IMG/VR virus record: IMGVR_UViG_3300044463_000016
Direction: 5' to 3' (one strand)
Length of the DNA: 49,704 nt
Source: a virus
Shown here: positions 1 through 49,704 of the stretch, piece by piece
Numbering within the stretch: position 1 is the stretch's first letter
How the letters are laid out: each line of letters begins with the position of its first letter
Program-made: the position numbers and the translations under genes
The notes under the pieces: model-generated
What the model saw: only the letters and a program-made list of their open reading frames with translations
Told to the model about the DNA's origin: nothing
Database searches by the model: none

Positions 1-82
1 CAGAAACGGCTCCATGTACCAAGATCTCCAGGTCTCGGGATGCGTGCCACGACACGCACACATGGAGCCGTTTGTGTTTTTA
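1..82 (+). promoter_or_regulatory. Nested stem-loop followed by a T-run (attenuator/terminator-like or structured RNA)
   Basis: Perfect 14-bp inverted repeat aaacggctccatgt (4-17) / acatggagccgttt (60-73). Inner 6-bp hairpin tgcgtg (41-46) / cacgca (53-58). Followed by gtgttttta (74-82). The same element is in the second overlap copy (49581-49659), about 80-90 nt downstream of the promoter-like site at 49465. Confidence 0.4.
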
Positions 83-127
83 ACCGGGGAGAGGATTTCG
101 TCTGATAATATTGGCCGATGTTTTATA
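1..127. repeat. Terminal overlap, copy 1 (identical to 49578-49704)
   Basis: Bases 1-127 (cagaaacggctccatgtacc ... ggccgatgttttata) recur exactly at 49578-49704. Sequence after 127 continues where the contig end stops. Confidence 0.95.
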
Positions 128-325
128 TTATGTCTCCCTAGAGATCCTCACTGTGAGCACCTTTCCGCGTCACCTACCAGTTCTAGTTTTTGTCACTTCT
201 GCCTGACCGCTTCATCGTGTAAACCTATTAATAATCAGAGAACTCAAGCTCTTAAAGCGGTGTATCAGCCTGGGCTGGCATGTGCATTCGTTAGCGCACC
301 ATTTTGTATTTTACAAGGAGCGCAC

Positions 326-754
326 ATGCACCTATCAATCCAGCAAGGGGGCCAATCTCTGTTTGAAGGTTTTAGCACAGTCACTGGTCAGATATCAAAC
401 GATCACGGCGACTTGAAAATCGGCGTTCAAATGCGCGACGGCCGGGGGGTCGTGCAGGTCGCTCTCAAGCTCTACCGAGATGAATTCATTCAGGTGGGCA
501 TTCTGCACCGGGCCAGCGTTCGAGCGAGCCTGGTGGAGATTGCGGAGCTGATCACATCCGGCGCTAGCTTTCGTCGGATACGGGAACGCATTCAACACTG
601 GCAGCGGTATTGGGAGCTGAACGACCAAGAGGTACTCGACTTTTTGAGTCAGGTGGATTCTCCGCTCGACGTACTGAAGCGCGAATTGGCGCTGCCTGCG
701 GAGCACAACAGGCCGGTGCTGTTTGGATTCCACAGTAAGGAACTCACTCGCTAA
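326..754 (+). CDS. Hypothetical early protein (142 aa)
   Basis: ORF 14-754 trimmed to ATG 326, which is preceded by aaggag (315-320). The upstream part lies in the AT-rich control region and the terminal overlap. No recognisable motif. Confidence 0.7.
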   Translation: MHLSIQQGGQSLFEGFSTVTGQISNDHGDLKIGVQMRDGRGVVQVALKLYRDEFIQVGILHRASVRASLVEIAELITSGASFRRIRERIQHWQRYWELNDQEVLDFLSQVDSPLDVLKRELALPAEHNRPVLFGFHSKELTR

Positions 755-763
755 ATCCAGCTC

Positions 764-1550
<787 letters not shown>

Positions 1551-1573
<23 letters not shown>

Positions 1574-2258
1574 CCAAGCTAAATTTGCAGAAGCCCTGAC
1601 GGTTTTAGCTCTGGCGCTCGGCGCGGAGATGGACGCCGATCGAATGAGGGTGTATGGCACGCTGCTGTTGCCTCACTTCTCAGTCGAGCAACTTGAGCAG
1701 GCCTGCTACGACTTCACGCGCGATCTGGGCCGGAAGTTTTTCCCTACCGTCCCAGAGTTTCACGAAAAACTGATCGGCAGCCCTGAGTCAAACGCAACGA
1801 AGGCAATCTTTGCTCTCGAACGCGCCATGAAGGATCGCGGGGCCTACGCCTCGGTGTCTTTCCAGGATGCTGCACTCACCAACGCAATCGTCTACGCAGG
1901 CGGCTGGATCGAAGTCTGCCGCATGTATCGAGACTTGGGAGACAAGGAGTTCGGGTACTGGCAGCACCGCTTTCGAGAGGTCTACATCGAGTCCGCCAAG
2001 GAACGCCGCACGCCGGCCTGTAAATACTTTGCTGGAATTTTCGAGCTCAACAACGTGAGTAACTCTGCAACTTGGGATCACGGACGGCTGCCAGAGCCGA
2101 AGGTTTCAGTTGTAGCGCTCAATGGGACGATCACCGACGTTCCGCTCGCCGAAATCGAGCCGAAAGCCGAGCTGGTCGGGCTTTACCGGAAATTCCTGGC
2201 AGCGCCACAAGAAGCGGAGAGCAGTGCCAATGCAAGTCCACGAACTCTTGAAGGGTAA
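1551..2258 (+). CDS. Hypothetical protein of the replication module (possible helicase-loader-type role)
   Basis: 235 aa. The ATG is preceded by gggagga and overlaps the upstream gene by 23 nt. The role is inferred only from position after DUF1376. Confidence 0.7.
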
Positions 2259-2535
2259 GCACTGCCCGCGGTGCAACATGGAATTTGAGGAGTGTCTCTG
2301 GGAAGAGCCAGGCGGGCCGCCAGATGCGGAGACGATCTCAGATCCCGGCTTCAGACTCCTGGTCGTCTGCGTCCAGTGCGCGACCATCCTGTGCTTGATC
2401 GTTAGCACCGGCGAGCTGCGCGTCTTGAACGCAGCTCAGATCGAGCAATGCCCACCCGACGTATTGCTCGCTGTTCGGGAGCGACAGCGCCAGGCTTACG
2501 TTTTGCGGGCTAGACAGATCGCGAGGAAAAACTGA
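2230..2535 (+). CDS. Small Cys-rich (zinc-ribbon-like) protein
   Basis: ORF 2122-2535 trimmed to ATG 2230 (MQVHELLKGKHCPRCN...CVQC). Its stop overlaps the next start (TGATG). Confidence 0.6.
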   Translation: MQVHELLKGKHCPRCNMEFEECLWEEPGGPPDAETISDPGFRLLVVCVQCATILCLIVSTGELRVLNAAQIEQCPPDVLLAVRERQRQAYVLRARQIARKN

Positions 2536-3185
2536 TGCGACCGAAGCTGCTTGATCTCTTCTGTGGCGCTGGAGGGGCTTCGATGGGATACCACAGAGCA
2601 GGATTCGACGTGGTTGGAATCGACATCAAGCCTCAGCCGCGCTACCCATTCCTCTTTATCCAGGCCGATGCGCTCAAGCCTCCGGTTGACCTGAAGGCGT
2701 TCGACGTGATCCATGCCAGCCCACCGTGCCAAGCGTATACGGCAGCGAATAACATTCACAAGCGAGAAGACCATCCAGACTTGATTGCTCAAACACGTGC
2801 ACTCTTGATTGAAAGCAGCCGACCGTTCGTGATTGAGAACGTGCCACTAGCTCCGCTTCGCTATCCAGTCACAGTCTGTGGATTAGCTCTCAAACTTGGA
2901 GTCAAGAGGCACCGCCTTTTTGAGTCAAATCAGATGCTTTTCGGTACTCAGTGCATCGGTCATGAAGGTGATTGGGTGACGGTCTTCGGCCACACTGTTC
3001 TTGAGCGCTCGCCGCAGATCGGACGTACTGCCAAGGATGGCCCTATCTTTCGCCGAAAGCACCTCGGCACAGAGCGCGGGAGGACAGCAATGAGAATCGC
3101 TTGGATGACAAGAGAGGAGCTGTCAGAAGCCATCCCGCCAGACTACACGGAGTTTATCGGGAGGCAGTTGCGGGAGCACTTATGA
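2535..3185 (+). CDS. DNA (cytosine-5) methyltransferase, compact form
   Basis: 216 aa with motif I DLFCGAGG, motif IV ASPPCQ and motif VI VIENV. Translationally coupled on both sides. Confidence 0.85.
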   Translation: MRPKLLDLFCGAGGASMGYHRAGFDVVGIDIKPQPRYPFLFIQADALKPPVDLKAFDVIHASPPCQAYTAANNIHKREDHPDLIAQTRALLIESSRPFVIENVPLAPLRYPVTVCGLALKLGVKRHRLFESNQMLFGTQCIGHEGDWVTVFGHTVLERSPQIGRTAKDGPIFRRKHLGTERGRTAMRIAWMTREELSEAIPPDYTEFIGRQLREHL

Positions 3186-3388
3186 CTTTCCGACCCTACC
3201 TGTGTTGGGCCGTCGAGAGAGCGCACGCGTTTCTCGGAAATGCCGATCCAGAGCGGGTTCCCCACCAGTTCTCAGAATGCGTGTGCGCGGAGCATCTCCC
3301 GCTAATCAACCGCTGCCGGCGCGATAAGGGACTCGAGGAGCTGATTGAGTTTCCAGACTCGTACCCGAGAGGAGGTGATGTCAGATGA
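3182..3388 (+). CDS. Hypothetical protein (68 aa)
   Basis: ORF 3101-3388 trimmed to ATG 3182, which forms an ATGA overlap with the methyltransferase stop. Confidence 0.55.
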   Translation: MTFRPYLCWAVERAHAFLGNADPERVPHQFSECVCAEHLPLINRCRRDKGLEELIEFPDSYPRGGDVR

Positions 3389-3684
3389 AACCTGAAAGAC
3401 CTGTTCCGTCCACCTGTCGCGGCTGCGGGAACTTGCTTGGGTGGGTGTACTCCACCAACCGCCCGAAAGATTTCCCCAACGTCCCGATTGATTGGGACAG
3501 CTTGTCCGGGCCCGAGCGGGTCGCGTTGAAAGAGGGCCAGCACGTTGATTTTCGGAAGGGGATGACGTCGCACTTCACGACGTGCCCGAAAGCAAATTTT
3601 TTCTCGAAGAAAGGAGGCAAGACCGATGCAGGAACCAGACGAGCTGGAAGTAAAGGCGAAGATTCTTCACTCCCTTTTGAATGA
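3385..3684 (+). CDS. Hypothetical Cys/His-containing protein (99 aa)
   Basis: ATGA overlap with the upstream stop. Contains CRGCG ... H..TC, a possible zinc site. Confidence 0.65.
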   Translation: MKPERPVPSTCRGCGNLLGWVYSTNRPKDFPNVPIDWDSLSGPERVALKEGQHVDFRKGMTSHFTTCPKANFFSKKGGKTDAGTRRAGSKGEDSSLPFE

Positions 3685-3961
3685 GATCGATAAGTTCAAC
3701 TTTTCAGCAATGGACGAAAAAGAGCGCCTGATGCACTGCTTGGACTACAGCCAACGTTTCCTGAAGATTGACGGTGAACTGATTCACCTCCTCACGGTAG
3801 AGGCATTGCCAGTGGTGAAAGCAATTCGGGTCTGGATTAACAAGGCAGCCATCGCGAAAGGAATGCCCGAGCAGTACCTACAATTTATGAATGGAATGAT
3901 CGACGACGTAGAGCGGCGCTATGTCACACAAAAACGAATCCTGCAGGCGTTCAATAATTGA
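3626..3961 (+). CDS. Hypothetical protein (111 aa)
   Basis: ATG preceded by aaaggagg. Helical-looking sequence with no motif. Confidence 0.7.
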   Translation: MQEPDELEVKAKILHSLLNEIDKFNFSAMDEKERLMHCLDYSQRFLKIDGELIHLLTVEALPVVKAIRVWINKAAIAKGMPEQYLQFMNGMIDDVERRYVTQKRILQAFNN

Positions 3962-4196
3962 CGCAAGCAACCACAACCACTGGTCCAGGTGCCCGTGGAT
4001 CGCTGTCGAGGGCGAGCATACGGCCCTTATCCAGATCATCACCGACCAAGATTTGTTTCTGTTCGGGATTGTAAGACAGGGTGGCATCACGGGAGACGAC
4101 CGCCAGCTCGCGAATCACCTCATCGAGCTTCATAACAAGACACTCACTCGGGAGGTCAAACATGCTGAGGACTCTAGTCGGAAGTCGGGCGCCTAG
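3921..4196 (+). CDS. Hypothetical protein (91 aa), start uncertain
   Basis: Fills the 200-nt gap between flanking + genes. Counting third positions by hand, this frame is clearly more G/C-rich than the antisense ORF 3951-4163. The SD is weak. Confidence 0.35.
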   Translation: MSHKNESCRRSIIDASNHNHWSRCPWIAVEGEHTALIQIITDQDLFLFGIVRQGGITGDDRQLANHLIELHNKTLTREVKHAEDSSRKSGA

Positions 4197-4497
4197 CGGG
4201 GAGCTTCGGGTTTGGCTGGATGGTCAGCGCTTGGAACCTGGGCCGTCGCTCGAACTGCGAAGTCATTCAGTAGCGGGATTTGGAGCGGGCTATCAAGGCA
4301 GCGGGTCGGCGCAGCTCGCGCTCGCCGTGCTTCTCGCTTGTGGGTGGTCGCCGGACGCAGCCGTGACCTTCTACCAGGACTTCAAAGTGGAATTGATTTC
4401 CAAGCTCGCAGGCAGAGAGTTTGTTCTGACGTTCGATCCCGAGGGCTGGCTGAAAAAAAAAATGGCCCAGGACGCCGATCCTGAGCCGAAAACCTAA
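4162..4497 (+). CDS. Small phage protein (DUF6166-like, from memory)
   Basis: ORF 4081-4497 trimmed to ATG 4162, preceded by ggagg (4151-4155). The GFGAGYQGSGSAQLALAVLLA segment resembles a small conserved phage family. Confidence 0.6.
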   Translation: MLRTLVGSRAPSGELRVWLDGQRLEPGPSLELRSHSVAGFGAGYQGSGSAQLALAVLLACGWSPDAAVTFYQDFKVELISKLAGREFVLTFDPEGWLKKKMAQDADPEPKT

Positions 4498-4519
4498 ACC
4501 AAAAAGGAGGTTACTTCAC

Positions 4520-5611
4520 ATGAACGCCGAAATCAATGAATTTCCTCAAGATCCCACGGCCGGCGCGGCAGAGGGGGAAATAGTAGACGACAACCTGACC
4601 GTCAACGCCCTGGCGCGGCAGGAAGCTGGGAGCGGCCTGGCTGTCATTAAGGCGAAAAACGAGATCATCAAAGCGCTGCGGGATCACTCGATCGCCATGA
4701 CCGACCCGCAGGACTGGACTTTGTTCAAGAAGCCCGAAGACCAGGGCGGGTTGATTACAGCCTTTCTCGACGACTCAGGCTGTCAGCGCATCGCTCCACT
4801 GTGGGGCATCGACGTCACGCCCGAGGGCAACCGCGATTCTTTCCACGTCGAGCAGCTCAACGTCGGAGACGATTACCTGATCACCATTAGCGGAGACGCC
4901 TTCTGTCACACCACGGGAGCCACCATTCGCGGGATTGAGGGCTGCCGCGGCTCTGACGAGGACTTTGTCAAGCACGTCACAGGGACTCGGAAACTTTCCT
5001 ACGTCCGCAAGGCAGCGTTTGCAAACCTCTCAGGCGGGTGCGTTCGCAAGATCACAGGGCTGTCCAGTCTGCCGCTGTCGGAGCTAGAGCGCGTTTGGAA
5101 GCCACTCGGCAAGAACTGGCAGCACTGCAACAAGGGCCGTGGTTTCGGCGCTGCAGAGAAGCGCTTTGGGACCGGAGAGACGGGCACAGAGCCGAAATGC
5201 CCGAAGTGCAACGGGCCTATGAAACTCATCAAGCCGAAGCCAGGCGCGACATGGCAAGCCTTCTGGGGGTGCGGCCAGGGGAAAGACAAGTGCAAAGGAT
5301 CTGTGCAGGACGCCGATTGGCAGAAGGCCGTTGCGGCGCGCAAAGCCGCAGAGCCAGATACAGAGGCGGTCGCAGCTCCCGCAGAGGAAGCGCAGCGCGA
5401 GCCCGGCGACGCGCCAGCCGAGCCGAACGGCAAGCCACCTGGCGACGATACTGAACAGGCCATCGGGAAAATGAAATACCGGCTGCAGCAGCGCATTGCC
5501 GGCAAGCCCTGGCAGAAAGAGATCCTCGCGATGGTACTCAAGGCAAAAACTCTCGACGACCTGGTCGACCTGGAGACGGTGATCATCGATCGAGAAAAAG
5601 GAGGTGCCTGA
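4520..5611 (+). CDS. Putative single-strand annealing / recombination protein with C-terminal C4 zinc ribbon
   Basis: 363 aa with a strong SD (aaaaggagg). The segment KCPKCNGPMKL...FWGCGQGKDKCKG resembles a topoisomerase-type zinc finger. It is directly coupled (TGATG) to the downstream nuclease. Confidence 0.4.
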   Translation: MNAEINEFPQDPTAGAAEGEIVDDNLTVNALARQEAGSGLAVIKAKNEIIKALRDHSIAMTDPQDWTLFKKPEDQGGLITAFLDDSGCQRIAPLWGIDVTPEGNRDSFHVEQLNVGDDYLITISGDAFCHTTGATIRGIEGCRGSDEDFVKHVTGTRKLSYVRKAAFANLSGGCVRKITGLSSLPLSELERVWKPLGKNWQHCNKGRGFGAAEKRFGTGETGTEPKCPKCNGPMKLIKPKPGATWQAFWGCGQGKDKCKGSVQDADWQKAVAARKAAEPDTEAVAAPAEEAQREPGDAPAEPNGKPPGDDTEQAIGKMKYRLQQRIAGKPWQKEILAMVLKAKTLDDLVDLETVIIDREKGGA

Positions 5612-6690
5612 TGACCACAGCAACCGCAGTCGAACCCGAGCAGCTCGCTAGCGCGATGGTGAAAGCCTGCGAGCGGTTCGTTGAAACCGTGGAGGGACGG
5701 CCCAAGAGCGAGGACTCGAAGCCGTACATTCAACCCAATGTGTGGGCGGGCCAGTTCTCGAGCTGTGCCCGAGAGATGACGCTCCGGATGACGAAGAGCC
5801 ACGAGCTACCGCCGTTCAAGCCTGAGCAGCTCGCACGGTTTCGCCGCGGGAAAGATCGGGCCCGCAATGTGAAATCGGACCTGGAACAAGCGGGGCGCGA
5901 CGCGAAACCCTCGTTTGAGTTGATCGGCGCGGAGGAGCGATTCGAGGTGCGCGAGAGCGACGTCGTTGTCATTACCGGAAAGGTGGACTGGAAAACCCGG
6001 TTCGCCATTCCTGGAACGCGGCCGATCCCGACCGAATACAAGAGCTGGTCGCCCTTCCTGACTGACAGGATTGAGCGCTTCGAAGATTTGTTCGAGAACC
6101 GGTGGACGAGGAAAGGAGCCTATCAGTTGCTCGCCTATATGTGGGCGATGGGCAGCGAAATCGGCTTCCTGGTTCTCGATCGGCCCGGGATCCCAAAGAT
6201 TCTGCCCGTCTCACTGTTCGCCAACGAAAACGCCAACCTGGCGCGCGTCGAGAAATTTCTCATCCTGGCCGCGACGGCCGTCAAGCACAAGAACGCGGGT
6301 ACGCTGCCCGGCTACATCCAGGACGTTGAGGTCTGCAAAGCCTGCGATTTCCTCGGATCCCACTGCCAGCCGCCGATGCTGGCCGGCGCCGGCGCGAAGA
6401 TGTTTACCGACGAGTTTCGAATGCACCACGTTCAACGCTACTGGGAGATCGTCGAAGCCGGCAAGGAGTACGCGAAGCTCTGGGACGTGATCAAAGAGGA
6501 CTTCCGCGGCGTGGAATACGGGCTCTGCAGCGAGACGCTGATCCAAGGCAAGTACGGCAAGAACACGACGGTTGTTGTACCTCCGGAGCACCAGGCCCTT
6601 TACGACTCATGGAAGAAAGTCGATCTGAAAGGCAAGTTCACTCTGAAGCTCACCCGGCTCGGAACGGCCAAGGAGGCGGACGAATCATGA
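5611..6690 (+). CDS. PD-(D/E)XK exonuclease, Cas4/RecB-like with Fe-S cysteine cluster
   Basis: 359 aa. Nuclease motifs are GKVDW, EYKSW and QLLAYMW. Cysteines are SSC(A) near the N-terminus plus CKACDFLGSHC near the C-terminus, the typical Cas4/AddB 4Fe-4S pattern. Confidence 0.75.
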   Translation: MTTATAVEPEQLASAMVKACERFVETVEGRPKSEDSKPYIQPNVWAGQFSSCAREMTLRMTKSHELPPFKPEQLARFRRGKDRARNVKSDLEQAGRDAKPSFELIGAEERFEVRESDVVVITGKVDWKTRFAIPGTRPIPTEYKSWSPFLTDRIERFEDLFENRWTRKGAYQLLAYMWAMGSEIGFLVLDRPGIPKILPVSLFANENANLARVEKFLILAATAVKHKNAGTLPGYIQDVEVCKACDFLGSHCQPPMLAGAGAKMFTDEFRMHHVQRYWEIVEAGKEYAKLWDVIKEDFRGVEYGLCSETLIQGKYGKNTTVVVPPEHQALYDSWKKVDLKGKFTLKLTRLGTAKEADES

Positions 6691-7133
6691 CGACAGCGAT
6701 CACAGTCAGGAAGAAGCCCGTCGTTGTTCAGGCTTCGCAATGGTTCAAGAACGGAGACCACCCACTCGACAAATGCGAAGTGATCAGGCCCAGCGATGGC
6801 GGGGAATCCTTTCTCAGCGAGGGGAATATCGTTCGCTATTTCCGATGGCCAGGGAGTTACGACTCGATGTGCGGCCATTGCGGGTTTGTGATGCGCGAGC
6901 ACGGTTGGATTGAGGCGAGTGTCTGCAAGACGCGCGGGGGCGTTTTCGTGTGCCCTGGCGACTGGATCATCACGGGAACGGAGGGCGAGATTTACCCGTG
7001 CCACGCAGAAGTTTTCAGCAAGGTTTACGAGCTCGCCGGCGACCTGCCGGGCGTGCCCTATGTTGAGCCCTACGTGCCAGAGACGAAGCAACCGAGAGGA
7101 GGTGATTCAGTTGACACAAAGAAAAACGCCTAA
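6687..7133 (+). CDS. Hypothetical conserved phage protein (148 aa)
   Basis: ORF 6609-7133 trimmed to ATG 6687 (ATGA overlap, aaggagg upstream). The PGDWIITGTEGEIYPC segment recalls a common uncharacterised phage family. Confidence 0.7.
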   Translation: MTTAITVRKKPVVVQASQWFKNGDHPLDKCEVIRPSDGGESFLSEGNIVRYFRWPGSYDSMCGHCGFVMREHGWIEASVCKTRGGVFVCPGDWIITGTEGEIYPCHAEVFSKVYELAGDLPGVPYVEPYVPETKQPRGGDSVDTKKNA

Positions 7134-7299
7134 CGAAAGGCTCGCCGAGGCGGTTTACGAAATGGGTATGGAGGAAGCCGAGAAGTTTTTCAATTTCATG
7201 AAAGCCTACGGCAACGCCAGCAAGAAAGAAAAGCCGAAGCCCGTGACGCGGGCAGCAGCGAAGGCAGCAACGACAGGAGGCAAGCCCGATGCCCAATGA
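7111..7299 (+). CDS. Small hypothetical protein (62 aa), TTG start proposed
   Basis: aggagg at 7097-7102 lies 8 nt upstream of TTG 7111. An alternative start is ATG 7162. Confidence 0.4.
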   Translation: MTQRKTPNERLAEAVYEMGMEEAEKFFNFMKAYGNASKKEKPKPVTRAAAKAATTGGKPDAQ

Positions 7300-7564
7300 A
7301 TTCCGATTCAAACCTGCCCGCATCGAGGAGATGGTTTACACCCTGGAGGCGACGCTCACTATCGGCCAATGGCGCAAGGTCCTCGAAACGATTGACAGGG
7401 CCGACCCGAGAGCTTCGGTCGCGTGGGACCTGCGCACCGAGATTAGCCAATTGATCAGGCAAGCAGGGAAAGAATTTCAAACTTCACTGGAGGAATTCGA
7501 TGGACGGGAATCGGGAGCCCCGAACGAAGCTCCCGAACACTTTCAACCGAGGATCACACGATGA
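7289..7564 (+). CDS. Hypothetical protein (91 aa)
   Basis: ATG preceded by acaggagg. Overlaps its neighbours by a few nt. Confidence 0.7.
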   Translation: MPNEFRFKPARIEEMVYTLEATLTIGQWRKVLETIDRADPRASVAWDLRTEISQLIRQAGKEFQTSLEEFDGRESGAPNEAPEHFQPRITR

Positions 7565-7965
7565 AATTCAGAGAGTACCTCTTGCTGGCAGCGTGCCTTT
7601 ACCTCATGGCGTTGGCTCTTTCCTTCGCGCAAGGCCCGCCACTGTTGAAGGCAGACTATCCGCTCCTCGTCTGGGATCACACCCAGCCCGCTGGAAGCAC
7701 TGCGAAAATTCTCTTCGACGTGGAGCGAGCAACAGATGTCCTGGCACCAGCCGTCCCTGCTTATGCCTCGATCGGTTGGACGGATCGCAAAAACTTTTTC
7801 GATTACTCGGCCGTGGCCGGCGCCAAGTATCTTTATCGCGTGGCAGCCTTCGAGGATTGCCGGGCCAATACCCGGTCGGCTAACTCGAACACGGCTGGTC
7901 CGTACACTGTTCCGACCGTCGTTGTCATTTCCGCCCCGACAACGATCACGATCAAAAGCCAATGA
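7561..7965 (+). CDS. Secreted early protein, FN3/Ig-like
   Basis: 134 aa. N-terminal signal-like segment MKFREYLLLAACLYLMALALSFAQG. The beta-rich remainder includes YLYRVAAF, a fibronectin-III-like strand. Confidence 0.65.
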   Translation: MKFREYLLLAACLYLMALALSFAQGPPLLKADYPLLVWDHTQPAGSTAKILFDVERATDVLAPAVPAYASIGWTDRKNFFDYSAVAGAKYLYRVAAFEDCRANTRSANSNTAGPYTVPTVVVISAPTTITIKSQ

Positions 7966-8564
7966 CGAATGCAAGCGCCGTGAGCCCCAACGTCTACGGA
8001 GGGATTGACCCGGGTGCGTCCGGAGGGATCGCCTACATTTCGGAAGACGGGACGCTCCTGAAGGCCAACAAGGCCGGCGAGACGGAAGCTGACACCGCTT
8101 CACTCTTGCTTTTTCCCGGCCTCGTCGAGGTCACGATCGAGAAGGTACATGTCATGCCAGCAGTCGATTGGAAGTCTAAGCCCTGCCCTGTTTGCGGCGG
8201 ACGGAAGACAATCCGCGGCGCGAACGCTCTCGGCTCGTTCATGCAGAACTACGGCTTCTTGCGCGGGCTCCTGGTCGGGATGAAGATCCGCTTTCAGGAA
8301 GTGCCTGCCCAGACCTGGCAGCGTTATATGCACTGTCTCACCCACGGGGATAAGAACATCTCGAAAGCCGCGGCGCAACGGCTGTTCCCAGAGGCAAAGA
8401 TCACCCATGCCACCGCGGACGCAATCCTCATCGCCGAGTTCGGCCGGCTGAAGGCACTCGGCAAACTTCCGCCTCCGATCAAGGTCGTTCGAGTGAGCAA
8501 GCCGGATCCGAATCAAATCCGGATCCCGATACTAGGGCAGGAAGGAGTTGATGACTTCACATGA
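7962..8564 (+). CDS. RuvC-like Holliday junction resolvase
   Basis: 200 aa. GIDPGASGG, TIEKV and HATADAILIAEFG match the RuvC-fold catalytic Asp/Glu/Asp pattern. There is an inserted CPVCGG knuckle. Confidence 0.75.
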   Translation: MTNASAVSPNVYGGIDPGASGGIAYISEDGTLLKANKAGETEADTASLLLFPGLVEVTIEKVHVMPAVDWKSKPCPVCGGRKTIRGANALGSFMQNYGFLRGLLVGMKIRFQEVPAQTWQRYMHCLTHGDKNISKAAAQRLFPEAKITHATADAILIAEFGRLKALGKLPPPIKVVRVSKPDPNQIRIPILGQEGVDDFT

Positions 8565-8776
8565 CATTCTTCGTCACAGTGGGACAGAAGTACCGCAACG
8601 ACGAAAAACACCCTTGCGGCTGGCATCCGGACGGGTTTGTGCGTGTCGAAGCGGCTGACATGAGCGAGGCTCGCGCCAAAGTGGTTTCCAGGGCGGGCGC
8701 CCAGTGGGCATTCGTCTACCCGGCTGAAAAGTTCAATTTCAGCTATCACCCTCTCGGCGAGCTGGAGGTGCTCTGA
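8561..8776 (+). CDS. Hypothetical protein (71 aa)
   Basis: ATGA-coupled to the resolvase gene. Confidence 0.6.
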   Translation: MTFFVTVGQKYRNDEKHPCGWHPDGFVRVEAADMSEARAKVVSRAGAQWAFVYPAEKFNFSYHPLGELEVL

Positions 8777-8777
8777 A

Positions 8778-10916
8778 TTGTTGATCCAAGCCGACAGCCG
8801 GCATCTACCCGTCAAGACCGCCAGCGTGCAATGCGTCGTGACCAGCCCGCCGTACTGGGGCCTGCGCGACTACGGCCTGCCACCAAGCGTGTGGGGTGGA
8901 GACCCGGAGTGTGGGCATGACTTCGACCAGCGCCGCTACTACACAGAATCAAGCGCTGCGAAGTCAAATGGGAGCGCTGAGGCTTTCTCGAAAGCCGGGC
9001 CTGACAACGCGAGGAGACTGAAAGAAGCACGCTGGAGAACAGATGCTTTTTGCCGCCAGTGCGACGCTTGGCGCGGCTGCCTCGGGCTGGAACCGACTCC
9101 AGAACTCTATTTGACATACATGGTCGCTGTCTTCCGGGAAGTGCGCCGCGTCTTGAGGAACGATGGGACGCTCTGGCTGAATATCGGAGATTCGTACAAT
9201 GCGCACCCAGGCCAAAGAACCGAGCACGACAAAGCCGGATGGAAGCAAGCCAGCAATCGTGGATCGTGCGAAACTGCAAGCCGTTCAACTACTGGCCTCA
9301 AGCCTAAAGACCTCGTAGGCATCCCGTGGCGCGTCGCGTTCGCGCTCCAGGCCGACGGCTGGTACCTTCGCTCTGACATCATCTGGAGCAAGCCCAACGC
9401 GATGCCGGAGAGCGTGACTGACAGGCCGACGAAGAGTCACGAGTACCTTTTTCTGCTGGCAAAGTCGGAGAGATATTTCTACGAAGCGGATGCGATCAGG
9501 GAATCCGCTAATGGCTGGAATGGTTCTCGCTTTGAAGATGGTAAGAATCTGATGGTGCATCCAAACGTAGGGAAGAATAGACCGAGTGCTGAACGCGGCT
9601 CCTTCAACGGCAAGACTGAAGCGATGGCCGACGAGGGACGCAACGCCTTCCGAGCCGTCACAGGGACCCGCAACAAGCGCTCGGTCTGGACAATCGCAAC
9701 TCAGCCCTACAGTGGAAGCCACTTCGCCTGCGTCGATGAAGAGACTGAGTGCCTGACATCAACTGGATGGAAGAGCCATTCTGATCTTCAGCCAGGAATG
9801 CTTGGAGCACAGTTCAACCTCACGACCGGCAAAATGTCCTGGGCTCCAATCGAAGATATTGCGCGTTACGAAGTTAGCAGCCAGAACATGGTAGTGGGAT
9901 CGTGTCGAGATATGGACATGTGGCTGACGCCAAACCATCGCACTGTGATTCAGCGCAGGCACTCTAGTACCAGGAAATGGCAACAGCCAACGATTATCCT
10001 CGCTGAAGGATTGAAAGCCTCACACAGTGTACCGACTGCCGCCGATTGGTCGTTTGAGGGAGATGCGACAACGCCGCTGGAATGGGCCGAACTACTTGGT
10101 TGGTATGTGGCGGAAGGGCACGAGTCTAAAAATTGTCTAACCGTTGAAATCTACCAGAGTGCCGCCGCTAATGGGCCTAAATGCCGACGGATTGAAGAGT
10201 TACTGAGACAGACTGGAGCAGAATGGACAAAAGCCACATGCAAAAGAACCTGGCTTGATCGGGACGCTGACATGACGGCTTATCGCGTGATGGGCTATGC
10301 CGCTGTCAGGCTGCGCGAGATGGCACCGGGGAAGCGCCTCCCCTGGGGAACGGTTCTTTGGTCGCATGATCGGATTGCGGCTCTGCTTGCCGGTCTCATA
10401 GATGGTGATGGTCACGAACGGGCTGATGACGGGCGTAGATGCTTTGTCCAAAAAGATAATGACCAATGCGGTTTGGTTCAGGCGCTTTCTTTGCGACTAG
10501 GAATGTCTGCAACTGTCGGCCTGCACAAAGATAGCGGCTGCGGCATCGTCTATCTCACAAGTCATAAAACACGCTCGTTTCGTGGCACGAATGGTGCTGG
10601 ATCACCACCGAGCATTCAGAAATATACAGGCGTCGTTTGGTGCCCGAAACTCCCTGATGGGACTTGGATGGCACGTCGCAACGGCAAGCCATTCATCACA
10701 GGCAACACCTTCCCTGAGAAGCTCGTTGAAATCTGCCTGCTCGCCGGGTCCCGACCGGGAGATCTCGTCTTCGACCCATTCGTCGGGAGCGGCACGGTGA
10801 TCCGGGTCGCGACCAGGTTACAGCGGAAAGGGGTTGGCTGTGATCTCAGTTGGGACTATCTGGACAAACAGGCAGACAAGCGCATGAGAGACGTGCAGGT
10901 GGAGCTGCAATACTGA
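8778..10916 (+). CDS. N4/N6 DNA methyltransferase (beta class) precursor containing an intein
   Basis: 712 aa with a TTG start 9 nt after ggagg. Motif IV TSPPYWGL is near the N-terminus. SHFA ... TFPEKL and motif I VFDPFVGSGT are at the C-terminus. A 326-aa in-frame insertion splits the conserved HFATFP box. Confidence 0.85.
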   Translation: MLIQADSRHLPVKTASVQCVVTSPPYWGLRDYGLPPSVWGGDPECGHDFDQRRYYTESSAAKSNGSAEAFSKAGPDNARRLKEARWRTDAFCRQCDAWRGCLGLEPTPELYLTYMVAVFREVRRVLRNDGTLWLNIGDSYNAHPGQRTEHDKAGWKQASNRGSCETASRSTTGLKPKDLVGIPWRVAFALQADGWYLRSDIIWSKPNAMPESVTDRPTKSHEYLFLLAKSERYFYEADAIRESANGWNGSRFEDGKNLMVHPNVGKNRPSAERGSFNGKTEAMADEGRNAFRAVTGTRNKRSVWTIATQPYSGSHFACVDEETECLTSTGWKSHSDLQPGMLGAQFNLTTGKMSWAPIEDIARYEVSSQNMVVGSCRDMDMWLTPNHRTVIQRRHSSTRKWQQPTIILAEGLKASHSVPTAADWSFEGDATTPLEWAELLGWYVAEGHESKNCLTVEIYQSAAANGPKCRRIEELLRQTGAEWTKATCKRTWLDRDADMTAYRVMGYAAVRLREMAPGKRLPWGTVLWSHDRIAALLAGLIDGDGHERADDGRRCFVQKDNDQCGLVQALSLRLGMSATVGLHKDSGCGIVYLTSHKTRSFRGTNGAGSPPSIQKYTGVVWCPKLPDGTWMARRNGKPFITGNTFPEKLVEICLLAGSRPGDLVFDPFVGSGTVIRVATRLQRKGVGCDLSWDYLDKQADKRMRDVQVELQY
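9729..10706 (+). mobile_element. Intein with LAGLIDADG homing-endonuclease domain
   Basis: Starts at Cys (CVDEETECLTSTG, block A). Has WLTPNHRTV (block B TxxH) and two LAGLIDADG motifs (LLGWYVAEGH and LLAGLIDGDGH). Ends ...KPFITGN followed by Thr. Excision restores SHFATFPEKL. Confidence 0.85.
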
Positions 10917-10931
10917 GAAAAGTGAAAGGAC

Positions 10932-11231
10932 ATGGAGGCAAAAACAATGAGCCGAGCAAAACAGCAGTTTCTAAGCGAGGAAATGCGTCCGAAGACGATC
11001 AAGGAACTTGACGAGGCAGCAGACGACTACGTCGTCAAGCGCGACGAGCGCATGGAAAGGCAGAAGCCCGAGAAGGACGCCAAAGCCCTGCTCATGGCGC
11101 TGATGCTCAAGCACAACCTGAAGCAGTACGTCTTCGACGGGAAAATGGTCTTCATCGAGCCGGGCGAGCCGACCGTGAAAGTGAAGGACCTGAAGGTCGA
11201 GAAGGACGATTCCGATCCGGAGGAAGACTGA
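10932..11231 (+). CDS. Hypothetical acidic-tailed protein (99 aa)
   Basis: ATG 10932. The alternative ATG 10947 has a better SD (ggagg 10934-10938). The C-terminus is EKDDSDPEED. Confidence 0.7.
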   Translation: MEAKTMSRAKQQFLSEEMRPKTIKELDEAADDYVVKRDERMERQKPEKDAKALLMALMLKHNLKQYVFDGKMVFIEPGEPTVKVKDLKVEKDDSDPEED

Positions 11232-11307
11232 CGGGCCCACCGTCAAGGAGATCGCGTTAGGCAAGCCTGGCCCGCGGCTCGTCCTCGTGTCGGATCCGTT
11301 CGATCAA

Positions 11308-11436
11308 ATGGTCGTTGGGGAGATCGTCGAGGCGCACAATCAGTCGATGGATTGGTGGGACACTCTCCACGGTGAAAAACAGCAAGCGCTCTACCAGCGG
11401 CAGGTTGCGCAGCCGCCAAGGAGGGGGGAGAGATGA
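11308..11436 (+). CDS. Small ORF (42 aa), start uncertain
   Basis: MVVGEIVEAHNQSMDWWDTLHGEKQQALYQRQVAQPPRRGER. Its TGA overlaps the next ATG (ATGA). The frame stays open back to 11230 with only GTG 11287 as an alternative start. Confidence 0.35.
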   Translation: MVVGEIVEAHNQSMDWWDTLHGEKQQALYQRQVAQPPRRGER

Positions 11437-11849
11437 AAGTGTATGTCGCTAGTTCGTGGAGAAATCAGTATCAGCCTCAAGTCGTCGCTGCTCTTCGCGC
11501 TGAAGGTCATGAGGTCTATGATTTCAGGGATGCTGACGGCTTCCATTGGTCAGAAGTCGATCATCGGTGGAAGGAATGGAATCCAGCCGCATATCTTCAT
11601 GGACTGCATCATGAATACGCTGAGAGAGGCTTTAACCGAGATATGAAGGCATTGCGCGAGAGCGAGGTGTGTATCTACGTGATGCCTTGTGGGGTGTCTG
11701 CGAGCCTTGAAGCAGGATGGGCGTGCGGCGCTGGCAAGAGAGTCTTTGTGTTCGCGCCTGAACTCAAAGAACCCGACCTAATGGTGAAGATGGCGGAGTG
11801 CTGTACGAATGATTTCAACTCTATACTTCGTGCAATAGCCCCGGCCTAA
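11433..11849 (+). CDS. Nucleoside 2-deoxyribosyltransferase-fold protein
   Basis: 138 aa. MKVYVASSWRN ... GVSASLEAGWACGAGKRVFVF fits the NDT-like pattern (PF05014/PF15891-type) as I remember it. SD is aaggagggggg. Confidence 0.6.
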   Translation: MKVYVASSWRNQYQPQVVAALRAEGHEVYDFRDADGFHWSEVDHRWKEWNPAAYLHGLHHEYAERGFNRDMKALRESEVCIYVMPCGVSASLEAGWACGAGKRVFVFAPELKEPDLMVKMAECCTNDFNSILRAIAPA

Positions 11850-11883
11850 AAACTCAGGGAATTGACGCTAAAGGAGGCAGCAA

Positions 11884-12057
11884 GTGACTGAAGCCGGAAA
11901 GAAATGGGCCTTAAAGTTCATGCGTGACACAAGCAACCCGGCCAATTATGGCAGCACTGGCGAGCAGGCCGACTTCTGGCTCCGCGCCTTCTGCGATGAG
12001 ATCGAAAAGAGAGCTGGAACCAAATCCGAGCCCCCTAGGCGGGCGCAAATTTCTTAG
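11884..12057 (+). CDS. Small hypothetical protein (57 aa), GTG start
   Basis: Not in the ORF track because it is under 60 aa. aggagg (11872-11877) lies 6 nt before GTG 11884. Translation is VTEAGKKWALKFMRDTSNPANYGSTGEQADFWLRAFCDEIEKRAGTKSEPPRRAQIS. The 3' end overlaps the convergent - strand gene by 23 nt. Confidence 0.5.
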   Translation: MTEAGKKWALKFMRDTSNPANYGSTGEQADFWLRAFCDEIEKRAGTKSEPPRRAQIS

Positions 12058-12376
12058 TGAGCAGGTTTAGAAGCGGTGGGACAAGGATAGACTCAGCAAT
12101 CACCCCAGCGAAAAATGCCAAAGCGACATGCTCAGGCATGTCAAACGGTTCAGTGAACGGCACCGGAAGCCTATCCACAAGGATAGCCCCAATCACCCAT
12201 TCAGCCGCCAGGTTTGTGACGGTCTTGAGGCTCGTGGTCACATCAGCAAAAACAAAATTGCCCAAAGCCTTCCAAAAGCCCGCTACCTGCTTATCTTGAT
12301 TCCACAGGTGATGACCGGCTTTGAGCACAAACGGCAGCAGCACCCCCGCAGCATAGAAAATCCAGTACTTATTCAT
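12035..12376 (-). CDS. Membrane protein, last gene of the lysis cassette
   Basis: ORF trimmed to ATG 12376 (ATGA overlap). 113 aa with hydrophobic segments YWIFYAAGVLLPFVL, AAEWVIGAILV and ALAFFAGVIAESILV. Confidence 0.65.
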   Translation of the reverse strand: MNKYWIFYAAGVLLPFVLKAGHHLWNQDKQVAGFWKALGNFVFADVTTSLKTVTNLAAEWVIGAILVDRLPVPFTEPFDMPEHVALAFFAGVIAESILVPPLLNLLTKKFAPA

Positions 12377-13053
12377 TTGAGAATCACCCCCACAGCAATG
12401 GCGGGTAGGACAGCCAGCCCGACGCGACCAGCAACAGAGCCCAATTTCCTCCACTTACCGCGCTTGGCGACCTTTTTGTAGGCGTCCATTGCGGCTTGGT
12501 AGTCGGTGATCGAGTGGTTTGCCATTTCAATCGTCTGCACCGCCTTGTCGAGATCGGCCCTCAGAGTGGCGCTCGCTTGGCGCTCAAGGTCAAGCTGGTG
12601 ATTGGTTTCCTTCAGGTTTTCCGCCAAGCGGTCCCTATCCAGCTTCAGCGCAACGTAATCCTGCATCTCGGCGATGGTGAGCTTAAAGCCACCATCGGCT
12701 ACGGGAGGCGTCAGACCCAATATCTTCCTGGCGTCGTCAGAGACCTGCTCAGCCGTCTTTGGAGCCAGAGCCTCAGCAATCAGCTTGTCCACTGACTGGT
12801 TGCGGGCTGCCAACGAGCGGGCGAGTGCCGCCTGCTGTTCGGCCCACTGTGTGCGCTCAGCTTCATGTTGCTCACGCTCGGCTTTCGCAGCGGCTTCCAG
12901 CTTGTGGCGTTCAGCCTCTTGTACCTGGGCTTGCTTTTCGCGCTCTTCCGCAATGGCCAGATCACGCGCCTCGCGTTCGACGGCTGAAACCCACAGCCAC
13001 GCCCCCAGAAGCAGCAACCCCCCCAGCCCGGCGTAGATCCCGGCTTTTCTCAT
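12373..13053 (-). CDS. Coiled-coil membrane protein (i-spanin-like)
   Basis: 226 aa. It has an N-terminal TM (GLGGLLLLGAWLWVSAV), a long E/A/Q/R-rich coiled coil and a second hydrophobic C-terminal segment. Confidence 0.55.
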   Translation of the reverse strand: MRKAGIYAGLGGLLLLGAWLWVSAVEREARDLAIAEEREKQAQVQEAERHKLEAAAKAEREQHEAERTQWAEQQAALARSLAARNQSVDKLIAEALAPKTAEQVSDDARKILGLTPPVADGGFKLTIAEMQDYVALKLDRDRLAENLKETNHQLDLERQASATLRADLDKAVQTIEMANHSITDYQAAMDAYKKVAKRGKWRKLGSVAGRVGLAVLPAIAVGVILK

Positions 13054-13382
13054 GGCAGCTTCCAGATCCTAAACGCTGGGAAGCTGTAATAAGCTTCGCC
13101 CGCGGCGTCGTTCCATCTCGCCCCGACTCGGAAACTCCAACGCGACTTGGTTGTGAAAGCGACATACGGGGGCCAGTTGATGTGCCATTCGCCAGGCTGA
13201 GGAACAGGTTTGCAGTAGAAAAATAACCGGCCGCCGACTGCCACAGCTGTCGTTTCCTGGTTGCCAAACAGTTTTCTTGGCGGGTCTCCACAGAACGCCG
13301 TCCAAGACCTCGGAATGTACTTGAACGGCCACAACCAGTCGTCATGCTTTTTGTCTTGAAGATGTGCAGGCAAGCAGCCCAT
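13050..13382 (-). CDS. Hypothetical Trp/Pro-rich protein in the lysis cassette
   Basis: 110 aa, coupled to both neighbours. I see no signal peptide or lipobox. Confidence 0.6.
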   Translation of the reverse strand: MGCLPAHLQDKKHDDWLWPFKYIPRSWTAFCGDPPRKLFGNQETTAVAVGGRLFFYCKPVPQPGEWHINWPPYVAFTTKSRWSFRVGARWNDAAGEAYYSFPAFRIWKLP

Positions 13383-13383
13383 T

Positions 13384-13698
13384 TTAGAGGTCCTCCCAAG
13401 TCAGCCAGATCAGCCGATAGGTAGCCCAGATCCCAAGACCAAGGCCAATCAACCACGAGGCGTAGTCGGTGAAGGCCTTCACCAATGGCTGACCATTGGC
13501 AACGTCGACAGCCTCTCGCGTCGCTGTCAACCCAAAGACAATGAACCCAGACAACAACAGCCGTCCTCCAACGTTGGTTGGCAGCCATCCCTTGGCCCAG
13601 TGACGCCGGAGTGCTTGCAGGGCGAAAAACGTTCCGACCACTAGGCCCATTGCAGAGAATAAGTGAATCAGTCCGCGTTCAATGATGTGAATGACCAC
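13384..13698 (-). CDS. Holin-like membrane protein (about 3 TM)
   Basis: 104 aa with three hydrophobic stretches, immediately downstream of the endolysin. Confidence 0.55.
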   Translation of the reverse strand: MVIHIIERGLIHLFSAMGLVVGTFFALQALRRHWAKGWLPTNVGGRLLLSGFIVFGLTATREAVDVANGQPLVKAFTDYASWLIGLGLGIWATYRLIWLTWEDL

Positions 13699-13703
13699 CG
13701 TTC

Positions 13704-14168
13704 TTATGCCCCCACTGGATAGAGATCAATCGGCAACTCCATATGCGGCCCATCAAGAAACGCGCTCTTACCCAAAGCCTTCCTTGCCGTGACGTATTCG
13801 GAGACGCGATCCTCGAGCGGCTCATCTAAAGCGTTCAGGCGACTCCAACAACCACCCCAGCGGATTGGAATTGATAACTCCACAGCAGCCTGCTTTACGG
13901 CCAGCGCTATCACATAGATCGGTGGCCACTCCCAACGCAGCTTGCCGTTAATGACAGGTACCAGATCCACGGCATGCCCGGTCAGATGGCGAGACTGCAT
14001 AGTCTGCGAGGCACCAGCCAAAACTAGTTTTCGTTGCTCTTCGACTGTGCGTTTGCCGTCATGGACAGCAAAGTCTACCGTGGTCAATTCCAAGGCGCGC
14101 TTAACGACTCGAACTAAATCCGGATGGACTCCGGCTAGCTCTGCTTTTGATTTTGCGCTGAGCATCAT
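13704..14168 (-). CDS. Endolysin, peptidase M15 (VanY / L-Ala-D-Glu peptidase type)
   Basis: SRHLTGHAVDL and DGPHMEL form the H-x6-D...H zinc site of M15 peptidases. The start is moved to ATG 14168 (ATGA overlap with the upstream stop). Confidence 0.85.
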   Translation of the reverse strand: MMLSAKSKAELAGVHPDLVRVVKRALELTTVDFAVHDGKRTVEEQRKLVLAGASQTMQSRHLTGHAVDLVPVINGKLRWEWPPIYVIALAVKQAAVELSIPIRWGGCWSRLNALDEPLEDRVSEYVTARKALGKSAFLDGPHMELPIDLYPVGA

Positions 14169-14419
14169 GGTTGCAACGTCTTTGACAAGGCCATAATAAA
14201 GCCGATGATGGGGATGCCAGCCGCGGCCGCGCCAGCCAGGGCTCCCCAAATGCCCGCTTTTACTGACAGCTTCCCGACCTCGATCCTTAGCAGGGTAATT
14301 TGTTCCTGGACGACCCTGACCTCGCTTTCGAGCACCTCGATGTCTCTGATGAGCGCTTTGCGATCGTTATCGCCTGAGCGTCGTCCAACGTTCTCAGTGG
14401 GAGCGTCTCCGGCCATCAT
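14165..14419 (-). CDS. Small coiled-coil protein with C-terminal TM (holin/antiholin or lysis regulator)
   Basis: Start at the tandem ATG ATG (14419/14416) just after aggagg. Has a central heptad-like region and the C-terminal TM GIWGALAGAAAAGIPIIGFIMAL. Confidence 0.55.
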   Translation of the reverse strand: MMAGDAPTENVGRRSGDNDRKALIRDIEVLESEVRVVQEQITLLRIEVGKLSVKAGIWGALAGAAAAGIPIIGFIMALSKTLQP

Positions 14420-14427
14420 GGTTCCTC

Positions 14428-15294
14428 CTAGAGCTGTGAACAAATATCCACTTCGCCAATGAGTCCACCCCCACCGGGGGGCCCTCCAGGATCGCTACCG
14501 CCGCCTCCTGATGATGGAGCAGAGGTTGTCATCCATAGATAGCGCCGATAGAAAGGATAATCCTCCGGTTCATACTCACAGCCAATACCTGGCCCCTCCT
14601 CGACCTCTGTTCCGTTGACTGTAAACGGTCCAGCACTGCTTGATCCTCCTTCGATGCTCGGCTCCGGATCTCTGCCAACTACATCAACACAATACTTTAT
14701 TCCCGTACCATGAACATCGCAGCTCATCTCAAGCCGCAGTTCCTCCAATGACAAAACCCCGGTGCGGAGTCCTATTTTAGTCAGACTGCCGTTCCAGTTC
14801 ACGGCCGGGCCGCCGGTTAGAAGTTCACCTTGTCTGACATTCCCAAACAGCAGGCTATCCACCCCTAATTCTGCGAACCCGCCAGTGCGCGTGCCAGTAC
14901 CGATCACGGCCAAGTTGTCTCGTGTGTCTCCTGCGTAGAAAATGACATTGTTAGAGCCAGCAAACCGGTCATATGTAACGGCGATATACGTCCAATTCGA
15001 CAAATCCGGGCAAGCAACACTCTGAAATTGGGAAGGATCGTCAACCGGATCACCTGTCGCGAAAAAATAGAGTCTTTGATCTGGCCCAACAAAGACCGCC
15101 CAGCCGTTGTGAAAGTCGAACAGCCGTCCAGCCAGTCCGGCTCGCCTTTCTGGGAATGGATAATCCTGCTTTGCCCACGCCGAGAAGGTGAATGCATTGT
15201 AACTGTCGCTCGACGAGGGACTTGATAGATGGTCGCCTGAGGTATTGACGAAAACCGAAGCGCCACGACCTGAAAAATGTCGAGCAATTCCCAT
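14428..15294 (-). CDS. LamG/concanavalin-A-like lectin-fold virion protein
   Basis: 288 aa. FTFSAWAK, WTYIAVTYD and VIFYAGD resemble Laminin_G_3-type jelly rolls. Gly/Pro-rich C-terminus SSGGGGSDPGGPPGGGG. Confidence 0.55.
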   Translation of the reverse strand: MGIARHFSGRGASVFVNTSGDHLSSPSSSDSYNAFTFSAWAKQDYPFPERRAGLAGRLFDFHNGWAVFVGPDQRLYFFATGDPVDDPSQFQSVACPDLSNWTYIAVTYDRFAGSNNVIFYAGDTRDNLAVIGTGTRTGGFAELGVDSLLFGNVRQGELLTGGPAVNWNGSLTKIGLRTGVLSLEELRLEMSCDVHGTGIKYCVDVVGRDPEPSIEGGSSSAGPFTVNGTEVEEGPGIGCEYEPEDYPFYRRYLWMTTSAPSSGGGGSDPGGPPGGGGLIGEVDICSQL

Positions 15295-15912
15295 TTAGGA
15301 CACCTCAGACAATTCGACTAGACCAACCCGCAGAGCACAGGCACGCGCCGTCGCATTGCGATTATTGTTCATCACAGCCCGGATTCTCTTCGTGCCGCTC
15401 AAATCCACCAACGGCGTGAAGTATTGTGCCAGATTGAACCAGGTCGATCCGGTTTGCGCGTTGGTGAGGCCGTCGAAAATCGTAAAACTCGCCCCAGCCG
15501 AAACCGCTTGAACCCTGGACCACTCAGAATTCTGCAGGGTTGAATTCTTGAAGAATACTCTGACATCGTTGGCCAAGCCGGTTGTTGTACTTTCCTCGAT
15601 CAGAGTTTGGCCAGCCGCTTCTGTTCCATCGACTGCTGAGCTGTTGGGTGTCGCTACGTCAAACACGTAGGGCGAAATAATGGGCCTCCAGCCAGCATCA
15701 CCGGCTGCGAACGGCGTCGATTCGATAGTTAGTTGCGGTCCGACTGTGATGGCGCCAACGCCAGTTGGAGCGAAATCAATGAACAGCCTCGCTTGAAAAA
15801 TAGACGCAACATTGAGTTCAGTGCTTTTCGCCACCGCATTTGCCGAGACTTCGACAATTGGGTTGCCGGAAAACAAGAAGAAGACATCAGAAACTTTCGT
15901 TGGAGTTGCCAT
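15295..15912 (-). CDS. Hypothetical structural protein (205 aa)
   Basis: Beta-rich sequence, contiguous with the neighbouring structural genes. Confidence 0.65.
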   Translation of the reverse strand: MATPTKVSDVFFLFSGNPIVEVSANAVAKSTELNVASIFQARLFIDFAPTGVGAITVGPQLTIESTPFAAGDAGWRPIISPYVFDVATPNSSAVDGTEAAGQTLIEESTTTGLANDVRVFFKNSTLQNSEWSRVQAVSAGASFTIFDGLTNAQTGSTWFNLAQYFTPLVDLSGTKRIRAVMNNNRNATARACALRVGLVELSEVS

Positions 15913-15942
15913 TGAGATCGAGCTCCTTTCCCCACTGTTGGA

Positions 15943-16212
15943 CTACCGTCTTCTCAACCCGAACGCCTTCCGCTTCGTGCGCAGCTCCTCAGACAACCGC
16001 TCTGCGCCACCTGCCAAATAAGTGTTGATCCGTTGCTGTGCGCCTCTCATGTACTCCTCATCAGCTAGGCTTTGCGGATCTGTGTACTTTTTACCAACCA
16101 CCTGCATGGGCTCTGGGTCGCCTACGTCTTTAACTGGCTTTTTGGTGGGGCGTGATGGTTTCTGCTTCTCTCGGTCAAGCGCTTCGGCTGCCCTGCGATA
16201 AGGATCTGGCAT
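15943..16212 (-). CDS. Small basic hypothetical protein (89 aa)
   Basis: ORF trimmed to ATG 16212, preceded by ggagg. It starts 5 nt after the giant gene's stop. Confidence 0.55.
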   Translation of the reverse strand: MPDPYRRAAEALDREKQKPSRPTKKPVKDVGDPEPMQVVGKKYTDPQSLADEEYMRGAQQRINTYLAGGAERLSEELRTKRKAFGLRRR

Positions 16213-16216
16213 TGAC

Positions 16217-19200
16217 TTACCTCCCTGGTTGAACCTGTGGCTCATTGCGCCGGCTTTCACGCTCGAGCTTTCGGAAACTCGAGGGCGACTGCGTCCGGGC
16301 CCGCATCATCTCGCCCAAGAGCCTTTCATACTCCGCGGGGCTCAAGATCTTTCGATACTCCATCAGGAGCCTTTCTTTCTCGGTGTTCGATTGGGCGTTG
16401 ATGATCGCCTCCAGATACGGATTGCCTGGCACACGCGCGGCCCATCGAAAATAGCGGCTCTGAAATTCCGTTTCGCTCACGTCGCGGCTCACCTTGCCCT
16501 CGCTCCGTAGCTCCCGATAGAGTTGTCGCATGTCGCCGCGGTCTGGCTTCCCCTTGGCTTTCACGGCCGCGTTGATGGATTTCTGTATCCGGCCTTGGAC
16601 GTCGAGAGTCCCGGCCGCTTTTTCCTGTCGAACCTCCTGGCGCACGTCGCGCAGCCGATCGGCGATTCCCTGGTCGCTGATCTTGAGGAAGGCGCCAAGG
16701 ATGTTGCCGGGGAACGAGCGGAGGATTTCCTCGACCGGGGTTTTCGTCTTGACGAGTTCGTTGCGAGCCGGGTCGTACAGCACCGTGCCGCCCAACTCGC
16801 GCCAGGAGTGCTTTGCTAGCCCACTGGCAGCCGCAGTGCCTCCCGCTTCAAACTCCAGATCAGTCAGAACGGGCCGCCCGCGCCACTCATCGGTGGGGTT
16901 GTTGCCGTAGCCGTAGTAATCGAGGAGGTCTCCGCCGACTTTCAGGTAGGGATTCAACTTGGTCGGGCTCCACGGCACTTGCTCTGCAGTGAGATTGACT
17001 GCGCCGCCTTTCCCCATAACTCTGCCATGCGCTAACTTCCAAGCCAGCGCGCTCCAGAACTGGCCTTCATAGTCTTCTGGAATGCGCAGGTAAATCGATT
17101 TGCCGTTTTTGTCGAGGCCAAGCGGAATTGACGTGTAATTCGATTTGTCATACTCAGACATTCCGTCGATGATCCGCTTCAGAATTGAGCCCCCAAGCCC
17201 AGCCGCACCAGCAGCCAGGAGAAGCTTTGGCAGCATGTTCGCCGCCACCGTCTTCCACGCATAGCCGGAGCGGTCCTCGTTGAATGATTCCCAAGACGAG
17301 CGCCAGCCTTCCTTGTTCACATTTGAAAACAGGAACAAGTTATTAGTCAGCGCCTGCGCTTCTCCTTGGCGTTTAATATCAGGCGTTGCAGCCCTGGTTC
17401 TGACAACGTGCCCGATTTCCTTCTGAGTCCTCCAGCCTGGCTTGAGGTACTTAAAAGCGGCGATCTTCCCCGGAATTTCTGACAAGCGACCAAGCCGGTT
17501 CAAGTAATCCGATAGCTTGGCAAGTTTTGCGCGTGCTCCGGAAGCTTCGCGCGCCGCGCCCGTGTCGACTAGAAACTCAGCCGCCTGCCGTTCCAGCTCA
17601 TTTTCAAAGGTCTGCTCCCTCGCCTCATAGGCCCTGCCAGGCAGCAGCATCCGCCCGCGTTGCATCTCGCCAATGTCCTCGCTCCGCTCCCCTTTCATCA
17701 GATAGCGCCAGGCTTCACGGAAAGCATCGTTGTACGCGCGCGCCAGGCGAGCCGCGTCCTTCGGGTTCAAGGCCCCGATCTCCGGCAGGTTTTTGTAGGT
17801 TTGCCGGATGTCACGGAAAACGTTGCGCGCCATCCAGAGCGGGTTTTTCGCCACGAAGATATCCCGGAGTAGCGACATACCCGAAGCCATCACCTCGGCG
17901 ATCTTGGTCGCCTCGAACGGTTGGGCCTCGTAAGACTTTGCAATCGCCTCGCTCACGTAGACGTGAACCGGCTTGCCTTTGTCAAGGTAGGTCATCAGCG
18001 CTTGCCGCGGGTTCGCCGGCTCCTTCGGTACACGGGCGCCGACGTTCGCGTCCCACTTCATTTCTGCCGGCGTGAAAGCCTCTGGATCGTTCAGCCGGAA
18101 ATGGTCGATCAGTGACCGCTTCGACTCATTCACCTTCGCCGATCGCAAAACAGCCATATCCTGAAGAGCCGTGACCACCAGCGGATTCTCAATGCCTGAC
18201 AGCGTTCCCACTTGCTTGTAGACACGCGCGGACACGCCCGGCCCATAGGTCTTATCCAGCCAGTGGGAGACGCCAAACCGCACGTAAGCCTTGTGGTCTT
18301 TCATCAGCTCGATCAGCTCTGGCGAGTAGATCCCAGAAGCCTCGGCGCGCGGGATGATCAGATCCTCGCGCAACCGACGAAACTCGGCAGCCGCTTCCTC
18401 CAACTTTCCAAACTTCTCCGCGCCGAGCTCCGTCTTCATGCCGTCGAGCGTCTTCCGCGCCGTCGCTTCGCTGTACCCCAGCGGGTTGCCCATCAGCTCG
18501 CGTTCGCCCTCGGCGATGCGAGTCAAGAATTGATAAGTCCCGAGCTGGTCCGGCGTGAGACCCGCTTTGCGGATCGGTTGCAGGACCTGGCTGCCAATAT
18601 CTTCCAGGTAGTTGCCAGCCTCGCTGGCTAGGTACTGGATTTCCTCCAAGTCGTAGCGTGCCTCGCTGGCAGCCGCACCCATGATGCCGCCCTGCCTTTC
18701 GCCCTTGCGGACGGATTTGAGGGCCCCTTGGCTGCGATCGATCAATTTGCGCATCAGCCAGTTCGTAGCATCCTCCACGCGCGACCTGCGCCGCTTGTTC
18801 AGCTCCTCACGGCGATTGCGTCCTTCCTCGAACATGTCCTCGACGCGTCCCAGCCGCGGAGGAATGTTGCCGCCTCCCCCGCCGCCGAGCCGGGCTTGGA
18901 TGTCGTCATAACTCTCCTTCACGTCTGGCTTGCGCTCCATGTAGTTGAAGATTCCCCGCCAGAAGTTTGGTGCCATCTGCTGTAGCTTGTCTGGCTCGTT
19001 CATCAGCACGGAGAAGGCGTCCGCGTAGAGTTCCTTGCCGGAATAGCGGTAATCCCGATACTTCGGATCAACCATATCCTCGTTGAACGGCTTCCAGTAC
19101 TGAGTCACAGCCTTGAGCTCGTCGCTCACCGTTTCGTTTTCCAGCAACGCCCGTTTGCGGATCTCCTCGATGATCAACTCGCGATACTTCTTGGACACTT

Positions 19201-22200
19201 CTTTGGGATCCGGCTTGCCCTTGCGACGGAGCACGCGGCCTGTCTTTTCCATCGTGACTTTGGTTGGAAAGTCCGGGAACACGGGCGGGCCGGGCGTCTT
19301 GCCTTTCATGGCTTCGACGACAACCTGCTTCTTGGTCGCGCGATCAAGCCGCGCGATGTACTCATAAAGCCGCTTGTCGATGCCTTCGGCGCTGGCGACC
19401 GTGTTCCGCCAAATAGCGAGGACCTCATCGGGGGTGTAGGGCGTCTCTTTCTTGATCACTTCATCGATGCCGATCTCGGCGTCGGTCTTTAACGCGTCAT
19501 TCGCCAACTTGCGAATTCGCCGGCGATCCTTGTCGGTCAGCCCTGCCGGGCCGCCAGGCCAGCCAGGAAGCGTATGCTTCAGGTGTTCTTTCAGCGAAGC
19601 GATGCGGCCCAGCAGATTGCCGCGATCCAGCATCTGGTGAGTGTCCGGATCTTTCGAGTCCGCCACCCAGTCGATCAAGTGGCCCAGTTCGTGAGCCATC
19701 ACCTTGGGCGCAAGCGTCGGATCTTTCCGGTAGGCGAGGAATTCCCACATTCCCTTTCGCCGGTTGTATTCCTTGGTGAAGTGCAGATCCGCTTCAGGGA
19801 TGCCGCTCGACTGCCGAATGCGCTGCTTGAACTCATCAAACGCCTCAGCCGACCCTTTGGCAGGCACCACTTTCCTGGCCAGCCGTTCGCCGATGAACAG
19901 ATCGCGCCGCAGCTTGATGTCAGCAGCCGCGCCCGGCCCTTCTGTGTGGGTCATTCGTCCCAGGGCGCGACCTAAGAATTTCTTCAACGCCGGCAGCTTG
20001 CCCTCATTGATTGCCTGTGCAATCTCGACCAGCTCGGGCATCTCGACGCGCGCCCTTTCGAGATTGGCGTAAGCCGCCCGCTCCGGGCCAGGTCGCGCGG
20101 CTCCTGCTTCAGTTTCTGGGCCTTCCCTCTCGACGCGCGGCTCGACTGGTGCCAAGCCGGGCTTGTAGCCGCCTTCGGACGCTTCACCGCTGGGAGGCTT
20201 CTTCTCTGCGCCAAACATCTCGCCTTGAACGGTGGGCTCCTCGGTGCCAAACAGCGGGCCTCGGACGTCGCCCATGCGTCGAGTGACTTTGCCCTTTCCT
20301 GACCGGATCAGCTCAGCCTCGGCTTGCTTCCGGCTCTCGGCGGCCGCGTCTGCCATCCCTTTGGCAACGCTCTCCATCGTGACGGGGGGCTCCTCGGACT
20401 TTCGAGGTAGAACTTGTGGAGTAACGATCTTTGGCTGAAGAGACTGGTGGGCTCTTTCTTCAATGTTACGAGCCTGCTGCTCACCGGATTTGTAGGCTGT
20501 CTTCAGAGTCTGGACGATCTCAGCAGTAGGAGTCCCTTTCTGTACCAGTTGGATCGCGTGTTGAAGTGGAGTAACTGGAGTCTCAACCTTCGGTTCTGCT
20601 TTGGCTTCTTCGGGTGTCTCCTCGGGAGTGATAGTCGGCTCGGGGGTTTCCCGCTCCGGTATATTACTTGCGGGTAATCCTTCTCCGGGAACCTCGCGTT
20701 TGACTAGGGTCTCGGTGGGTTTTACTTCTGCGGGGGCTTCTGCTTTGACTTCTGGCTCTGCCGGCGCTTCAGCTCTTTCTGCTGGCGCGCCGAGCTTGAA
20801 TTGCATCCGCTCCGGTTCGAGGTCGAGATCCTTCAAGGGAACGCGGCTCACGTCCTCAAAAAGCGGCTTCCCCTTGCGTGTCAGCTTCCGGTACTTTTTG
20901 GCTGTCTCGCCGGCTTTGGCAGATCCCATAGCTGCGTCGGCTTCGGCCTGGGTGTCGCCAGCTCCACCGCGCAGGTAGTTGGAATATTCAGAGTCTCCGA
21001 TCGGGCGCTCTCCATAAATGGCCTTGGCACGTTCTACCAGCTCCGCCATGCTCCCTTTAGGCCCGATCGCATAGATTTCATCGCCCTTGGGGGTAAAAAC
21101 GCGCGGAGGGAGGCCAAGCTCCTTGGAAGCCTGGGCGACCGCCTCGGCCGCGGCCTTGATCTCTCGGTCGCCGGCTTGGGGACTATCCAGATCATTCCGA
21201 GCTTTCATGTTAGCCACGTCGAGCGAGGCAATCTCGGTCTCTGGGTCAAGTTCTGCTGTCGGAAGTGCTCGTTGCAGGGCCGCCGCACTGCCATAGCCGG
21301 TTTTCGGATGGACTTCAAGCTCGCGCCTGGCAACGTCGCGCTGCTCCTCGGCGGCTTCCTTCTGGCGGATCAGCTCCTCCACGTAGGGCTCGGCGGGCTT
21401 CAGGCGACCTCTGTGGCCTGGGATCCAGGTCTTTTCAATGGGCGCCGGTTCCCAACCGGGCGGGAGCGTCTCAGGAATTGCCGGTTTCGTTTCACCTAAA
21501 GCCCCTTCCGTCTCGACTTTGGGCTCCAACGTTCCACGTGGAGCCTTAGTCGTCTCAACGATTGGCTCCTCAAATGCGCGCGGCCTGATCGGTTCGGCTT
21601 CGACATTGAGGCGCGGCTCAGGTGTCCGTGCCCGTGGCGGGCCTTCGACGGTAATGCTTGGCTCAACAAACGCCTCGCCCTCTGCAAGCCGCCTTTGCCC
21701 ACCAGGAAGCGGTTGATCTGTCAGGATCTCGCCGGTCTTTGGCTCCGGTCGCGGCCTGAATCCTAAGAACTCCCCAGTTTTACGTACTGCCTCCCTCGCT
21801 CCTGGAAAGTCCTTATACTGTTTGCCGCCAAGTCCGGCCCCGTGAGCGCCAGTCAACCCAATCAACCCGCCCGCTGCCATCATTTGGCCGAGGATTCTTT
21901 CAGCCCCATCGATGTCGCCAGCGTCGAGAGCTGCCCTGAATTGCCGCCCTTGCTCCGGGAACTCTGACAGCATGTCCACGGAAAACCCGAGACTGACGGC
22001 CCTGCCCAGAGGCCCGGTTGCAAGTCTCATCAGTGCCCCGGAAGACCAGAGGGCTGCATTGCTCAGGCTTGGCGCTGTCAGCGAAGACAGGACATCGGCG
22101 ACGCCCTTGACCAGCGGCATGTCGTCGGGAGCAAATTCCGCGAAGTTAACCAGCGGAGCATTCCCCTCCGGCTCGATCTTTCCGCCTGCTTTCAGCTTGT

Positions 22201-22879
22201 CTTTCCAGGTGCCGAGAAAGGTCTCAGGGCCTTGCGTCGCCCGGTAAAAGTTTTCACCTTGCCCGGCTGCAGCCTGAAACTCCAGGTCTTGAGCTCCGAG
22301 CGTTGCGCTGGTGGCTTGCTGCTGCTCTACGGGCGGTATAGCTCCGGGCGGCGGGGCCGTAATGGGCTTGGTTCGGCTCACCATTCCAGGAGGGAGGTTG
22401 CGGATCTGCGAGCCAAACGGAACGCTGATATCTGCGGTCTGGCCAACTACGGGTGGGCGGTTGAGCTTTGAAAATACATCCAGCGGCACCACTGCGTTAG
22501 CAATTGGTCCCTTTGGTCTGAGAGGCCGTGGGGCAGAAATCCCCGCCTCGGGTACTGGCGCTGCGAGACGCTGTGGAGCGACCGAAGGCGGGGCTGCAAC
22601 CGGCCCAGGAAGAGGAGAGGCTCCCGGGTGCGTCCCGGCTGCCGATGTGGGTGGCGGTTGTACTTGAGGTTCTGTGGGCGGGGTAACGGTACGCGGAGGG
22701 CGGTAGGGCATATCCTCGGCTGGTGGCACCACAGTCCGGGGCGGACGGTAGGGCGCGTCGGTGATCTCCTGCTCGAAACCCGCGGGGAGTGTGTCGAAGG
22801 GGTTAGGGCGAGACTCCTCCCGAACGGATGTCTCCGGTTCAAACCCTTTCGGCAGCAGTGTTAGCGCGCTGGTACCCAT
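16217..22879 (-). CDS. Giant polyvalent virion/ejection protein (2220 aa) with HExxH zincin motif
   Basis: A single uninterrupted ORF. The N-terminus is Pro-rich with a tandem PYRPPRTV(V/T)PP repeat. There is a degenerate GGDEF-like segment at aa 523-665. The MAHELGHLIDW zincin motif (nt 19679-19693) has a distal ELYADAFSVLM segment. The remaining roughly 900-aa C-terminal region is uncharacterised. Confidence 0.8.
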   Translation of the reverse strand: MGTSALTLLPKGFEPETSVREESRPNPFDTLPAGFEQEITDAPYRPPRTVVPPAEDMPYRPPRTVTPPTEPQVQPPPTSAAGTHPGASPLPGPVAAPPSVAPQRLAAPVPEAGISAPRPLRPKGPIANAVVPLDVFSKLNRPPVVGQTADISVPFGSQIRNLPPGMVSRTKPITAPPPGAIPPVEQQQATSATLGAQDLEFQAAAGQGENFYRATQGPETFLGTWKDKLKAGGKIEPEGNAPLVNFAEFAPDDMPLVKGVADVLSSLTAPSLSNAALWSSGALMRLATGPLGRAVSLGFSVDMLSEFPEQGRQFRAALDAGDIDGAERILGQMMAAGGLIGLTGAHGAGLGGKQYKDFPGAREAVRKTGEFLGFRPRPEPKTGEILTDQPLPGGQRRLAEGEAFVEPSITVEGPPRARTPEPRLNVEAEPIRPRAFEEPIVETTKAPRGTLEPKVETEGALGETKPAIPETLPPGWEPAPIEKTWIPGHRGRLKPAEPYVEELIRQKEAAEEQRDVARRELEVHPKTGYGSAAALQRALPTAELDPETEIASLDVANMKARNDLDSPQAGDREIKAAAEAVAQASKELGLPPRVFTPKGDEIYAIGPKGSMAELVERAKAIYGERPIGDSEYSNYLRGGAGDTQAEADAAMGSAKAGETAKKYRKLTRKGKPLFEDVSRVPLKDLDLEPERMQFKLGAPAERAEAPAEPEVKAEAPAEVKPTETLVKREVPGEGLPASNIPERETPEPTITPEETPEEAKAEPKVETPVTPLQHAIQLVQKGTPTAEIVQTLKTAYKSGEQQARNIEERAHQSLQPKIVTPQVLPRKSEEPPVTMESVAKGMADAAAESRKQAEAELIRSGKGKVTRRMGDVRGPLFGTEEPTVQGEMFGAEKKPPSGEASEGGYKPGLAPVEPRVEREGPETEAGAARPGPERAAYANLERARVEMPELVEIAQAINEGKLPALKKFLGRALGRMTHTEGPGAAADIKLRRDLFIGERLARKVVPAKGSAEAFDEFKQRIRQSSGIPEADLHFTKEYNRRKGMWEFLAYRKDPTLAPKVMAHELGHLIDWVADSKDPDTHQMLDRGNLLGRIASLKEHLKHTLPGWPGGPAGLTDKDRRRIRKLANDALKTDAEIGIDEVIKKETPYTPDEVLAIWRNTVASAEGIDKRLYEYIARLDRATKKQVVVEAMKGKTPGPPVFPDFPTKVTMEKTGRVLRRKGKPDPKEVSKKYRELIIEEIRKRALLENETVSDELKAVTQYWKPFNEDMVDPKYRDYRYSGKELYADAFSVLMNEPDKLQQMAPNFWRGIFNYMERKPDVKESYDDIQARLGGGGGGNIPPRLGRVEDMFEEGRNRREELNKRRRSRVEDATNWLMRKLIDRSQGALKSVRKGERQGGIMGAAASEARYDLEEIQYLASEAGNYLEDIGSQVLQPIRKAGLTPDQLGTYQFLTRIAEGERELMGNPLGYSEATARKTLDGMKTELGAEKFGKLEEAAAEFRRLREDLIIPRAEASGIYSPELIELMKDHKAYVRFGVSHWLDKTYGPGVSARVYKQVGTLSGIENPLVVTALQDMAVLRSAKVNESKRSLIDHFRLNDPEAFTPAEMKWDANVGARVPKEPANPRQALMTYLDKGKPVHVYVSEAIAKSYEAQPFEATKIAEVMASGMSLLRDIFVAKNPLWMARNVFRDIRQTYKNLPEIGALNPKDAARLARAYNDAFREAWRYLMKGERSEDIGEMQRGRMLLPGRAYEAREQTFENELERQAAEFLVDTGAAREASGARAKLAKLSDYLNRLGRLSEIPGKIAAFKYLKPGWRTQKEIGHVVRTRAATPDIKRQGEAQALTNNLFLFSNVNKEGWRSSWESFNEDRSGYAWKTVAANMLPKLLLAAGAAGLGGSILKRIIDGMSEYDKSNYTSIPLGLDKNGKSIYLRIPEDYEGQFWSALAWKLAHGRVMGKGGAVNLTAEQVPWSPTKLNPYLKVGGDLLDYYGYGNNPTDEWRGRPVLTDLEFEAGGTAAASGLAKHSWRELGGTVLYDPARNELVKTKTPVEEILRSFPGNILGAFLKISDQGIADRLRDVRQEVRQEKAAGTLDVQGRIQKSINAAVKAKGKPDRGDMRQLYRELRSEGKVSRDVSETEFQSRYFRWAARVPGNPYLEAIINAQSNTEKERLLMEYRKILSPAEYERLLGEMMRARTQSPSSFRKLERESRRNEPQVQPGR

Positions 22880-24051
22880 CTAGACCCGTCCCATTGAATT
22901 CGTTCTCCCGTGCTCGGGTTGCGGTAGATCGCCCCGATCGGGAGATCGGTATTCTCCTCACCTGTTGGGGCTGCGGCTTCTTCCTCGTCCTGCATGTCAG
23001 CCGAGTCCGCTTCCATCGAGTCAGATTCATCCGGTTCACTGAAGCCGTCGTCTTCTTGAGAGTCCTCGGCTTCGGCTGGCGCAAGAATTTGCATCTGCCG
23101 CAGCAAGTGTTCTTCCTGCCTCTTCAGCTTCTCCAGCTCAGCGCGCGCCTCCTCATTGACTCGCTGTTTCGAGATCGCCCTCATTGATGGCTGATTATCA
23201 AGCGAATAGTCGTTGTCAATGGCCTCCAAGCGCTTGGCCGCCTGATCCTGCGTGTCCTTAATCCTGCGTTGCACCACACCCAGAGAGGTCCTGGCATCGG
23301 CATTGGCGGTCGTACCGCGCGGGACGCCTGCCGGCCGAGCGGCGCGCGCCGCTGCCGGGTCTGCCGGAGTGAGAACTTCGCCGGTATCTCGGCTGTAAGT
23401 CCCCTGGCCCGGATTGTAGGTGGAAAACGGACTGCGCCCTGCGTTGGGTCGGCGGCGTTGCTCTGCGAGGGCCTTCTGCGCGTCCTGGGTGAACCTCTGC
23501 GTCTTCGTCTGCTCGGTGAGCAGATTGATCCGTGGGACCGTAAACTTTTCCTCCCGAGAGTTCCTGGCCCCCTGGTAATTCAGAGTGGTGCTCCTAAAGA
23601 GGGCTGTGTTCCTGGCCTCGCGTCGCTGACGCTCGAGGTCCGCACCTTCCTTCAGTCCCCCGATCCGTCGCCGGTGTGCGCCCACGTTACGCGCGTAGTC
23701 CTCCCGAGCACGTTCCTCCGGGACATCGAAGACGTTGCGCGACACGACATCTGCCCCGCGTCCGGCTGCCGCTCCCAACCCGATCGCGCCAAGAGTCTTC
23801 CAGAAACCCAGCTTCTTCGGGGACACGTAGCCGGGCTCCGGCTCTGCGGCTGCCCTGGAATAGGCCTGCTCGGCCTGTCCTGGCTCGGTGTCGAACATCA
23901 TCGCCGCGCGCTGGCTTCGTACAGCGGGCTGGCTTCGCCGTTGATCTGCGGGAGGCGTGCCGGGCGGAAGACTCTCCATGTCGCTGAAAAACCTTTCCCC
24001 TTCTTCGGGCCGCCTGCGGAAGATCGTTTCGCCTCGTCTTGATTGCGCCAT
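22861..24051 (-). CDS. Internal virion/ejection-type protein (396 aa)
   Basis: Low-complexity R/A/E-rich protein with one hydrophobic segment (FWKTLGAIGLGAAAG) and an acidic tail. It overlaps the giant gene's start by 19 nt. Confidence 0.6.
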   Translation of the reverse strand: MAQSRRGETIFRRRPEEGERFFSDMESLPPGTPPADQRRSQPAVRSQRAAMMFDTEPGQAEQAYSRAAAEPEPGYVSPKKLGFWKTLGAIGLGAAAGRGADVVSRNVFDVPEERAREDYARNVGAHRRRIGGLKEGADLERQRREARNTALFRSTTLNYQGARNSREEKFTVPRINLLTEQTKTQRFTQDAQKALAEQRRRPNAGRSPFSTYNPGQGTYSRDTGEVLTPADPAAARAARPAGVPRGTTANADARTSLGVVQRRIKDTQDQAAKRLEAIDNDYSLDNQPSMRAISKQRVNEEARAELEKLKRQEEHLLRQMQILAPAEAEDSQEDDGFSEPDESDSMEADSADMQDEEEAAAPTGEENTDLPIGAIYRNPSTGERIQWDGSRWVPAR

Positions 24052-24401
24052 TTGGATCCCTAACCTTTCTGTGCCATTTGCCGATACGGTACGACGTGAC
24101 GAACAGAGGACTGCTCAGTACCACAGCCGGTGTTTTGGTCTTTTGGGTCTGCGTGTTTCTTGTGTTTGTCAACTATCAGGAGGGCATTCAACAAGTTGTC
24201 CGCGCTCATGCTCTTACCGATTCCGGCTGGGATCTCCTCGTCGAAGTGACTGGATGGATTATTTTTCTGCTTCCATGCCTGCTGCTGGCTCAGTATCATG
24301 ACGAGTCCAAAGACTATGTTCAGTTCATCGAAAAACAGCTAATCGACTACGAACGGTGGGCTTCAGAACTGAAGCACCAACGCAAAGGAGAATCATTGTG
24401 A
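24039..24401 (+). CDS. Moron gene 1: small two-TM membrane protein (start uncertain)
   Basis: Lies opposite to the surrounding operon. Has TM segments GVLVFWVCVFLVFV and GWIIFLLPCLLLA. Its stop overlaps the next start (GTGA). Candidate starts are TTG 24039, TTG 24078 and GTG 24096, and none has a good SD. Confidence 0.45.
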   Translation: MIAPFGSLTFLCHLPIRYDVTNRGLLSTTAGVLVFWVCVFLVFVNYQEGIQQVVRAHALTDSGWDLLVEVTGWIIFLLPCLLLAQYHDESKDYVQFIEKQLIDYERWASELKHQRKGESL

Positions 24402-24796
24402 AACGCCTTACCTTCGCCCTCCTGTTCCTTTGTCTCCCCGCATTCGCCAAGGACCGCGCCTGCAAAGAGTGCAAATGGCAAGAAGGGAAGCTCATCGATT
24501 CGGCGTCCAAATCCTCTGAAAGCCATGTTTTCACTCTCAACAATGGCGCAAGCTCGCTTCCCATTTACCGCGATGACTCCACCTACACCTACATCATTGA
24601 CGCTGGAGACCGCCTGTATGTGGGCTACAGATACGAACCGCTAAGTGTCACCATCAACGCACCCATCAAGTTCACCCTGACCAAGGACAAAAAGAAAAAG
24701 GCTGATATTCTCGGAATCATCGACGAGAACCAGAAAGTTCAATGGCTCTGGCTCTCAAAGAAGATTCTCAAGGAACCAGTTACCCGAAACGATTAG
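24398..24796 (+). CDS. Moron gene 2: secreted/periplasmic beta-rich protein
   Basis: GTG 24398 lies 7 nt after aaggag. It has a signal peptide KRLTFALLFLCLPAFA|KD and a strong C-ending codon bias. Its stop overlaps the stop of the convergent - strand gene (ttag, 24793-24796). Confidence 0.7.
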   Translation: MKRLTFALLFLCLPAFAKDRACKECKWQEGKLIDSASKSSESHVFTLNNGASSLPIYRDDSTYTYIIDAGDRLYVGYRYEPLSVTINAPIKFTLTKDKKKKADILGIIDENQKVQWLWLSKKILKEPVTRND

Positions 24797-25380
24797 ATCG
24801 TTGGTGCGGGCTTCGGCCTCCTGGCCGCCAGCCCGCCGCTCGCCACCTGAGCCCCACCACTGAGTGCAGCCGTTGCCACATCAAACCACGGGCTTCGCGC
24901 ATACGCCTGCTGGCTGTACAGATCGGCCGCGTTCTGAGCCTCTCCGCGCCCGCTGGTGAACGCCCCGGTGTCGATGCCGTACAGCCTAGCCAGCAGGTTG
25001 GTTCCTTGCTCTTGCCTCCGTTGCTGCTCGTCTTCAGCCTGCTGCGCGAACCCGTAGTTCTGCATCATTCGCCTGCGCCGCTCCTCCGCGAAGGCGAGCT
25101 TGTTGGTTCGAGTAGAAGACCCCAAAGCCTTTGCCTCCTCTCTCGCCAGCTCAGCCGTTGCGCCACCAAAACCGGCCGAGTTGCCAGTCGCAGCGACTCG
25201 GCGGCCCATACTCTCGCGGGCTTTGCCGAACGCACTCGAGACGCCTCCCGTGGTGTCTTGGGTGATTGCAGACTGCTCTTCAGGGCTATACCCCTCGTTC
25301 TGGGTCAAGCCCTGAAGTCGCTGCTGGAGCTGCTCCGAATAACCTGTGTCGTCAGCCAACGACGTGGCTCTCGGCATCAC
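24793..25380 (-). CDS. Internal virion-type Gly/Gln-rich protein, 5' end uncertain
   Basis: 195 aa from GTG 25380 / ATG 25377. The same frame stays open and protein-like up to 25512, with no ATG/GTG/TTG in that stretch. Confidence 0.55.
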   Translation of the reverse strand: MMPRATSLADDTGYSEQLQQRLQGLTQNEGYSPEEQSAITQDTTGGVSSAFGKARESMGRRVAATGNSAGFGGATAELAREEAKALGSSTRTNKLAFAEERRRRMMQNYGFAQQAEDEQQRRQEQGTNLLARLYGIDTGAFTSGRGEAQNAADLYSQQAYARSPWFDVATAALSGGAQVASGGLAARRPKPAPTI

Positions 25381-25495
25381 GGCCGCTCGCCCTTCCTTCT
25401 GGGTCGCGAGTTGCTCTTTGCTTGTCCCGAGCTGGAAGTCGAAGAGCTGTTCGCTCTGTTCCCTCGCTTGTTGCTGTTCTTTGCGGCCCGTATAG

Positions 25496-25960
25496 CTACC
25501 CTCCAGTCCCGATCAGTTTTTGCCCTGCAAGCGCAGAGGGCAAAGTAGGATTTTGATGCAACTGCGGTTTGGTCCAGTTCTCCCAAGTATCTGCCCGAAC
25601 CCATCCAAGCCGAGCGAGCAGCGTCTTGAAGCGTTCCATCCTGGCTCCGTCCGGCAACTGGGCGAAGCAATCCTGAATCCCCTTCGCGGCCATGTCACTT
25701 TCGCTGGCCAGGTGCAGTGCCAAGAAATTCCGAATTCGATCAAGGGGCGTCCCCGCGTCCGGAAACATCAACAGAAACATCTCAGCACTGAGCCTGCCCA
25801 TGATTGCCATGACGGCCCGGCCCTGCTCGTCCTCGACTACCAGCCGGGAAAAGAACTCGCTGTGGTCCCAATTATGTTCAATGTAGTCGAAGCCCTGCGC
25901 GAGATACATCTCATGCAGCGCCTGCCGATCGGTCTCCGAGTGGTATTGGCGAATCCTCAT
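25496..25960 (-). CDS. GNAT-fold (acetyltransferase-like) protein, degenerate
   Basis: ORF trimmed to ATG 25960 (ATGA overlap with the fibre gene stop). MRIRQYHSETDRQALHEMY... and ...LLARLGWVR resemble the ends of a GNAT domain. The canonical Q/RxxGxG/A loop is not evident. Confidence 0.4.
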   Translation of the reverse strand: MRIRQYHSETDRQALHEMYLAQGFDYIEHNWDHSEFFSRLVVEDEQGRAVMAIMGRLSAEMFLLMFPDAGTPLDRIRNFLALHLASESDMAAKGIQDCFAQLPDGARMERFKTLLARLGWVRADTWENWTKPQLHQNPTLPSALAGQKLIGTGG

Positions 25961-27639
25961 GGAAGTTCTTCGATAATGATGTGCGTGCAAACGAAAGTTG
26001 GTCCAGCCGCCCCGAATTGGGTCGTGATGTTGACGGGCAGCGCCGCTGTAAGATCTAGGGTGATTGGAGCTGTTTGCACTAAGCCCCATAATTCGTGATC
26101 TGCCGTACCGATCATCTGGCCAACCAAGTTAATCTGATCTTCTACGAAAGTTCGAAGATCAACAGGAAATGCTCGGCCTTTAGGATTGGGCCAATCAGAC
26201 AGCGCAAACGGCTTCTCGAAAATAATGGAAAGAACAGTTTCGAGAAGATTGCTGTCCCATTGGCGCAGAGAGATTGGATGCTGTTTGCCGCGCGGATTGG
26301 GCCAATCATAGATGGGAGCCTGCCCTGCGGCTCCAAAGAATTGGTCTTGGCTGCGCAGGTTTAGTTTGAGCTGGTCAAGGAAGCCGCGAAGGTCTGTTGG
26401 GAATGACTGTCCTCTTGGATTGGGCCAGTCTGACATCGAGAATGGATTCTGGCCCCCGAGGGTTGTCAGTAGCAGGTTCAGCCAAGTTTGCGAATCAACG
26501 ACCCGCGCAGAGCCTCTCGGGTTCTGCCAGTCATAAGTCTGAGGTTGGCCCGCCGCCCCGAAAAACTGGTCCTGATTCAATAGGTTCAGTTTTATGGGAT
26601 CTAGCCAGGTGCGCAGAATACTCGCAGCGATTTGTCCTTTTGGCACTGGCCAATCAGACAAATTAAAAGGTTGAACACCCGCAAGAGTAGACTCCAGCAG
26701 ATTGATCAGCCAAGTCTGCAAGTCAATGACGCGTGCACTACCTCTTGGGTTGGGCCAGTCGTAGGTCGGCACTTGTCCGGCTGCGCCGAAGAATTGGTCC
26801 TGGCTGCGCAGGTTCAACTTAAGTTGATCAAGCCAAGTTCGCAGGCTAATGACGGGAGTTGCGCCTCTGGGGTTTGGCCAATCGCTCATTGAGAAAGGAG
26901 CTGCGAATGTGAGCAGCGTATTGAGCAGATTGCCGACATCCCAATGGCGGAGGCTGATGGGGTGGGTCCGACCTTTAGGAACGGGCCAGTCAAATGTTGG
27001 TGATCCTGCAAGCCCGAAGAACTGATCTTGACCCTGAAGATTAAGCTTTAGGGATTCAGCCCAAGTTTTCAGGTCGATGCTGGGAACAGAGCCGCGCGGG
27101 ACAGGCCAGTCAAAGTTAGGATTACCCGCTAGCCCAAAGAAAGCGTCCTGTCCTGCTAGATTTAGTTGAACCTGATGCAGCCAAGTACGCAAATCCAGCG
27201 ATGGCACATATCCCTTCGGAACTGGCCAATCGGCAAGACCAAATGGAGCGAATGCAGCCAGCGTTGTCTGCAATAGGTTGTTGTCCCATTGTCGCAGGCT
27301 TATAGCTGGAGGGGGACCCGGTGGATTTGGCAGGCTATGAGCCGGAACCTGGCCGGGGTCTCCGAAAAACCTATCTTTTCCAATCAGGTTGAGTTTGAGC
27401 GGATCGATCCAGGTCTTAAGCGCGATGCCGGGCTGAGCCTTGGAGCTAACATGCCATCCTACTGGGTTTGGCCAGTCGTAGTTTGGGCCTCTCCCAGCCC
27501 CGTCAAAGAATTTATCCTGACTCCTTAACGTGTTCAGGAGCGGGTTCTGCCAGACTCTTCCTTCTGATTCCAGAGCAGCATGCCCCGGAAAACGTGGCTC
27601 AATCTTCGTGATTAGTGGTGGGCGAAAGAGGGTAGCCAT
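25957..27639 (-). CDS. Tail fibre/spike protein built from WPxP(R/K)G repeats
   Basis: 560 aa. About 12 copies of (Y/S/F)DWP(N/V)P(R/K)G are spaced roughly 40 aa apart. Two linker types alternate: LKLNLxxQDQFFGAAG and NLLxTxLxxxxPF. The C-terminal 62 aa are unique. Confidence 0.65.
   Translation of the reverse strand: MATLFRPPLITKIEPRFPGHAALESEGRVWQNPLLNTLRSQDKFFDGAGRGPNYDWPNPVGWHVSSKAQPGIALKTWIDPLKLNLIGKDRFFGDPGQVPAHSLPNPPGPPPAISLRQWDNNLLQTTLAAFAPFGLADWPVPKGYVPSLDLRTWLHQVQLNLAGQDAFFGLAGNPNFDWPVPRGSVPSIDLKTWAESLKLNLQGQDQFFGLAGSPTFDWPVPKGRTHPISLRHWDVGNLLNTLLTFAAPFSMSDWPNPRGATPVISLRTWLDQLKLNLRSQDQFFGAAGQVPTYDWPNPRGSARVIDLQTWLINLLESTLAGVQPFNLSDWPVPKGQIAASILRTWLDPIKLNLLNQDQFFGAAGQPQTYDWQNPRGSARVVDSQTWLNLLLTTLGGQNPFSMSDWPNPRGQSFPTDLRGFLDQLKLNLRSQDQFFGAAGQAPIYDWPNPRGKQHPISLRQWDSNLLETVLSIIFEKPFALSDWPNPKGRAFPVDLRTFVEDQINLVGQMIGTADHELWGLVQTAPITLDLTAALPVNITTQFGAAGPTFVCTHIIIEELP
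26146..27543 (-). repeat. Coding tandem-repeat array (about 120-nt period, diverged)
   Basis: Recurrent tgggccagtc / tggccaatc words on the + strand correspond to the DWPNP motif codons. The protein-level periodicity is clear. Confidence 0.7.
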
Positions 27640-27642
27640 TTG

Positions 27643-28290
27643 TTACATAACACTCTGCGCGAAAAGAACATTGGCAGCAGCAATTTCTGTGATCGCCACC
27701 GCCAGCAGCGCTACATCGTCGCTGCCGGGAGTCACGAAGCCGTAGGTAAAATCAGCGGTGGCATTGGTCGTTTTGCGAGATACGCCACCTGTAGCAACAC
27801 CAAAGTCAGTGGTAGCAATTATAGTTGTGTCAGTACCTGCACTCGGCACACTCAAATGCCCAGACCCGAGCACCCCAGCACAGAATGACTCTTTGGTGAT
27901 CGTTAAGACAACTGATGGATCGTCAGCAGTGGTAATGGATCGTGATGTATCGTGAACCTCAGTGTCGTTAGAGGCTGTGACCGTGATGCAAACAGCGGAC
28001 CACTCTGCTGCATCAGAGACCATATTAACCGCAACAGCTTGCAAACCTGTTGGTATGCTGGCACCCAGGAAGTAGGCATAACTGCTGACCTCCCCTGCCG
28101 GAAGGGCTGGCGAGAGTGGAACCTCCGTCATGGTGACTCCGCCGTACGTGATTCCAGTTACCTGATCTCCTGTCTCCGACGCAAAGAGCATAACCAACAC
28201 GCCTCTCGGCGTCCCCACGGGCGTGTGATTAAAACTGAAATCATCAAGCTGTTCACCGCTGGCGGTCGCGGCATCGAATGCAACAGCCAT
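27643..28290 (-). CDS. Hypothetical tail/fibre-associated protein (215 aa)
   Basis: Beta-rich, T/S/A/V-rich sequence within the tail gene block. Confidence 0.65.
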   Translation of the reverse strand: MAVAFDAATASGEQLDDFSFNHTPVGTPRGVLVMLFASETGDQVTGITYGGVTMTEVPLSPALPAGEVSSYAYFLGASIPTGLQAVAVNMVSDAAEWSAVCITVTASNDTEVHDTSRSITTADDPSVVLTITKESFCAGVLGSGHLSVPSAGTDTTIIATTDFGVATGGVSRKTTNATADFTYGFVTPGSDDVALLAVAITEIAAANVLFAQSVM

Positions 28291-28299
28291 CTAGTCTAG

Positions 28300-28728
28300 T
28301 TATCCTTGTATCCGAGCAAACAGGCTAAGATAAGCAGCTTGTACGGCATTCCGTTCGGCGTTAGTCAGAACCTTGTTGAAAATCAGTTTCGTCTCGAACG
28401 GAAACTCCGCCGATTTCCAGACTGTACACGTCAGCCCGGAACCAATAACGACAGCGCGAAAGGTGCTTCTTGAGTCCATGAGGTGCTTGATCGTGTAGAC
28501 CGTGTTCGGTGTGGCAGGGACGATTCCAACATTTGGGTCCGACATGACAGAGTTTAGGATTGTTTCCTGGCCTGCCGTCAGAGCTACACTATAGAAGACT
28601 TCAGTGTAGCCCGGAGCAGGCTCATGCACGGTTGTAAAGCCATTTGGAAACGGCAACCCAGCGTTTTCACAGGCCAGCATGATGTTGTCTGTGTCGCTGA
28701 TGACCAAAGGGAATTGGTACGAGGGCAT
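28300..28728 (-). CDS. Hypothetical structural protein (142 aa)
   Basis: ORF trimmed to ATG 28728, 7 nt after aaaggagg. Confidence 0.65.
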   Translation of the reverse strand: MPSYQFPLVISDTDNIMLACENAGLPFPNGFTTVHEPAPGYTEVFYSVALTAGQETILNSVMSDPNVGIVPATPNTVYTIKHLMDSRSTFRAVVIGSGLTCTVWKSAEFPFETKLIFNKVLTNAERNAVQAAYLSLFARIQG

Positions 28729-28795
28729 TTCAAAACCTCCTTTCAAGCACACTTAGGACAGCAATGGATTGGCTGCTCGATGCACAGCAGGGAGC

Positions 28796-29299
28796 TTACA
28801 GCGGCTCATAAACAACATGCGCTCCCATCAGCCCGGCAGTACCGCCAGTGAAGGCGCTGAGGCTGACTTCGCCCAACGGTTGAGTATTGCCAACGGTCGA
28901 AATCTCTTCGCCAGGCGCAGCCACCCATCGCACAATTCCACCAAATGCATTGAATGAGAGGTTGAGCAAGTGAGCTGTGGCGGAGCGCTGTGGATCGGTG
29001 GTTGCTGTGCTTCCTACCAGTGCAGGCAGAGCTAGGGCTGCTGTGGCCGCATCTAACGGGGCATCATTCCCGCCAGTGCTCTGAGAGACCGTGACGGCCA
29101 CAGTGCTGTCTCTTGAGAGCAGCATGAACGTCGGAGATGATGCTCCAGCCTGGCCGCCCTGATAGACCTCCAGGATGTTCACTCGCTGTGTCGCTGATCC
29201 ACCCTGCACGATGGTCACGTAGGTCGCGTCAAGCAAGGCGGCGGTATCCGCCGTCGGTGTCGGGGTGAAGGTGGTAATCGATTGAATTCGTTTTGCCAT
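28796..29299 (-). CDS. Hypothetical structural protein (167 aa)
   Basis: T/A/G-rich, beta-type sequence within the tail block. Confidence 0.65.
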   Translation of the reverse strand: MAKRIQSITTFTPTPTADTAALLDATYVTIVQGGSATQRVNILEVYQGGQAGASSPTFMLLSRDSTVAVTVSQSTGGNDAPLDAATAALALPALVGSTATTDPQRSATAHLLNLSFNAFGGIVRWVAAPGEEISTVGNTQPLGEVSLSAFTGGTAGLMGAHVVYEPL

Positions 29300-29311
29300 T
29301 TCTGTTCTCCT

Positions 29312-29656
29312 TTATGGAACAATCAGGCTGCCGGTAGTGGCTGCCTGTTCCTGCATTTCCTCGATGACCTGGTTGAAAGTCTTACAAACTCCGGTCTGCA
29401 CGAGTACCCCGTAACAGACATCACACACGTAGTGGTCACACTTCGCGCACCAGGGCCGGTCGCGCGTGCGGCCCGGATTCAGCACTACAACCGTCTGGCA
29501 ATGGGAGCAAGTGAGCGTTGGGGCTTCAAACATCCCTCTGCCGAATCCCAAGGGTAGCTGTGGGGTGATCGCCTGTCCGATCTCATCGCTAACTCCGGGA
29601 CTCTCCCGATTGTCAATCATGAGATAGCCTTCATGCGTGCGTTTTGAGTGTTTCAT
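29312..29656 (-). CDS. Cys-rich zinc-binding protein (114 aa)
   Basis: ORF trimmed to ATG 29656 (gaggtgagg upstream). Contains CSHC ... CAKCDHYVCDVC ... C, possibly two zinc sites. Confidence 0.6.
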   Translation of the reverse strand: MKHSKRTHEGYLMIDNRESPGVSDEIGQAITPQLPLGFGRGMFEAPTLTCSHCQTVVVLNPGRTRDRPWCAKCDHYVCDVCYGVLVQTGVCKTFNQVIEEMQEQAATTGSLIVP

Positions 29657-29666
29657 TTTCCTCACC

Positions 29667-30479
29667 TCAAGAAGTGTGTTCGTAATGAAAGGCGCCCTGG
29701 CCAATCAAGGATCCACTAGCACCCGTTGTGCGGCAGGTGAATAGAGCCTCAATTCCCCAGAAGTGGCTGCTTGCCTGCCGTAGTAAGCGAGCCGCCGTTG
29801 TAATTTGGCAAGCTCCAACCTTCACTCTCAAGTTCAAAGAAGGCCCCAAAGTCGGGTTCGTAAAGTAGCCGTAGGCGGTAATCCGAAGACTCTTATCCAC
29901 GGAATTAAAAAAAGAGGCCGGCAACGACGGCACAGCTGGAGCAAACAGCGTCGTTTCTGCAGTCACAGAAACAGTTTTCGTTTGCGATTGGCTGTAGAAG
30001 ACCTCTGGTACTCCCTGCGTAGCAACTCCAGGCGAACCGCCGGCACCAGTCGCCGTCATGGGAGTCCAGAAGACCGTGTAGGGGCTTACCTCACTCATTT
30101 GGTACTTGCAGTTTGCGCGCCAGTAGGTAGTACCTGCAGGCATCGGAACGGCTAAATGCAGCCCGTGACCGAGGGTGTACCGGGTGACTTCCTGAAACGT
30201 CCTGGTTGTCGAAGACTCGACAAAGTAGAAAGCCGTCGGCAGGTTTCCCTCGCCGGCTTCCAGTAGGACGAGCACGGCTCCAGCGATCGACACGACGTTG
30301 ATCGACTTCGGTGCCTTCGGCGGCGGGATCGCTTCGGCAACGTCCACCTGGTTGGCCGGCTTGGGATCCACTCCCATTTGCAGGCCAAACTCATTGATCG
30401 CTTCCGTGACGAGGCGCCAGAGATTGAAGGCGTCCGGGTCCCGATGCTTCATATCCGCGATTTGGCTCGGAGTCAGCAT
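29667..30479 (-). CDS. Tail structural protein (270 aa)
   Basis: ORF trimmed to ATG 30479, which shares one nt with the upstream TAA (TAATG). Confidence 0.6.
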   Translation of the reverse strand: MLTPSQIADMKHRDPDAFNLWRLVTEAINEFGLQMGVDPKPANQVDVAEAIPPPKAPKSINVVSIAGAVLVLLEAGEGNLPTAFYFVESSTTRTFQEVTRYTLGHGLHLAVPMPAGTTYWRANCKYQMSEVSPYTVFWTPMTATGAGGSPGVATQGVPEVFYSQSQTKTVSVTAETTLFAPAVPSLPASFFNSVDKSLRITAYGYFTNPTLGPSLNLRVKVGACQITTAARLLRQASSHFWGIEALFTCRTTGASGSLIGQGAFHYEHTS

Positions 30480-32743
30480 TAGACGTTGCCTCCCCGATGC
30501 TTCGCGTAAGGATGCTCTTTGGCCCAGATTGCCATCTCCGCGCACGAGAACCACGAATCAATGGCGTTGGTGCCGACCTTGAAGCTCACCCGCTCGCTCT
30601 GTACGTCGACCATCTTTTCGAGGTCTTGAGTTGCCGGGCTCGAAAGCGTCATGGGGTTCCATGCCGTGGAAGCCCCGCCTTGCCGAAACGTCGTGAAGCT
30701 CAGAGAGCCAGACCCACGAGCTACGCAGGTGAAGTAACCGAATTCCTGACGGCCGGCTTCCGCTCGGGAGAGGTAGGTCGAACGGTAATAGCCATTGATC
30801 GCGGCACCGTTGTCACTGAGGGCGCTGTTCAGGTTCTGGTGCACCATAGCCGAGCCGTCTGCCATCCCTACAAAGAAGCGTGTGTCTTGGTTATCGCGTT
30901 CGATGATGGCGCCGTAAGCTGCGCGGATGAACCACGGGCACCACTTCCGGCCCTTGCCATTACCTTCGATCGGATCGCCGAAGCCCTCTTGGTAGTCGAG
31001 GACAAGCATCAGGTTCGGCTGCTCGCCCGTGCAGAACGGAGCCCCGACGTAGATCCGCTTGCGCTTTGTGTCCACCTTCACCCAGAGCAGGTGGGCGAAA
31101 TCCCAGTTGATCGAGTCCCACGTAGGTTGAATTTCCTGCGAGATTTTTTGGGGTTTGCCGCCGTCGAAGTAGTACAGCCCGGAGCGGTTCGCGATGACGA
31201 CCCAATTCTCTCCAATCCCAACACCATGCACAGAAGGAGTCCCTACGGTCGCGCTTTCTTCCTTCACAGACCACTTGCTTGGCTCATTGACGCCATCGTC
31301 TTGCGTCGAGTGCATGGATGAGTCTTTTGCCCAGTACCACCGCTCATTCAGCTCAAAGCCTGTCCGGATGGCCTGCCCATCGTTCTCCGAGATATTCATC
31401 AAGCCGAAGACGTTGTCGTAAAACTCCGGAGCATCGGCGCCGCTCCACCGCGCGAGGGAACCCTCGAAGTTCTCGCCCACGAACGGATCGCCACCCCACC
31501 AGACGAGGCGTCGCCCGTATCTGGCGACTCCGAGTTGGCCTTGGAAATCCGTGTTTGCGGTAGGGACCTGCTGGCGGAAAAGCGGCGAAATGTCCTCGCC
31601 CTGGACGAGCTCCTCTTCTGAGAAATCGAGCTCAATCTCAGTAGTCGTGTTGTCGTTGAGCGTCATTTTCACGGGGATGTGAAAAAACGTCTGCCCCTCG
31701 GATGCCGTAAAAGCCAGGTGCCGTTTCGTCACGGGCCGCTCGCCAATGGAGCTCGACCAAATTGGGATGTTGGTGACGTGGACTTTCTTCCCACCCGCCG
31801 CCGTCCAGCCTCCTGCGGGAGAGGGCGCGGACAGGCCACCGGCAGCGTTCTCGAAGTACACAACGACCTGGCGCTCGCCGGCAACGATCCGTCCGCCTCC
31901 GGAGTTATTCGCGCCCGGCTCGGTCTTGGTGATGTCCACATCCGCATCGGCGAGGTTGTCGGTGAATTCGGTCGTCGTGTTGTCGTCGATGTAGCCGACG
32001 TAATAGTAGGTCGCGCCTCCCGCGAGGGTGCGATAGATCCGCCGCTTGGCGACGACGCCCACGGTACCCGTGGCGACGCTTGTCAGTTGCACCTTCCCAT
32101 GCGTGGCAGGGATCGCAACAACTACGTTGGAAGCAGGGCTCGCGAGAGTGACAGCCGTCGTACCATCGCCTGTGACCAGGACTGTTTTATAGCTGTAGTT
32201 TCCGGCAGACAGATTGCCCGCTTCAGCGATAAGGGTCGCAACGGGGGCGAGGGTCGGATCAGGCTCCACTGTGCCGAGATCCCAAACAGTGGGGTTCTTG
32301 GCGGGCGGCTGGTTGCCCACGAGATAGAGGTTGGTATCGTCATAGACCACCGGGAGACTTCGGCCCACCTGCCCATCGCTTTCTGCGATCCATTCCTTTC
32401 CGAACAGCGTGACGGATTCATAGATTGAGTCTGGAGTGAACGTCGTTGAGATTGTTGTCGTCGAGCCGGGCGTTACTTCCTGGAACATCTTGCCTGTCGA
32501 GTCCCACATCAGCAGGCGAGCGTCGAGATCTGGGGTTTTGAACGTCTTCAGGTACGGCACGCTCGATGGCACCGTCAGGGTATGCACCAGATCGAGGCCG
32601 GGACGGGTTCTTACATTTCCTGGGAAAAAAGCAACATCACGGCAATCTGGACTGCAACCGATCGGAACATCGGCTCCATCCAGCACACTCACCAAGCCGC
32701 CCATGACGTCCACCGGTAAGGCTTCGAAACTCTCTACCGACAT
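30479..32743 (-). CDS. Large tail structural protein (nozzle / tubular-B-like by size and position)
   Basis: 754 aa and beta-rich, with gaggag SD. The call rests on its size and its position after the adaptor-like genes in a tape-measure-less phage. There is no motif proof. Confidence 0.5.
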   Translation of the reverse strand: MSVESFEALPVDVMGGLVSVLDGADVPIGCSPDCRDVAFFPGNVRTRPGLDLVHTLTVPSSVPYLKTFKTPDLDARLLMWDSTGKMFQEVTPGSTTTISTTFTPDSIYESVTLFGKEWIAESDGQVGRSLPVVYDDTNLYLVGNQPPAKNPTVWDLGTVEPDPTLAPVATLIAEAGNLSAGNYSYKTVLVTGDGTTAVTLASPASNVVVAIPATHGKVQLTSVATGTVGVVAKRRIYRTLAGGATYYYVGYIDDNTTTEFTDNLADADVDITKTEPGANNSGGGRIVAGERQVVVYFENAAGGLSAPSPAGGWTAAGGKKVHVTNIPIWSSSIGERPVTKRHLAFTASEGQTFFHIPVKMTLNDNTTTEIELDFSEEELVQGEDISPLFRQQVPTANTDFQGQLGVARYGRRLVWWGGDPFVGENFEGSLARWSGADAPEFYDNVFGLMNISENDGQAIRTGFELNERWYWAKDSSMHSTQDDGVNEPSKWSVKEESATVGTPSVHGVGIGENWVVIANRSGLYYFDGGKPQKISQEIQPTWDSINWDFAHLLWVKVDTKRKRIYVGAPFCTGEQPNLMLVLDYQEGFGDPIEGNGKGRKWCPWFIRAAYGAIIERDNQDTRFFVGMADGSAMVHQNLNSALSDNGAAINGYYRSTYLSRAEAGRQEFGYFTCVARGSGSLSFTTFRQGGASTAWNPMTLSSPATQDLEKMVDVQSERVSFKVGTNAIDSWFSCAEMAIWAKEHPYAKHRGGNV

Positions 32744-32760
32744 GTTAGAATCCGCTCCTC

Positions 32761-33294
32761 ATGTCAAACTACTGGGCAAATCCAGAACGATGGAAAGCTA
32801 AAGCCCGCGAGCGTTACCGCGCCAAGAAGGCTGACGATCCTCAATGGTTCAAGGAACTGCTGGATCGCCAAAGACCACGTAACAGGGAGTGGCTGCGAGC
32901 CAAATATGCGAGTGATCCCGAGTGGAGAGCCAAGCGAAAAGCAAACACCATCAGAAGCCAGCGCAAAAACCGACCAGCCGCCAACGAACGCAATCGCCAA
33001 TATCGCCTGCGCCATCCGGAGAAACAGATAGAGTACAGGCAGCGGCCAGAGGTGAAGGCTCGCCTGATCGAACTTCAGCGGCTTTTCAGGAGATCTGAAG
33101 ACGGGCGCAAGCGTTGGCAAGCAAGATCCGCGCTGAACGAGGCTATCCGCTCCGGAAAGATCCTCCGCCCAACTACCTGCTCTCTCTGTCCAAATCCCTC
33201 GCCTCAAGCTCATCACCACAAAGGCTATGAGCCAGAACACTGGCTTGATGTGCTCTGGCTCTGCCTTCCCTGTCACCGCAGCCAAGAGGCCTAA
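32761..33294 (+). CDS. Free-standing HNH homing-endonuclease-like gene (opposite strand)
   Basis: 177 aa. The C-terminus CSLC...AHHHKGYEPEHWLDVLWLCLPCHR is an HNH/His-Me finger pattern. The N-terminus has R/K-rich RxxYRxxxP-type repeats. The start is 17 nt from the divergent tail-gene start. Its stop overlaps the convergent stop (ctaa, 33291-33294). Confidence 0.65.
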   Translation: MSNYWANPERWKAKARERYRAKKADDPQWFKELLDRQRPRNREWLRAKYASDPEWRAKRKANTIRSQRKNRPAANERNRQYRLRHPEKQIEYRQRPEVKARLIELQRLFRRSEDGRKRWQARSALNEAIRSGKILRPTTCSLCPNPSPQAHHHKGYEPEHWLDVLWLCLPCHRSQEA

Positions 33295-34436
33295 CTGTTG
33301 AAGTTAAACACCGAGTGAAACTCGATGAGGTCGTCGAGAACTATCGTTGGCACCGCCGCCGTGAACAGGTTTCCTAGACGCCCGAGGGCATTAGCCGCTT
33401 CCTCCTTCTGGAAATCGACACTCGTCGCCGCAGTCGCCAAGTAGATCGGCTTGGTGCCCGCTGCAGCCTGGCCGCCCAAGATCGGGAGCCCGCGGATCTG
33501 AAGCCTCAAGTCACTCAGCTCGGGAGAGCGAACCACCTTTTGCGGAGTGACATCATTCGCCTGGTCGGTGAATGCCTGGTTGACCGTGAGCGAGGTATCA
33601 GAAGCTATCGCAGTCACGAAGCGCCGCTCGATGCCGACAAGGATCTCGTCACCGACAACCAACTCCGAAAGGAACAGGGTCCCAACCCCAGGCACAGTCA
33701 CCGAGGCCGCCGTGTCGACTGTGCCCGTCAGATCCCTCAAAACTTCACGGGTTACAAGCTGGTAGGTGAGCCCGGAGCGGAGGCCTTTGATGTCCATCCA
33801 GATCGGTGCCTGTCGCGAGAACACCTCGACGCCGCTCATGTCGAACGGGATGCCGTCGCCCAGGAACTTCGTGTTGACGCCCGTCACAGTCGCCGACGCT
33901 GCCGGGTCGATTTCTCCAGTCAACACGGTAAAGTCCGGCCGGCCGTTCAGACCGTTGAGCTTGCAGATTTGCGGGCTGGTGTCGTCTGCCAGATCCGTGA
34001 ACGCTGCATCAACAACGAGAGAGGTATTGCTTGCAATCGAGACAACACGCTTCGCCTCTCCGACTGTGGCAGTCCCCAAAACCAGCAAGTCTCCTATTGA
34101 AACCTGCGAAAGAAATAGTGTGCCTACGCCCGTCACTGTCGCTGAGGCGGTCGCGTCGATGGTCCCAGTTATCGCCGTCAAACGGTCAAGCCGTTTTGGC
34201 GCTCGGTCGTTTGCGTTGTTGCTGTAGGCGTTCGCCACTGTCGCCAAAAGGTTGCTCGTGATCACTGTCACAGAACGGTACTCGCCCGTGACAAGCAGCA
34301 GGTCTCCGACTGACAGCTCGGTTTCGTAGCTCCCGGATGAAACAATCAACTGCCCAATAACGTGTAGCTTGCCCTTGTCGTGCCAACGCCCCCCTGGTCG
34401 TAAAACGGGTCTAACGGTTGCTCGGGCCATGATCAA
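33291..34436 (-). CDS. Virion protein with internal ~65-aa repeats (fibre/decoration-like)
   Basis: 381 aa. TG(T/E)(I/V)D..AS.TV.GV.T.FLS....GD..LVG ... AFTD.A.D..PQ recurs three to four times. Confidence 0.6.
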   Translation of the reverse strand: MIMARATVRPVLRPGGRWHDKGKLHVIGQLIVSSGSYETELSVGDLLLVTGEYRSVTVITSNLLATVANAYSNNANDRAPKRLDRLTAITGTIDATASATVTGVGTLFLSQVSIGDLLVLGTATVGEAKRVVSIASNTSLVVDAAFTDLADDTSPQICKLNGLNGRPDFTVLTGEIDPAASATVTGVNTKFLGDGIPFDMSGVEVFSRQAPIWMDIKGLRSGLTYQLVTREVLRDLTGTVDTAASVTVPGVGTLFLSELVVGDEILVGIERRFVTAIASDTSLTVNQAFTDQANDVTPQKVVRSPELSDLRLQIRGLPILGGQAAAGTKPIYLATAATSVDFQKEEAANALGRLGNLFTAAVPTIVLDDLIEFHSVFNFNS

Positions 34437-34519
34437 ACTCCTTTTTCAACCCTGTGCCAGGAACTTGTCTGGAAAGGCTGAATGTCCCCTCGCCTGTAGT
34501 GCGAGGTCGCTGCTACAAT

Positions 34520-34551
34520 AAAAAACCCCACTGAGCGCAGCGAGCACTCAG
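34520..34551 (-). terminator. Putative intrinsic terminator
   Basis: The - strand RNA is cugagugc-ucgcu-gcgcucag (8-bp stem including one G-U pair), then ugggg UUUUUU. The stem includes the upstream stop codon. A 110-nt intergenic gap follows. Confidence 0.45.
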
Positions 34552-35171
34552 CGACGTCCATACGGAATACGCCTTACCTGCTTGTATTGGTCTGCTCTAA
34601 CCTGTGACGAAATCAGGCTAGCAATGCTGTCCTCAAACCGATCTTCGGCACCGGCTGCGCCAGCCAGGGCCGCCGCTTTGTAAGCAATGGCGCTGGCCGC
34701 CCCTACGATTGGCACCGTATCCGTGAGAAAGCTGGGTGCAGTTAGCTCCTTTTCATAGGACACTTTCACCGTCACGTCGCGCGTTGCCCCAATGAACATG
34801 ATCTGCGCGCCGCGCCAGTTCCAGAGCCGCAACCGGCTGGTGCGGTCTACATCCGGCAGGAGGTTTTCATCCCTCTCGAGAGGTTGATACTTGCCAGTAG
34901 TTCCGTCGATCTTTTCTTCCAGTTGCCACGGAAGGACAAAATCAGCGTTGAGTGCGGGAGTACTGGTCAAACTCAGGAAAGTCGCATTGGCCGGCACGGT
35001 CAGCTCCTGAATCCCTCGCAGCAGAGGCATTCCGTTCTCCGCGCAACGTCGTTGGCACGCACGAAGCGCCTCGATGATGAAAGGCATCAGGGCACCTTCT
35101 TTCCATTTGAGCCCAAGCGGGTCCTGCAAGAGTCGTTGCGCTAGGTTGAAACTCTCCCTGTAAACCGCCAC
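34548..35171 (-). CDS. Adaptor/neck-type structural protein, paralog A (207 aa)
   Basis: Same length as, and alignable by eye with, the product of 35440-36063 (NLAxxLL, QRRxAxxG, W.W+...+F.G, A.AY..AA.A). Confidence 0.6.
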   Translation of the reverse strand: MAVYRESFNLAQRLLQDPLGLKWKEGALMPFIIEALRACQRRCAENGMPLLRGIQELTVPANATFLSLTSTPALNADFVLPWQLEEKIDGTTGKYQPLERDENLLPDVDRTSRLRLWNWRGAQIMFIGATRDVTVKVSYEKELTAPSFLTDTVPIVGAASAIAYKAAALAGAAGAEDRFEDSIASLISSQVRADQYKQVRRIPYGRR

Positions 35172-35175
35172 GGCC

Positions 35176-35439
35176 TTAGCTCCCGATCACGTTCTCTTCA
35201 ACCAGGATCAGACGCTTCAATCGGCGAATGATGGTGAACGCCGCTTGCTCCTGCTGGATCTTGCTGCTGGTTCGTTTGGTGGCCTTGTAGTCGTCAATAG
35301 CTTCAACCAGCGCATCGACTGAGGCCAGCGCATCGAATTTTCCAATTGTTTGTCCTTCCATCCTAATGCCCCCGTTGCTCGTCCCCTCGTCATACGGCTC
35401 TTCCTGCAGCCACCGATGAAACTCTCGCGTGCCTGACAC
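35176..35439 (-). CDS. Small hypothetical protein (87 aa from GTG 35439, or 61 aa from ATG 35361)
   Basis: The GTG directly abuts the upstream TAG. An internal ATG is preceded by ggggg. Confidence 0.5.
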   Translation of the reverse strand: MSGTREFHRWLQEEPYDEGTSNGGIRMEGQTIGKFDALASVDALVEAIDDYKATKRTSSKIQQEQAAFTIIRRLKRLILVEENVIGS

Positions 35440-36063
35440 CTACGCCCCCGTTGCTCTTCCCATGTCTCGCTCGATGAGCTTCTGAACCATGCCTTCGAAA
35501 ACGGTGTCGAGGTCTGCCGCCAAACCCGAGCCACGGGACCGGGCCGCCGCAGCCGCAGTCCCGTAAGCCAGGGCCCCCATGCAATCAGGGATTGCGAGCG
35601 TGTCCCCGACCGCCGTGAGATCAGCGAGGTACTTCGCGAATTCCATCCGAATTGTCCGGGCGCCGAGGCCTCCGACGAAGTAGAGCGTTTTGTTTTTCCA
35701 CTCCCAATGAACCAGCGCGGTCACGGCCGCGCGCGGGATAAGAGAAGGCCAGGCTTCTTCCATCTCGACATAATCAGCGAACAACACAGAAGCCTGATCC
35801 CGCTCCCACAACTTGCGCGGTTTGATCACGGTCAACGGATAGCCGACCGCGCCATCGGTCACACTGAGCGTTGCGATCGCGACGTTGAAGACCGCGTAGT
35901 CCTTGAGTTGAGCGACGCCCGCAGCCGCAAGCCGTCGCTGAATCTCCCGGTAGATCTCGGGAGACAGCCCCAGCAGGAAGGTATCATTGAACACCTCCGG
36001 AGGAGTTTGTCGCTCCCCCAGGAGTGTCCGCGCTAGATTGTGGGCGTCGGTGAGGATCGCCAT
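35440..36063 (-). CDS. Adaptor/neck-type structural protein, paralog B (207 aa)
   Basis: See paralog A. It lies downstream of the AP2-like insertion. Confidence 0.6.
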   Translation of the reverse strand: MAILTDAHNLARTLLGERQTPPEVFNDTFLLGLSPEIYREIQRRLAAAGVAQLKDYAVFNVAIATLSVTDGAVGYPLTVIKPRKLWERDQASVLFADYVEMEEAWPSLIPRAAVTALVHWEWKNKTLYFVGGLGARTIRMEFAKYLADLTAVGDTLAIPDCMGALAYGTAAAAARSRGSGLAADLDTVFEGMVQKLIERDMGRATGA

Positions 36064-36095
36064 GTGTTGACCTTCTTAGTCCCACTGCCGGTCGT

Positions 36096-36905
36096 TCAAT
36101 TGCTTAACCCGATCTCAAAATTAGCAGGGTCTTCAGATGCCGCATCATCTGGGTCCGGAAAAGGATGGCGTTCAGCTAGATAATTTAGATCCAATTTTAT
36201 CGGGGCCGGACCATCATAAAAGTCGGATTCAGTACCGCTCCCTGCAATATCGAGTCGCAAATGTTTGTGGCGGCTGCGGTCAAATTTCCTGGACCGGTAT
36301 GCCCTCACCCATCCACAGACAAGCTTATTCAGGTTGTACTCGTTTTGGCTGGTGGAAATCTCCAACAGGATTTCTCCAACGATCTCGCTTTCTTCGAGGC
36401 TTGATAGATCGGATGTCCGAGCACTCACCATGCTCCGCAACTTCTGCTCCAATTCGATGGTGATATCTCGCTTGAAGCCATGGCTTTGGAATTTTGCCGT
36501 GCGCCAGCCGCCATGATTTGGTGTAACAAAATTCTGGCGACCAGTCTGCACTTTCCAGCATGTTACTTTGCCAAGTCCGAGCGAGTGAGCTTTAGCCGAT
36601 GCCTTCTCACCTGTCCCTACAAAGACCGGTCGCTTGCCATGCAATTCCTGAAGATGACGGCTTTCACTGGATGTTCGCTTTCGTCGGTTTAAGAATTTTC
36701 TTCCAGAACAGAGACTTATAGAAGCATCTCGGAAGGCAATCGCTGCCGCGAAGGACTGAGTCATCCCTCCATACTTGCCATCCGAGAAGCATTTTTGAAT
36801 GGCAGGTTTGCGTGACTGATACCCTAATCGCACCAACCAGCAGTGAGTGCTCTTTTGGCCAATCCTGCTGATTCCAGTGAGATCTTTACACTCACGTCTT
36901 TTCAT
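36096..36905 (-). CDS. Putative DNA-binding protein with AP2-like domain(s)
   Basis: ORF 36096-37166 trimmed to ATG 36905, 7 nt after aaggag. GISRIGQKSTHCWLVRLGYQ..K.FSDGKYGG...AAAIAFRDA resembles AP2/integrase-type DNA-binding domains found in homing endonucleases. There is a second weaker copy (KVTCWKVQTG). The gene looks AT-richer than its neighbours by eye. Confidence 0.4.
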   Translation of the reverse strand: MKRRECKDLTGISRIGQKSTHCWLVRLGYQSRKPAIQKCFSDGKYGGMTQSFAAAIAFRDASISLCSGRKFLNRRKRTSSESRHLQELHGKRPVFVGTGEKASAKAHSLGLGKVTCWKVQTGRQNFVTPNHGGWRTAKFQSHGFKRDITIELEQKLRSMVSARTSDLSSLEESEIVGEILLEISTSQNEYNLNKLVCGWVRAYRSRKFDRSRHKHLRLDIAGSGTESDFYDGPAPIKLDLNYLAERHPFPDPDDAASEDPANFEIGLSN

Positions 36906-36909
36906 TTCA

Positions 36910-37608
36910 CTACTCCTTGGGCTTCGGTTGAAACTTCCCGCCAGCTCCGCGCACCGGACCGGCGCCGACAAGCTCCTCGTCTCCTGGCAAAAGTCCCAGT
37001 TGACGCGCGCGCTTGACGTCCATGATGAAAGCGCAATTCCAGCAGGAAGCCGGGTCGAGGATCTTTGCTTCGCTGCCACAGTTGGGGCACACGGGCGGGT
37101 GAACCTTGACGAGCGTGTCATCCGGGCGTTGGTACACCCAGTCTCGTTTCTCTTCGAGCTGCACAACGGCCCAGCGGTTCAGGTCGGAGATGTCTTTCCG
37201 GGTTTCGACCCGCGAAAACTTGATGTCGCCTTCCCCGATCAGCGTCCGGGCTTTGCGGAGCAGAATCGCCTGAGCGATCCGCAACTCCTCTTTCGTGGGC
37301 GCATCTGCGTCCGCGACAAAAACTCCGTAGCCTGTAAGCTGGTCGCTGGCGACGATGTCGTCGGCGATCGCGTACGCGTCGATCGTTTGCGGGAGTTTTC
37401 GGTTGTCGCCAATGTCCATTTTCTGCGACGCCTCGCCTACCACCAGCGAGCCGTAGGTTTCTGAAAACTTCGGATCGGTGATCAGGAGCCCGTTGTCAGG
37501 CCGTGGGGGAATCGGGTAATTCTGATAAGGGCGTACCACTGGGAAAGGGGTATGCCACAGCGATACGATAGTCGCCTTCATGACGAGTTGCCGGGGGGTG
37601 GGTCTCAT
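36910..37608 (-). CDS. Hypothetical structural-module protein with zinc ribbon (232 aa)
   Basis: CPNCGSEAKILDPASCWNC near the C-terminus. An alternative start is ATG 37581. Confidence 0.6.
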   Translation of the reverse strand: MRPTPRQLVMKATIVSLWHTPFPVVRPYQNYPIPPRPDNGLLITDPKFSETYGSLVVGEASQKMDIGDNRKLPQTIDAYAIADDIVASDQLTGYGVFVADADAPTKEELRIAQAILLRKARTLIGEGDIKFSRVETRKDISDLNRWAVVQLEEKRDWVYQRPDDTLVKVHPPVCPNCGSEAKILDPASCWNCAFIMDVKRARQLGLLPGDEELVGAGPVRGAGGKFQPKPKE

Positions 37609-37634
37609 TGAAATAACTCTCCTTGCCTGAAATC

Positions 37635-38441
37635 TCAGGCGACTGACATGCCCCGCGGGGCACGACTTGGGAATGGGCTCACGTTGCCAGCCATCTTCTC
37701 GGTGTGGTGCATCGGCGCGTTTGCCTGGGTGCTGTTGGGATTGCCGCCGAACGCGACCGCCGCGTCGTCGTACAAATCTTTCAACTCTTTGTGGAAAGCC
37801 TCCTCCTTCCTGGCCTCCTCTTCTTCGAGGAACTGCTTGCGCTTGCAGCTCTCGATCTCGCGCGAGCGCTCGGCAACGGCGACGATCATCGAGACAGCGT
37901 CGTCGGTGAGCTGGATGAAGTCTTGTGCTATGCCGGACTTGCGGGTGGCCGCCGTGTCTGGCTCCTGGAGGATGAAACTAAGCTCGTAGTCGCCGCGCGA
38001 TGGGTAAGGTCCAAGGGCCTGTGTGTTGCGGGCTCCCTCAACTTCCTGCGTTTGCTCTTCCCACATTTTCGGGGTGCCGTACATTTCGGGTGGTATCCAC
38101 TTCTCGACAATCCAGCGATTGAGCTGATTGACGCCCAGGTAGGAATATTTGGGCTCGCGCCAGAGCCCGTATCGCTCACACCGCCAGTTTCCTTTTTCGT
38201 CGTAGAGATCCTGCAGCCCGGCGATCCAGTCGAGGCGGCTCCATCCCCACACGATGCGATAGAGCGGCTCAGCAAAGGGATTGAGCCCAACCTTGCGGTT
38301 GATGGTTTTCTGAAAGCGAGGCTCGGCTAGGCGCGTGTACTCGACGAGCACCTCGGCCCGCATCGGCTTCCGCGGTGCCTCGTATTTCTCGCCGCTTGGC
38401 AGATAGATCCCGTCATTCTGAAGAATTAAGAGCTTGCCCAT
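37635..38441 (-). CDS. Hypothetical head/neck-module protein (268 aa)
   Basis: ORF trimmed to ATG 38441, so it no longer overlaps the upstream gene. Trp-rich core with an acidic coiled C-terminal part. Confidence 0.6.
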   Translation of the reverse strand: MGKLLILQNDGIYLPSGEKYEAPRKPMRAEVLVEYTRLAEPRFQKTINRKVGLNPFAEPLYRIVWGWSRLDWIAGLQDLYDEKGNWRCERYGLWREPKYSYLGVNQLNRWIVEKWIPPEMYGTPKMWEEQTQEVEGARNTQALGPYPSRGDYELSFILQEPDTAATRKSGIAQDFIQLTDDAVSMIVAVAERSREIESCKRKQFLEEEEARKEEAFHKELKDLYDDAAVAFGGNPNSTQANAPMHHTEKMAGNVSPFPSRAPRGMSVA

Positions 38442-38454
38442 TTTACGAAATGCC

Positions 38455-39123
38455 TCAGAGGATTCCTCGCAGAACAAAGCGGGAATTTTCAACAAAGTTT
38501 CCAGCTCCAGGAAACAGGTCAATTTGAGATATTGGAGCGCTTGAGGTCCTCCAAGTTCCGCCAGAATTCAGATAAACAAAACCTGTCGCTGCAGCATCGA
38601 GAGAATGAATCCTGCCGAGAGCGCCCTTGTCCTGCGTTGCTGTTGAGTAGAAGGGCATCACAATATCTCCGGTTGACATAGAACCAGCAGGGGCACCGCT
38701 GGGATTTAGACGACCAATTTGCATTGAGGTTTGGCCAACGCCAGCCCCAACAAAGTTGATCGCCGCATCGGTCGCCTGCACGATTTCGTAATCGTAATTT
38801 GCTCCTGAGTCTCCATTGAACCGCATGAGCAAGCCTTGCGCTGCAGCGTTGTCACAACGCGCAACGTAACGAATCTCCAGATCGCGCCAGGTTGCTGGGA
38901 TGGCGAGAAAACTCACTGAAGACGCGCCAGCCACTCCGACGATCTGTTCCTCAATGACTTCCACGCCATTAGCCCCGCCAACGACAACAAACCCAACGTC
39001 AGAGGCATTTCTGAGCTTTATCTCGCCCGTGGTTGGGTTGATCCAAAGCTCCGACTCGTCGATGTCTGGAGGCTCCGAGTCCCTAATAATCGCCTTTAAC
39101 CAAATGGCTGGCGATGGGGGCAT
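38455..39123 (-). CDS. Virion protein downstream of the capsid gene (head fibre/decoration-like)
   Basis: ORF trimmed to ATG 39123, after gaaaggag. The ELWINPTTGEIKLRN motif is common at N-termini of phage fibre-like proteins (from memory). Confidence 0.55.
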   Translation of the reverse strand: MPPSPAIWLKAIIRDSEPPDIDESELWINPTTGEIKLRNASDVGFVVVGGANGVEVIEEQIVGVAGASSVSFLAIPATWRDLEIRYVARCDNAAAQGLLMRFNGDSGANYDYEIVQATDAAINFVGAGVGQTSMQIGRLNPSGAPAGSMSTGDIVMPFYSTATQDKGALGRIHSLDAAATGFVYLNSGGTWRTSSAPISQIDLFPGAGNFVENSRFVLRGIL

Positions 39124-39227
39124 GTCGAATCTCCTTTCCAGCACCGAGCGGGTCGGCGTTGTCCACACCGCCCGCTCTTGCTAGGCGCCACCGCTGGAGG
39201 AATGGAGCGGTGAACGACTACCCGGCT

Positions 39228-40508
39228 TTAGACGTAGCCGGCCGGCTTCTGCAGGTTTTGGATGAACGAGCCGCTGCGAGGCGAGTCGTTCCAAATCTGG
39301 AAACCAGTGATGAAATAGAACAGGTAGGCCGCTGCCAGCCCACCGCTCGCACCGTACACCGGGAAAATGGTGTCGTTGCCGATCTCGAAATAATCGATGT
39401 CCTGCATGACCGCTCGGCCCCAGTGGGACATATCGAGAAAGTCGATCCGAGTCGGGTCCGCGTTGACCGAGAGGGTCATCGGGATTCCCGCCATCGTTTT
39501 CTTTCCCTCGAAGAGCAGCTCGAGCCCGCCTTCGAGACGGCCGGGAGTCGTCACTTGCGTGATGTTGACTCCGAGCTGTTCGTAGGCGTGCTCCTGTTCG
39601 AGATTGGTGTAGGCGAGCAGCTTGCCCACGCCATTGATACCGAGCGCCTTTTTTATCTTGTTCAATGCCAGGCGAACCATTCCGACCGTCAGGCCGGCCC
39701 CGCCAGCATTAAACGTGGGAGTGCGGATCTCCGGGAAGTTGGCGCGGTTCAGATTGAGCCAGGTGCCTGTTGCGGCCGAGCTCTGGTGATACTTCAATCC
39801 GAACATCGACGTAGGGGTCGCGCCGGCGACGCCATCCGGGAGAATCACGTCAGTGACAACGATATTCGCCAGGGTGATGCTTCCCTCGTTCCCGCCCGTG
39901 GCGAGGGTCAACGTCTGCGCGTCGTAGTCGATCGCGGTGATCGTTGCCGTTCCCCGGTTGGTCGCCAGAGTCGTGTCATAAACACTGATCTTCTGGTTGA
40001 AGTACAAGAGTTGAACCCCGTGCGGGTTGGTCGTATTCATGGCTGTGATGTTGGCCCCGCCTCCCGCAACCGCGGTGATGGTCGCCAGAATTCCGTTTCC
40101 GGAGGTCTGGCACAGCTTATCAAGCGCCGCCCTGAACTGGGCCATTCCCTCGATGACTTCCTTTTTTGCCGCATTCGCGACGGCCTTTTCGGAGCTGTTG
40201 GTCGCGTACTCGACCAACTTCGTGATCTCGATTCCGAACCGGAAGAAGATCGGCGTCACAGTCGCCACTTCGTAGGTCGTACCCGACCCACGGCCGAGGT
40301 CGCCGGCATCCATGTCGGCTTGCCCGAACTTTCCACCCGGACGTAGTTTCAAGGGGATCCGCATGTTGCGAGTCGAAACCCGCTCCACGTCCCCGCGGCT
40401 CTTGATCTGCGCGAAAAGAACGTCGTCCCGCTCGTACATGATCGGGAGCTTCCGACGAACCTTTTCGAGCTGAACCGCAACGGTTTGCGTGTTCGTCATT
40501 GCTGCCAT
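39228..40508 (-). CDS. Major capsid protein (HK97-fold presumed)
   Basis: 426 aa, immediately after the scaffold gene, with aggaga SD. The call is from size and synteny only. Confidence 0.7.
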   Translation of the reverse strand: MAAMTNTQTVAVQLEKVRRKLPIMYERDDVLFAQIKSRGDVERVSTRNMRIPLKLRPGGKFGQADMDAGDLGRGSGTTYEVATVTPIFFRFGIEITKLVEYATNSSEKAVANAAKKEVIEGMAQFRAALDKLCQTSGNGILATITAVAGGGANITAMNTTNPHGVQLLYFNQKISVYDTTLATNRGTATITAIDYDAQTLTLATGGNEGSITLANIVVTDVILPDGVAGATPTSMFGLKYHQSSAATGTWLNLNRANFPEIRTPTFNAGGAGLTVGMVRLALNKIKKALGINGVGKLLAYTNLEQEHAYEQLGVNITQVTTPGRLEGGLELLFEGKKTMAGIPMTLSVNADPTRIDFLDMSHWGRAVMQDIDYFEIGNDTIFPVYGASGGLAAAYLFYFITGFQIWNDSPRSGSFIQNLQKPAGYV

Positions 40509-40540
40509 TGCTGTCGTCTCCTGCTGCGCCGGGTGTGGCT

Positions 40541-41998
40541 TTAACGCTTCAACGTGATGCGGTCGTTGAGTAAGTCCTCGTCCGAGGTTCTCGAATAATC
40601 GACCTGATCTGGTGTAATCGGGCTTCCACGCTCACCGAGCCGCGGGCCCCCGCCGTTGCCGATGTCTCTGCGCTCGGCCGCCTGGCGCTGCTTGTCAATT
40701 TTCTGTTCGTGGTTTGCGAGGATTTCCCGCGTGTAGTGCGGGACTACCTTCGCGGCGATGCTGCGGATCAGTAGATTGGCTTGTTGCAGGATAGGAGCAG
40801 CCGATCGCTCGAGGTGCTCCTGGCCGAAGTCGCCACCCTTGGCCTTGATCATGTCAAGGACAGCAGCACTTACCCGCTTGTTGTCCCGGATCTCGGCCGT
40901 TACTCCGTCCTTGATCTCCCCAACGATCTTGGCGCGCGCGGCTTTCGTGACCGCACTGCCCTCCACGTCGAGGATTGCCGTGATGACCTGGCTGACCGCT
41001 TTGTCGATGGTCGAATCGGCGTGCTTCAGGACGTCGTCCAGAAAGGCGTTATAGGTGCCTTCGGACTTGGCGCTTCGTTCCTGCTTGAGCTCGGTTTTGA
41101 GCTTGGAGATTTCCTTTTCCTTCGGGTCGGGGGCCTCCGTCATCAACTCGCGGACGTTCTTGCCACCGAACAGATTCATGGCAATCACATTCGCCGCGGC
41201 GATGAGGTTGTCGGGGTTGAGTCCGCTCCCTCTGACGATCTCGGCCGTATGGTCGAGACAGTAGGCGAGCGTGTCAGCCAGGACGGTCTTGCCGATCCGG
41301 GAATACACGTCTGGATGGAGGTCGGGGAGCTTGTCGAAAACCGCTTCCGCGATCGCAACAAATTCCTCGGCGCCCTCCTCGTGGAGTTTTTCGACGAAGC
41401 CGGCAGGATTGCTCTCGTAAGCTTCCTGCAGCTCCCTGAAACCCTCGTAGGCTTCCGAAACGTGGCGGGCCTCCTGGGCGCTCGGGAAAAGCTCAGCGAG
41501 CTCCTTCGCGTCCTTGAAGTCCGGGAAAATTTCCTTGTAGGCTGCAGCCTGGTAGAACGCCGTCTTTAGCTCTTTGCCGACTTTCGCGTCGTCGAAGTGG
41601 GCTTTGAGCTCCTCTGAGACTTTCAGCGGAGTGAGGGGCTCCGGTGGCTTCTCATCGGCTTTCGCCTTTTCTTGGTTGGCCGCTTTTTCCTCATCGGTGA
41701 GCTCGTCGTCGGCTTTTGCCTCTGGCTTAACCGGCTGGTCGTCTCCTTCCTCGAGGATGCGGTTTTCATCGTCAACCGTGACCGTTCGCGGGCCTTTGTC
41801 CGCCTGCTTGGTCTCTGCAGCCTTGTTGAGCGGTTGACCGTCTTTGTCGATCGGGCCGAGATCTCCGAGCTCGGGCGCGTCGCCATCGACCCCAAGGATG
41901 TCCTCATCGCTCCTGGTCGAGTAGTCGGGCTTCTCAAGGGTGGCTGAGCGCCCGCCAGACATCTTGATTCCTTCGGCTCCTTCGTACTGGTTTGCCAT
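40541..41998 (-). CDS. Scaffolding protein
   Basis: 485 aa, highly acidic/helical (E/K/A/D-rich), located between portal and capsid. Confidence 0.7.
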   Translation of the reverse strand: MANQYEGAEGIKMSGGRSATLEKPDYSTRSDEDILGVDGDAPELGDLGPIDKDGQPLNKAAETKQADKGPRTVTVDDENRILEEGDDQPVKPEAKADDELTDEEKAANQEKAKADEKPPEPLTPLKVSEELKAHFDDAKVGKELKTAFYQAAAYKEIFPDFKDAKELAELFPSAQEARHVSEAYEGFRELQEAYESNPAGFVEKLHEEGAEEFVAIAEAVFDKLPDLHPDVYSRIGKTVLADTLAYCLDHTAEIVRGSGLNPDNLIAAANVIAMNLFGGKNVRELMTEAPDPKEKEISKLKTELKQERSAKSEGTYNAFLDDVLKHADSTIDKAVSQVITAILDVEGSAVTKAARAKIVGEIKDGVTAEIRDNKRVSAAVLDMIKAKGGDFGQEHLERSAAPILQQANLLIRSIAAKVVPHYTREILANHEQKIDKQRQAAERRDIGNGGGPRLGERGSPITPDQVDYSRTSDEDLLNDRITLKR

Positions 41999-42079
41999 TC
42001 GAGAACCTCATTCGCCGCGGTACAATTTTTTGGGCGGGACTTTGAAACCCGCGCGGCAGTTGGCCAATTGGGGTTGCCC

Positions 42080-42119
42080 AAAAGAAAAAGGGCCGTCTCG
42101 TCGTGACACGAAACGACCC
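42080..42119 (-). terminator. Rho-independent terminator
   Basis: The - strand RNA is gggucguuucg-ugucacga-cgagacggccc (11-bp stem including two G-U pairs), followed directly by UUUUUCUUUU. Confidence 0.7.
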
Positions 42120-42203
42120 TTCTTCACTGCTTGGGCTCAGCCACTTCCTCTCGCCTGGCCGGGCTAGAGGCGACTGAAAACTTTGTGAGCTACCGACTTA
42201 CTT

Positions 42204-42425
42204 TCACACCTCGTTGACTGCTATCGACGTATTTGCCCACATCTTGGCGGTTTGAACACCCCGGATCGCGAGCGTTCTTTCCGCCGACTCCGGGCAGTTG
42301 GCAAGGATCGCGTTGGCGAGCTCCTTAGCCTTGTCGTTGATGTGCTGATACCGATCGGCTTGGTCGCCCTTCGGCTTGTGGTACTCGAAGGCGTTTTTGA
42401 TATAGGCAGCGTCCACGGTTTTCAT
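42204..42425 (-). CDS. Small helical-hairpin protein, Acb2/Tad1-hairpin-like (candidate signal-nucleotide sponge)
   Basis: 73 aa. FEYHKP..DQADRYQHINDKAKELANAILANCPESAERTLAIRGVQTAKMWANTSIA fits the remembered family pattern F.YH.P...Q..RY...R..A.ELA..I....P.sRE.sLA...LEEA.MWAN.aIA. ATGA-coupled to the portal gene. Confidence 0.45.
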   Translation of the reverse strand: MKTVDAAYIKNAFEYHKPKGDQADRYQHINDKAKELANAILANCPESAERTLAIRGVQTAKMWANTSIAVNEV

Positions 42426-44854
42426 CTGCCTCCTCCGGCCGGAGCCGGTTGCTTCCCTGATACAGCAGGAGCCATCATCATCGCTTTGAGCTGCTGCACT
42501 TCGACTTGCTGCTCGTGAGCTTCCAGGTGGGCGCGGACGTTCATGTAGCCCATCGGGTTTTCGTACTTCACAAGCTGCCCCTCGTCGGAGTTCAGCCAGG
42601 TACGGCAGACTTCAGCTTCCGTCTCGTGATCATCGACCAGTGGATCAATCGGAACTGAAGCAACAAACTTGGGCGGCCCGGCTTGTGGCAGACCGTCCGC
42701 AGCGACCTGCGGCTCGCCTGTCATTTCATCGCTGATCGGTTCGCCTGGCGCGATCGTGGGCTGCGATTGCAACATCATCTCGATCTCGCGATACTGCTTT
42801 GTCTCGCTGTCCTCGTCGGGAACCACATATTGATCCAGCCCCAAAAGCCGCTTGGTCATCTTGACGTTGGCAGAGTTGCCCATGATCTCTTGGACATAGG
42901 GATCTTGGGACTCCATCAACTGCATCACGGTCGCGCGAAGCTGCGAATACATTTGCGGGAACGTCTCATCGAGCTCAGCCGTCGCGAACAGGTTGCCTTT
43001 GAGATCGGCCTCCTTGATGTACTTCGAGTTCCACTTTCCGCCTTTCCCTTCGAGGGGAATTTCGAGATCCCCTGAGCGATTTTTCCGGAAGCACTCAATC
43101 CCGAGCATCATCAGGTCAGACCAGAATTCCTTGATCGCCTCCCAGACCAAACCGAGGCGCCCCATAGCTTGGTCGCGAGCCATTGCGTAGCCGCTGGCCG
43201 TGTCATTCGACTCCATCTCGCCACCGAACAGCGCCGGGAACGCCCCAGTCAGGAACTGAGCAATTGGGCCCATGAGATCGGCCATGCTCTGCATCATGTC
43301 CGGGGCCACCTGGCTTGGCGCGGGCGTGTAGATGCCATCCCTGACGGCCATCCCGGGCCGTCCCCTGACGAAATAGAACGATCCAGGGAGACATTTCTGC
43401 GTTCCCACGGCCTGGCGGTCGAGCAGTTGGTTGTCCATGTAAGTCGGCGGAATGCCGAACTCGTAGGTTTCCTGCTGGATGTTCGAGAGGTCGTTGAACC
43501 GCTTGTTGACGGGGATGATCGAGTCGCCCATCGCTGGACGGCTCTGCCCGTCTCCAGGATAGGCGTGCAGAACGCGCCAATGGTCATTCATGCTCTCGCT
43601 GCGCGCCTCGCAATAGGTATCTGAGGCAAAGGCAACGTAACAGCCTTTCGGGAAGAGCTGGAGGAGCGCGTCGCGCGTGGCTTCGTCGTCAAGCAGATAG
43701 AACGCCCAAGGGCGGATCCACGTCCGCGTGAAGGTGATGAGGTTAGATGAAGGATCACCTTGCACCGCGGAAAGGGTCCCGGATTTCAAGCTCAGCCGGG
43801 TCTCTCGCTCGTGGGTCTCACTGCCAAGGCTCGCGCCTGCGCCCGTGTTGACCTTGATTTGCTTGGAGGCGTGCGGGTACATGGCTCGCAGCTTCGACGT
43901 GTGGATTTCGGTCTGCCATTGCAGGTACGGGAAGTCGTTGAACCGCGTCGCCCAGCTCGGAATTTTCAGTTCCAGCTTTCCGATGACGGTGATTTCCTCC
44001 TGACCGTTCGGCATGTCCATTTGGCCAGTGACAACGGGGACGGGTACTTTGACGCCAGGGACGAGATCGTCGTCGCCCATGTACTCACCGCAGTTGGCGC
44101 AGAGGTTGATCATCCGCGGTGTCCCCGTGACTGGGTTTTCGGCGCCACACTCGGGACAGACAAACTTGTCAGGCTCGATGGGGACTTGCTGCTCGACGAT
44201 CTGGTCCTCCTTGTGGTAGCCGAAGCGGTCGCCATCGACGACGTAGCGGATATAACCTCCAACCGTCCCATCAACGTACAGGTACCAAGCCAGCTCGGTG
44301 AACAGACCCGCCACGCGATTGTTCTTCTTGATCACATCGACAATGTCGGAACCTGTCTTTGCCGTGGCCACGTCTTCAGGCTGTTTTGCAGATTGTGGCC
44401 AGAGTTTCACGTTGGGAGGCTTCTTCGAGAAAACCGCGATGATGCTGAGCCCGAATGCCTGATAGAAGTTCGTAACGTAGGAGTAGCGCGGGAGCTCCTC
44501 GCTGTCCCGTGGCTTCTGGCCGGCCACCTGGAAGGGAAGCTCCCAGTTCTGCGTTTCCTCGTCCCAGTACAGGTAATGCAGCCCCTTCCAGAATTCGCGC
44601 GCCTCCCGTATCCGCTTGACCTCGTCGCGTCGCGCGTGCAGATCCTCTTGGTTGAACGTGTACACCAGATCATGCAGGGCCGCCGCGATCTCGGGAGACA
44701 GCTCGGCGAGCTGCTCGAAGTTCGGCCCGTATTGCATCGCCGAATTGTGAGGAAAGGCGTCGCCCTCTTTCTCGACCATCGTGCCAGGCCGGCCACCAAT
44801 CGGGGCAGTCGATTCCTCGCCGAGAGCGGTGCCTGACTGGATTTCCTCGTTCAT
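42422..44854 (-). CDS. Portal protein (with inserted zinc ribbon)
   Basis: 810 aa, upstream of the scaffold and capsid genes and four to five small genes downstream of terL. Contains a CPECGAENPV...CANCG insertion (nt 44090-44158). Confidence 0.7.
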   Translation of the reverse strand: MNEEIQSGTALGEESTAPIGGRPGTMVEKEGDAFPHNSAMQYGPNFEQLAELSPEIAAALHDLVYTFNQEDLHARRDEVKRIREAREFWKGLHYLYWDEETQNWELPFQVAGQKPRDSEELPRYSYVTNFYQAFGLSIIAVFSKKPPNVKLWPQSAKQPEDVATAKTGSDIVDVIKKNNRVAGLFTELAWYLYVDGTVGGYIRYVVDGDRFGYHKEDQIVEQQVPIEPDKFVCPECGAENPVTGTPRMINLCANCGEYMGDDDLVPGVKVPVPVVTGQMDMPNGQEEITVIGKLELKIPSWATRFNDFPYLQWQTEIHTSKLRAMYPHASKQIKVNTGAGASLGSETHERETRLSLKSGTLSAVQGDPSSNLITFTRTWIRPWAFYLLDDEATRDALLQLFPKGCYVAFASDTYCEARSESMNDHWRVLHAYPGDGQSRPAMGDSIIPVNKRFNDLSNIQQETYEFGIPPTYMDNQLLDRQAVGTQKCLPGSFYFVRGRPGMAVRDGIYTPAPSQVAPDMMQSMADLMGPIAQFLTGAFPALFGGEMESNDTASGYAMARDQAMGRLGLVWEAIKEFWSDLMMLGIECFRKNRSGDLEIPLEGKGGKWNSKYIKEADLKGNLFATAELDETFPQMYSQLRATVMQLMESQDPYVQEIMGNSANVKMTKRLLGLDQYVVPDEDSETKQYREIEMMLQSQPTIAPGEPISDEMTGEPQVAADGLPQAGPPKFVASVPIDPLVDDHETEAEVCRTWLNSDEGQLVKYENPMGYMNVRAHLEAHEQQVEVQQLKAMMMAPAVSGKQPAPAGGGR

Positions 44855-44869
44855 GGGATCGACTCCTCG

Positions 44870-45211
44870 TTACTTGACTCCATAGTCCAGCTTGTTGTTG
44901 TGAGTGCCGGCCGGTGCCGCGTCGAGATCCCTGAGCAGCTCTGCTTTGTCCAGCTTGGAAAAGTCCTCTTCCTCTGGTTCCTCCCATGAGGGGCTGAGTT
45001 GAACCATCAGCCGACACCTGGAGCCAGTCAGTTGCTCAAAAAAGATCTGATGAACTCCATGAGTGAACGACTCCATTCGGCCCCTGAACTCCTCGGCCGT
45101 TTCGTTGTCCTTGGGACCGAGCAGTAGTTCAAGGATTGCCCCACCTGGTTCTTTTGGGTTTTCGTGCTCTACGGCTTGGTTGATCACTTGGCGCGCCTCC
45201 GATGTTGTCAA
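44870..45211 (-). CDS. Hypothetical protein (113 aa), TTG start
   Basis: TTG 45211 overlaps the stop of the long upstream frame (TTGA). Confidence 0.55.
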   Translation of the reverse strand: MTTSEARQVINQAVEHENPKEPGGAILELLLGPKDNETAEEFRGRMESFTHGVHQIFFEQLTGSRCRLMVQLSPSWEEPEEEDFSKLDKAELLRDLDAAPAGTHNNKLDYGVK

Positions 45212-45894
45212 TAGACCGGCAACTCCAGCGGCTCTACTTCCGCTGCGACGACTACGGCATCGTCCGGCGTTTCTTCAGCCCGAAGCCCTTGCGCTTCTTC
45301 TTGCCGACCGTTTTCTCCTTCGTCATCGCGTGCGCCTGCGCGCTCTTCATCCCCGCTGGGTAGGAATACTCCCCGCTTTTGTGCATCGCTCGTCACCCCC
45401 TCCGCTTCTTCAGTCCGAACCCCTTCCGCTTCGGGAGCCCCTTCTCCGGAGTGCTCGCGAAGTCGTGTAGTTGGCTCTTCGACATCGACAGCAGTCCCCG
45501 ATTGCGCTTGTAGAGCTTCTCCGGATGATGATCCGCAATCGCCATTGCCTGACGCTGATCCTTGCTCACTGACGGCATTGTCGCCCTCCCTGACATAGCC
45601 CCTACTCTGGGCCAACTGGTCGAACGCCTCGTCGCTGAGTTTCTCTACGGCGTCGCCTGGCTTCATCAGAAAGGCGTTGATGTCCGACAAACCGCGCTGC
45701 GCGGCCACATCGAGGAAAACGCGAATCATCTCGTTGGTCATACGAGAGTGATCTCCGAGCTTGAACAAAATCGTGTCGCCATTGCATGGATGCAACAGAT
45801 CGAGAGTCGCCTGCAGAGTTGACAGCTCGTGAAGAGCCTCCCGGTATGGGCTCTGCGTCTGCAGCTTGCGTTTGATCGTCTTAGTTGACGACAT
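45208..45894 (-). CDS. Hypothetical protein; the C-terminal acidic half may be a frame shadow
   Basis: ORF trimmed to ATG 45894. The first ~105 aa look globular. The remainder (E/G/A-rich) overlaps both small basic ORFs in another frame. Confidence 0.45.
   Translation of the reverse strand: MSSTKTIKRKLQTQSPYREALHELSTLQATLDLLHPCNGDTILFKLGDHSRMTNEMIRVFLDVAAQRGLSDINAFLMKPGDAVEKLSDEAFDQLAQSRGYVREGDNAVSEQGSASGNGDCGSSSGEALQAQSGTAVDVEEPTTRLREHSGEGAPEAEGVRTEEAEGVTSDAQKRGVFLPSGDEERAGARDDEGENGRQEEAQGLRAEETPDDAVVVAAEVEPLELPVY
45252..45386 (-). CDS. Small basic ORF (44 aa), paralogous tail to the DUF3008-like gene
   Basis: Not in the ORF track. Hand translation gives MHKSGEYSYPAGMKSAQAHAMTKEKTVGKKKRKGFGLKKRRTMP. 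It is in the same frame as 45393-45578, separated from it only by TGA plus two codons. Confidence 0.45.
   Translation of the reverse strand: MHKSGEYSYPAGMKSAQAHAMTKEKTVGKKKRKGFGLKKRRTMP
45393..45578 (-). CDS. DUF3008-like small basic protein
   Basis: ATG 45578 lies 5-6 nt after gggaggg. MPSVSKDQRQAMAIADHHPEKLYKRNRGLLSMSKSQLHDFASTPEKGLPKRKGFGLKKRRG matches the remembered DUF3008 pattern MP.KSK.Q..A...A....L..MS...L.DFAST..KGLP. Confidence 0.6.
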   Translation of the reverse strand: MPSVSKDQRQAMAIADHHPEKLYKRNRGLLSMSKSQLHDFASTPEKGLPKRKGFGLKKRRG

Positions 45895-45896
45895 AA

Positions 45897-46259
45897 TCAA
45901 GGCACCCCTCTGGTTTTGCGTTTCGTTAGCTCCTCTTGCTGGCGCCGTGATTCGTCGGCCCGTCTCCGCGATTCCAGTTCCCGGCCCGCGATGATTGCGG
46001 TCCACGTACGCCGCTGCACCGAAGGAACGGTTTGCACCTCGACCGCGTTGCCGTGCTCATCGTGCTCCATGATCGGGATTCCCTTCAGCAGGCAGATCGT
46101 GTGAATCAGGTCTTGCTCGGTTGCGAAGAATTTCTCTTCCCTCTCCTGGTTTCGCGCCCGCTCCTGCTCCCGGGCGGTCTCAGAGGCCTGTAGCCTCGCT
46201 TGCAGATCCGCGACCTGCTCGGAGAGTACCTTTTCGACTTTGTCGAAGAGTCCCATCAA
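45897..46259 (-). CDS. Hypothetical coiled-coil protein (120 aa)
   Basis: Contiguous with the packaging-module small genes. Confidence 0.6.
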   Translation of the reverse strand: MMGLFDKVEKVLSEQVADLQARLQASETAREQERARNQEREEKFFATEQDLIHTICLLKGIPIMEHDEHGNAVEVQTVPSVQRRTWTAIIAGRELESRRRADESRRQQEELTKRKTRGVP

Positions 46260-46507
46260 AAGATCTCCTCGGGTGTCATCACCCGCTGGAATTCTCGGCG
46301 CTTTCTTGCACGGCGTTTTCTCGTGGCCACGCCATCGATCTCGACAATACCTGTTAAGTTCACCGCGTTACACGGGAGAAGGATTCCTCCCAGCTTAGGA
46401 TCACAACAGCGTGTCTTAGACTGTCGGTTACTCCGAATATATTCGGCCTGCCGTTGGTGGGAATTGCACCACCATAGTTCGTCGGTGTCGTTGCGGGAGT
46501 ATCTCAC
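46256..46507 (-). CDS. Hypothetical Cys-containing protein (83 aa)
   Basis: Overlaps its neighbours by 4 nt on both sides. Confidence 0.55.
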   Translation of the reverse strand: MRYSRNDTDELWWCNSHQRQAEYIRSNRQSKTRCCDPKLGGILLPCNAVNLTGIVEIDGVATRKRRARKRREFQRVMTPEEIF

Positions 46508-46812
46508 TTGAACGCATCCTCCCCGTATCTGAAAACGGCGCTGTCATAGTCGAGCATCTCAAACGCACCCTGGCTCTGCTCGACAAACGGAGCGTGGGCA
46601 ATCTCCCCGTCCGGGTACTGGATCCGGAAGCAGGGAACGAAGACTCGTCCGCTGTACGCCTTGAAGCAGCCGACGATCCGACCGGCTTTGTGGAGAGCGA
46701 ACTTCTCGACGGTCTCCCCGAAATAGAACAGCTCGTTTTCGACTGGTGGGAACATGACCCCTCCTGATTCCGCACGCGGCGGCATAGCCGCGACTTTTCC
46801 GAACTCCTTCAC
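46504..46812 (-). CDS. Hypothetical protein (102 aa), GTG start
   Basis: GTG 46812 lies 10 nt after ggagg. Alternative ATG starts are at codons 10 and 20. Confidence 0.55.
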   Translation of the reverse strand: MKEFGKVAAMPPRAESGGVMFPPVENELFYFGETVEKFALHKAGRIVGCFKAYSGRVFVPCFRIQYPDGEIAHAPFVEQSQGAFEMLDYDSAVFRYGEDAFK

Positions 46813-46816
46813 ACCT

Positions 46817-48436
46817 TCAGTGCCTCCGGTTGTAGGCCACCCCTTGCAGCTTGCCGGCCTTCGCCATTTGCCGTTGCGCCAATAGTGCTTGAATGTGCCG
46901 GACGGTGGGATCCTCCGAGTTGATCTTGGCCGCTAGTTGATCGGCCAGCGGCTTGTGTCTCGGTCCCAGCTTCCCGTACACCGCTATCTTACAGCCGTCG
47001 AAAGGATCGTCACCATCCATCTTGAGCGTTTGCTCCTGCTTGTCTGGGTCGTGAATGATGGCCGGCAGAACGCTGATAAGTTCCGGGCAGCCGTCAGAGA
47101 TGAGTAGCTGCGGGTCAGAAGCACCCTCGGGTGTCCGGTGCTTGAACAGCTTGTACATAAGTTGCGCGCTGCCGATCTTGTCGTTCGATCCACGGGCCGG
47201 GTAGGGCAGCCCGTAGGGCGTCAGTGCATTGCCGAGCTGGTCGCCGACTGTCTCCGCATCCGTCCGCTGCGCGAAAGCGTCCGGCGAGAACCAAAAGTCG
47301 TCGATCTTCATTCCCTGTGACTGGCCGGCAATCATTTCAGCCAACTCCTCGGCAGACTTACCCGATGTGACCATCTCGTTAGTGACGATTGTTCGCCCGC
47401 GGTCATCGGTCGTGCACCAGTAAACGGCGGTCGAGTGCTTAAATCCCCAATCCCCGCCCATCCACCGAGGCCACCAATGCTCAGTCCGGATCTCGCTTGC
47501 CGGAAGGATGCAATGAGGCCCAAAGCAGTCGAAATAAGCCCCAGCGATGACATCCCAATCCCCTTCAAGCCAGGCTTGTACGAGAGCCTCCGACACACCC
47601 GCCAGAGCACGCAGGCGAGCCACATAGCCAGGATCATTACGAGCCAAGTGGAGATTGTCTTTGACCTTTGACGGGATGAAGAGTCGCCAGAGCTGGCTGT
47701 CGTCGTCGTAGCGCGGGTTCCAGGCGTGGGCGTTGTGAATGCCGACGAAGCGGACCTTACACCAGACGTGTCCCACTCCGCCAGGGTTTCCGGTGCTGCG
47801 TATGCGCTTGACTGGCACATCAGCAGCAGAGCGCAGACAAGCAAACAGCTTGAGGTAAGGAGTCGCTGTGGCCCAAGTTGGCAACTCATCCCAGCCGATC
47901 CAAGAATACTGGTGGCCGATGTAATTGTCTGCCTGCGCATCACGCTCCAGAGAGCGCATCCGAAGCCAAGCCCCACTTGGGAACTCCCAGGTTTTAGATT
48001 GCTCCTTGAACACACAACCCGGATAAGCCTGCGGGTAAATTTCTTTACTACGGACAATGAGATCTTCGAGCTGGGGAAAGGTTTTACGGAACAGGATCCC
48101 GCGCCACGCCGCGCCGTACTGGTAAGCATCCTGCAAATAGTCGCCCAAAAGAAAATCACTTTTGCCGCCTCCGCGCGCCCCTCCGAAAAAGAGCTCACTT
48201 GCCCACTTCGCCAGGATCGCTTCCGTTTGCGGTCCCGGATCCGGTCTCCAACGATTGTCGAAGATCTCGGCTCCCGTTGGTTCCGATGGCTTCGACTGTG
48301 ACGCTGACCCGGCCTTTGTTGCGCTCGAGCCACGCTTCCTGGGTCGAGACTTCGGAAGAAATCGCGACTCCGACTTTGATTTCGCCGAAGACTGGGCGCG
48401 GCTCTTCGGGCTCGATGATCGCTTTGAGCCGGTCAT
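46817..48436 (-). CDS. terL: Terminase large subunit
   Basis: Walker A FGGARGGGKS, Walker B YSWIGWDELP, and nuclease-domain GGDWGFKHSTAVYW. The only start in frame is ATG 48436 (gggagg upstream), giving a 242-nt overlap with terS. Confidence 0.9.
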   Translation of the reverse strand: MTGSKRSSSPKSRAQSSAKSKSESRFLPKSRPRKRGSSATKAGSASQSKPSEPTGAEIFDNRWRPDPGPQTEAILAKWASELFFGGARGGGKSDFLLGDYLQDAYQYGAAWRGILFRKTFPQLEDLIVRSKEIYPQAYPGCVFKEQSKTWEFPSGAWLRMRSLERDAQADNYIGHQYSWIGWDELPTWATATPYLKLFACLRSAADVPVKRIRSTGNPGGVGHVWCKVRFVGIHNAHAWNPRYDDDSQLWRLFIPSKVKDNLHLARNDPGYVARLRALAGVSEALVQAWLEGDWDVIAGAYFDCFGPHCILPASEIRTEHWWPRWMGGDWGFKHSTAVYWCTTDDRGRTIVTNEMVTSGKSAEELAEMIAGQSQGMKIDDFWFSPDAFAQRTDAETVGDQLGNALTPYGLPYPARGSNDKIGSAQLMYKLFKHRTPEGASDPQLLISDGCPELISVLPAIIHDPDKQEQTLKMDGDDPFDGCKIAVYGKLGPRHKPLADQLAAKINSEDPTVRHIQALLAQRQMAKAGKLQGVAYNRRH

Positions 48437-48758
48437 ACGCCTCCCGCTGCGTTAGGGTGTCGTCGAACAGATCCCACCGCTCGAGTTTAGCGTTCCACTT
48501 TGGGATTTTGGCCTTCAGGTGTTTTGAGAGGGTTTGGACCAGAAGCAGCTTTGTAAGGCCGAGAAAGTCGCACTGATCGCGGAGGGTCTCTTCCGCAGCG
48601 GCCGCCATCCGATGGCATTGGGTGTTCGCCGTGCTGTCAGCATAGCCCGCAGCATGGGCAGACTGGAGAGCATTTCCGGTCTGTAGGTAGTACTGGCGGA
48701 AGCGCCTGCGCCTCTGAACATCCCGCCAGTCTAGCTTTCTAGCCTTAGAAATCGACAT
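48195..48758 (-). CDS. terS: Terminase small subunit
   Basis: RRRFRQYYLQTGNALQSAHAAGYADSTAN resembles the Terminase_2 HTH signature. Lies immediately upstream of terL. Confidence 0.75.
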   Translation of the reverse strand: MSISKARKLDWRDVQRRRRFRQYYLQTGNALQSAHAAGYADSTANTQCHRMAAAAEETLRDQCDFLGLTKLLLVQTLSKHLKAKIPKWNAKLERWDLFDDTLTQREAYDRLKAIIEPEEPRPVFGEIKVGVAISSEVSTQEAWLERNKGRVSVTVEAIGTNGSRDLRQSLETGSGTANGSDPGEVGK

Positions 48759-48769
48759 ACTTTCGACCC

Positions 48770-49117
48770 CTAGCCAGCTATCGCATAGATGTCTATTCCC
48801 GTGGCAGTTCCGAGCGTGAAGGTGGTTGACTCGACCCGAAGCAGAGCCCCTGCTCCCAAGCCGCCAACATCCACCTGCTTAGGCCCGGTCTGGAGATCGA
48901 TCGCTGTCGCGAAATCGCCGTAAGTCACTCCAGCATCGAGACTGAGCTCGACCTTGACCACAATGGCCGTGATTGTTCCCGAAGGAGTCGGAACTGCCTG
49001 CAAGACCAGCTTACCGTTGTACCTTCCGGACTCAGCCGGGAGGACAAAGACATCACCTTCCCCGGTTGTGGCCCGGCTGAAGACTCTGGTTGCTACTCCA
49101 CCGTAATCGAGCTGCAT
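48770..49117 (-). CDS. Hypothetical beta-rich protein (115 aa)
   Basis: ORF trimmed to ATG 49117, after taggagggg. Confidence 0.6.
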   Translation of the reverse strand: MQLDYGGVATRVFSRATTGEGDVFVLPAESGRYNGKLVLQAVPTPSGTITAIVVKVELSLDAGVTYGDFATAIDLQTGPKQVDVGGLGAGALLRVESTTFTLGTATGIDIYAIAG

Positions 49118-49127
49118 CACGCCCCTC

Positions 49128-49415
49128 CTAGAGCCTATCCGACACTTGCCCGACAGGCATGTAGCGATCACGCCGCTCAGTCAAATGTCGAGGACAGAGC
49201 GAGGACTTATTTTTAAGTTCAACGACAAAGGTCTTACCCTGGGCCGAGAACTCCTCTGCCACAGCGATAAGGTCATCACACCGAACACACTTACCCTCGG
49301 CTCTCCGTAGCTGATAACGTCTTACACACTTCCCCTGGGCTGCCCTACGTAGCTGATAACGCTTTTGACGGGAGATTTTGAGATCTGAAAACTGATCATG
49401 CACGCGCTTCGCCAT
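49128..49415 (-). CDS. First late-arm gene: small basic Cys protein with internal duplication
   Basis: Start at ATG 49415, or GTG 49424. Contains RYQLRRAAQGKCVR / RYQLRRAEGKCVRC tandem copies. I see no clear SD. Confidence 0.5.
   Translation of the reverse strand: MAKRVHDQFSDLKISRQKRYQLRRAAQGKCVRRYQLRRAEGKCVRCDDLIAVAEEFSAQGKTFVVELKNKSSLCPRHLTERRDRYMPVGQVSDRL
49285..49364. repeat. Tandem ~39-42-bp duplication inside the first late gene
   Basis: acacacttaccctcggctctccgtagctgataacgtctt is followed by acacacttcccctgggctgccctacgtagctgataacgctt. Confidence 0.8.
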
Positions 49416-49464
49416 AACAGCCACAGAAGAGACACCAAATAAATCAACAAGTCAAGAATATTTG

Positions 49465-49494
49465 TTGACAACGGCTCAGGTTTCTGAGTATCGT
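49465..49494 (+). promoter_or_regulatory. Sigma-70-like promoter candidate for the early arm
   Basis: TTGACA (49465-49470), an 18-nt spacer, then TATCGT (49489-49494), in the ~480-bp divergent intergenic region. It is flanked by the inverted repeat caacaa/ttgttg (49445-49467) and the direct repeat tgcgcgaa x2 (49494-49513). Confidence 0.3.
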
Positions 49495-49577
49495 GCGCGA
49501 AGTTGCGCGAAAGAATAGTTTTGGTAGGATTACGAGGAGTGTGGCGTCGTGGCGCTCTCCAATCAACGAGTTAAAAG

Positions 49578-49704
49578 CAGAAACGGCTCCATGTACCAAG
49601 ATCTCCAGGTCTCGGGATGCGTGCCACGACACGCACACATGGAGCCGTTTGTGTTTTTAACCGGGGAGAGGATTTCGTCTGATAATATTGGCCGATGTTT
49701 TATA
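49578..49704. repeat. Terminal overlap, copy 2 (identical to 1-127)
   Basis: Exact 127-nt match to the window start, giving a unique genome length of 49,577 bp. Confidence 0.95.

Follow-up and report, generated by a model that had tools for sequence, protein, structure and literature searches.

The question raised by this locus is whether the in-frame insert that divides a phage DNA methyltransferase gene encodes an intein capable of splicing and, if so, by which route the splicing would proceed. The gene lies in viral record IMGVR_UViG_3300044463_000016, whose 49,704 nucleotides make up the stretch considered here (hereafter the window). The insert spans 326 codons, contains no stop codons and joins its host protein at SHFA↓CVDEETE...FITGN↓TFPEKL (arrows mark the junctions). 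A preliminary description of this DNA had listed an N-terminal Cys, a TPNH block, two LAGLIDADG motifs and a TGN end followed by Thr+1; each of these was located in the sequence (Table 1). Two residues canonical for inteins, the His at the next-to-last position (G:6) and that of block F:13, are both missing, the former being replaced by Gly325. No second intein copy is present within the window.

Table 1. Coordinates of the interrupted methyltransferase gene and of the intein elements within it (positions in the window).
Feature	Position	Strand	Remarks
DNA methyltransferase open reading frame with insert	8778-10916	+	PF01555 N6/N4 family
N-extein of methyltransferase, 317 aa	8778-9728	+	Motif IV TSPPYW; C-terminal end ...SGSHFA; Pfam PF01555 E 1e-40
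Intein, 326 aa / 978 nt	9729-10706	+	HINT splicing domain with nested LAGLIDADG homing endonuclease
Cys1 (block A:1), N-terminal splice nucleophile, TGC	9729-9731	+	Invariant in 163/163 family inteins
Block B LTPNHR: Thr67 (B:7), His70 (B:10), Arg71 (B:11); Thr72 at B:12	9924-9941	+	
LAGLIDADG motif 1, LLGWYVAEG, predicted catalytic Glu129	10092-10118	+	
LAGLIDADG motif 2, LLAGLIDGDG, predicted catalytic Asp227	10383-10412	+	Pfam LAGLIDADG_3 21.4 bits
Block F start, VVWCP; Cys305 (10641-10643) at F:4	10632-10646	+	WC pair in 161/163
Block G FITGN: Thr324 (G:5), Gly325 (G:6), Asn326 (G:7)	10692-10706	+	
Thr+1 (ACC), first C-extein residue	10707-10709	+	
C-extein, 69 aa + stop	10707-10916	+	Starts TFPEKLVEIC...; motif I DPFVGSGT

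The host protein belongs to the beta class of N6/N4 DNA methyltransferases and is a phage enzyme of the orphan type. The TSPPYW motif (aa 22-27) lies upstream and the DPFVGSGT motif (FxGxG) downstream, in the C-extein, which is the motif order of the beta class. Once spliced, the protein matches PF01555 with an E value of 2.2e-45. Its matches in the PDB are CcrM and an N4C methyltransferase, both at about E 1e-13, to which the C-extein aligns at AHPTQKPEAL... and HPAPFPAIL..., respectively. The SPPY motif hints at N4-cytosine as the target, yet CcrM, an N6A enzyme, scores equally. The large terminase subunit (TerL) of the source phage is approximately 30-35% identical to TerL of Pelagibacter and Roseobacter phages.

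Comparison with intein-less methyltransferases, with which the N-extein aligns, sets the boundaries of the insert exactly. All ten aligned homologues, at 51-59% identity, have an uninterrupted AHFATFPEKLVEPC. The 8000 candidates scored in a search with the spliced exteins were all methyltransferase homologues at E<=1e-20. Among 80 viral relatives from IMG/VR, 78 are without the insert and read straight through AHFATFP or HFATFP, and one carries it. This examination of intein-less alleles, proposed in the preliminary description, rules out that the insert is a domain conserved in all homologues. Splicing in silico converts a two-stretch match to PF01555 (140.5 bits) into a single stretch covering profile positions 1-217 of 221 (155.7 bits). 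The rejoined sequence, ...SGSHFA-TFPEKLVEIC, is the uninterrupted sequence of the intein-less homologues, as had been anticipated for the product of excision. A near-identical intein-less phage, which would have been a sign of recent invasion, was not found in IMG/VR, the best relatives there being about 50-60% identical.

Structure prediction and homology searches identify the insert as an intein. The AF2 model (pLDDT 95.6, pTM 0.92) finds its best Foldseek matches among the intein-endonucleases TliVMA, PhoVMA, PI-SceI and PI-PfuI (E 1.8e-15 to 1e-10, TM about 0.6-0.66), and the middle domain next matches I-DmoI and I-SceI (E about 5e-6). In the model and the Foldseek alignments, HINT beta-strands at both ends of the insert flank the endonuclease. 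The overall two-domain architecture and fold are thereby shared with PI-SceI, TliVMA/PhoVMA, PI-PfuI and PI-PkoII; unlike the insert, however, these proteins have a penultimate His, Asp at F:4 and extra DNA-recognition regions, and sequence identity reaches only 9-15%. A phmmer search of 1.84 billion representatives yielded 5428 matches at E<=1e-3, of which 189 reached E<=1e-30, and almost all were full-length and internal to other proteins; similarity of this order, like that of the structures, lies well outside what chance would produce. Against the PDB, the single insert sequence gave no phmmer match, whereas a profile of 20 insert sequences matched the N-terminal HINT lobe of the AceL NrdHF intein (E 1.5e-8) and PI-PkoII (E 3.7e-9). 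Thus alignment, fold, family matches and in-silico splicing all back the earlier proposal that a LAGLIDADG intein divides H-F-A↓T-F-P of an N6/N4 methyltransferase.

The curated intein models did not recognise the insert. The suggested comparison with intein HMMs produced no match at E<=1 to either the Pfam Intein_splicing model (PF14890) or the NCBIfam intein models. The Pfam LAGLIDADG_3 score of 21.4 bits lies under the 22.5 cut-off, and for a large number of close homologues the precomputed assignment is PF14528. When applied to two relatives from the same clade, PF14890 fell below its gathering cut-off or failed to match, indicating that the clade is poorly detected. Because fold and homology are decisive, we regard the missed models as a sensitivity gap rather than as counter-evidence. 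A clade comprising 5428 representative clusters is overlooked by standard intein HMMs and, as a result, such genes are routinely mis-described. In the present case, the annotation changes from a 712-aa "methylase" to a single gene that encodes both a methyltransferase of 386 aa and a mobile intein of 326 aa.

These data also bear on the idea that the element does not act at the protein level, being instead an in-frame group I intron, a free-standing homing-endonuclease gene or a chimera produced by assembly. It is common for LAGLIDADG genes to lie within introns, and the GC3 of the insert is unlike that of its flanks. Still, we give this idea hardly any credence: HINT strands stand at the start and end of the insert, around the endonuclease, the frame is kept without stops or shifts, and the C1...N↓T junction residues are conserved across many host sites, in some 160 independent sequences. 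A further point against it is that the same junction was found in two independent contigs (L057 and L085).

Residue counts taken over the 163 closest family inteins revealed a constant set of splicing residues. Cys1 is present in all 163, TxxH in 155, Arg at B:11 in 148, the WC pair in 161, Thr at G:5 in 159 and Gly at G:6 in 161. The +1 residue is Thr, Ser or Cys in 162 (113, 44 and 5, respectively). The terminal Asn (G:7) is invariant in alignments of 24 and 20 sequences, and D227 and G228 of the second LAGLIDADG motif are invariant across the family alignments. Hence the Gly noted earlier in place of the usual penultimate His is real and typical: it is a fixed trait of the clade, co-occurring with Cys1, TxxH-Arg, Cys F:4 and Thr G:5. 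In this clade, a fixed Gly at this position is coupled with Arg B:11 and Cys F:4.

Functional inteins without a penultimate His are on record (PMC5050341, PMC7891396, PMC4031507), and two of them resemble the insert. The intein of mycobacteriophage Bethlehem gp51 (RDF, a metallophosphoesterase) has C1, xNHR, VWC, TGN and the penultimate Gly in common with the insert, at 24% identity only (BLASTP E 8e-9). It differs in its site (GNHD↓S in the phosphoesterase), in a degenerate second LAGLIDADG motif and in Ser+1. This intein was shown experimentally to splice to completion with its native Gly, splicing being slowed by the G316H change (PMC5050341). The second is the split class 3 AceL NrdHF intein (PDB 6ZGQ; Hoffmann et al. 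2020, PMC7891396), in which G145H abolishes activity and R69 compensates for the absent His. Features shared with the insert are an (S/T)xxH-R block B without Trp B:12, Cys F:4, a Pro/Gly kink in block F, lack of His at F:13 and G:6, a T-G-N end, Ser/Thr at +1 and a phage-derived metagenomic origin. In contrast to the insert, AceL NrdHF begins with Ala1 (it is truly class 3), is naturally split, resides in an RNR beta subunit and carries no endonuclease nested within it; between its halves lies a GIY-YIG gene.

One might suppose that the insert has decayed or been domesticated and no longer splices, the methyltransferase being a pseudogene or the insert persisting as nothing more than an endonuclease or a DNA-binding domain. 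The absent penultimate His, the failure of the curated HMMs and the existence of non-functional phage inteins such as Arsp-FB24 Arth_1007 (PMC3196547) could be read in this sense. We consider it very improbable, as all catalytic positions agree with the clade consensus, no stop breaks the reading frame, neither acidic residue of the LAGLIDADG motifs has been lost and the tested relatives are functional with Gly at G:6. Moreover, an independent metagenome (P0037) contains an identical intein next to an extein fragment 98% identical to ours. Judging from sequence and model, the insert is very likely a true intein that can splice or could do so until recently.

From the conserved residues and the characterised relatives, we infer the following splicing chemistry. 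The HINT domain would fold within the 712-aa precursor, and the Ala(-1)-Cys1 peptide bond would be converted to a thioester through Cys1, with help from the block B residues Thr67 and His70. The N-extein would then be transferred to Thr+1, cyclisation of Asn326 would free the 326-aa intein, and an O-to-N shift would yield the 386-aa methyltransferase, in which SHFA-TFPEKL is again continuous and lies just upstream of the FxGxG that binds AdoMet. A point against this reading is that Thr+1, as a nucleophile, is weaker than Cys. The invariant Cys305 of block F may assist, or possibly relay, the acyl transfer. Arg71 of block B most likely compensates for the absent penultimate His, as the equivalent Arg69 does in AceL NrdHF (PMC7891396). 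The N-terminal nucleophile that class 1 splicing requires, Cys1, is present, and we lean towards a class 1 route specifically.

Some features would fit a different, class-3-like order of events, in which Cys305 is the obligatory first nucleophile and a block-F branched thioester passes the N-extein to Thr+1, leaving Cys1 dispensable or in the role of relay or regulator. The clade bears the hallmarks Cys F:4, Thr G:5 and a +1 residue that is mostly Thr or Ser (PMC2807308, PMC5222942), F:4 Cys being the branch-point position in class 3 inteins (PMC2807308). By profile, the nearest solved relative of the splicing domain is the class 3 AceL NrdHF intein; common to both are the xxH-R motif, the P-G kink region, a TGN end and a B:12 position without Trp, and AceL NrdHF is an accepted class 3 member with Met at B:12 (PMC7891396). 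Additionally, 11 of the 163 clade members do have Trp at B:12 and combine the full WCT triplet with Cys1. In the present intein, the Cys (Cys305) and Thr (Thr324) of the triplet are found, but B:12 is Thr72. Full membership of class 3, a class defined by absence of the N-terminal nucleophile, is ruled out by the presence of Cys1 and the lack of Trp B:12. The invariance of Cys1 (163/163) argues for its use, the related RDF intein was treated as class 1 by Kelley et al. (PMC5050341), and Cys is the second commonest F:4 residue in inteins generally (PMC4031507). On balance, the class-3-like order is possible but not likely.

A related proposal, which we advance tentatively and think rather unlikely, is that the clade represents a surviving "standard phage intein" source from which class 3 (AceL NrdHF) arose through loss of Cys1. 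Splicing might then follow a hybrid Cys1 to Cys305 to Thr+1 relay, or start from either cysteine. The combination of Cys1, Cys F:4, Thr G:5, Arg B:11 and Gly G:6 recurs across more than 150 clusters, with thousands of relatives. If true, a hybrid mechanism would blur the class 1/class 3 boundary, and such a lineage would bear on the question of class 1 to class 3 evolution of Beyer et al. 2020 (PMC7664689). The transition between class 1 and class 3 could be examined in those cis-splicing clade members that have Thr+1. They could also be ligation tools, since the two tested relatives splice fast.

The unspliced precursor is probably without activity, since the motif interrupted by the insert lies just ahead of the AdoMet-binding FxGxG. 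The preliminary description went further, stating that splicing would gate anti-restriction methylation, a claim that must be viewed as speculative: in the two characterised relatives that share the Gly, splicing is rapid and goes to completion (PMC5050341, PMC7891396). A switch of this kind, delaying or gating the methyltransferase during infection, might operate through conditional splicing, for instance redox control by a Cys1-Cys305 disulfide. Besides the position of the insert beside the AdoMet pocket, it would draw on the two invariant cysteines in the predicted active site, on the disulfide-bonded precursor conformers of the related RDF intein (PMC5050341) and on the redox sensitivity of class 3 DnaB inteins (PMC6195587). 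Nonetheless, the rapid and complete splicing of the native-Gly relatives and a sporadic, homing-type distribution (one of 80 viral relatives), better suited to a selfish element than to a conserved regulator, make such a switch improbable.

The distribution of the intein carries the signature of mobility. In the nested LAGLIDADG enzyme, both putative catalytic acids (Glu129 and Asp227) are intact, and we infer that it has endonuclease activity. It would cut intein-less alleles within the DNA core conserved at the junction, GCnCACTTyGCn↓ACnTTyCC, allowing the intein to be copied in by homing. The putative homing target is the intein-less junction AGCCACTTCGCC↓ACCTTCCCTGAG, and the corresponding intein-less allele, AGTGGAAGCCACTTCGCC↓ACCTTCCCTGAGAAGCTC, is a candidate substrate for the purified intein. 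Indirect support for site-specific cleavage comes from this conserved core and from an intein identity higher than that of the exteins. Homing would account for the sporadic distribution and for spread among divergent methyltransferases.

Neither the host nor the insertion point is as unusual as was initially thought. The host is not, because inteins in phage N6_N4 methyltransferases have been published (Kelley 2016; Gosselin 2023), at a different site: DNMT-1/2 (PMC5050341), which comprise the actinophage inteins of Dorothy_75, Lilac gp101 and Atcoo gp55, analysed further in PMC9957025. The Dorothy_75 intein is homologous to the insert over its full length (33% identity, E 2e-38). Like the insert, the actinophage inteins (327-333 aa) have the same LAGLIDADG endonuclease, the C1...TPNHR...VWC...ITGN↓S/T signature and a PF01555 phage DNA methyltransferase as host. 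They differ in occupying AWLYG↓SGFPKSLD in a distinct, much larger methyltransferase sub-family and in coming from cultured phages, the insert being from an uncultured one. With site and sub-family differing, we rejected the idea that the insert is simply the known actinophage methylase intein in its usual place. The insert adds an example to a large, already described phage intein lineage and is not a new kind of intein; current concepts are unchanged by the finding.

As to the insertion point, 124 of the 163 closest family members occupy exactly H-x-A↓T/S-F-P, the commonest site for the clade in metagenomes. We found no description of this site in the literature searched. It brings the number of insertion sites documented in phage DNA methyltransferases to three or four, and in uncultured phages this lineage has a hot spot at the H-x-A↓T-F-P motif. 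The same element also occupies a second methyltransferase site and sites in UDG, metallophosphoesterase, NrdD, PolA, portal, TerL and ResIII helicase genes. The intein is 74.7% identical to a copy in another sequence (P0001), as opposed to 45% for the exteins, and its GC3 is 0.515, as opposed to 0.678 and 0.739 in the exteins. Judged by this excess of identity and this contrast in GC3, the intein is of foreign origin.

The ORF at 8778-10916 encodes a 712-aa protein in which the Pfam methyltransferase profile PF01555 (N6_N4_Mtase) matches two separated stretches (E 1e-40), around an in-frame, open insert of 978 nt (326 codons). Re-reading the sequence confirmed that the coordinates of the preliminary description were exact, from Cys1 to Thr+1. 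In-silico splicing produces a single Pfam match (profile positions 1-217 of 221) and lifts the 140.5-bit score to 155.7 bits. The split motif, with the AdoMet-binding FxGxG directly downstream, is aligned with AHPTQKPEAL in the N6A enzyme CcrM (6PBD) and with HPAPFPAIL in an N4-cytosine methyltransferase (8S9M); these two PDB matches score equally well. The N-extein (8778-9728) has SPPY instead of DPPY as motif IV, and an almost invariant Cys/His cluster (C45, H47, C92 and C95; CGHDF...CRQCDAW) that looks like a zinc-binding insertion.

Features of the interrupted methyltransferase gene and other window ORFs
Feature	Position	Strand	Match or remark
Cys1, TGC	9729-9731	+	
Block B, LTPNHR	9924-9941	+	
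LAGLIDADG motif 1, LLGWYVAEG	10092-10118	+	
LAGLIDADG motif 2, LLAGLIDGDG	10383-10412	+	
Block F, VVWCP	10632-10646	+	
Block G, FITGN	10692-10706	+	
Thr+1, ACC	10707-10709	+	
Weak CRISPR/Cas match	5611-6690	+	'CRISPR/Cas system associated', phrog_1706, E 8e-8
Nucleoside 2-deoxyribosyltransferase-like	11433-11849	+	phrog_12607, E 4.5e-47
Very long ORF, 2220 aa	16217-22879	-	structural region
560-aa ORF	25957-27639	-	GC3 0.53; no PHROG match

Every one of the 8000 candidates scored in a search with the spliced protein (317-aa N-extein plus 69-aa C-extein) proved to be a methyltransferase homologue (E<=1e-20); the 120 best are mostly 360-470 aa long. Ten intein-less homologues, 51-59% identical, run continuously through ...AHFATFPEKLVEPC..., where the window reads SHFA|326 aa|TFPEKLVEIC. 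The distribution of the element is sporadic: of the 80 best IMG/VR loci that encode N-extein relatives, one (L057) shares the insert, in an identical position; one is truncated, and the other 78 are uninterrupted. Val occupies +1 (HFAVFP) in twelve of these 78 intein-less alleles (L008, L021, L034, L038, L059, L060, L063, L065, L073, L074, L076 and L077). Because Val+1 could not support splicing, productive insertion would be impossible in these alleles, which may represent a form of immunity against intein invasion. At locus L049 (4001-4819 and downstream; IMG/VR 3300003690_000022), a non-intein, low-complexity insertion of about 200 aa lies right before the HFAGFP motif of a related methyltransferase; the loop preceding this motif therefore accommodates other inserts too.

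The insert gave no match to the Pfam and NCBIfam intein-splicing profiles, scored 21.4 bits with Pfam LAGLIDADG_3 (cut-off, 22.5) and had no PDB match by single-sequence phmmer. A word-indexed search returned 36 proteins carrying it; in an exhaustive phmmer comparison with 1.84 billion cluster representatives, 5428 reached E<=1e-3, of which 1883 also reached E<=1e-10 and 189 reached E<=1e-30. With few exceptions, the 150 phmmer matches listed span residues 1-326 within larger proteins; a few are N-terminally truncated fragments. A 20-sequence profile matches PI-PkoII (3.7e-9), the AceL NrdHF intein (1.5e-8), TliVMA, and RecA and DnaX mini-inteins. AlphaFold2, given 24 family sequences, predicts a helical/beta middle domain between beta-strands at both ends (mean pLDDT 95.6, pTM 0.92). 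Foldseek ranks the intein-endonucleases TliVMA (1.8e-15), PhoVMA, PI-SceI and PI-PfuI first in the PDB (TM ~0.6-0.66), followed, for the middle domain, by I-DmoI, I-SceI and WhiA. Homology and fold are unambiguous for an intein and, together with the uninterrupted loci, bear out the initial reading. Despite its 5428 representative clusters, the clade is almost wholly missed by the intein models of Pfam (Intein_splicing) and NCBIfam, an annotation blind spot that leaves many of its proteins unannotated or called just 'DNA modification methylase'.

Residues were counted in 163 full-length family inteins from 155 proteins. Cys is universal at A:1 (163/163); block B has TxxH in 155, followed by Arg at B:11 in 148, with Trp at B:12 in 11. 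Block F carries Trp-Cys, its Cys being F:4, in 161. Block G has Thr at G:5 in 159 and Gly at G:6 in 161, His occupying G:6 in the other two; alignments of 24 and of 20 sequences show no variation at the terminal Asn (G:7). Position +1 is Thr in 113, Ser in 44 and Cys in 5. The window intein follows the consensus at T67, H70, R71, C305, T324, G325, N326 and T+1, and both LAGLIDADG catalytic acids, E129 and the invariant D227, are present. Its odd residues, including the Gly for penultimate His correctly noticed at the outset, are clade traits rather than defects. In inteins generally, Cys ranks second in frequency at F:4 (PMC4031507).

The element belongs to a known clade of phage inteins. Its host type, initially thought unusual, is already published: two mycobacteriophage N6_N4 methyltransferase families, DNMT-1/2, contain 11 inteins (Kelley et al. 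2016, PMC5050341), and Gosselin et al. 2023 (PMC9957025) analysed the Dorothy_75 methylase intein. Aligned over its full length, the latter shares 33% identity with the window intein (E 2e-38); it sits at AWLYG|SGFPKSLD in a larger, different methyltransferase. The Bethlehem gp51 RDF intein (GNHD|CSWT...ANHR...VWC...HLTGN|S), a detectable homologue (E 8e-9), also has a penultimate Gly; its splicing is complete, and G316H causes precursor to accumulate (PMC5050341). The phage-derived, split AceL NrdHF intein has Ala1, S65-x-x-H68-R69-M70, Cys124 at F:4, a Pro128-Gly129 kink, no F:13 His and the ending T144-G145-N146|S; Arg69 hydrogen-bonds to the C-scissile carbonyl, partially standing in for the penultimate His, and G145H abolishes activity by clashing with Arg69 (Hoffmann et al. 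2020, PMC7891396). That intein is class 3, and the window intein shares its constellation except for having Cys1. A class-3-like route via Cys305 is the main alternative, to which we give about one chance in four. By analogy with the family and tested relatives, we favour class 1 splicing, started by Cys1 and directed onto Thr+1; Arg71 would assist Asn326 cyclisation in place of the absent His, and Cys305 would act as a helper or acyl-group relay. The unspliced precursor is very likely inactive. The suggestion that splicing gates anti-restriction methylation finds no support as regulation, and the relatives that have been tested splice fast.

The LAGLIDADG enzyme would, by the same analogy, promote homing, and the element bears a signature of horizontal transfer. 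The inteins of database proteins P0001 and P0002 are 74.7% and 67.9% identical to that of the window, versus 44.7% and 45.0% (P0001) and 42.9% (P0002) for exteins. Intein GC3 is 0.515; the exteins have 0.678 and 0.739, and most long window ORFs ~0.67-0.75. Junction DNA of intein-less alleles conserves the core GCnCACTTyGCn|ACnTTyCC, a plausible homing target. Also described as unusual, the insertion point H-x-A|T-F-P proves to be the commonest among the closest 163 relatives (124/163); we found no description of this site in the searchable literature. The element also occupies many unrelated host sites: it lies at a further methyltransferase site (WxYG|SGFPK), in uracil-DNA glycosylase and metallophosphoesterase (GNHD|C), and in NrdD, DNA polymerase A, portal, terminase gpA and ResIII helicase. 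Tblastn against cultured phages gave 105 records, with methyltransferases, nucleotidyltransferase, TerL, portal, Pol I, RtcB, RNR beta, NAMPT and ThyX as hosts. Within the same methyltransferase family, related inteins lie at AW(K/R)G|SLGLEP (P0195, which has two inteins) and at DPFxG|SGT within motif I (P0240); the window is uninterrupted at both (~9063-9095, DAWRG|CLGLEP; ~10770-10793, DPFVG|SGT). In P0034, a DNA polymerase A fragment, a 231-aa clade intein (KPND|CFDTETE...FISGN|CHTINA) has apparently lost the greater part of its LAGLIDADG domain, which may make it a natural mini-intein.

The window is phage DNA: it also encodes a terminase large subunit (only ~30-35% identical to those of Pelagibacter and Roseobacter phages), a major head protein and a Holliday-junction resolvase. 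The deoxyribosyltransferase-like gene, about 500 bp 3' of the methyltransferase, may be part of a nucleotide or DNA-modification module. The ORF with the weak CRISPR/Cas match probably encodes a Cas4/RecB-like exonuclease; such enzymes are themselves intein hosts in mycobacteriophages. The 560-aa ORF, with intein-like GC3 against a window norm of ~0.7, may be another recent acquisition.

Follow-up and report, generated by a model that had tools for sequence, protein, structure and literature searches.

Phage-type polyvalent proteins were described by Iyer, Burroughs, Anand, de Souza and Aravind in 2017 (J Bacteriol, PMC5512222). Members of this class are giant single polypeptides whose genes lie with the late virion genes; each carries unrelated effector domains, connected by linkers, around a zincin-like metallopeptidase (MPTase) hub. 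[quoted passage not shown] GGDEF domains are an occasional cargo, and a prophage polyvalent protein with GGDEF plus MPTase has already been described (PMC5512222).

Two such giants come with experimental data. In the Stx phage phi24B, a temperate enterobacterial podovirus, the structural module ends with a giant protein (2,807 aa; gp47 in a 2026 preprint, vb_24B_48 in HM208303) that combines LPD5, LPD1, LPD38 and a MuF-C MPTase. This protein is abundant in virion proteomics and unseen in cryo-EM, and its authors propose an encapsidated ejection protein with a conduit role (doi 10.64898/2026.04.10.717836). In Escherichia phage PTXU04, gp25 (2,197 aa, LPD38 at 1904-2081) is a Fit gene, whose knockdown by CRISPRi-ART strongly lowers plating efficiency; it is also among the genes reported to be toxic or interfering when plasmid-expressed (PMC11879866). 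More distant parallels are T7 gp16 and other podovirus internal core proteins, the largest of the virion-internal set, which are proposed to leave the capsid via the tail at infection.

The window, that is the whole stretch of DNA analysed, is a contig of 49,704 nt with an exact 127-bp terminal direct repeat; the genome is therefore complete. The ORF at 16217-22879 on the minus strand spans 2,220 open codons (6,663 nt), or 13.4% of the contig, in agreement with the sequence-only reading (2220 aa, 13%), and all the motifs listed in that reading lie within it. The gene is on the strand and in the operon of TerL and MCP, where it closes the structural block of this late operon, much as PTXU04 gp25 is the last large gene of its own; a lectin-fold protein and an endolysin come next. 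At its start, the gene shares 19 nt with the stop end of the 396-aa gene upstream. Translation truly begins at the upstream ATG at 22879, because residues 5-76 match the N-terminal end of homologue P0003 (53% identity, E=7e-17). The public gene call P0001 (2,091 aa) begins at residue 130, without residues 1-129, and is thus truncated. The remaining structural genes of the phage have no relatives in cultured phages or solved structures, and we infer podovirus morphology and the lack of a tape measure. The features of the gene are as follows.

16217..22879, minus strand: whole gene for the giant polyvalent protein (2,220 aa, 244.8 kDa, pI 8.6, no Cys)
22280..22879, minus strand: Pro-rich low-complexity N-terminus, residues 1-200 (44 Pro), coding
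22676..22753, minus strand: two copies of PYRPPRTV(V/T)PP, residues 43-68, at 43 and 58 with a period of 15 aa
21560..22282, minus strand: conserved N-module, residues ∼200-440, also in P0002-P0005, P0009, P0011 and P0156
20882..21373, minus strand: GGDEF-family palm/nucleotidyl cyclase domain, residues ∼503-666, with a non-canonical signature
21074..21088, minus strand: KGDEI signature, residues 598-602, aligning with the GGDEF signature in P0180 and P0181
20789..20869, minus strand: conserved 27-aa island LFEDVSRVPLKDLDLEPERMQFKLG, residues 671-697, between linkers, also in P0003 and P0009
20727..20786, minus strand: DNA tandem repeat, two copies of 30 bp, encoding an AEAPAEPEVK-type P/E/K linker
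20183..20551, minus strand: small conserved region, residues ∼777-899, common to P0002, P0003 and P0009
18890..20086, minus strand: zincin-like MPTase domain, residues 932-1330, with lineage-specific insertions (AF2 pLDDT 89.4)
19670..19693, minus strand: HELGHLID, the HExxHxxD active-site helix, residues 1063-1070 (motif and AF2 model)
18992..19033, minus strand: Glu helix ELYADAFSVLMNEP, residues 1283-1296, whose invariant Glu is the presumed third zinc ligand
18869..18886, minus strand: Gly6 linker, residues 1332-1337, joining the MPTase to the C-terminal domain
16220..18868, minus strand: mainly helical C-terminal domain of ∼885 aa, residues 1338-2220 (AF2 pLDDT 81.8, pTM 0.75)
17165..17251, minus strand: most hydrophobic helix of the protein, residues 1877-1905, its hydrophobicity kept across the family, in PTXU04 gp25 and in P0005

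No part of the protein is recognised by Pfam, PHROG or NCBIfam models, including those for MPTase-PolyVal and the LPD domains. Its homologues place it: among those that have the N- or C-module, RadC-JAB, LPD3, LPD38, InPase, SNF2, GGDEF, ART-PolyVal and ParB_N occur. The protein is a member of the known class of Iyer et al. 2017, as the sequence-only reading had proposed, and LPD3, LPD38, InPase, RadC, SNF2 and ART-PolyVal are shared between its homologues and that class. RadC occurs here in phage-context relatives, whereas it was restricted to conjugative elements in PMC5512222. The domain combination, on the other hand, is not undescribed, as had been thought: GGDEF with MPTase is published (PMC5512222), and MPTase with the C-terminal domain has thousands of relatives.

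BLASTP comparisons show a conserved N-module (residues 5-440) and a conserved C-module (residues 932-2220) flanking a variable middle. The C-module, zincin plus ∼885-aa helical domain, forms one unit of about 1,290 aa. Its profile matches 4,761 protein clusters at E<=1e-3 and 1,893 at E<=1e-30, and it is common to thousands of uncultured phages. In 161 of 177 members it ends no more than 30 aa from the protein C-terminus, and the N-terminal extensions before it range from 0 to 4,835 aa. The cargo is swappable across the family (RadC, SNF2, LPD3, ART, GGDEF), and close relatives have RadC, GNAT, SNF2 or other domains at the very position of the cargo in this protein.

Within the C-module, the protease motifs are too constant to be chance matches: HExxH is found in 176/176 family members, HExxHxxD in 175/176 and E[LIVMF]xA[DE], the ELYAD Glu motif, in 174/176. 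The zincin site of the sequence-only reading stands, with MAHELGHLIDW beginning at residue 1061 and ELYADAFSVLMNEP downstream; the spacing is 222 aa, not ∼240. This spacer of ∼220 aa is a variable insertion (family range 47-217 aa). In the AF2 model of the protease, an N-terminal helix and a beta-sheet precede the motif helices, helix 132-147 holding HExxH and helix 357-370 the Glu. The best PDB sequence match of the profile is a zincin (E=0.054), with the active-site strand and helix aligned; by Foldseek the model has no significant match in the PDB. As neither this model nor that of the C-terminal domain has such a match, the presumed zincin fold rests on motifs and predicted topology. The ArdC/ImmA/Wss1 resemblance suggested earlier is not supported, since no profile of these families matches and the Foldseek search of the PDB likewise has no significant hit. 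The HExxHxxD signature fits the phage-type clade of polyvalent MPTases that Iyer et al. described (PMC5512222).

The last ∼890 aa match nothing in Pfam, PHROGs, NCBIfam or PDB sequences, in line with the sequence-only description of a C-terminus devoid of motifs, but this is the most widely conserved part of the protein, with thousands of relatives. Foldseek on AlphaFold segments, the check proposed with that reading, returned no significant PDB match for either AF2 model, and no solved ejection protein shows fold or sequence similarity (best E=0.2 in the PDB), but it did connect the C-domain to polyvalent C-termini. All 79 of its BFVD matches at E<=1e-3 are C-terminal pieces of phage polyvalent proteins, PTXU04 among them (E=3e-17, TM 0.58). 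Profile comparisons agree, with matches to P0005 (LPD38; E=7e-25), PTXU04 gp25 (hhalign 95.9%, E=6e-9) and the phi24B giant (hhalign 98.8%, E=8e-17 over 488 columns; hmmsearch E=6e-14). Judged by these profiles, phage polyvalent proteins, those of the LPD38 clade included, have C-termini homologous to the C-domain. The links to the experimentally studied proteins are remote, at profile level, with 12-21% identity and in the C-domain only, and the function of this domain may differ between clades. LPD38 appears to span just a ∼190-aa piece of the C-domain, in a sister clade; the ∼885-aa domain was not treated as a unit in PMC5512222. The hydrophobicity of helix 1877-1905 is no more than moderate (KD about 1.5), and the helix is predicted to be buried in the helical bundle. 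Lacking a significant PDB match, the AF2 model of the C-domain offers no mechanistic clue.

PTXU04 gp25 is similar in size to the protein and has a hydrophobic helix at the equivalent position, immediately ahead of LPD38. Direct sequence identity is about 13-14%, an adjacent HExxHxxD protease module was not detected in gp25 by profile, and its N-terminal regions are unrelated. The phi24B giant likewise has HExxH motifs, but its C-domain core alone aligns; its protease is of another type and does not adjoin the C-domain, and its cargo is LPD5 and LPD1 with no GGDEF domain.

The palm domain is homologous to GGDEF diguanylate cyclases (PF00990, e.g. DgcB, PDB 6ttr), which bears out the GGDEF-like segment noted earlier. 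The protein falls below the thresholds of the Pfam and TIGR GGDEF models, and the homology is visible via intermediates only: the profile of this segment matches P0180 (E=5e-19) and P0181 (E=1e-15), both above the Pfam GGDEF threshold (67-69 bits versus 23.8). Shared with PF00990 cyclases, and both aligned and invariant, are the Asp that binds metal, the base-contacting Asn and GD and the catalytic DE; PKGDE[ILV]Y is invariant in 5/5 members of this subfamily. In contrast to those cyclases, the signature is KGDEI rather than GG[DE]EF, Thr replaces Arg at -2, the RxxD I-site is missing and the domain sits inside a putative virion protein. Because the first Gly and the -2 Arg are absent, cyclase activity may be lost or changed.

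The Pro-rich N-terminus with its 15-aa tandem repeat was correctly identified from sequence, as were the P/E/K-rich linkers, found at about residues 401-500 and 701-800. PYRPPRTV(V/T)PP recurs twice in P0003 and P0009 and once in P0004, and is therefore not a chance repeat. The N-module contains two moderately hydrophobic Gly/Ala-rich segments (residues 254-272 and 329-351); the module follows the Pro-rich N-terminus and is specific to the lineage of this protein. The 27-aa island is possibly the edge of a cargo domain that has been lost.

We consider it probable that the protein is a capsid-packaged internal virion or ejection protein of the phage-type polyvalent class, with a conserved chassis and exchangeable cargo. 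Its presence in the virion and its injection are inferred from homologues, by way of phi24B proteomics. In pelagiphage Baldr, the homologue follows tail tubular proteins A and B and smaller proteins and directly precedes the tail fibre, which is the T7 gp16 slot. The protein would likewise be the largest of an internal set and leave through the tail; it has no lytic transglycosylase domain, although LT_GEWL occurs in some family members.

The strongest competitor, itself unlikely, would make the protein a carrier of anti-defence effectors and nothing more, like DarB or DdrB of phage P1, packaged and injected solely against host immunity, with a gene dispensable in defenceless hosts and a C-module serving as a mere packaging tag. 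This is the interpretation of Iyer et al. (PMC5512222); related giants in Ralstonia and Vibrio phages are annotated 'DarB-like antirestriction', and RadC, SNF2, methylase, ART and GGDEF are typical conflict domains. However, PTXU04 gp25 is a Fit gene whose knockdown strongly cuts plating efficiency in lab strains, the ∼1,290-aa C-module greatly exceeds, in size and conservation, what a packaging tag requires and is kept in members with almost no N-terminal extension, and the phi24B authors favour an ejection conduit.

An N4 gp50-type virion enzyme, whose C-terminal region would be a homologue of the N4 virion RNA polymerase's encapsidation domain, is a good deal less probable still. N4 gp50 closes with an HExxH MPTase and, after it, a second large region that encapsidation requires (PMC5512222), and the N4 order gp53, gp52, gp51, gp50 parallels that of Baldr. 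Yet neither the shallow nor the deep family profile has an hhalign match in the final 1,400 aa of gp50 (probability 0.2%), the protein has no RNA polymerase domain, and the best 50 BFVD matches include no entry named RNA polymerase. Least credible of all is the view that the phage is long-tailed and uses the protein, with its accessory enzymatic domains, as a tape measure or to determine tail length: very large size, mostly helical structure, hydrophobic segments and an embedded peptidase motif are found in some tape-measure proteins, and the podovirus morphology of the present phage is putative, but no tape-measure, sheath or tube family is matched, the placeable cultured carriers of a homologous C-module are podoviruses (PTXU04 and phi24B by vB_EcoP names and cryo-EM, Baldr by T7-like gene order), and a family length of 1,048 to 5,898 aa, reached through cargo swapping, cannot be reconciled with a ruler function. 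Three more phages, BA3, VvAW1 and Bacillus phage Page, are likewise podoviruses.

For the favoured internal virion or ejection protein, a four-step mechanism can be proposed. The chassis would consist of the Pro-rich N-terminus and N-module together with the C-module (zincin with HExxHxxD ... ELYAD, Gly linker and a ∼885-aa helical domain holding one conserved hydrophobic helix), and the cargo of the GGDEF-family nucleotidyl-cyclase domain (KGDEI) and the small conserved region. After late synthesis, the C-module would direct the protein into the capsid. At infection it would be expelled via the short tail, either before the DNA or along with it, and the N-module and hydrophobic helix would aid envelope crossing or insertion. 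The metallopeptidase could then cleave the linkers, in the capsid or in the cell, freeing the cargo, and the GGDEF-type domain would make or bind a nucleotide signal, manipulating the host early in infection. The earlier proposal that such proteins serve to disarm the host would account for one part of the role only: the universal conservation of the C-module and the need for PTXU04 gp25 in plaque formation (PMC11879866) suggest that packaging or ejection is the core function and that the effectors travel as cargo.

The open reading frame at 16217-22879 (-) holds 2,220 open codons and makes up 13.4% of the genome, which confirms the extent given by the sequence-only reading (2,220 aa, 13% of the genome). 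The encoded protein has a mass of 244.8 kDa and contains no cysteine. Its public gene call from JGI (P0001, 2,091 aa) starts at residue 130 and leaves out 22493-22879 (-). Residues 5-76 align with the N-terminus of P0003, a homologous giant protein, at 53% identity (E=7e-17), which identifies the longer, 2,220-codon frame as the right one; since residues 1-129 are conserved in P0003, the database copies are N-terminally truncated. An exact 127-bp direct repeat occupies 1-127 and 49578-49704, so that the genome is either circularly assembled or bears terminal repeats, and the contig is therefore a complete phage genome of ~49.6 kb. The source is a distant, uncultured phage from JGI metagenome 3300034176, and megablast against 50,697 phage records found no relative at the DNA level.

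The giant gene closes the structural block, ahead of the endolysin, and the early and DNA-metabolism genes lie on the opposite strand. The landmarks on the giant gene's own strand are the following.

46817-48436 (-), terminase large subunit (TerL), phrog_979, E=1e-30
39228-40508 (-), major head protein, phrog_14242
13704-14249 (-), endolysin

Just downstream of the giant gene, the genome encodes a peptidase M15 protein and one with a lectin fold (Laminin_G_3). The latter, a 288-aa protein with a concanavalin-like lectin domain (14428-15294 (-)), is separated from the giant gene by two small genes and, sitting where T7 has gp17, is a candidate for a receptor-binding or fibre protein. The structural block is syntenic with that of the P0003 contig, where the counterpart of the 754-aa structural protein (30479-32743 (-)) is 81% identical, compared with 40-50% for the giant gene. 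This 754-aa protein shows weak esterase/lipase and internal-virion-protein PHROG matches at residues 161-276. The presumed portal, an 810-aa protein beside the terminase (42422-44854 (-)), matched no portal family and gave a weak TFIIB-type zinc-ribbon match at residues 231-268. Two adjoining 207-aa genes (34548-35171 and 35440-36063 (-)) are paralogous, with ~28-31% identity through their counterparts at L001, a locus carrying a homologue of the giant protein; one L001 counterpart has a weak SU10_adaptor Pfam match, and comparison of these sequences suggests a duplicated head-tail adaptor. As regards virion morphology, the 810-aa, 754-aa and capsid proteins had no PDB sequence match, and tblastn found neither the 754-aa nor the capsid protein in cultured phages. 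Around the giant gene, a promoter scan returned no more sites than expected by chance, and a terminator scan of its flanks gave no convincing candidate. Among the genes on the opposite strand, a 712-aa DNA methyltransferase (8778-10916 (+)) matches N6_N4_Mtase in two stretches and carries a LAGLIDADG-like domain at ~533-583, which may represent an intein or the insertion of a homing endonuclease. A 359-aa early-region protein (5611-6690 (+)) matches PHROG 1706, "CRISPR/Cas system associated" (E=8e-8), and may be a Cas4/RecB-like nuclease.

Scanned whole and in six segments, the giant protein had no significant match in Pfam, PHROGs or NCBIfam, and neither the protein nor the profile of its C-terminal module matched a PDB sequence. 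The only two sub-threshold hints were a match to a fragilysin-type metalloproteinase over the HExxH (E=0.047) and one to a TIGR GGDEF model (E=0.1). Searching 5.8 billion proteins yielded seven giant relatives, 1,900-3,700 aa long. By BLASTP, the N-module (residues 5-440) and the C-module (residues 932-2220, 27-56% identity) are conserved and the middle is variable, being filled in the relatives by RadC-JAB, LPD3, LPD38, InPase, SNF2/helicase, GNAT and DUF7178 domains, and in further relatives by GGDEF, by ART-PolyVal with ParB_N, or by RadC. Such cargo domains are hallmarks of the polyvalent proteins, the giant multi-domain phage proteins of Iyer et al. 2017 (PMC5512222). The phage-context giants P0003, P0006, P0009 and P0176 carry RadC-like JAB domains, whereas Iyer et al. 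2017 (PMC5512222) recorded RadC in conjugative elements only.

The query itself joins a GGDEF-family domain, a zincin-like metallopeptidase (MPTase) and a C-terminal domain by low-complexity linkers, is encoded on the strand of TerL and the major head protein, and is tied by homology to LPD, MPTase and effector proteins, including LPD-named matches in BFVD. Its domains, late-gene context and homology network thus bear out the assignment to the polyvalent-protein class made in the sequence-only reading, and the query is a new, compact member of this class. The suggestion that its domain combination was undescribed is not supported: the class, the MPTase hub and GGDEF as a cargo are all in Iyer et al. 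2017 (PMC5512222). The idea of giants as ejection proteins is already in the phi24B preprint (doi 10.64898/2026.04.10.717836). What is added here is the recognition of a single C-terminal module, its profile-level link to LPD38, a KGDEI variant of the GGDEF domain and a corrected gene start.

The motifs listed in the sequence-only reading (the N-terminal repeat, MAHELGHLIDW, a downstream Glu motif, and the Pro-rich and P/E/K-rich linkers) were all located in the protein. PYRPPRTV(V/T)PP begins at residues 43 and 58. The peptide APYRPPRTV (22676-22753 (-) in the query) recurs at residues 56 and 71 of P0003, 40 and 63 of P0009 and 59 of P0004, within Pro-rich sequence that is otherwise divergent. 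Recurring once or twice per protein in three relatives, it is a conserved linear motif and no accident of repetition, and might serve for docking or cleavage. Both Pro-rich and P/E/K-rich linkers are present, and a 27-aa island, LFEDVSRVPLKDLDLEPERMQFKLG (20789-20869 (-)), has linkers on both sides in the query. The island is conserved in P0003 (70% identity) and in P0009, where the sequence runs on past it without entering a linker; it resembles the remnant of a cargo domain that the compact query has lost.

To define the C-terminal family, a profile of residues 1040-2220 and five homologues was run against 1.84 billion cluster representatives, matching 4,761 proteins at E<=1e-3 (50%-identity clusters), 1,893 of them at E<=1e-30. 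In 161 of 177 members, no more than 30 aa separate the end of the module from the C-terminus; N-terminal extensions span 0 to 4,835 aa and total lengths 1,048 to 5,898 aa, as would be expected, from sequence, of a fixed C-terminal chassis with variable cargo. The MPTase and C-terminal domain, ~1,290 aa together, are one very abundant, unmodelled module of orphan fold. The ~900-aa C-terminal region had been described as lacking any recognisable motif; this stands in that no library matches it, and fails in that the region is part of a widespread module (4,761 clusters).

Genome assemblies rarely contain the module: at least five loci were confirmed, every one of them in a MAG and most on contigs of phage size. 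Among the matches listed, a single copy lies on a long bacterial contig (L011, Candidatus Synoicihabitans MAG, contig_2, 406839-415868; 682 kb); it may be a prophage, and would then provide a host for an otherwise uncultured family. By tblastn, the only match in 50,697 phage records was pelagiphage Baldr, in which a 2,329-aa homologue is encoded after tail tubular proteins A and B and some smaller proteins, ahead of the tail fibre, a position equivalent to the T7 gp16 slot.

Within the module, MAHELGHLIDW (residue 1061) and ELYADAFSVLMNEP (residue 1283) lie 222 aa apart; HELGHLID spans residues 1063-1070 and the presumed third-ligand helix carries E1283. Conservation across the family shows that the motifs of the zincin site are no chance matches: HExxH is present in 176 of 176 members, HExxHxxD in 175 and E[LIVMF]xA[DE] in 174. 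The spacer between the two motifs ranges from 47 to 217 aa, the query having the largest, and because it varies across lineages the large insertion proposed earlier is borne out. An AlphaFold2 model (residues 925-1345, 29-sequence alignment, pLDDT 89.4) puts the HExxH on helix 132-147 and the invariant Glu on helix 357-370, with an N-terminal helix and a beta-sheet ahead of both, a predicted topology that fits the zincin core described in PMC5512222. The same work describes phage-type MPTases in which Asp sits at +3 after the HExxH, a widespread clade; HELGHLID fits this HExxHxxD pattern, and the sequence with the predicted helices points to the polyvalent MPTase clade by its HExxH helix, downstream Glu helix and Asp at +3.

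Foldseek of the protease model against the PDB returned nothing significant, with anthrax lethal factor at E~0.8 only, and the best PDB sequence for the family profile was a snake-venom metalloproteinase over the active-site strand and helix (E=0.054). The segment had no Pfam match at E<=10 and no NCBIfam match at E<=1. The ImmA/IrrE (M78), ArdC C-terminal and Wss1/SprT families were considered and rejected, as none gave a profile match or appeared among the Foldseek PDB matches; the resemblance to ArdC, ImmA and Wss1 that had been drawn from motif spacing is therefore not supported.

The C-terminal domain (residues 1336-2220, 31 sequences) was modelled with AlphaFold2 at pLDDT 81.8 and pTM 0.75, as a mainly helical structure with two small sheets. 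Foldseek gave no PDB match (best E=0.2, TM<0.12), ordinary tail and tape-measure folds included, and the domain is therefore unlike any solved ejection, tail or tape-measure protein. Against BFVD there were 79 matches at E<=1e-3, with TM up to 0.70; those listed are mostly C-terminal pieces of giant phage proteins and, where named, carry names such as LPD-containing, LPD38, LT_GEWL, RelA/SpoT, Zeta-toxin, ART-PolyVal and methylase. They include proteins of E. coli phage PTXU04, Ralstonia phage Alix and Cellulophaga phages phi19:3 and phi46:3. Profile comparison of the C-domain family with LPD38-type C-termini gave the following.

P0005, a giant with a query-type N-module and an LPD38 C-terminus: hhalign 97.4%; hmmsearch E=7e-25
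PTXU04 gp25: hhalign 95.9%, E=6e-9, 512 columns
phi24B giant protein: hhalign 98.8%, E=8e-17; hmmsearch E=6e-14

This significant remote homology at profile level places the query in a sister clade of the same larger module. The Pfam LPD38 model (PF18857) itself found no match in the query's C-terminal segments at E<=10, and Pfam LPD38 (~190 aa) appears to be a fragment of the larger module in the LPD38 sister clade. In cultured phages, that clade turns up in 264 records, among them Stx phages, Ralstonia GP4-like phages, Vibrio phages, BA3 and Bacillus phage Page. The helix at residues 1877-1905 is the most hydrophobic segment of the query; its hydrophobic character is kept in 23 of 31 members, and counterparts are found in P0005 and in PTXU04 gp25, where it directly precedes LPD38.

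Two members of the LPD38 clade have been studied experimentally. The phi24B protein gp47 (2,811 aa, with LPD5, LPD1, LPD38 and a MuF-C metallopeptidase) was abundant in virion proteomics and absent from cryo-EM maps, and its authors proposed that it is an encapsidated ejection protein (doi 10.64898/2026.04.10.717836). In the phi24B record HM208303, the sole giant gene (2,807 aa) is matched by the family profile. PTXU04 gp25 scored as a Fit gene in CRISPRi-ART, its knockdown strongly reducing plating efficiency, and was among the genes that were toxic or interfered with infection on cloned expression (PMC11879866).

To characterize the variable middle of the query, a profile was built from residues 475-700 and four close homologues. 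Its sole PDB match was a GGDEF cyclase, in the correct register and not significant (E=0.67), and direct scanning of the region gave no Pfam match and TIGR00254 at E=0.1. In a large protein database, the profile matched two stand-alone proteins of ~173 aa, P0180 and P0181 (E=5e-19 and 1e-15), which pass the Pfam GGDEF (PF00990) gathering threshold with 67-69 bits against 23.8. The alignment sets RVFTPKGDEIY of the query opposite RVFRAGGDEFV, and the upstream metal-binding Asp, the Asn and the GD positions are invariant. The palm/GGDEF-like segment noticed earlier is therefore a true GGDEF-family palm with an unusual signature, KGDEI in place of GG[DE]EF, with Thr-Pro ahead of the motif instead of Arg-x. 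PKGDE[ILV]Y is invariant within this subfamily, and from its sequence the cargo is a candidate virion-delivered nucleotide-signalling enzyme.

By analogy with the phi24B homologue found in virions, the query would be packaged into the capsid through its C-module and expelled when infection begins. Its crossing of the envelope, or its insertion there, may be aided by the N-module and the hydrophobic helix; the protease would cleave at the linkers and free the cargo, and the GGDEF-type domain would make or bind a nucleotide signal. A dispensable anti-defence carrier of the DarB type is a less likely role, given the PTXU04 gp25 phenotype and how large and well conserved the module is: that gp25 is needed for plaque formation in the laboratory speaks for a core function and against one that is purely anti-defence. 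A tape measure protein is very unlikely, as there is no such family match, the placeable cultured hosts of the module are podoviruses, and family length varies by domain swapping between 1,048 and 5,898 aa.

Known internal virion proteins were also compared. The query has no RNAP match of the kind expected for an N4 gp50-type virion RNA polymerase, and the correspondence of the C-module to the N4 gp50 encapsidation region, an idea from Iyer et al., was rejected by hhalign against the last 1,400 aa of gp50 (probability 0.2% with shallow and deep profiles). A T7 gp16-type internal core protein is equivalent in gene position only, the Foldseek PDB search having reached no better than E=0.2 and TM<0.12.

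A bolder extension of packaging and ejection, which we consider possible and on balance doubtful, is that the MPTase and the ~885-aa orphan-fold C-domain, with their LPD38-clade relatives, constitute an unrecognised podovirus ejection machine outside the T7 and P22 paradigms. The module would then be more than a packaging tag: it would anchor the giant protein in the capsid, refold or insert through the conserved hydrophobic helix to form or extend a DNA conduit, and the protease would subsequently cut off the plugged-in cargo. Were this so, the KGDEI GGDEF-type cyclase could produce a nucleotide signal at the point of entry only seconds after infection begins.

Phages commonly deliver enzymes into cells by means of polyvalent proteins, a route that is almost wholly uncharacterised. 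The C-module has neither domain-library coverage nor a solved structure, and a Pfam-type family for it would improve the annotation of many metagenomic phages. Among its remote LPD38-type kin are the few giants with experimental data, those of phi24B (present in virions) and PTXU04 (needed for plaques), and the resulting chassis-plus-cargo model is testable, with tractable E. coli phages available to follow packaging, ejection and cargo release.
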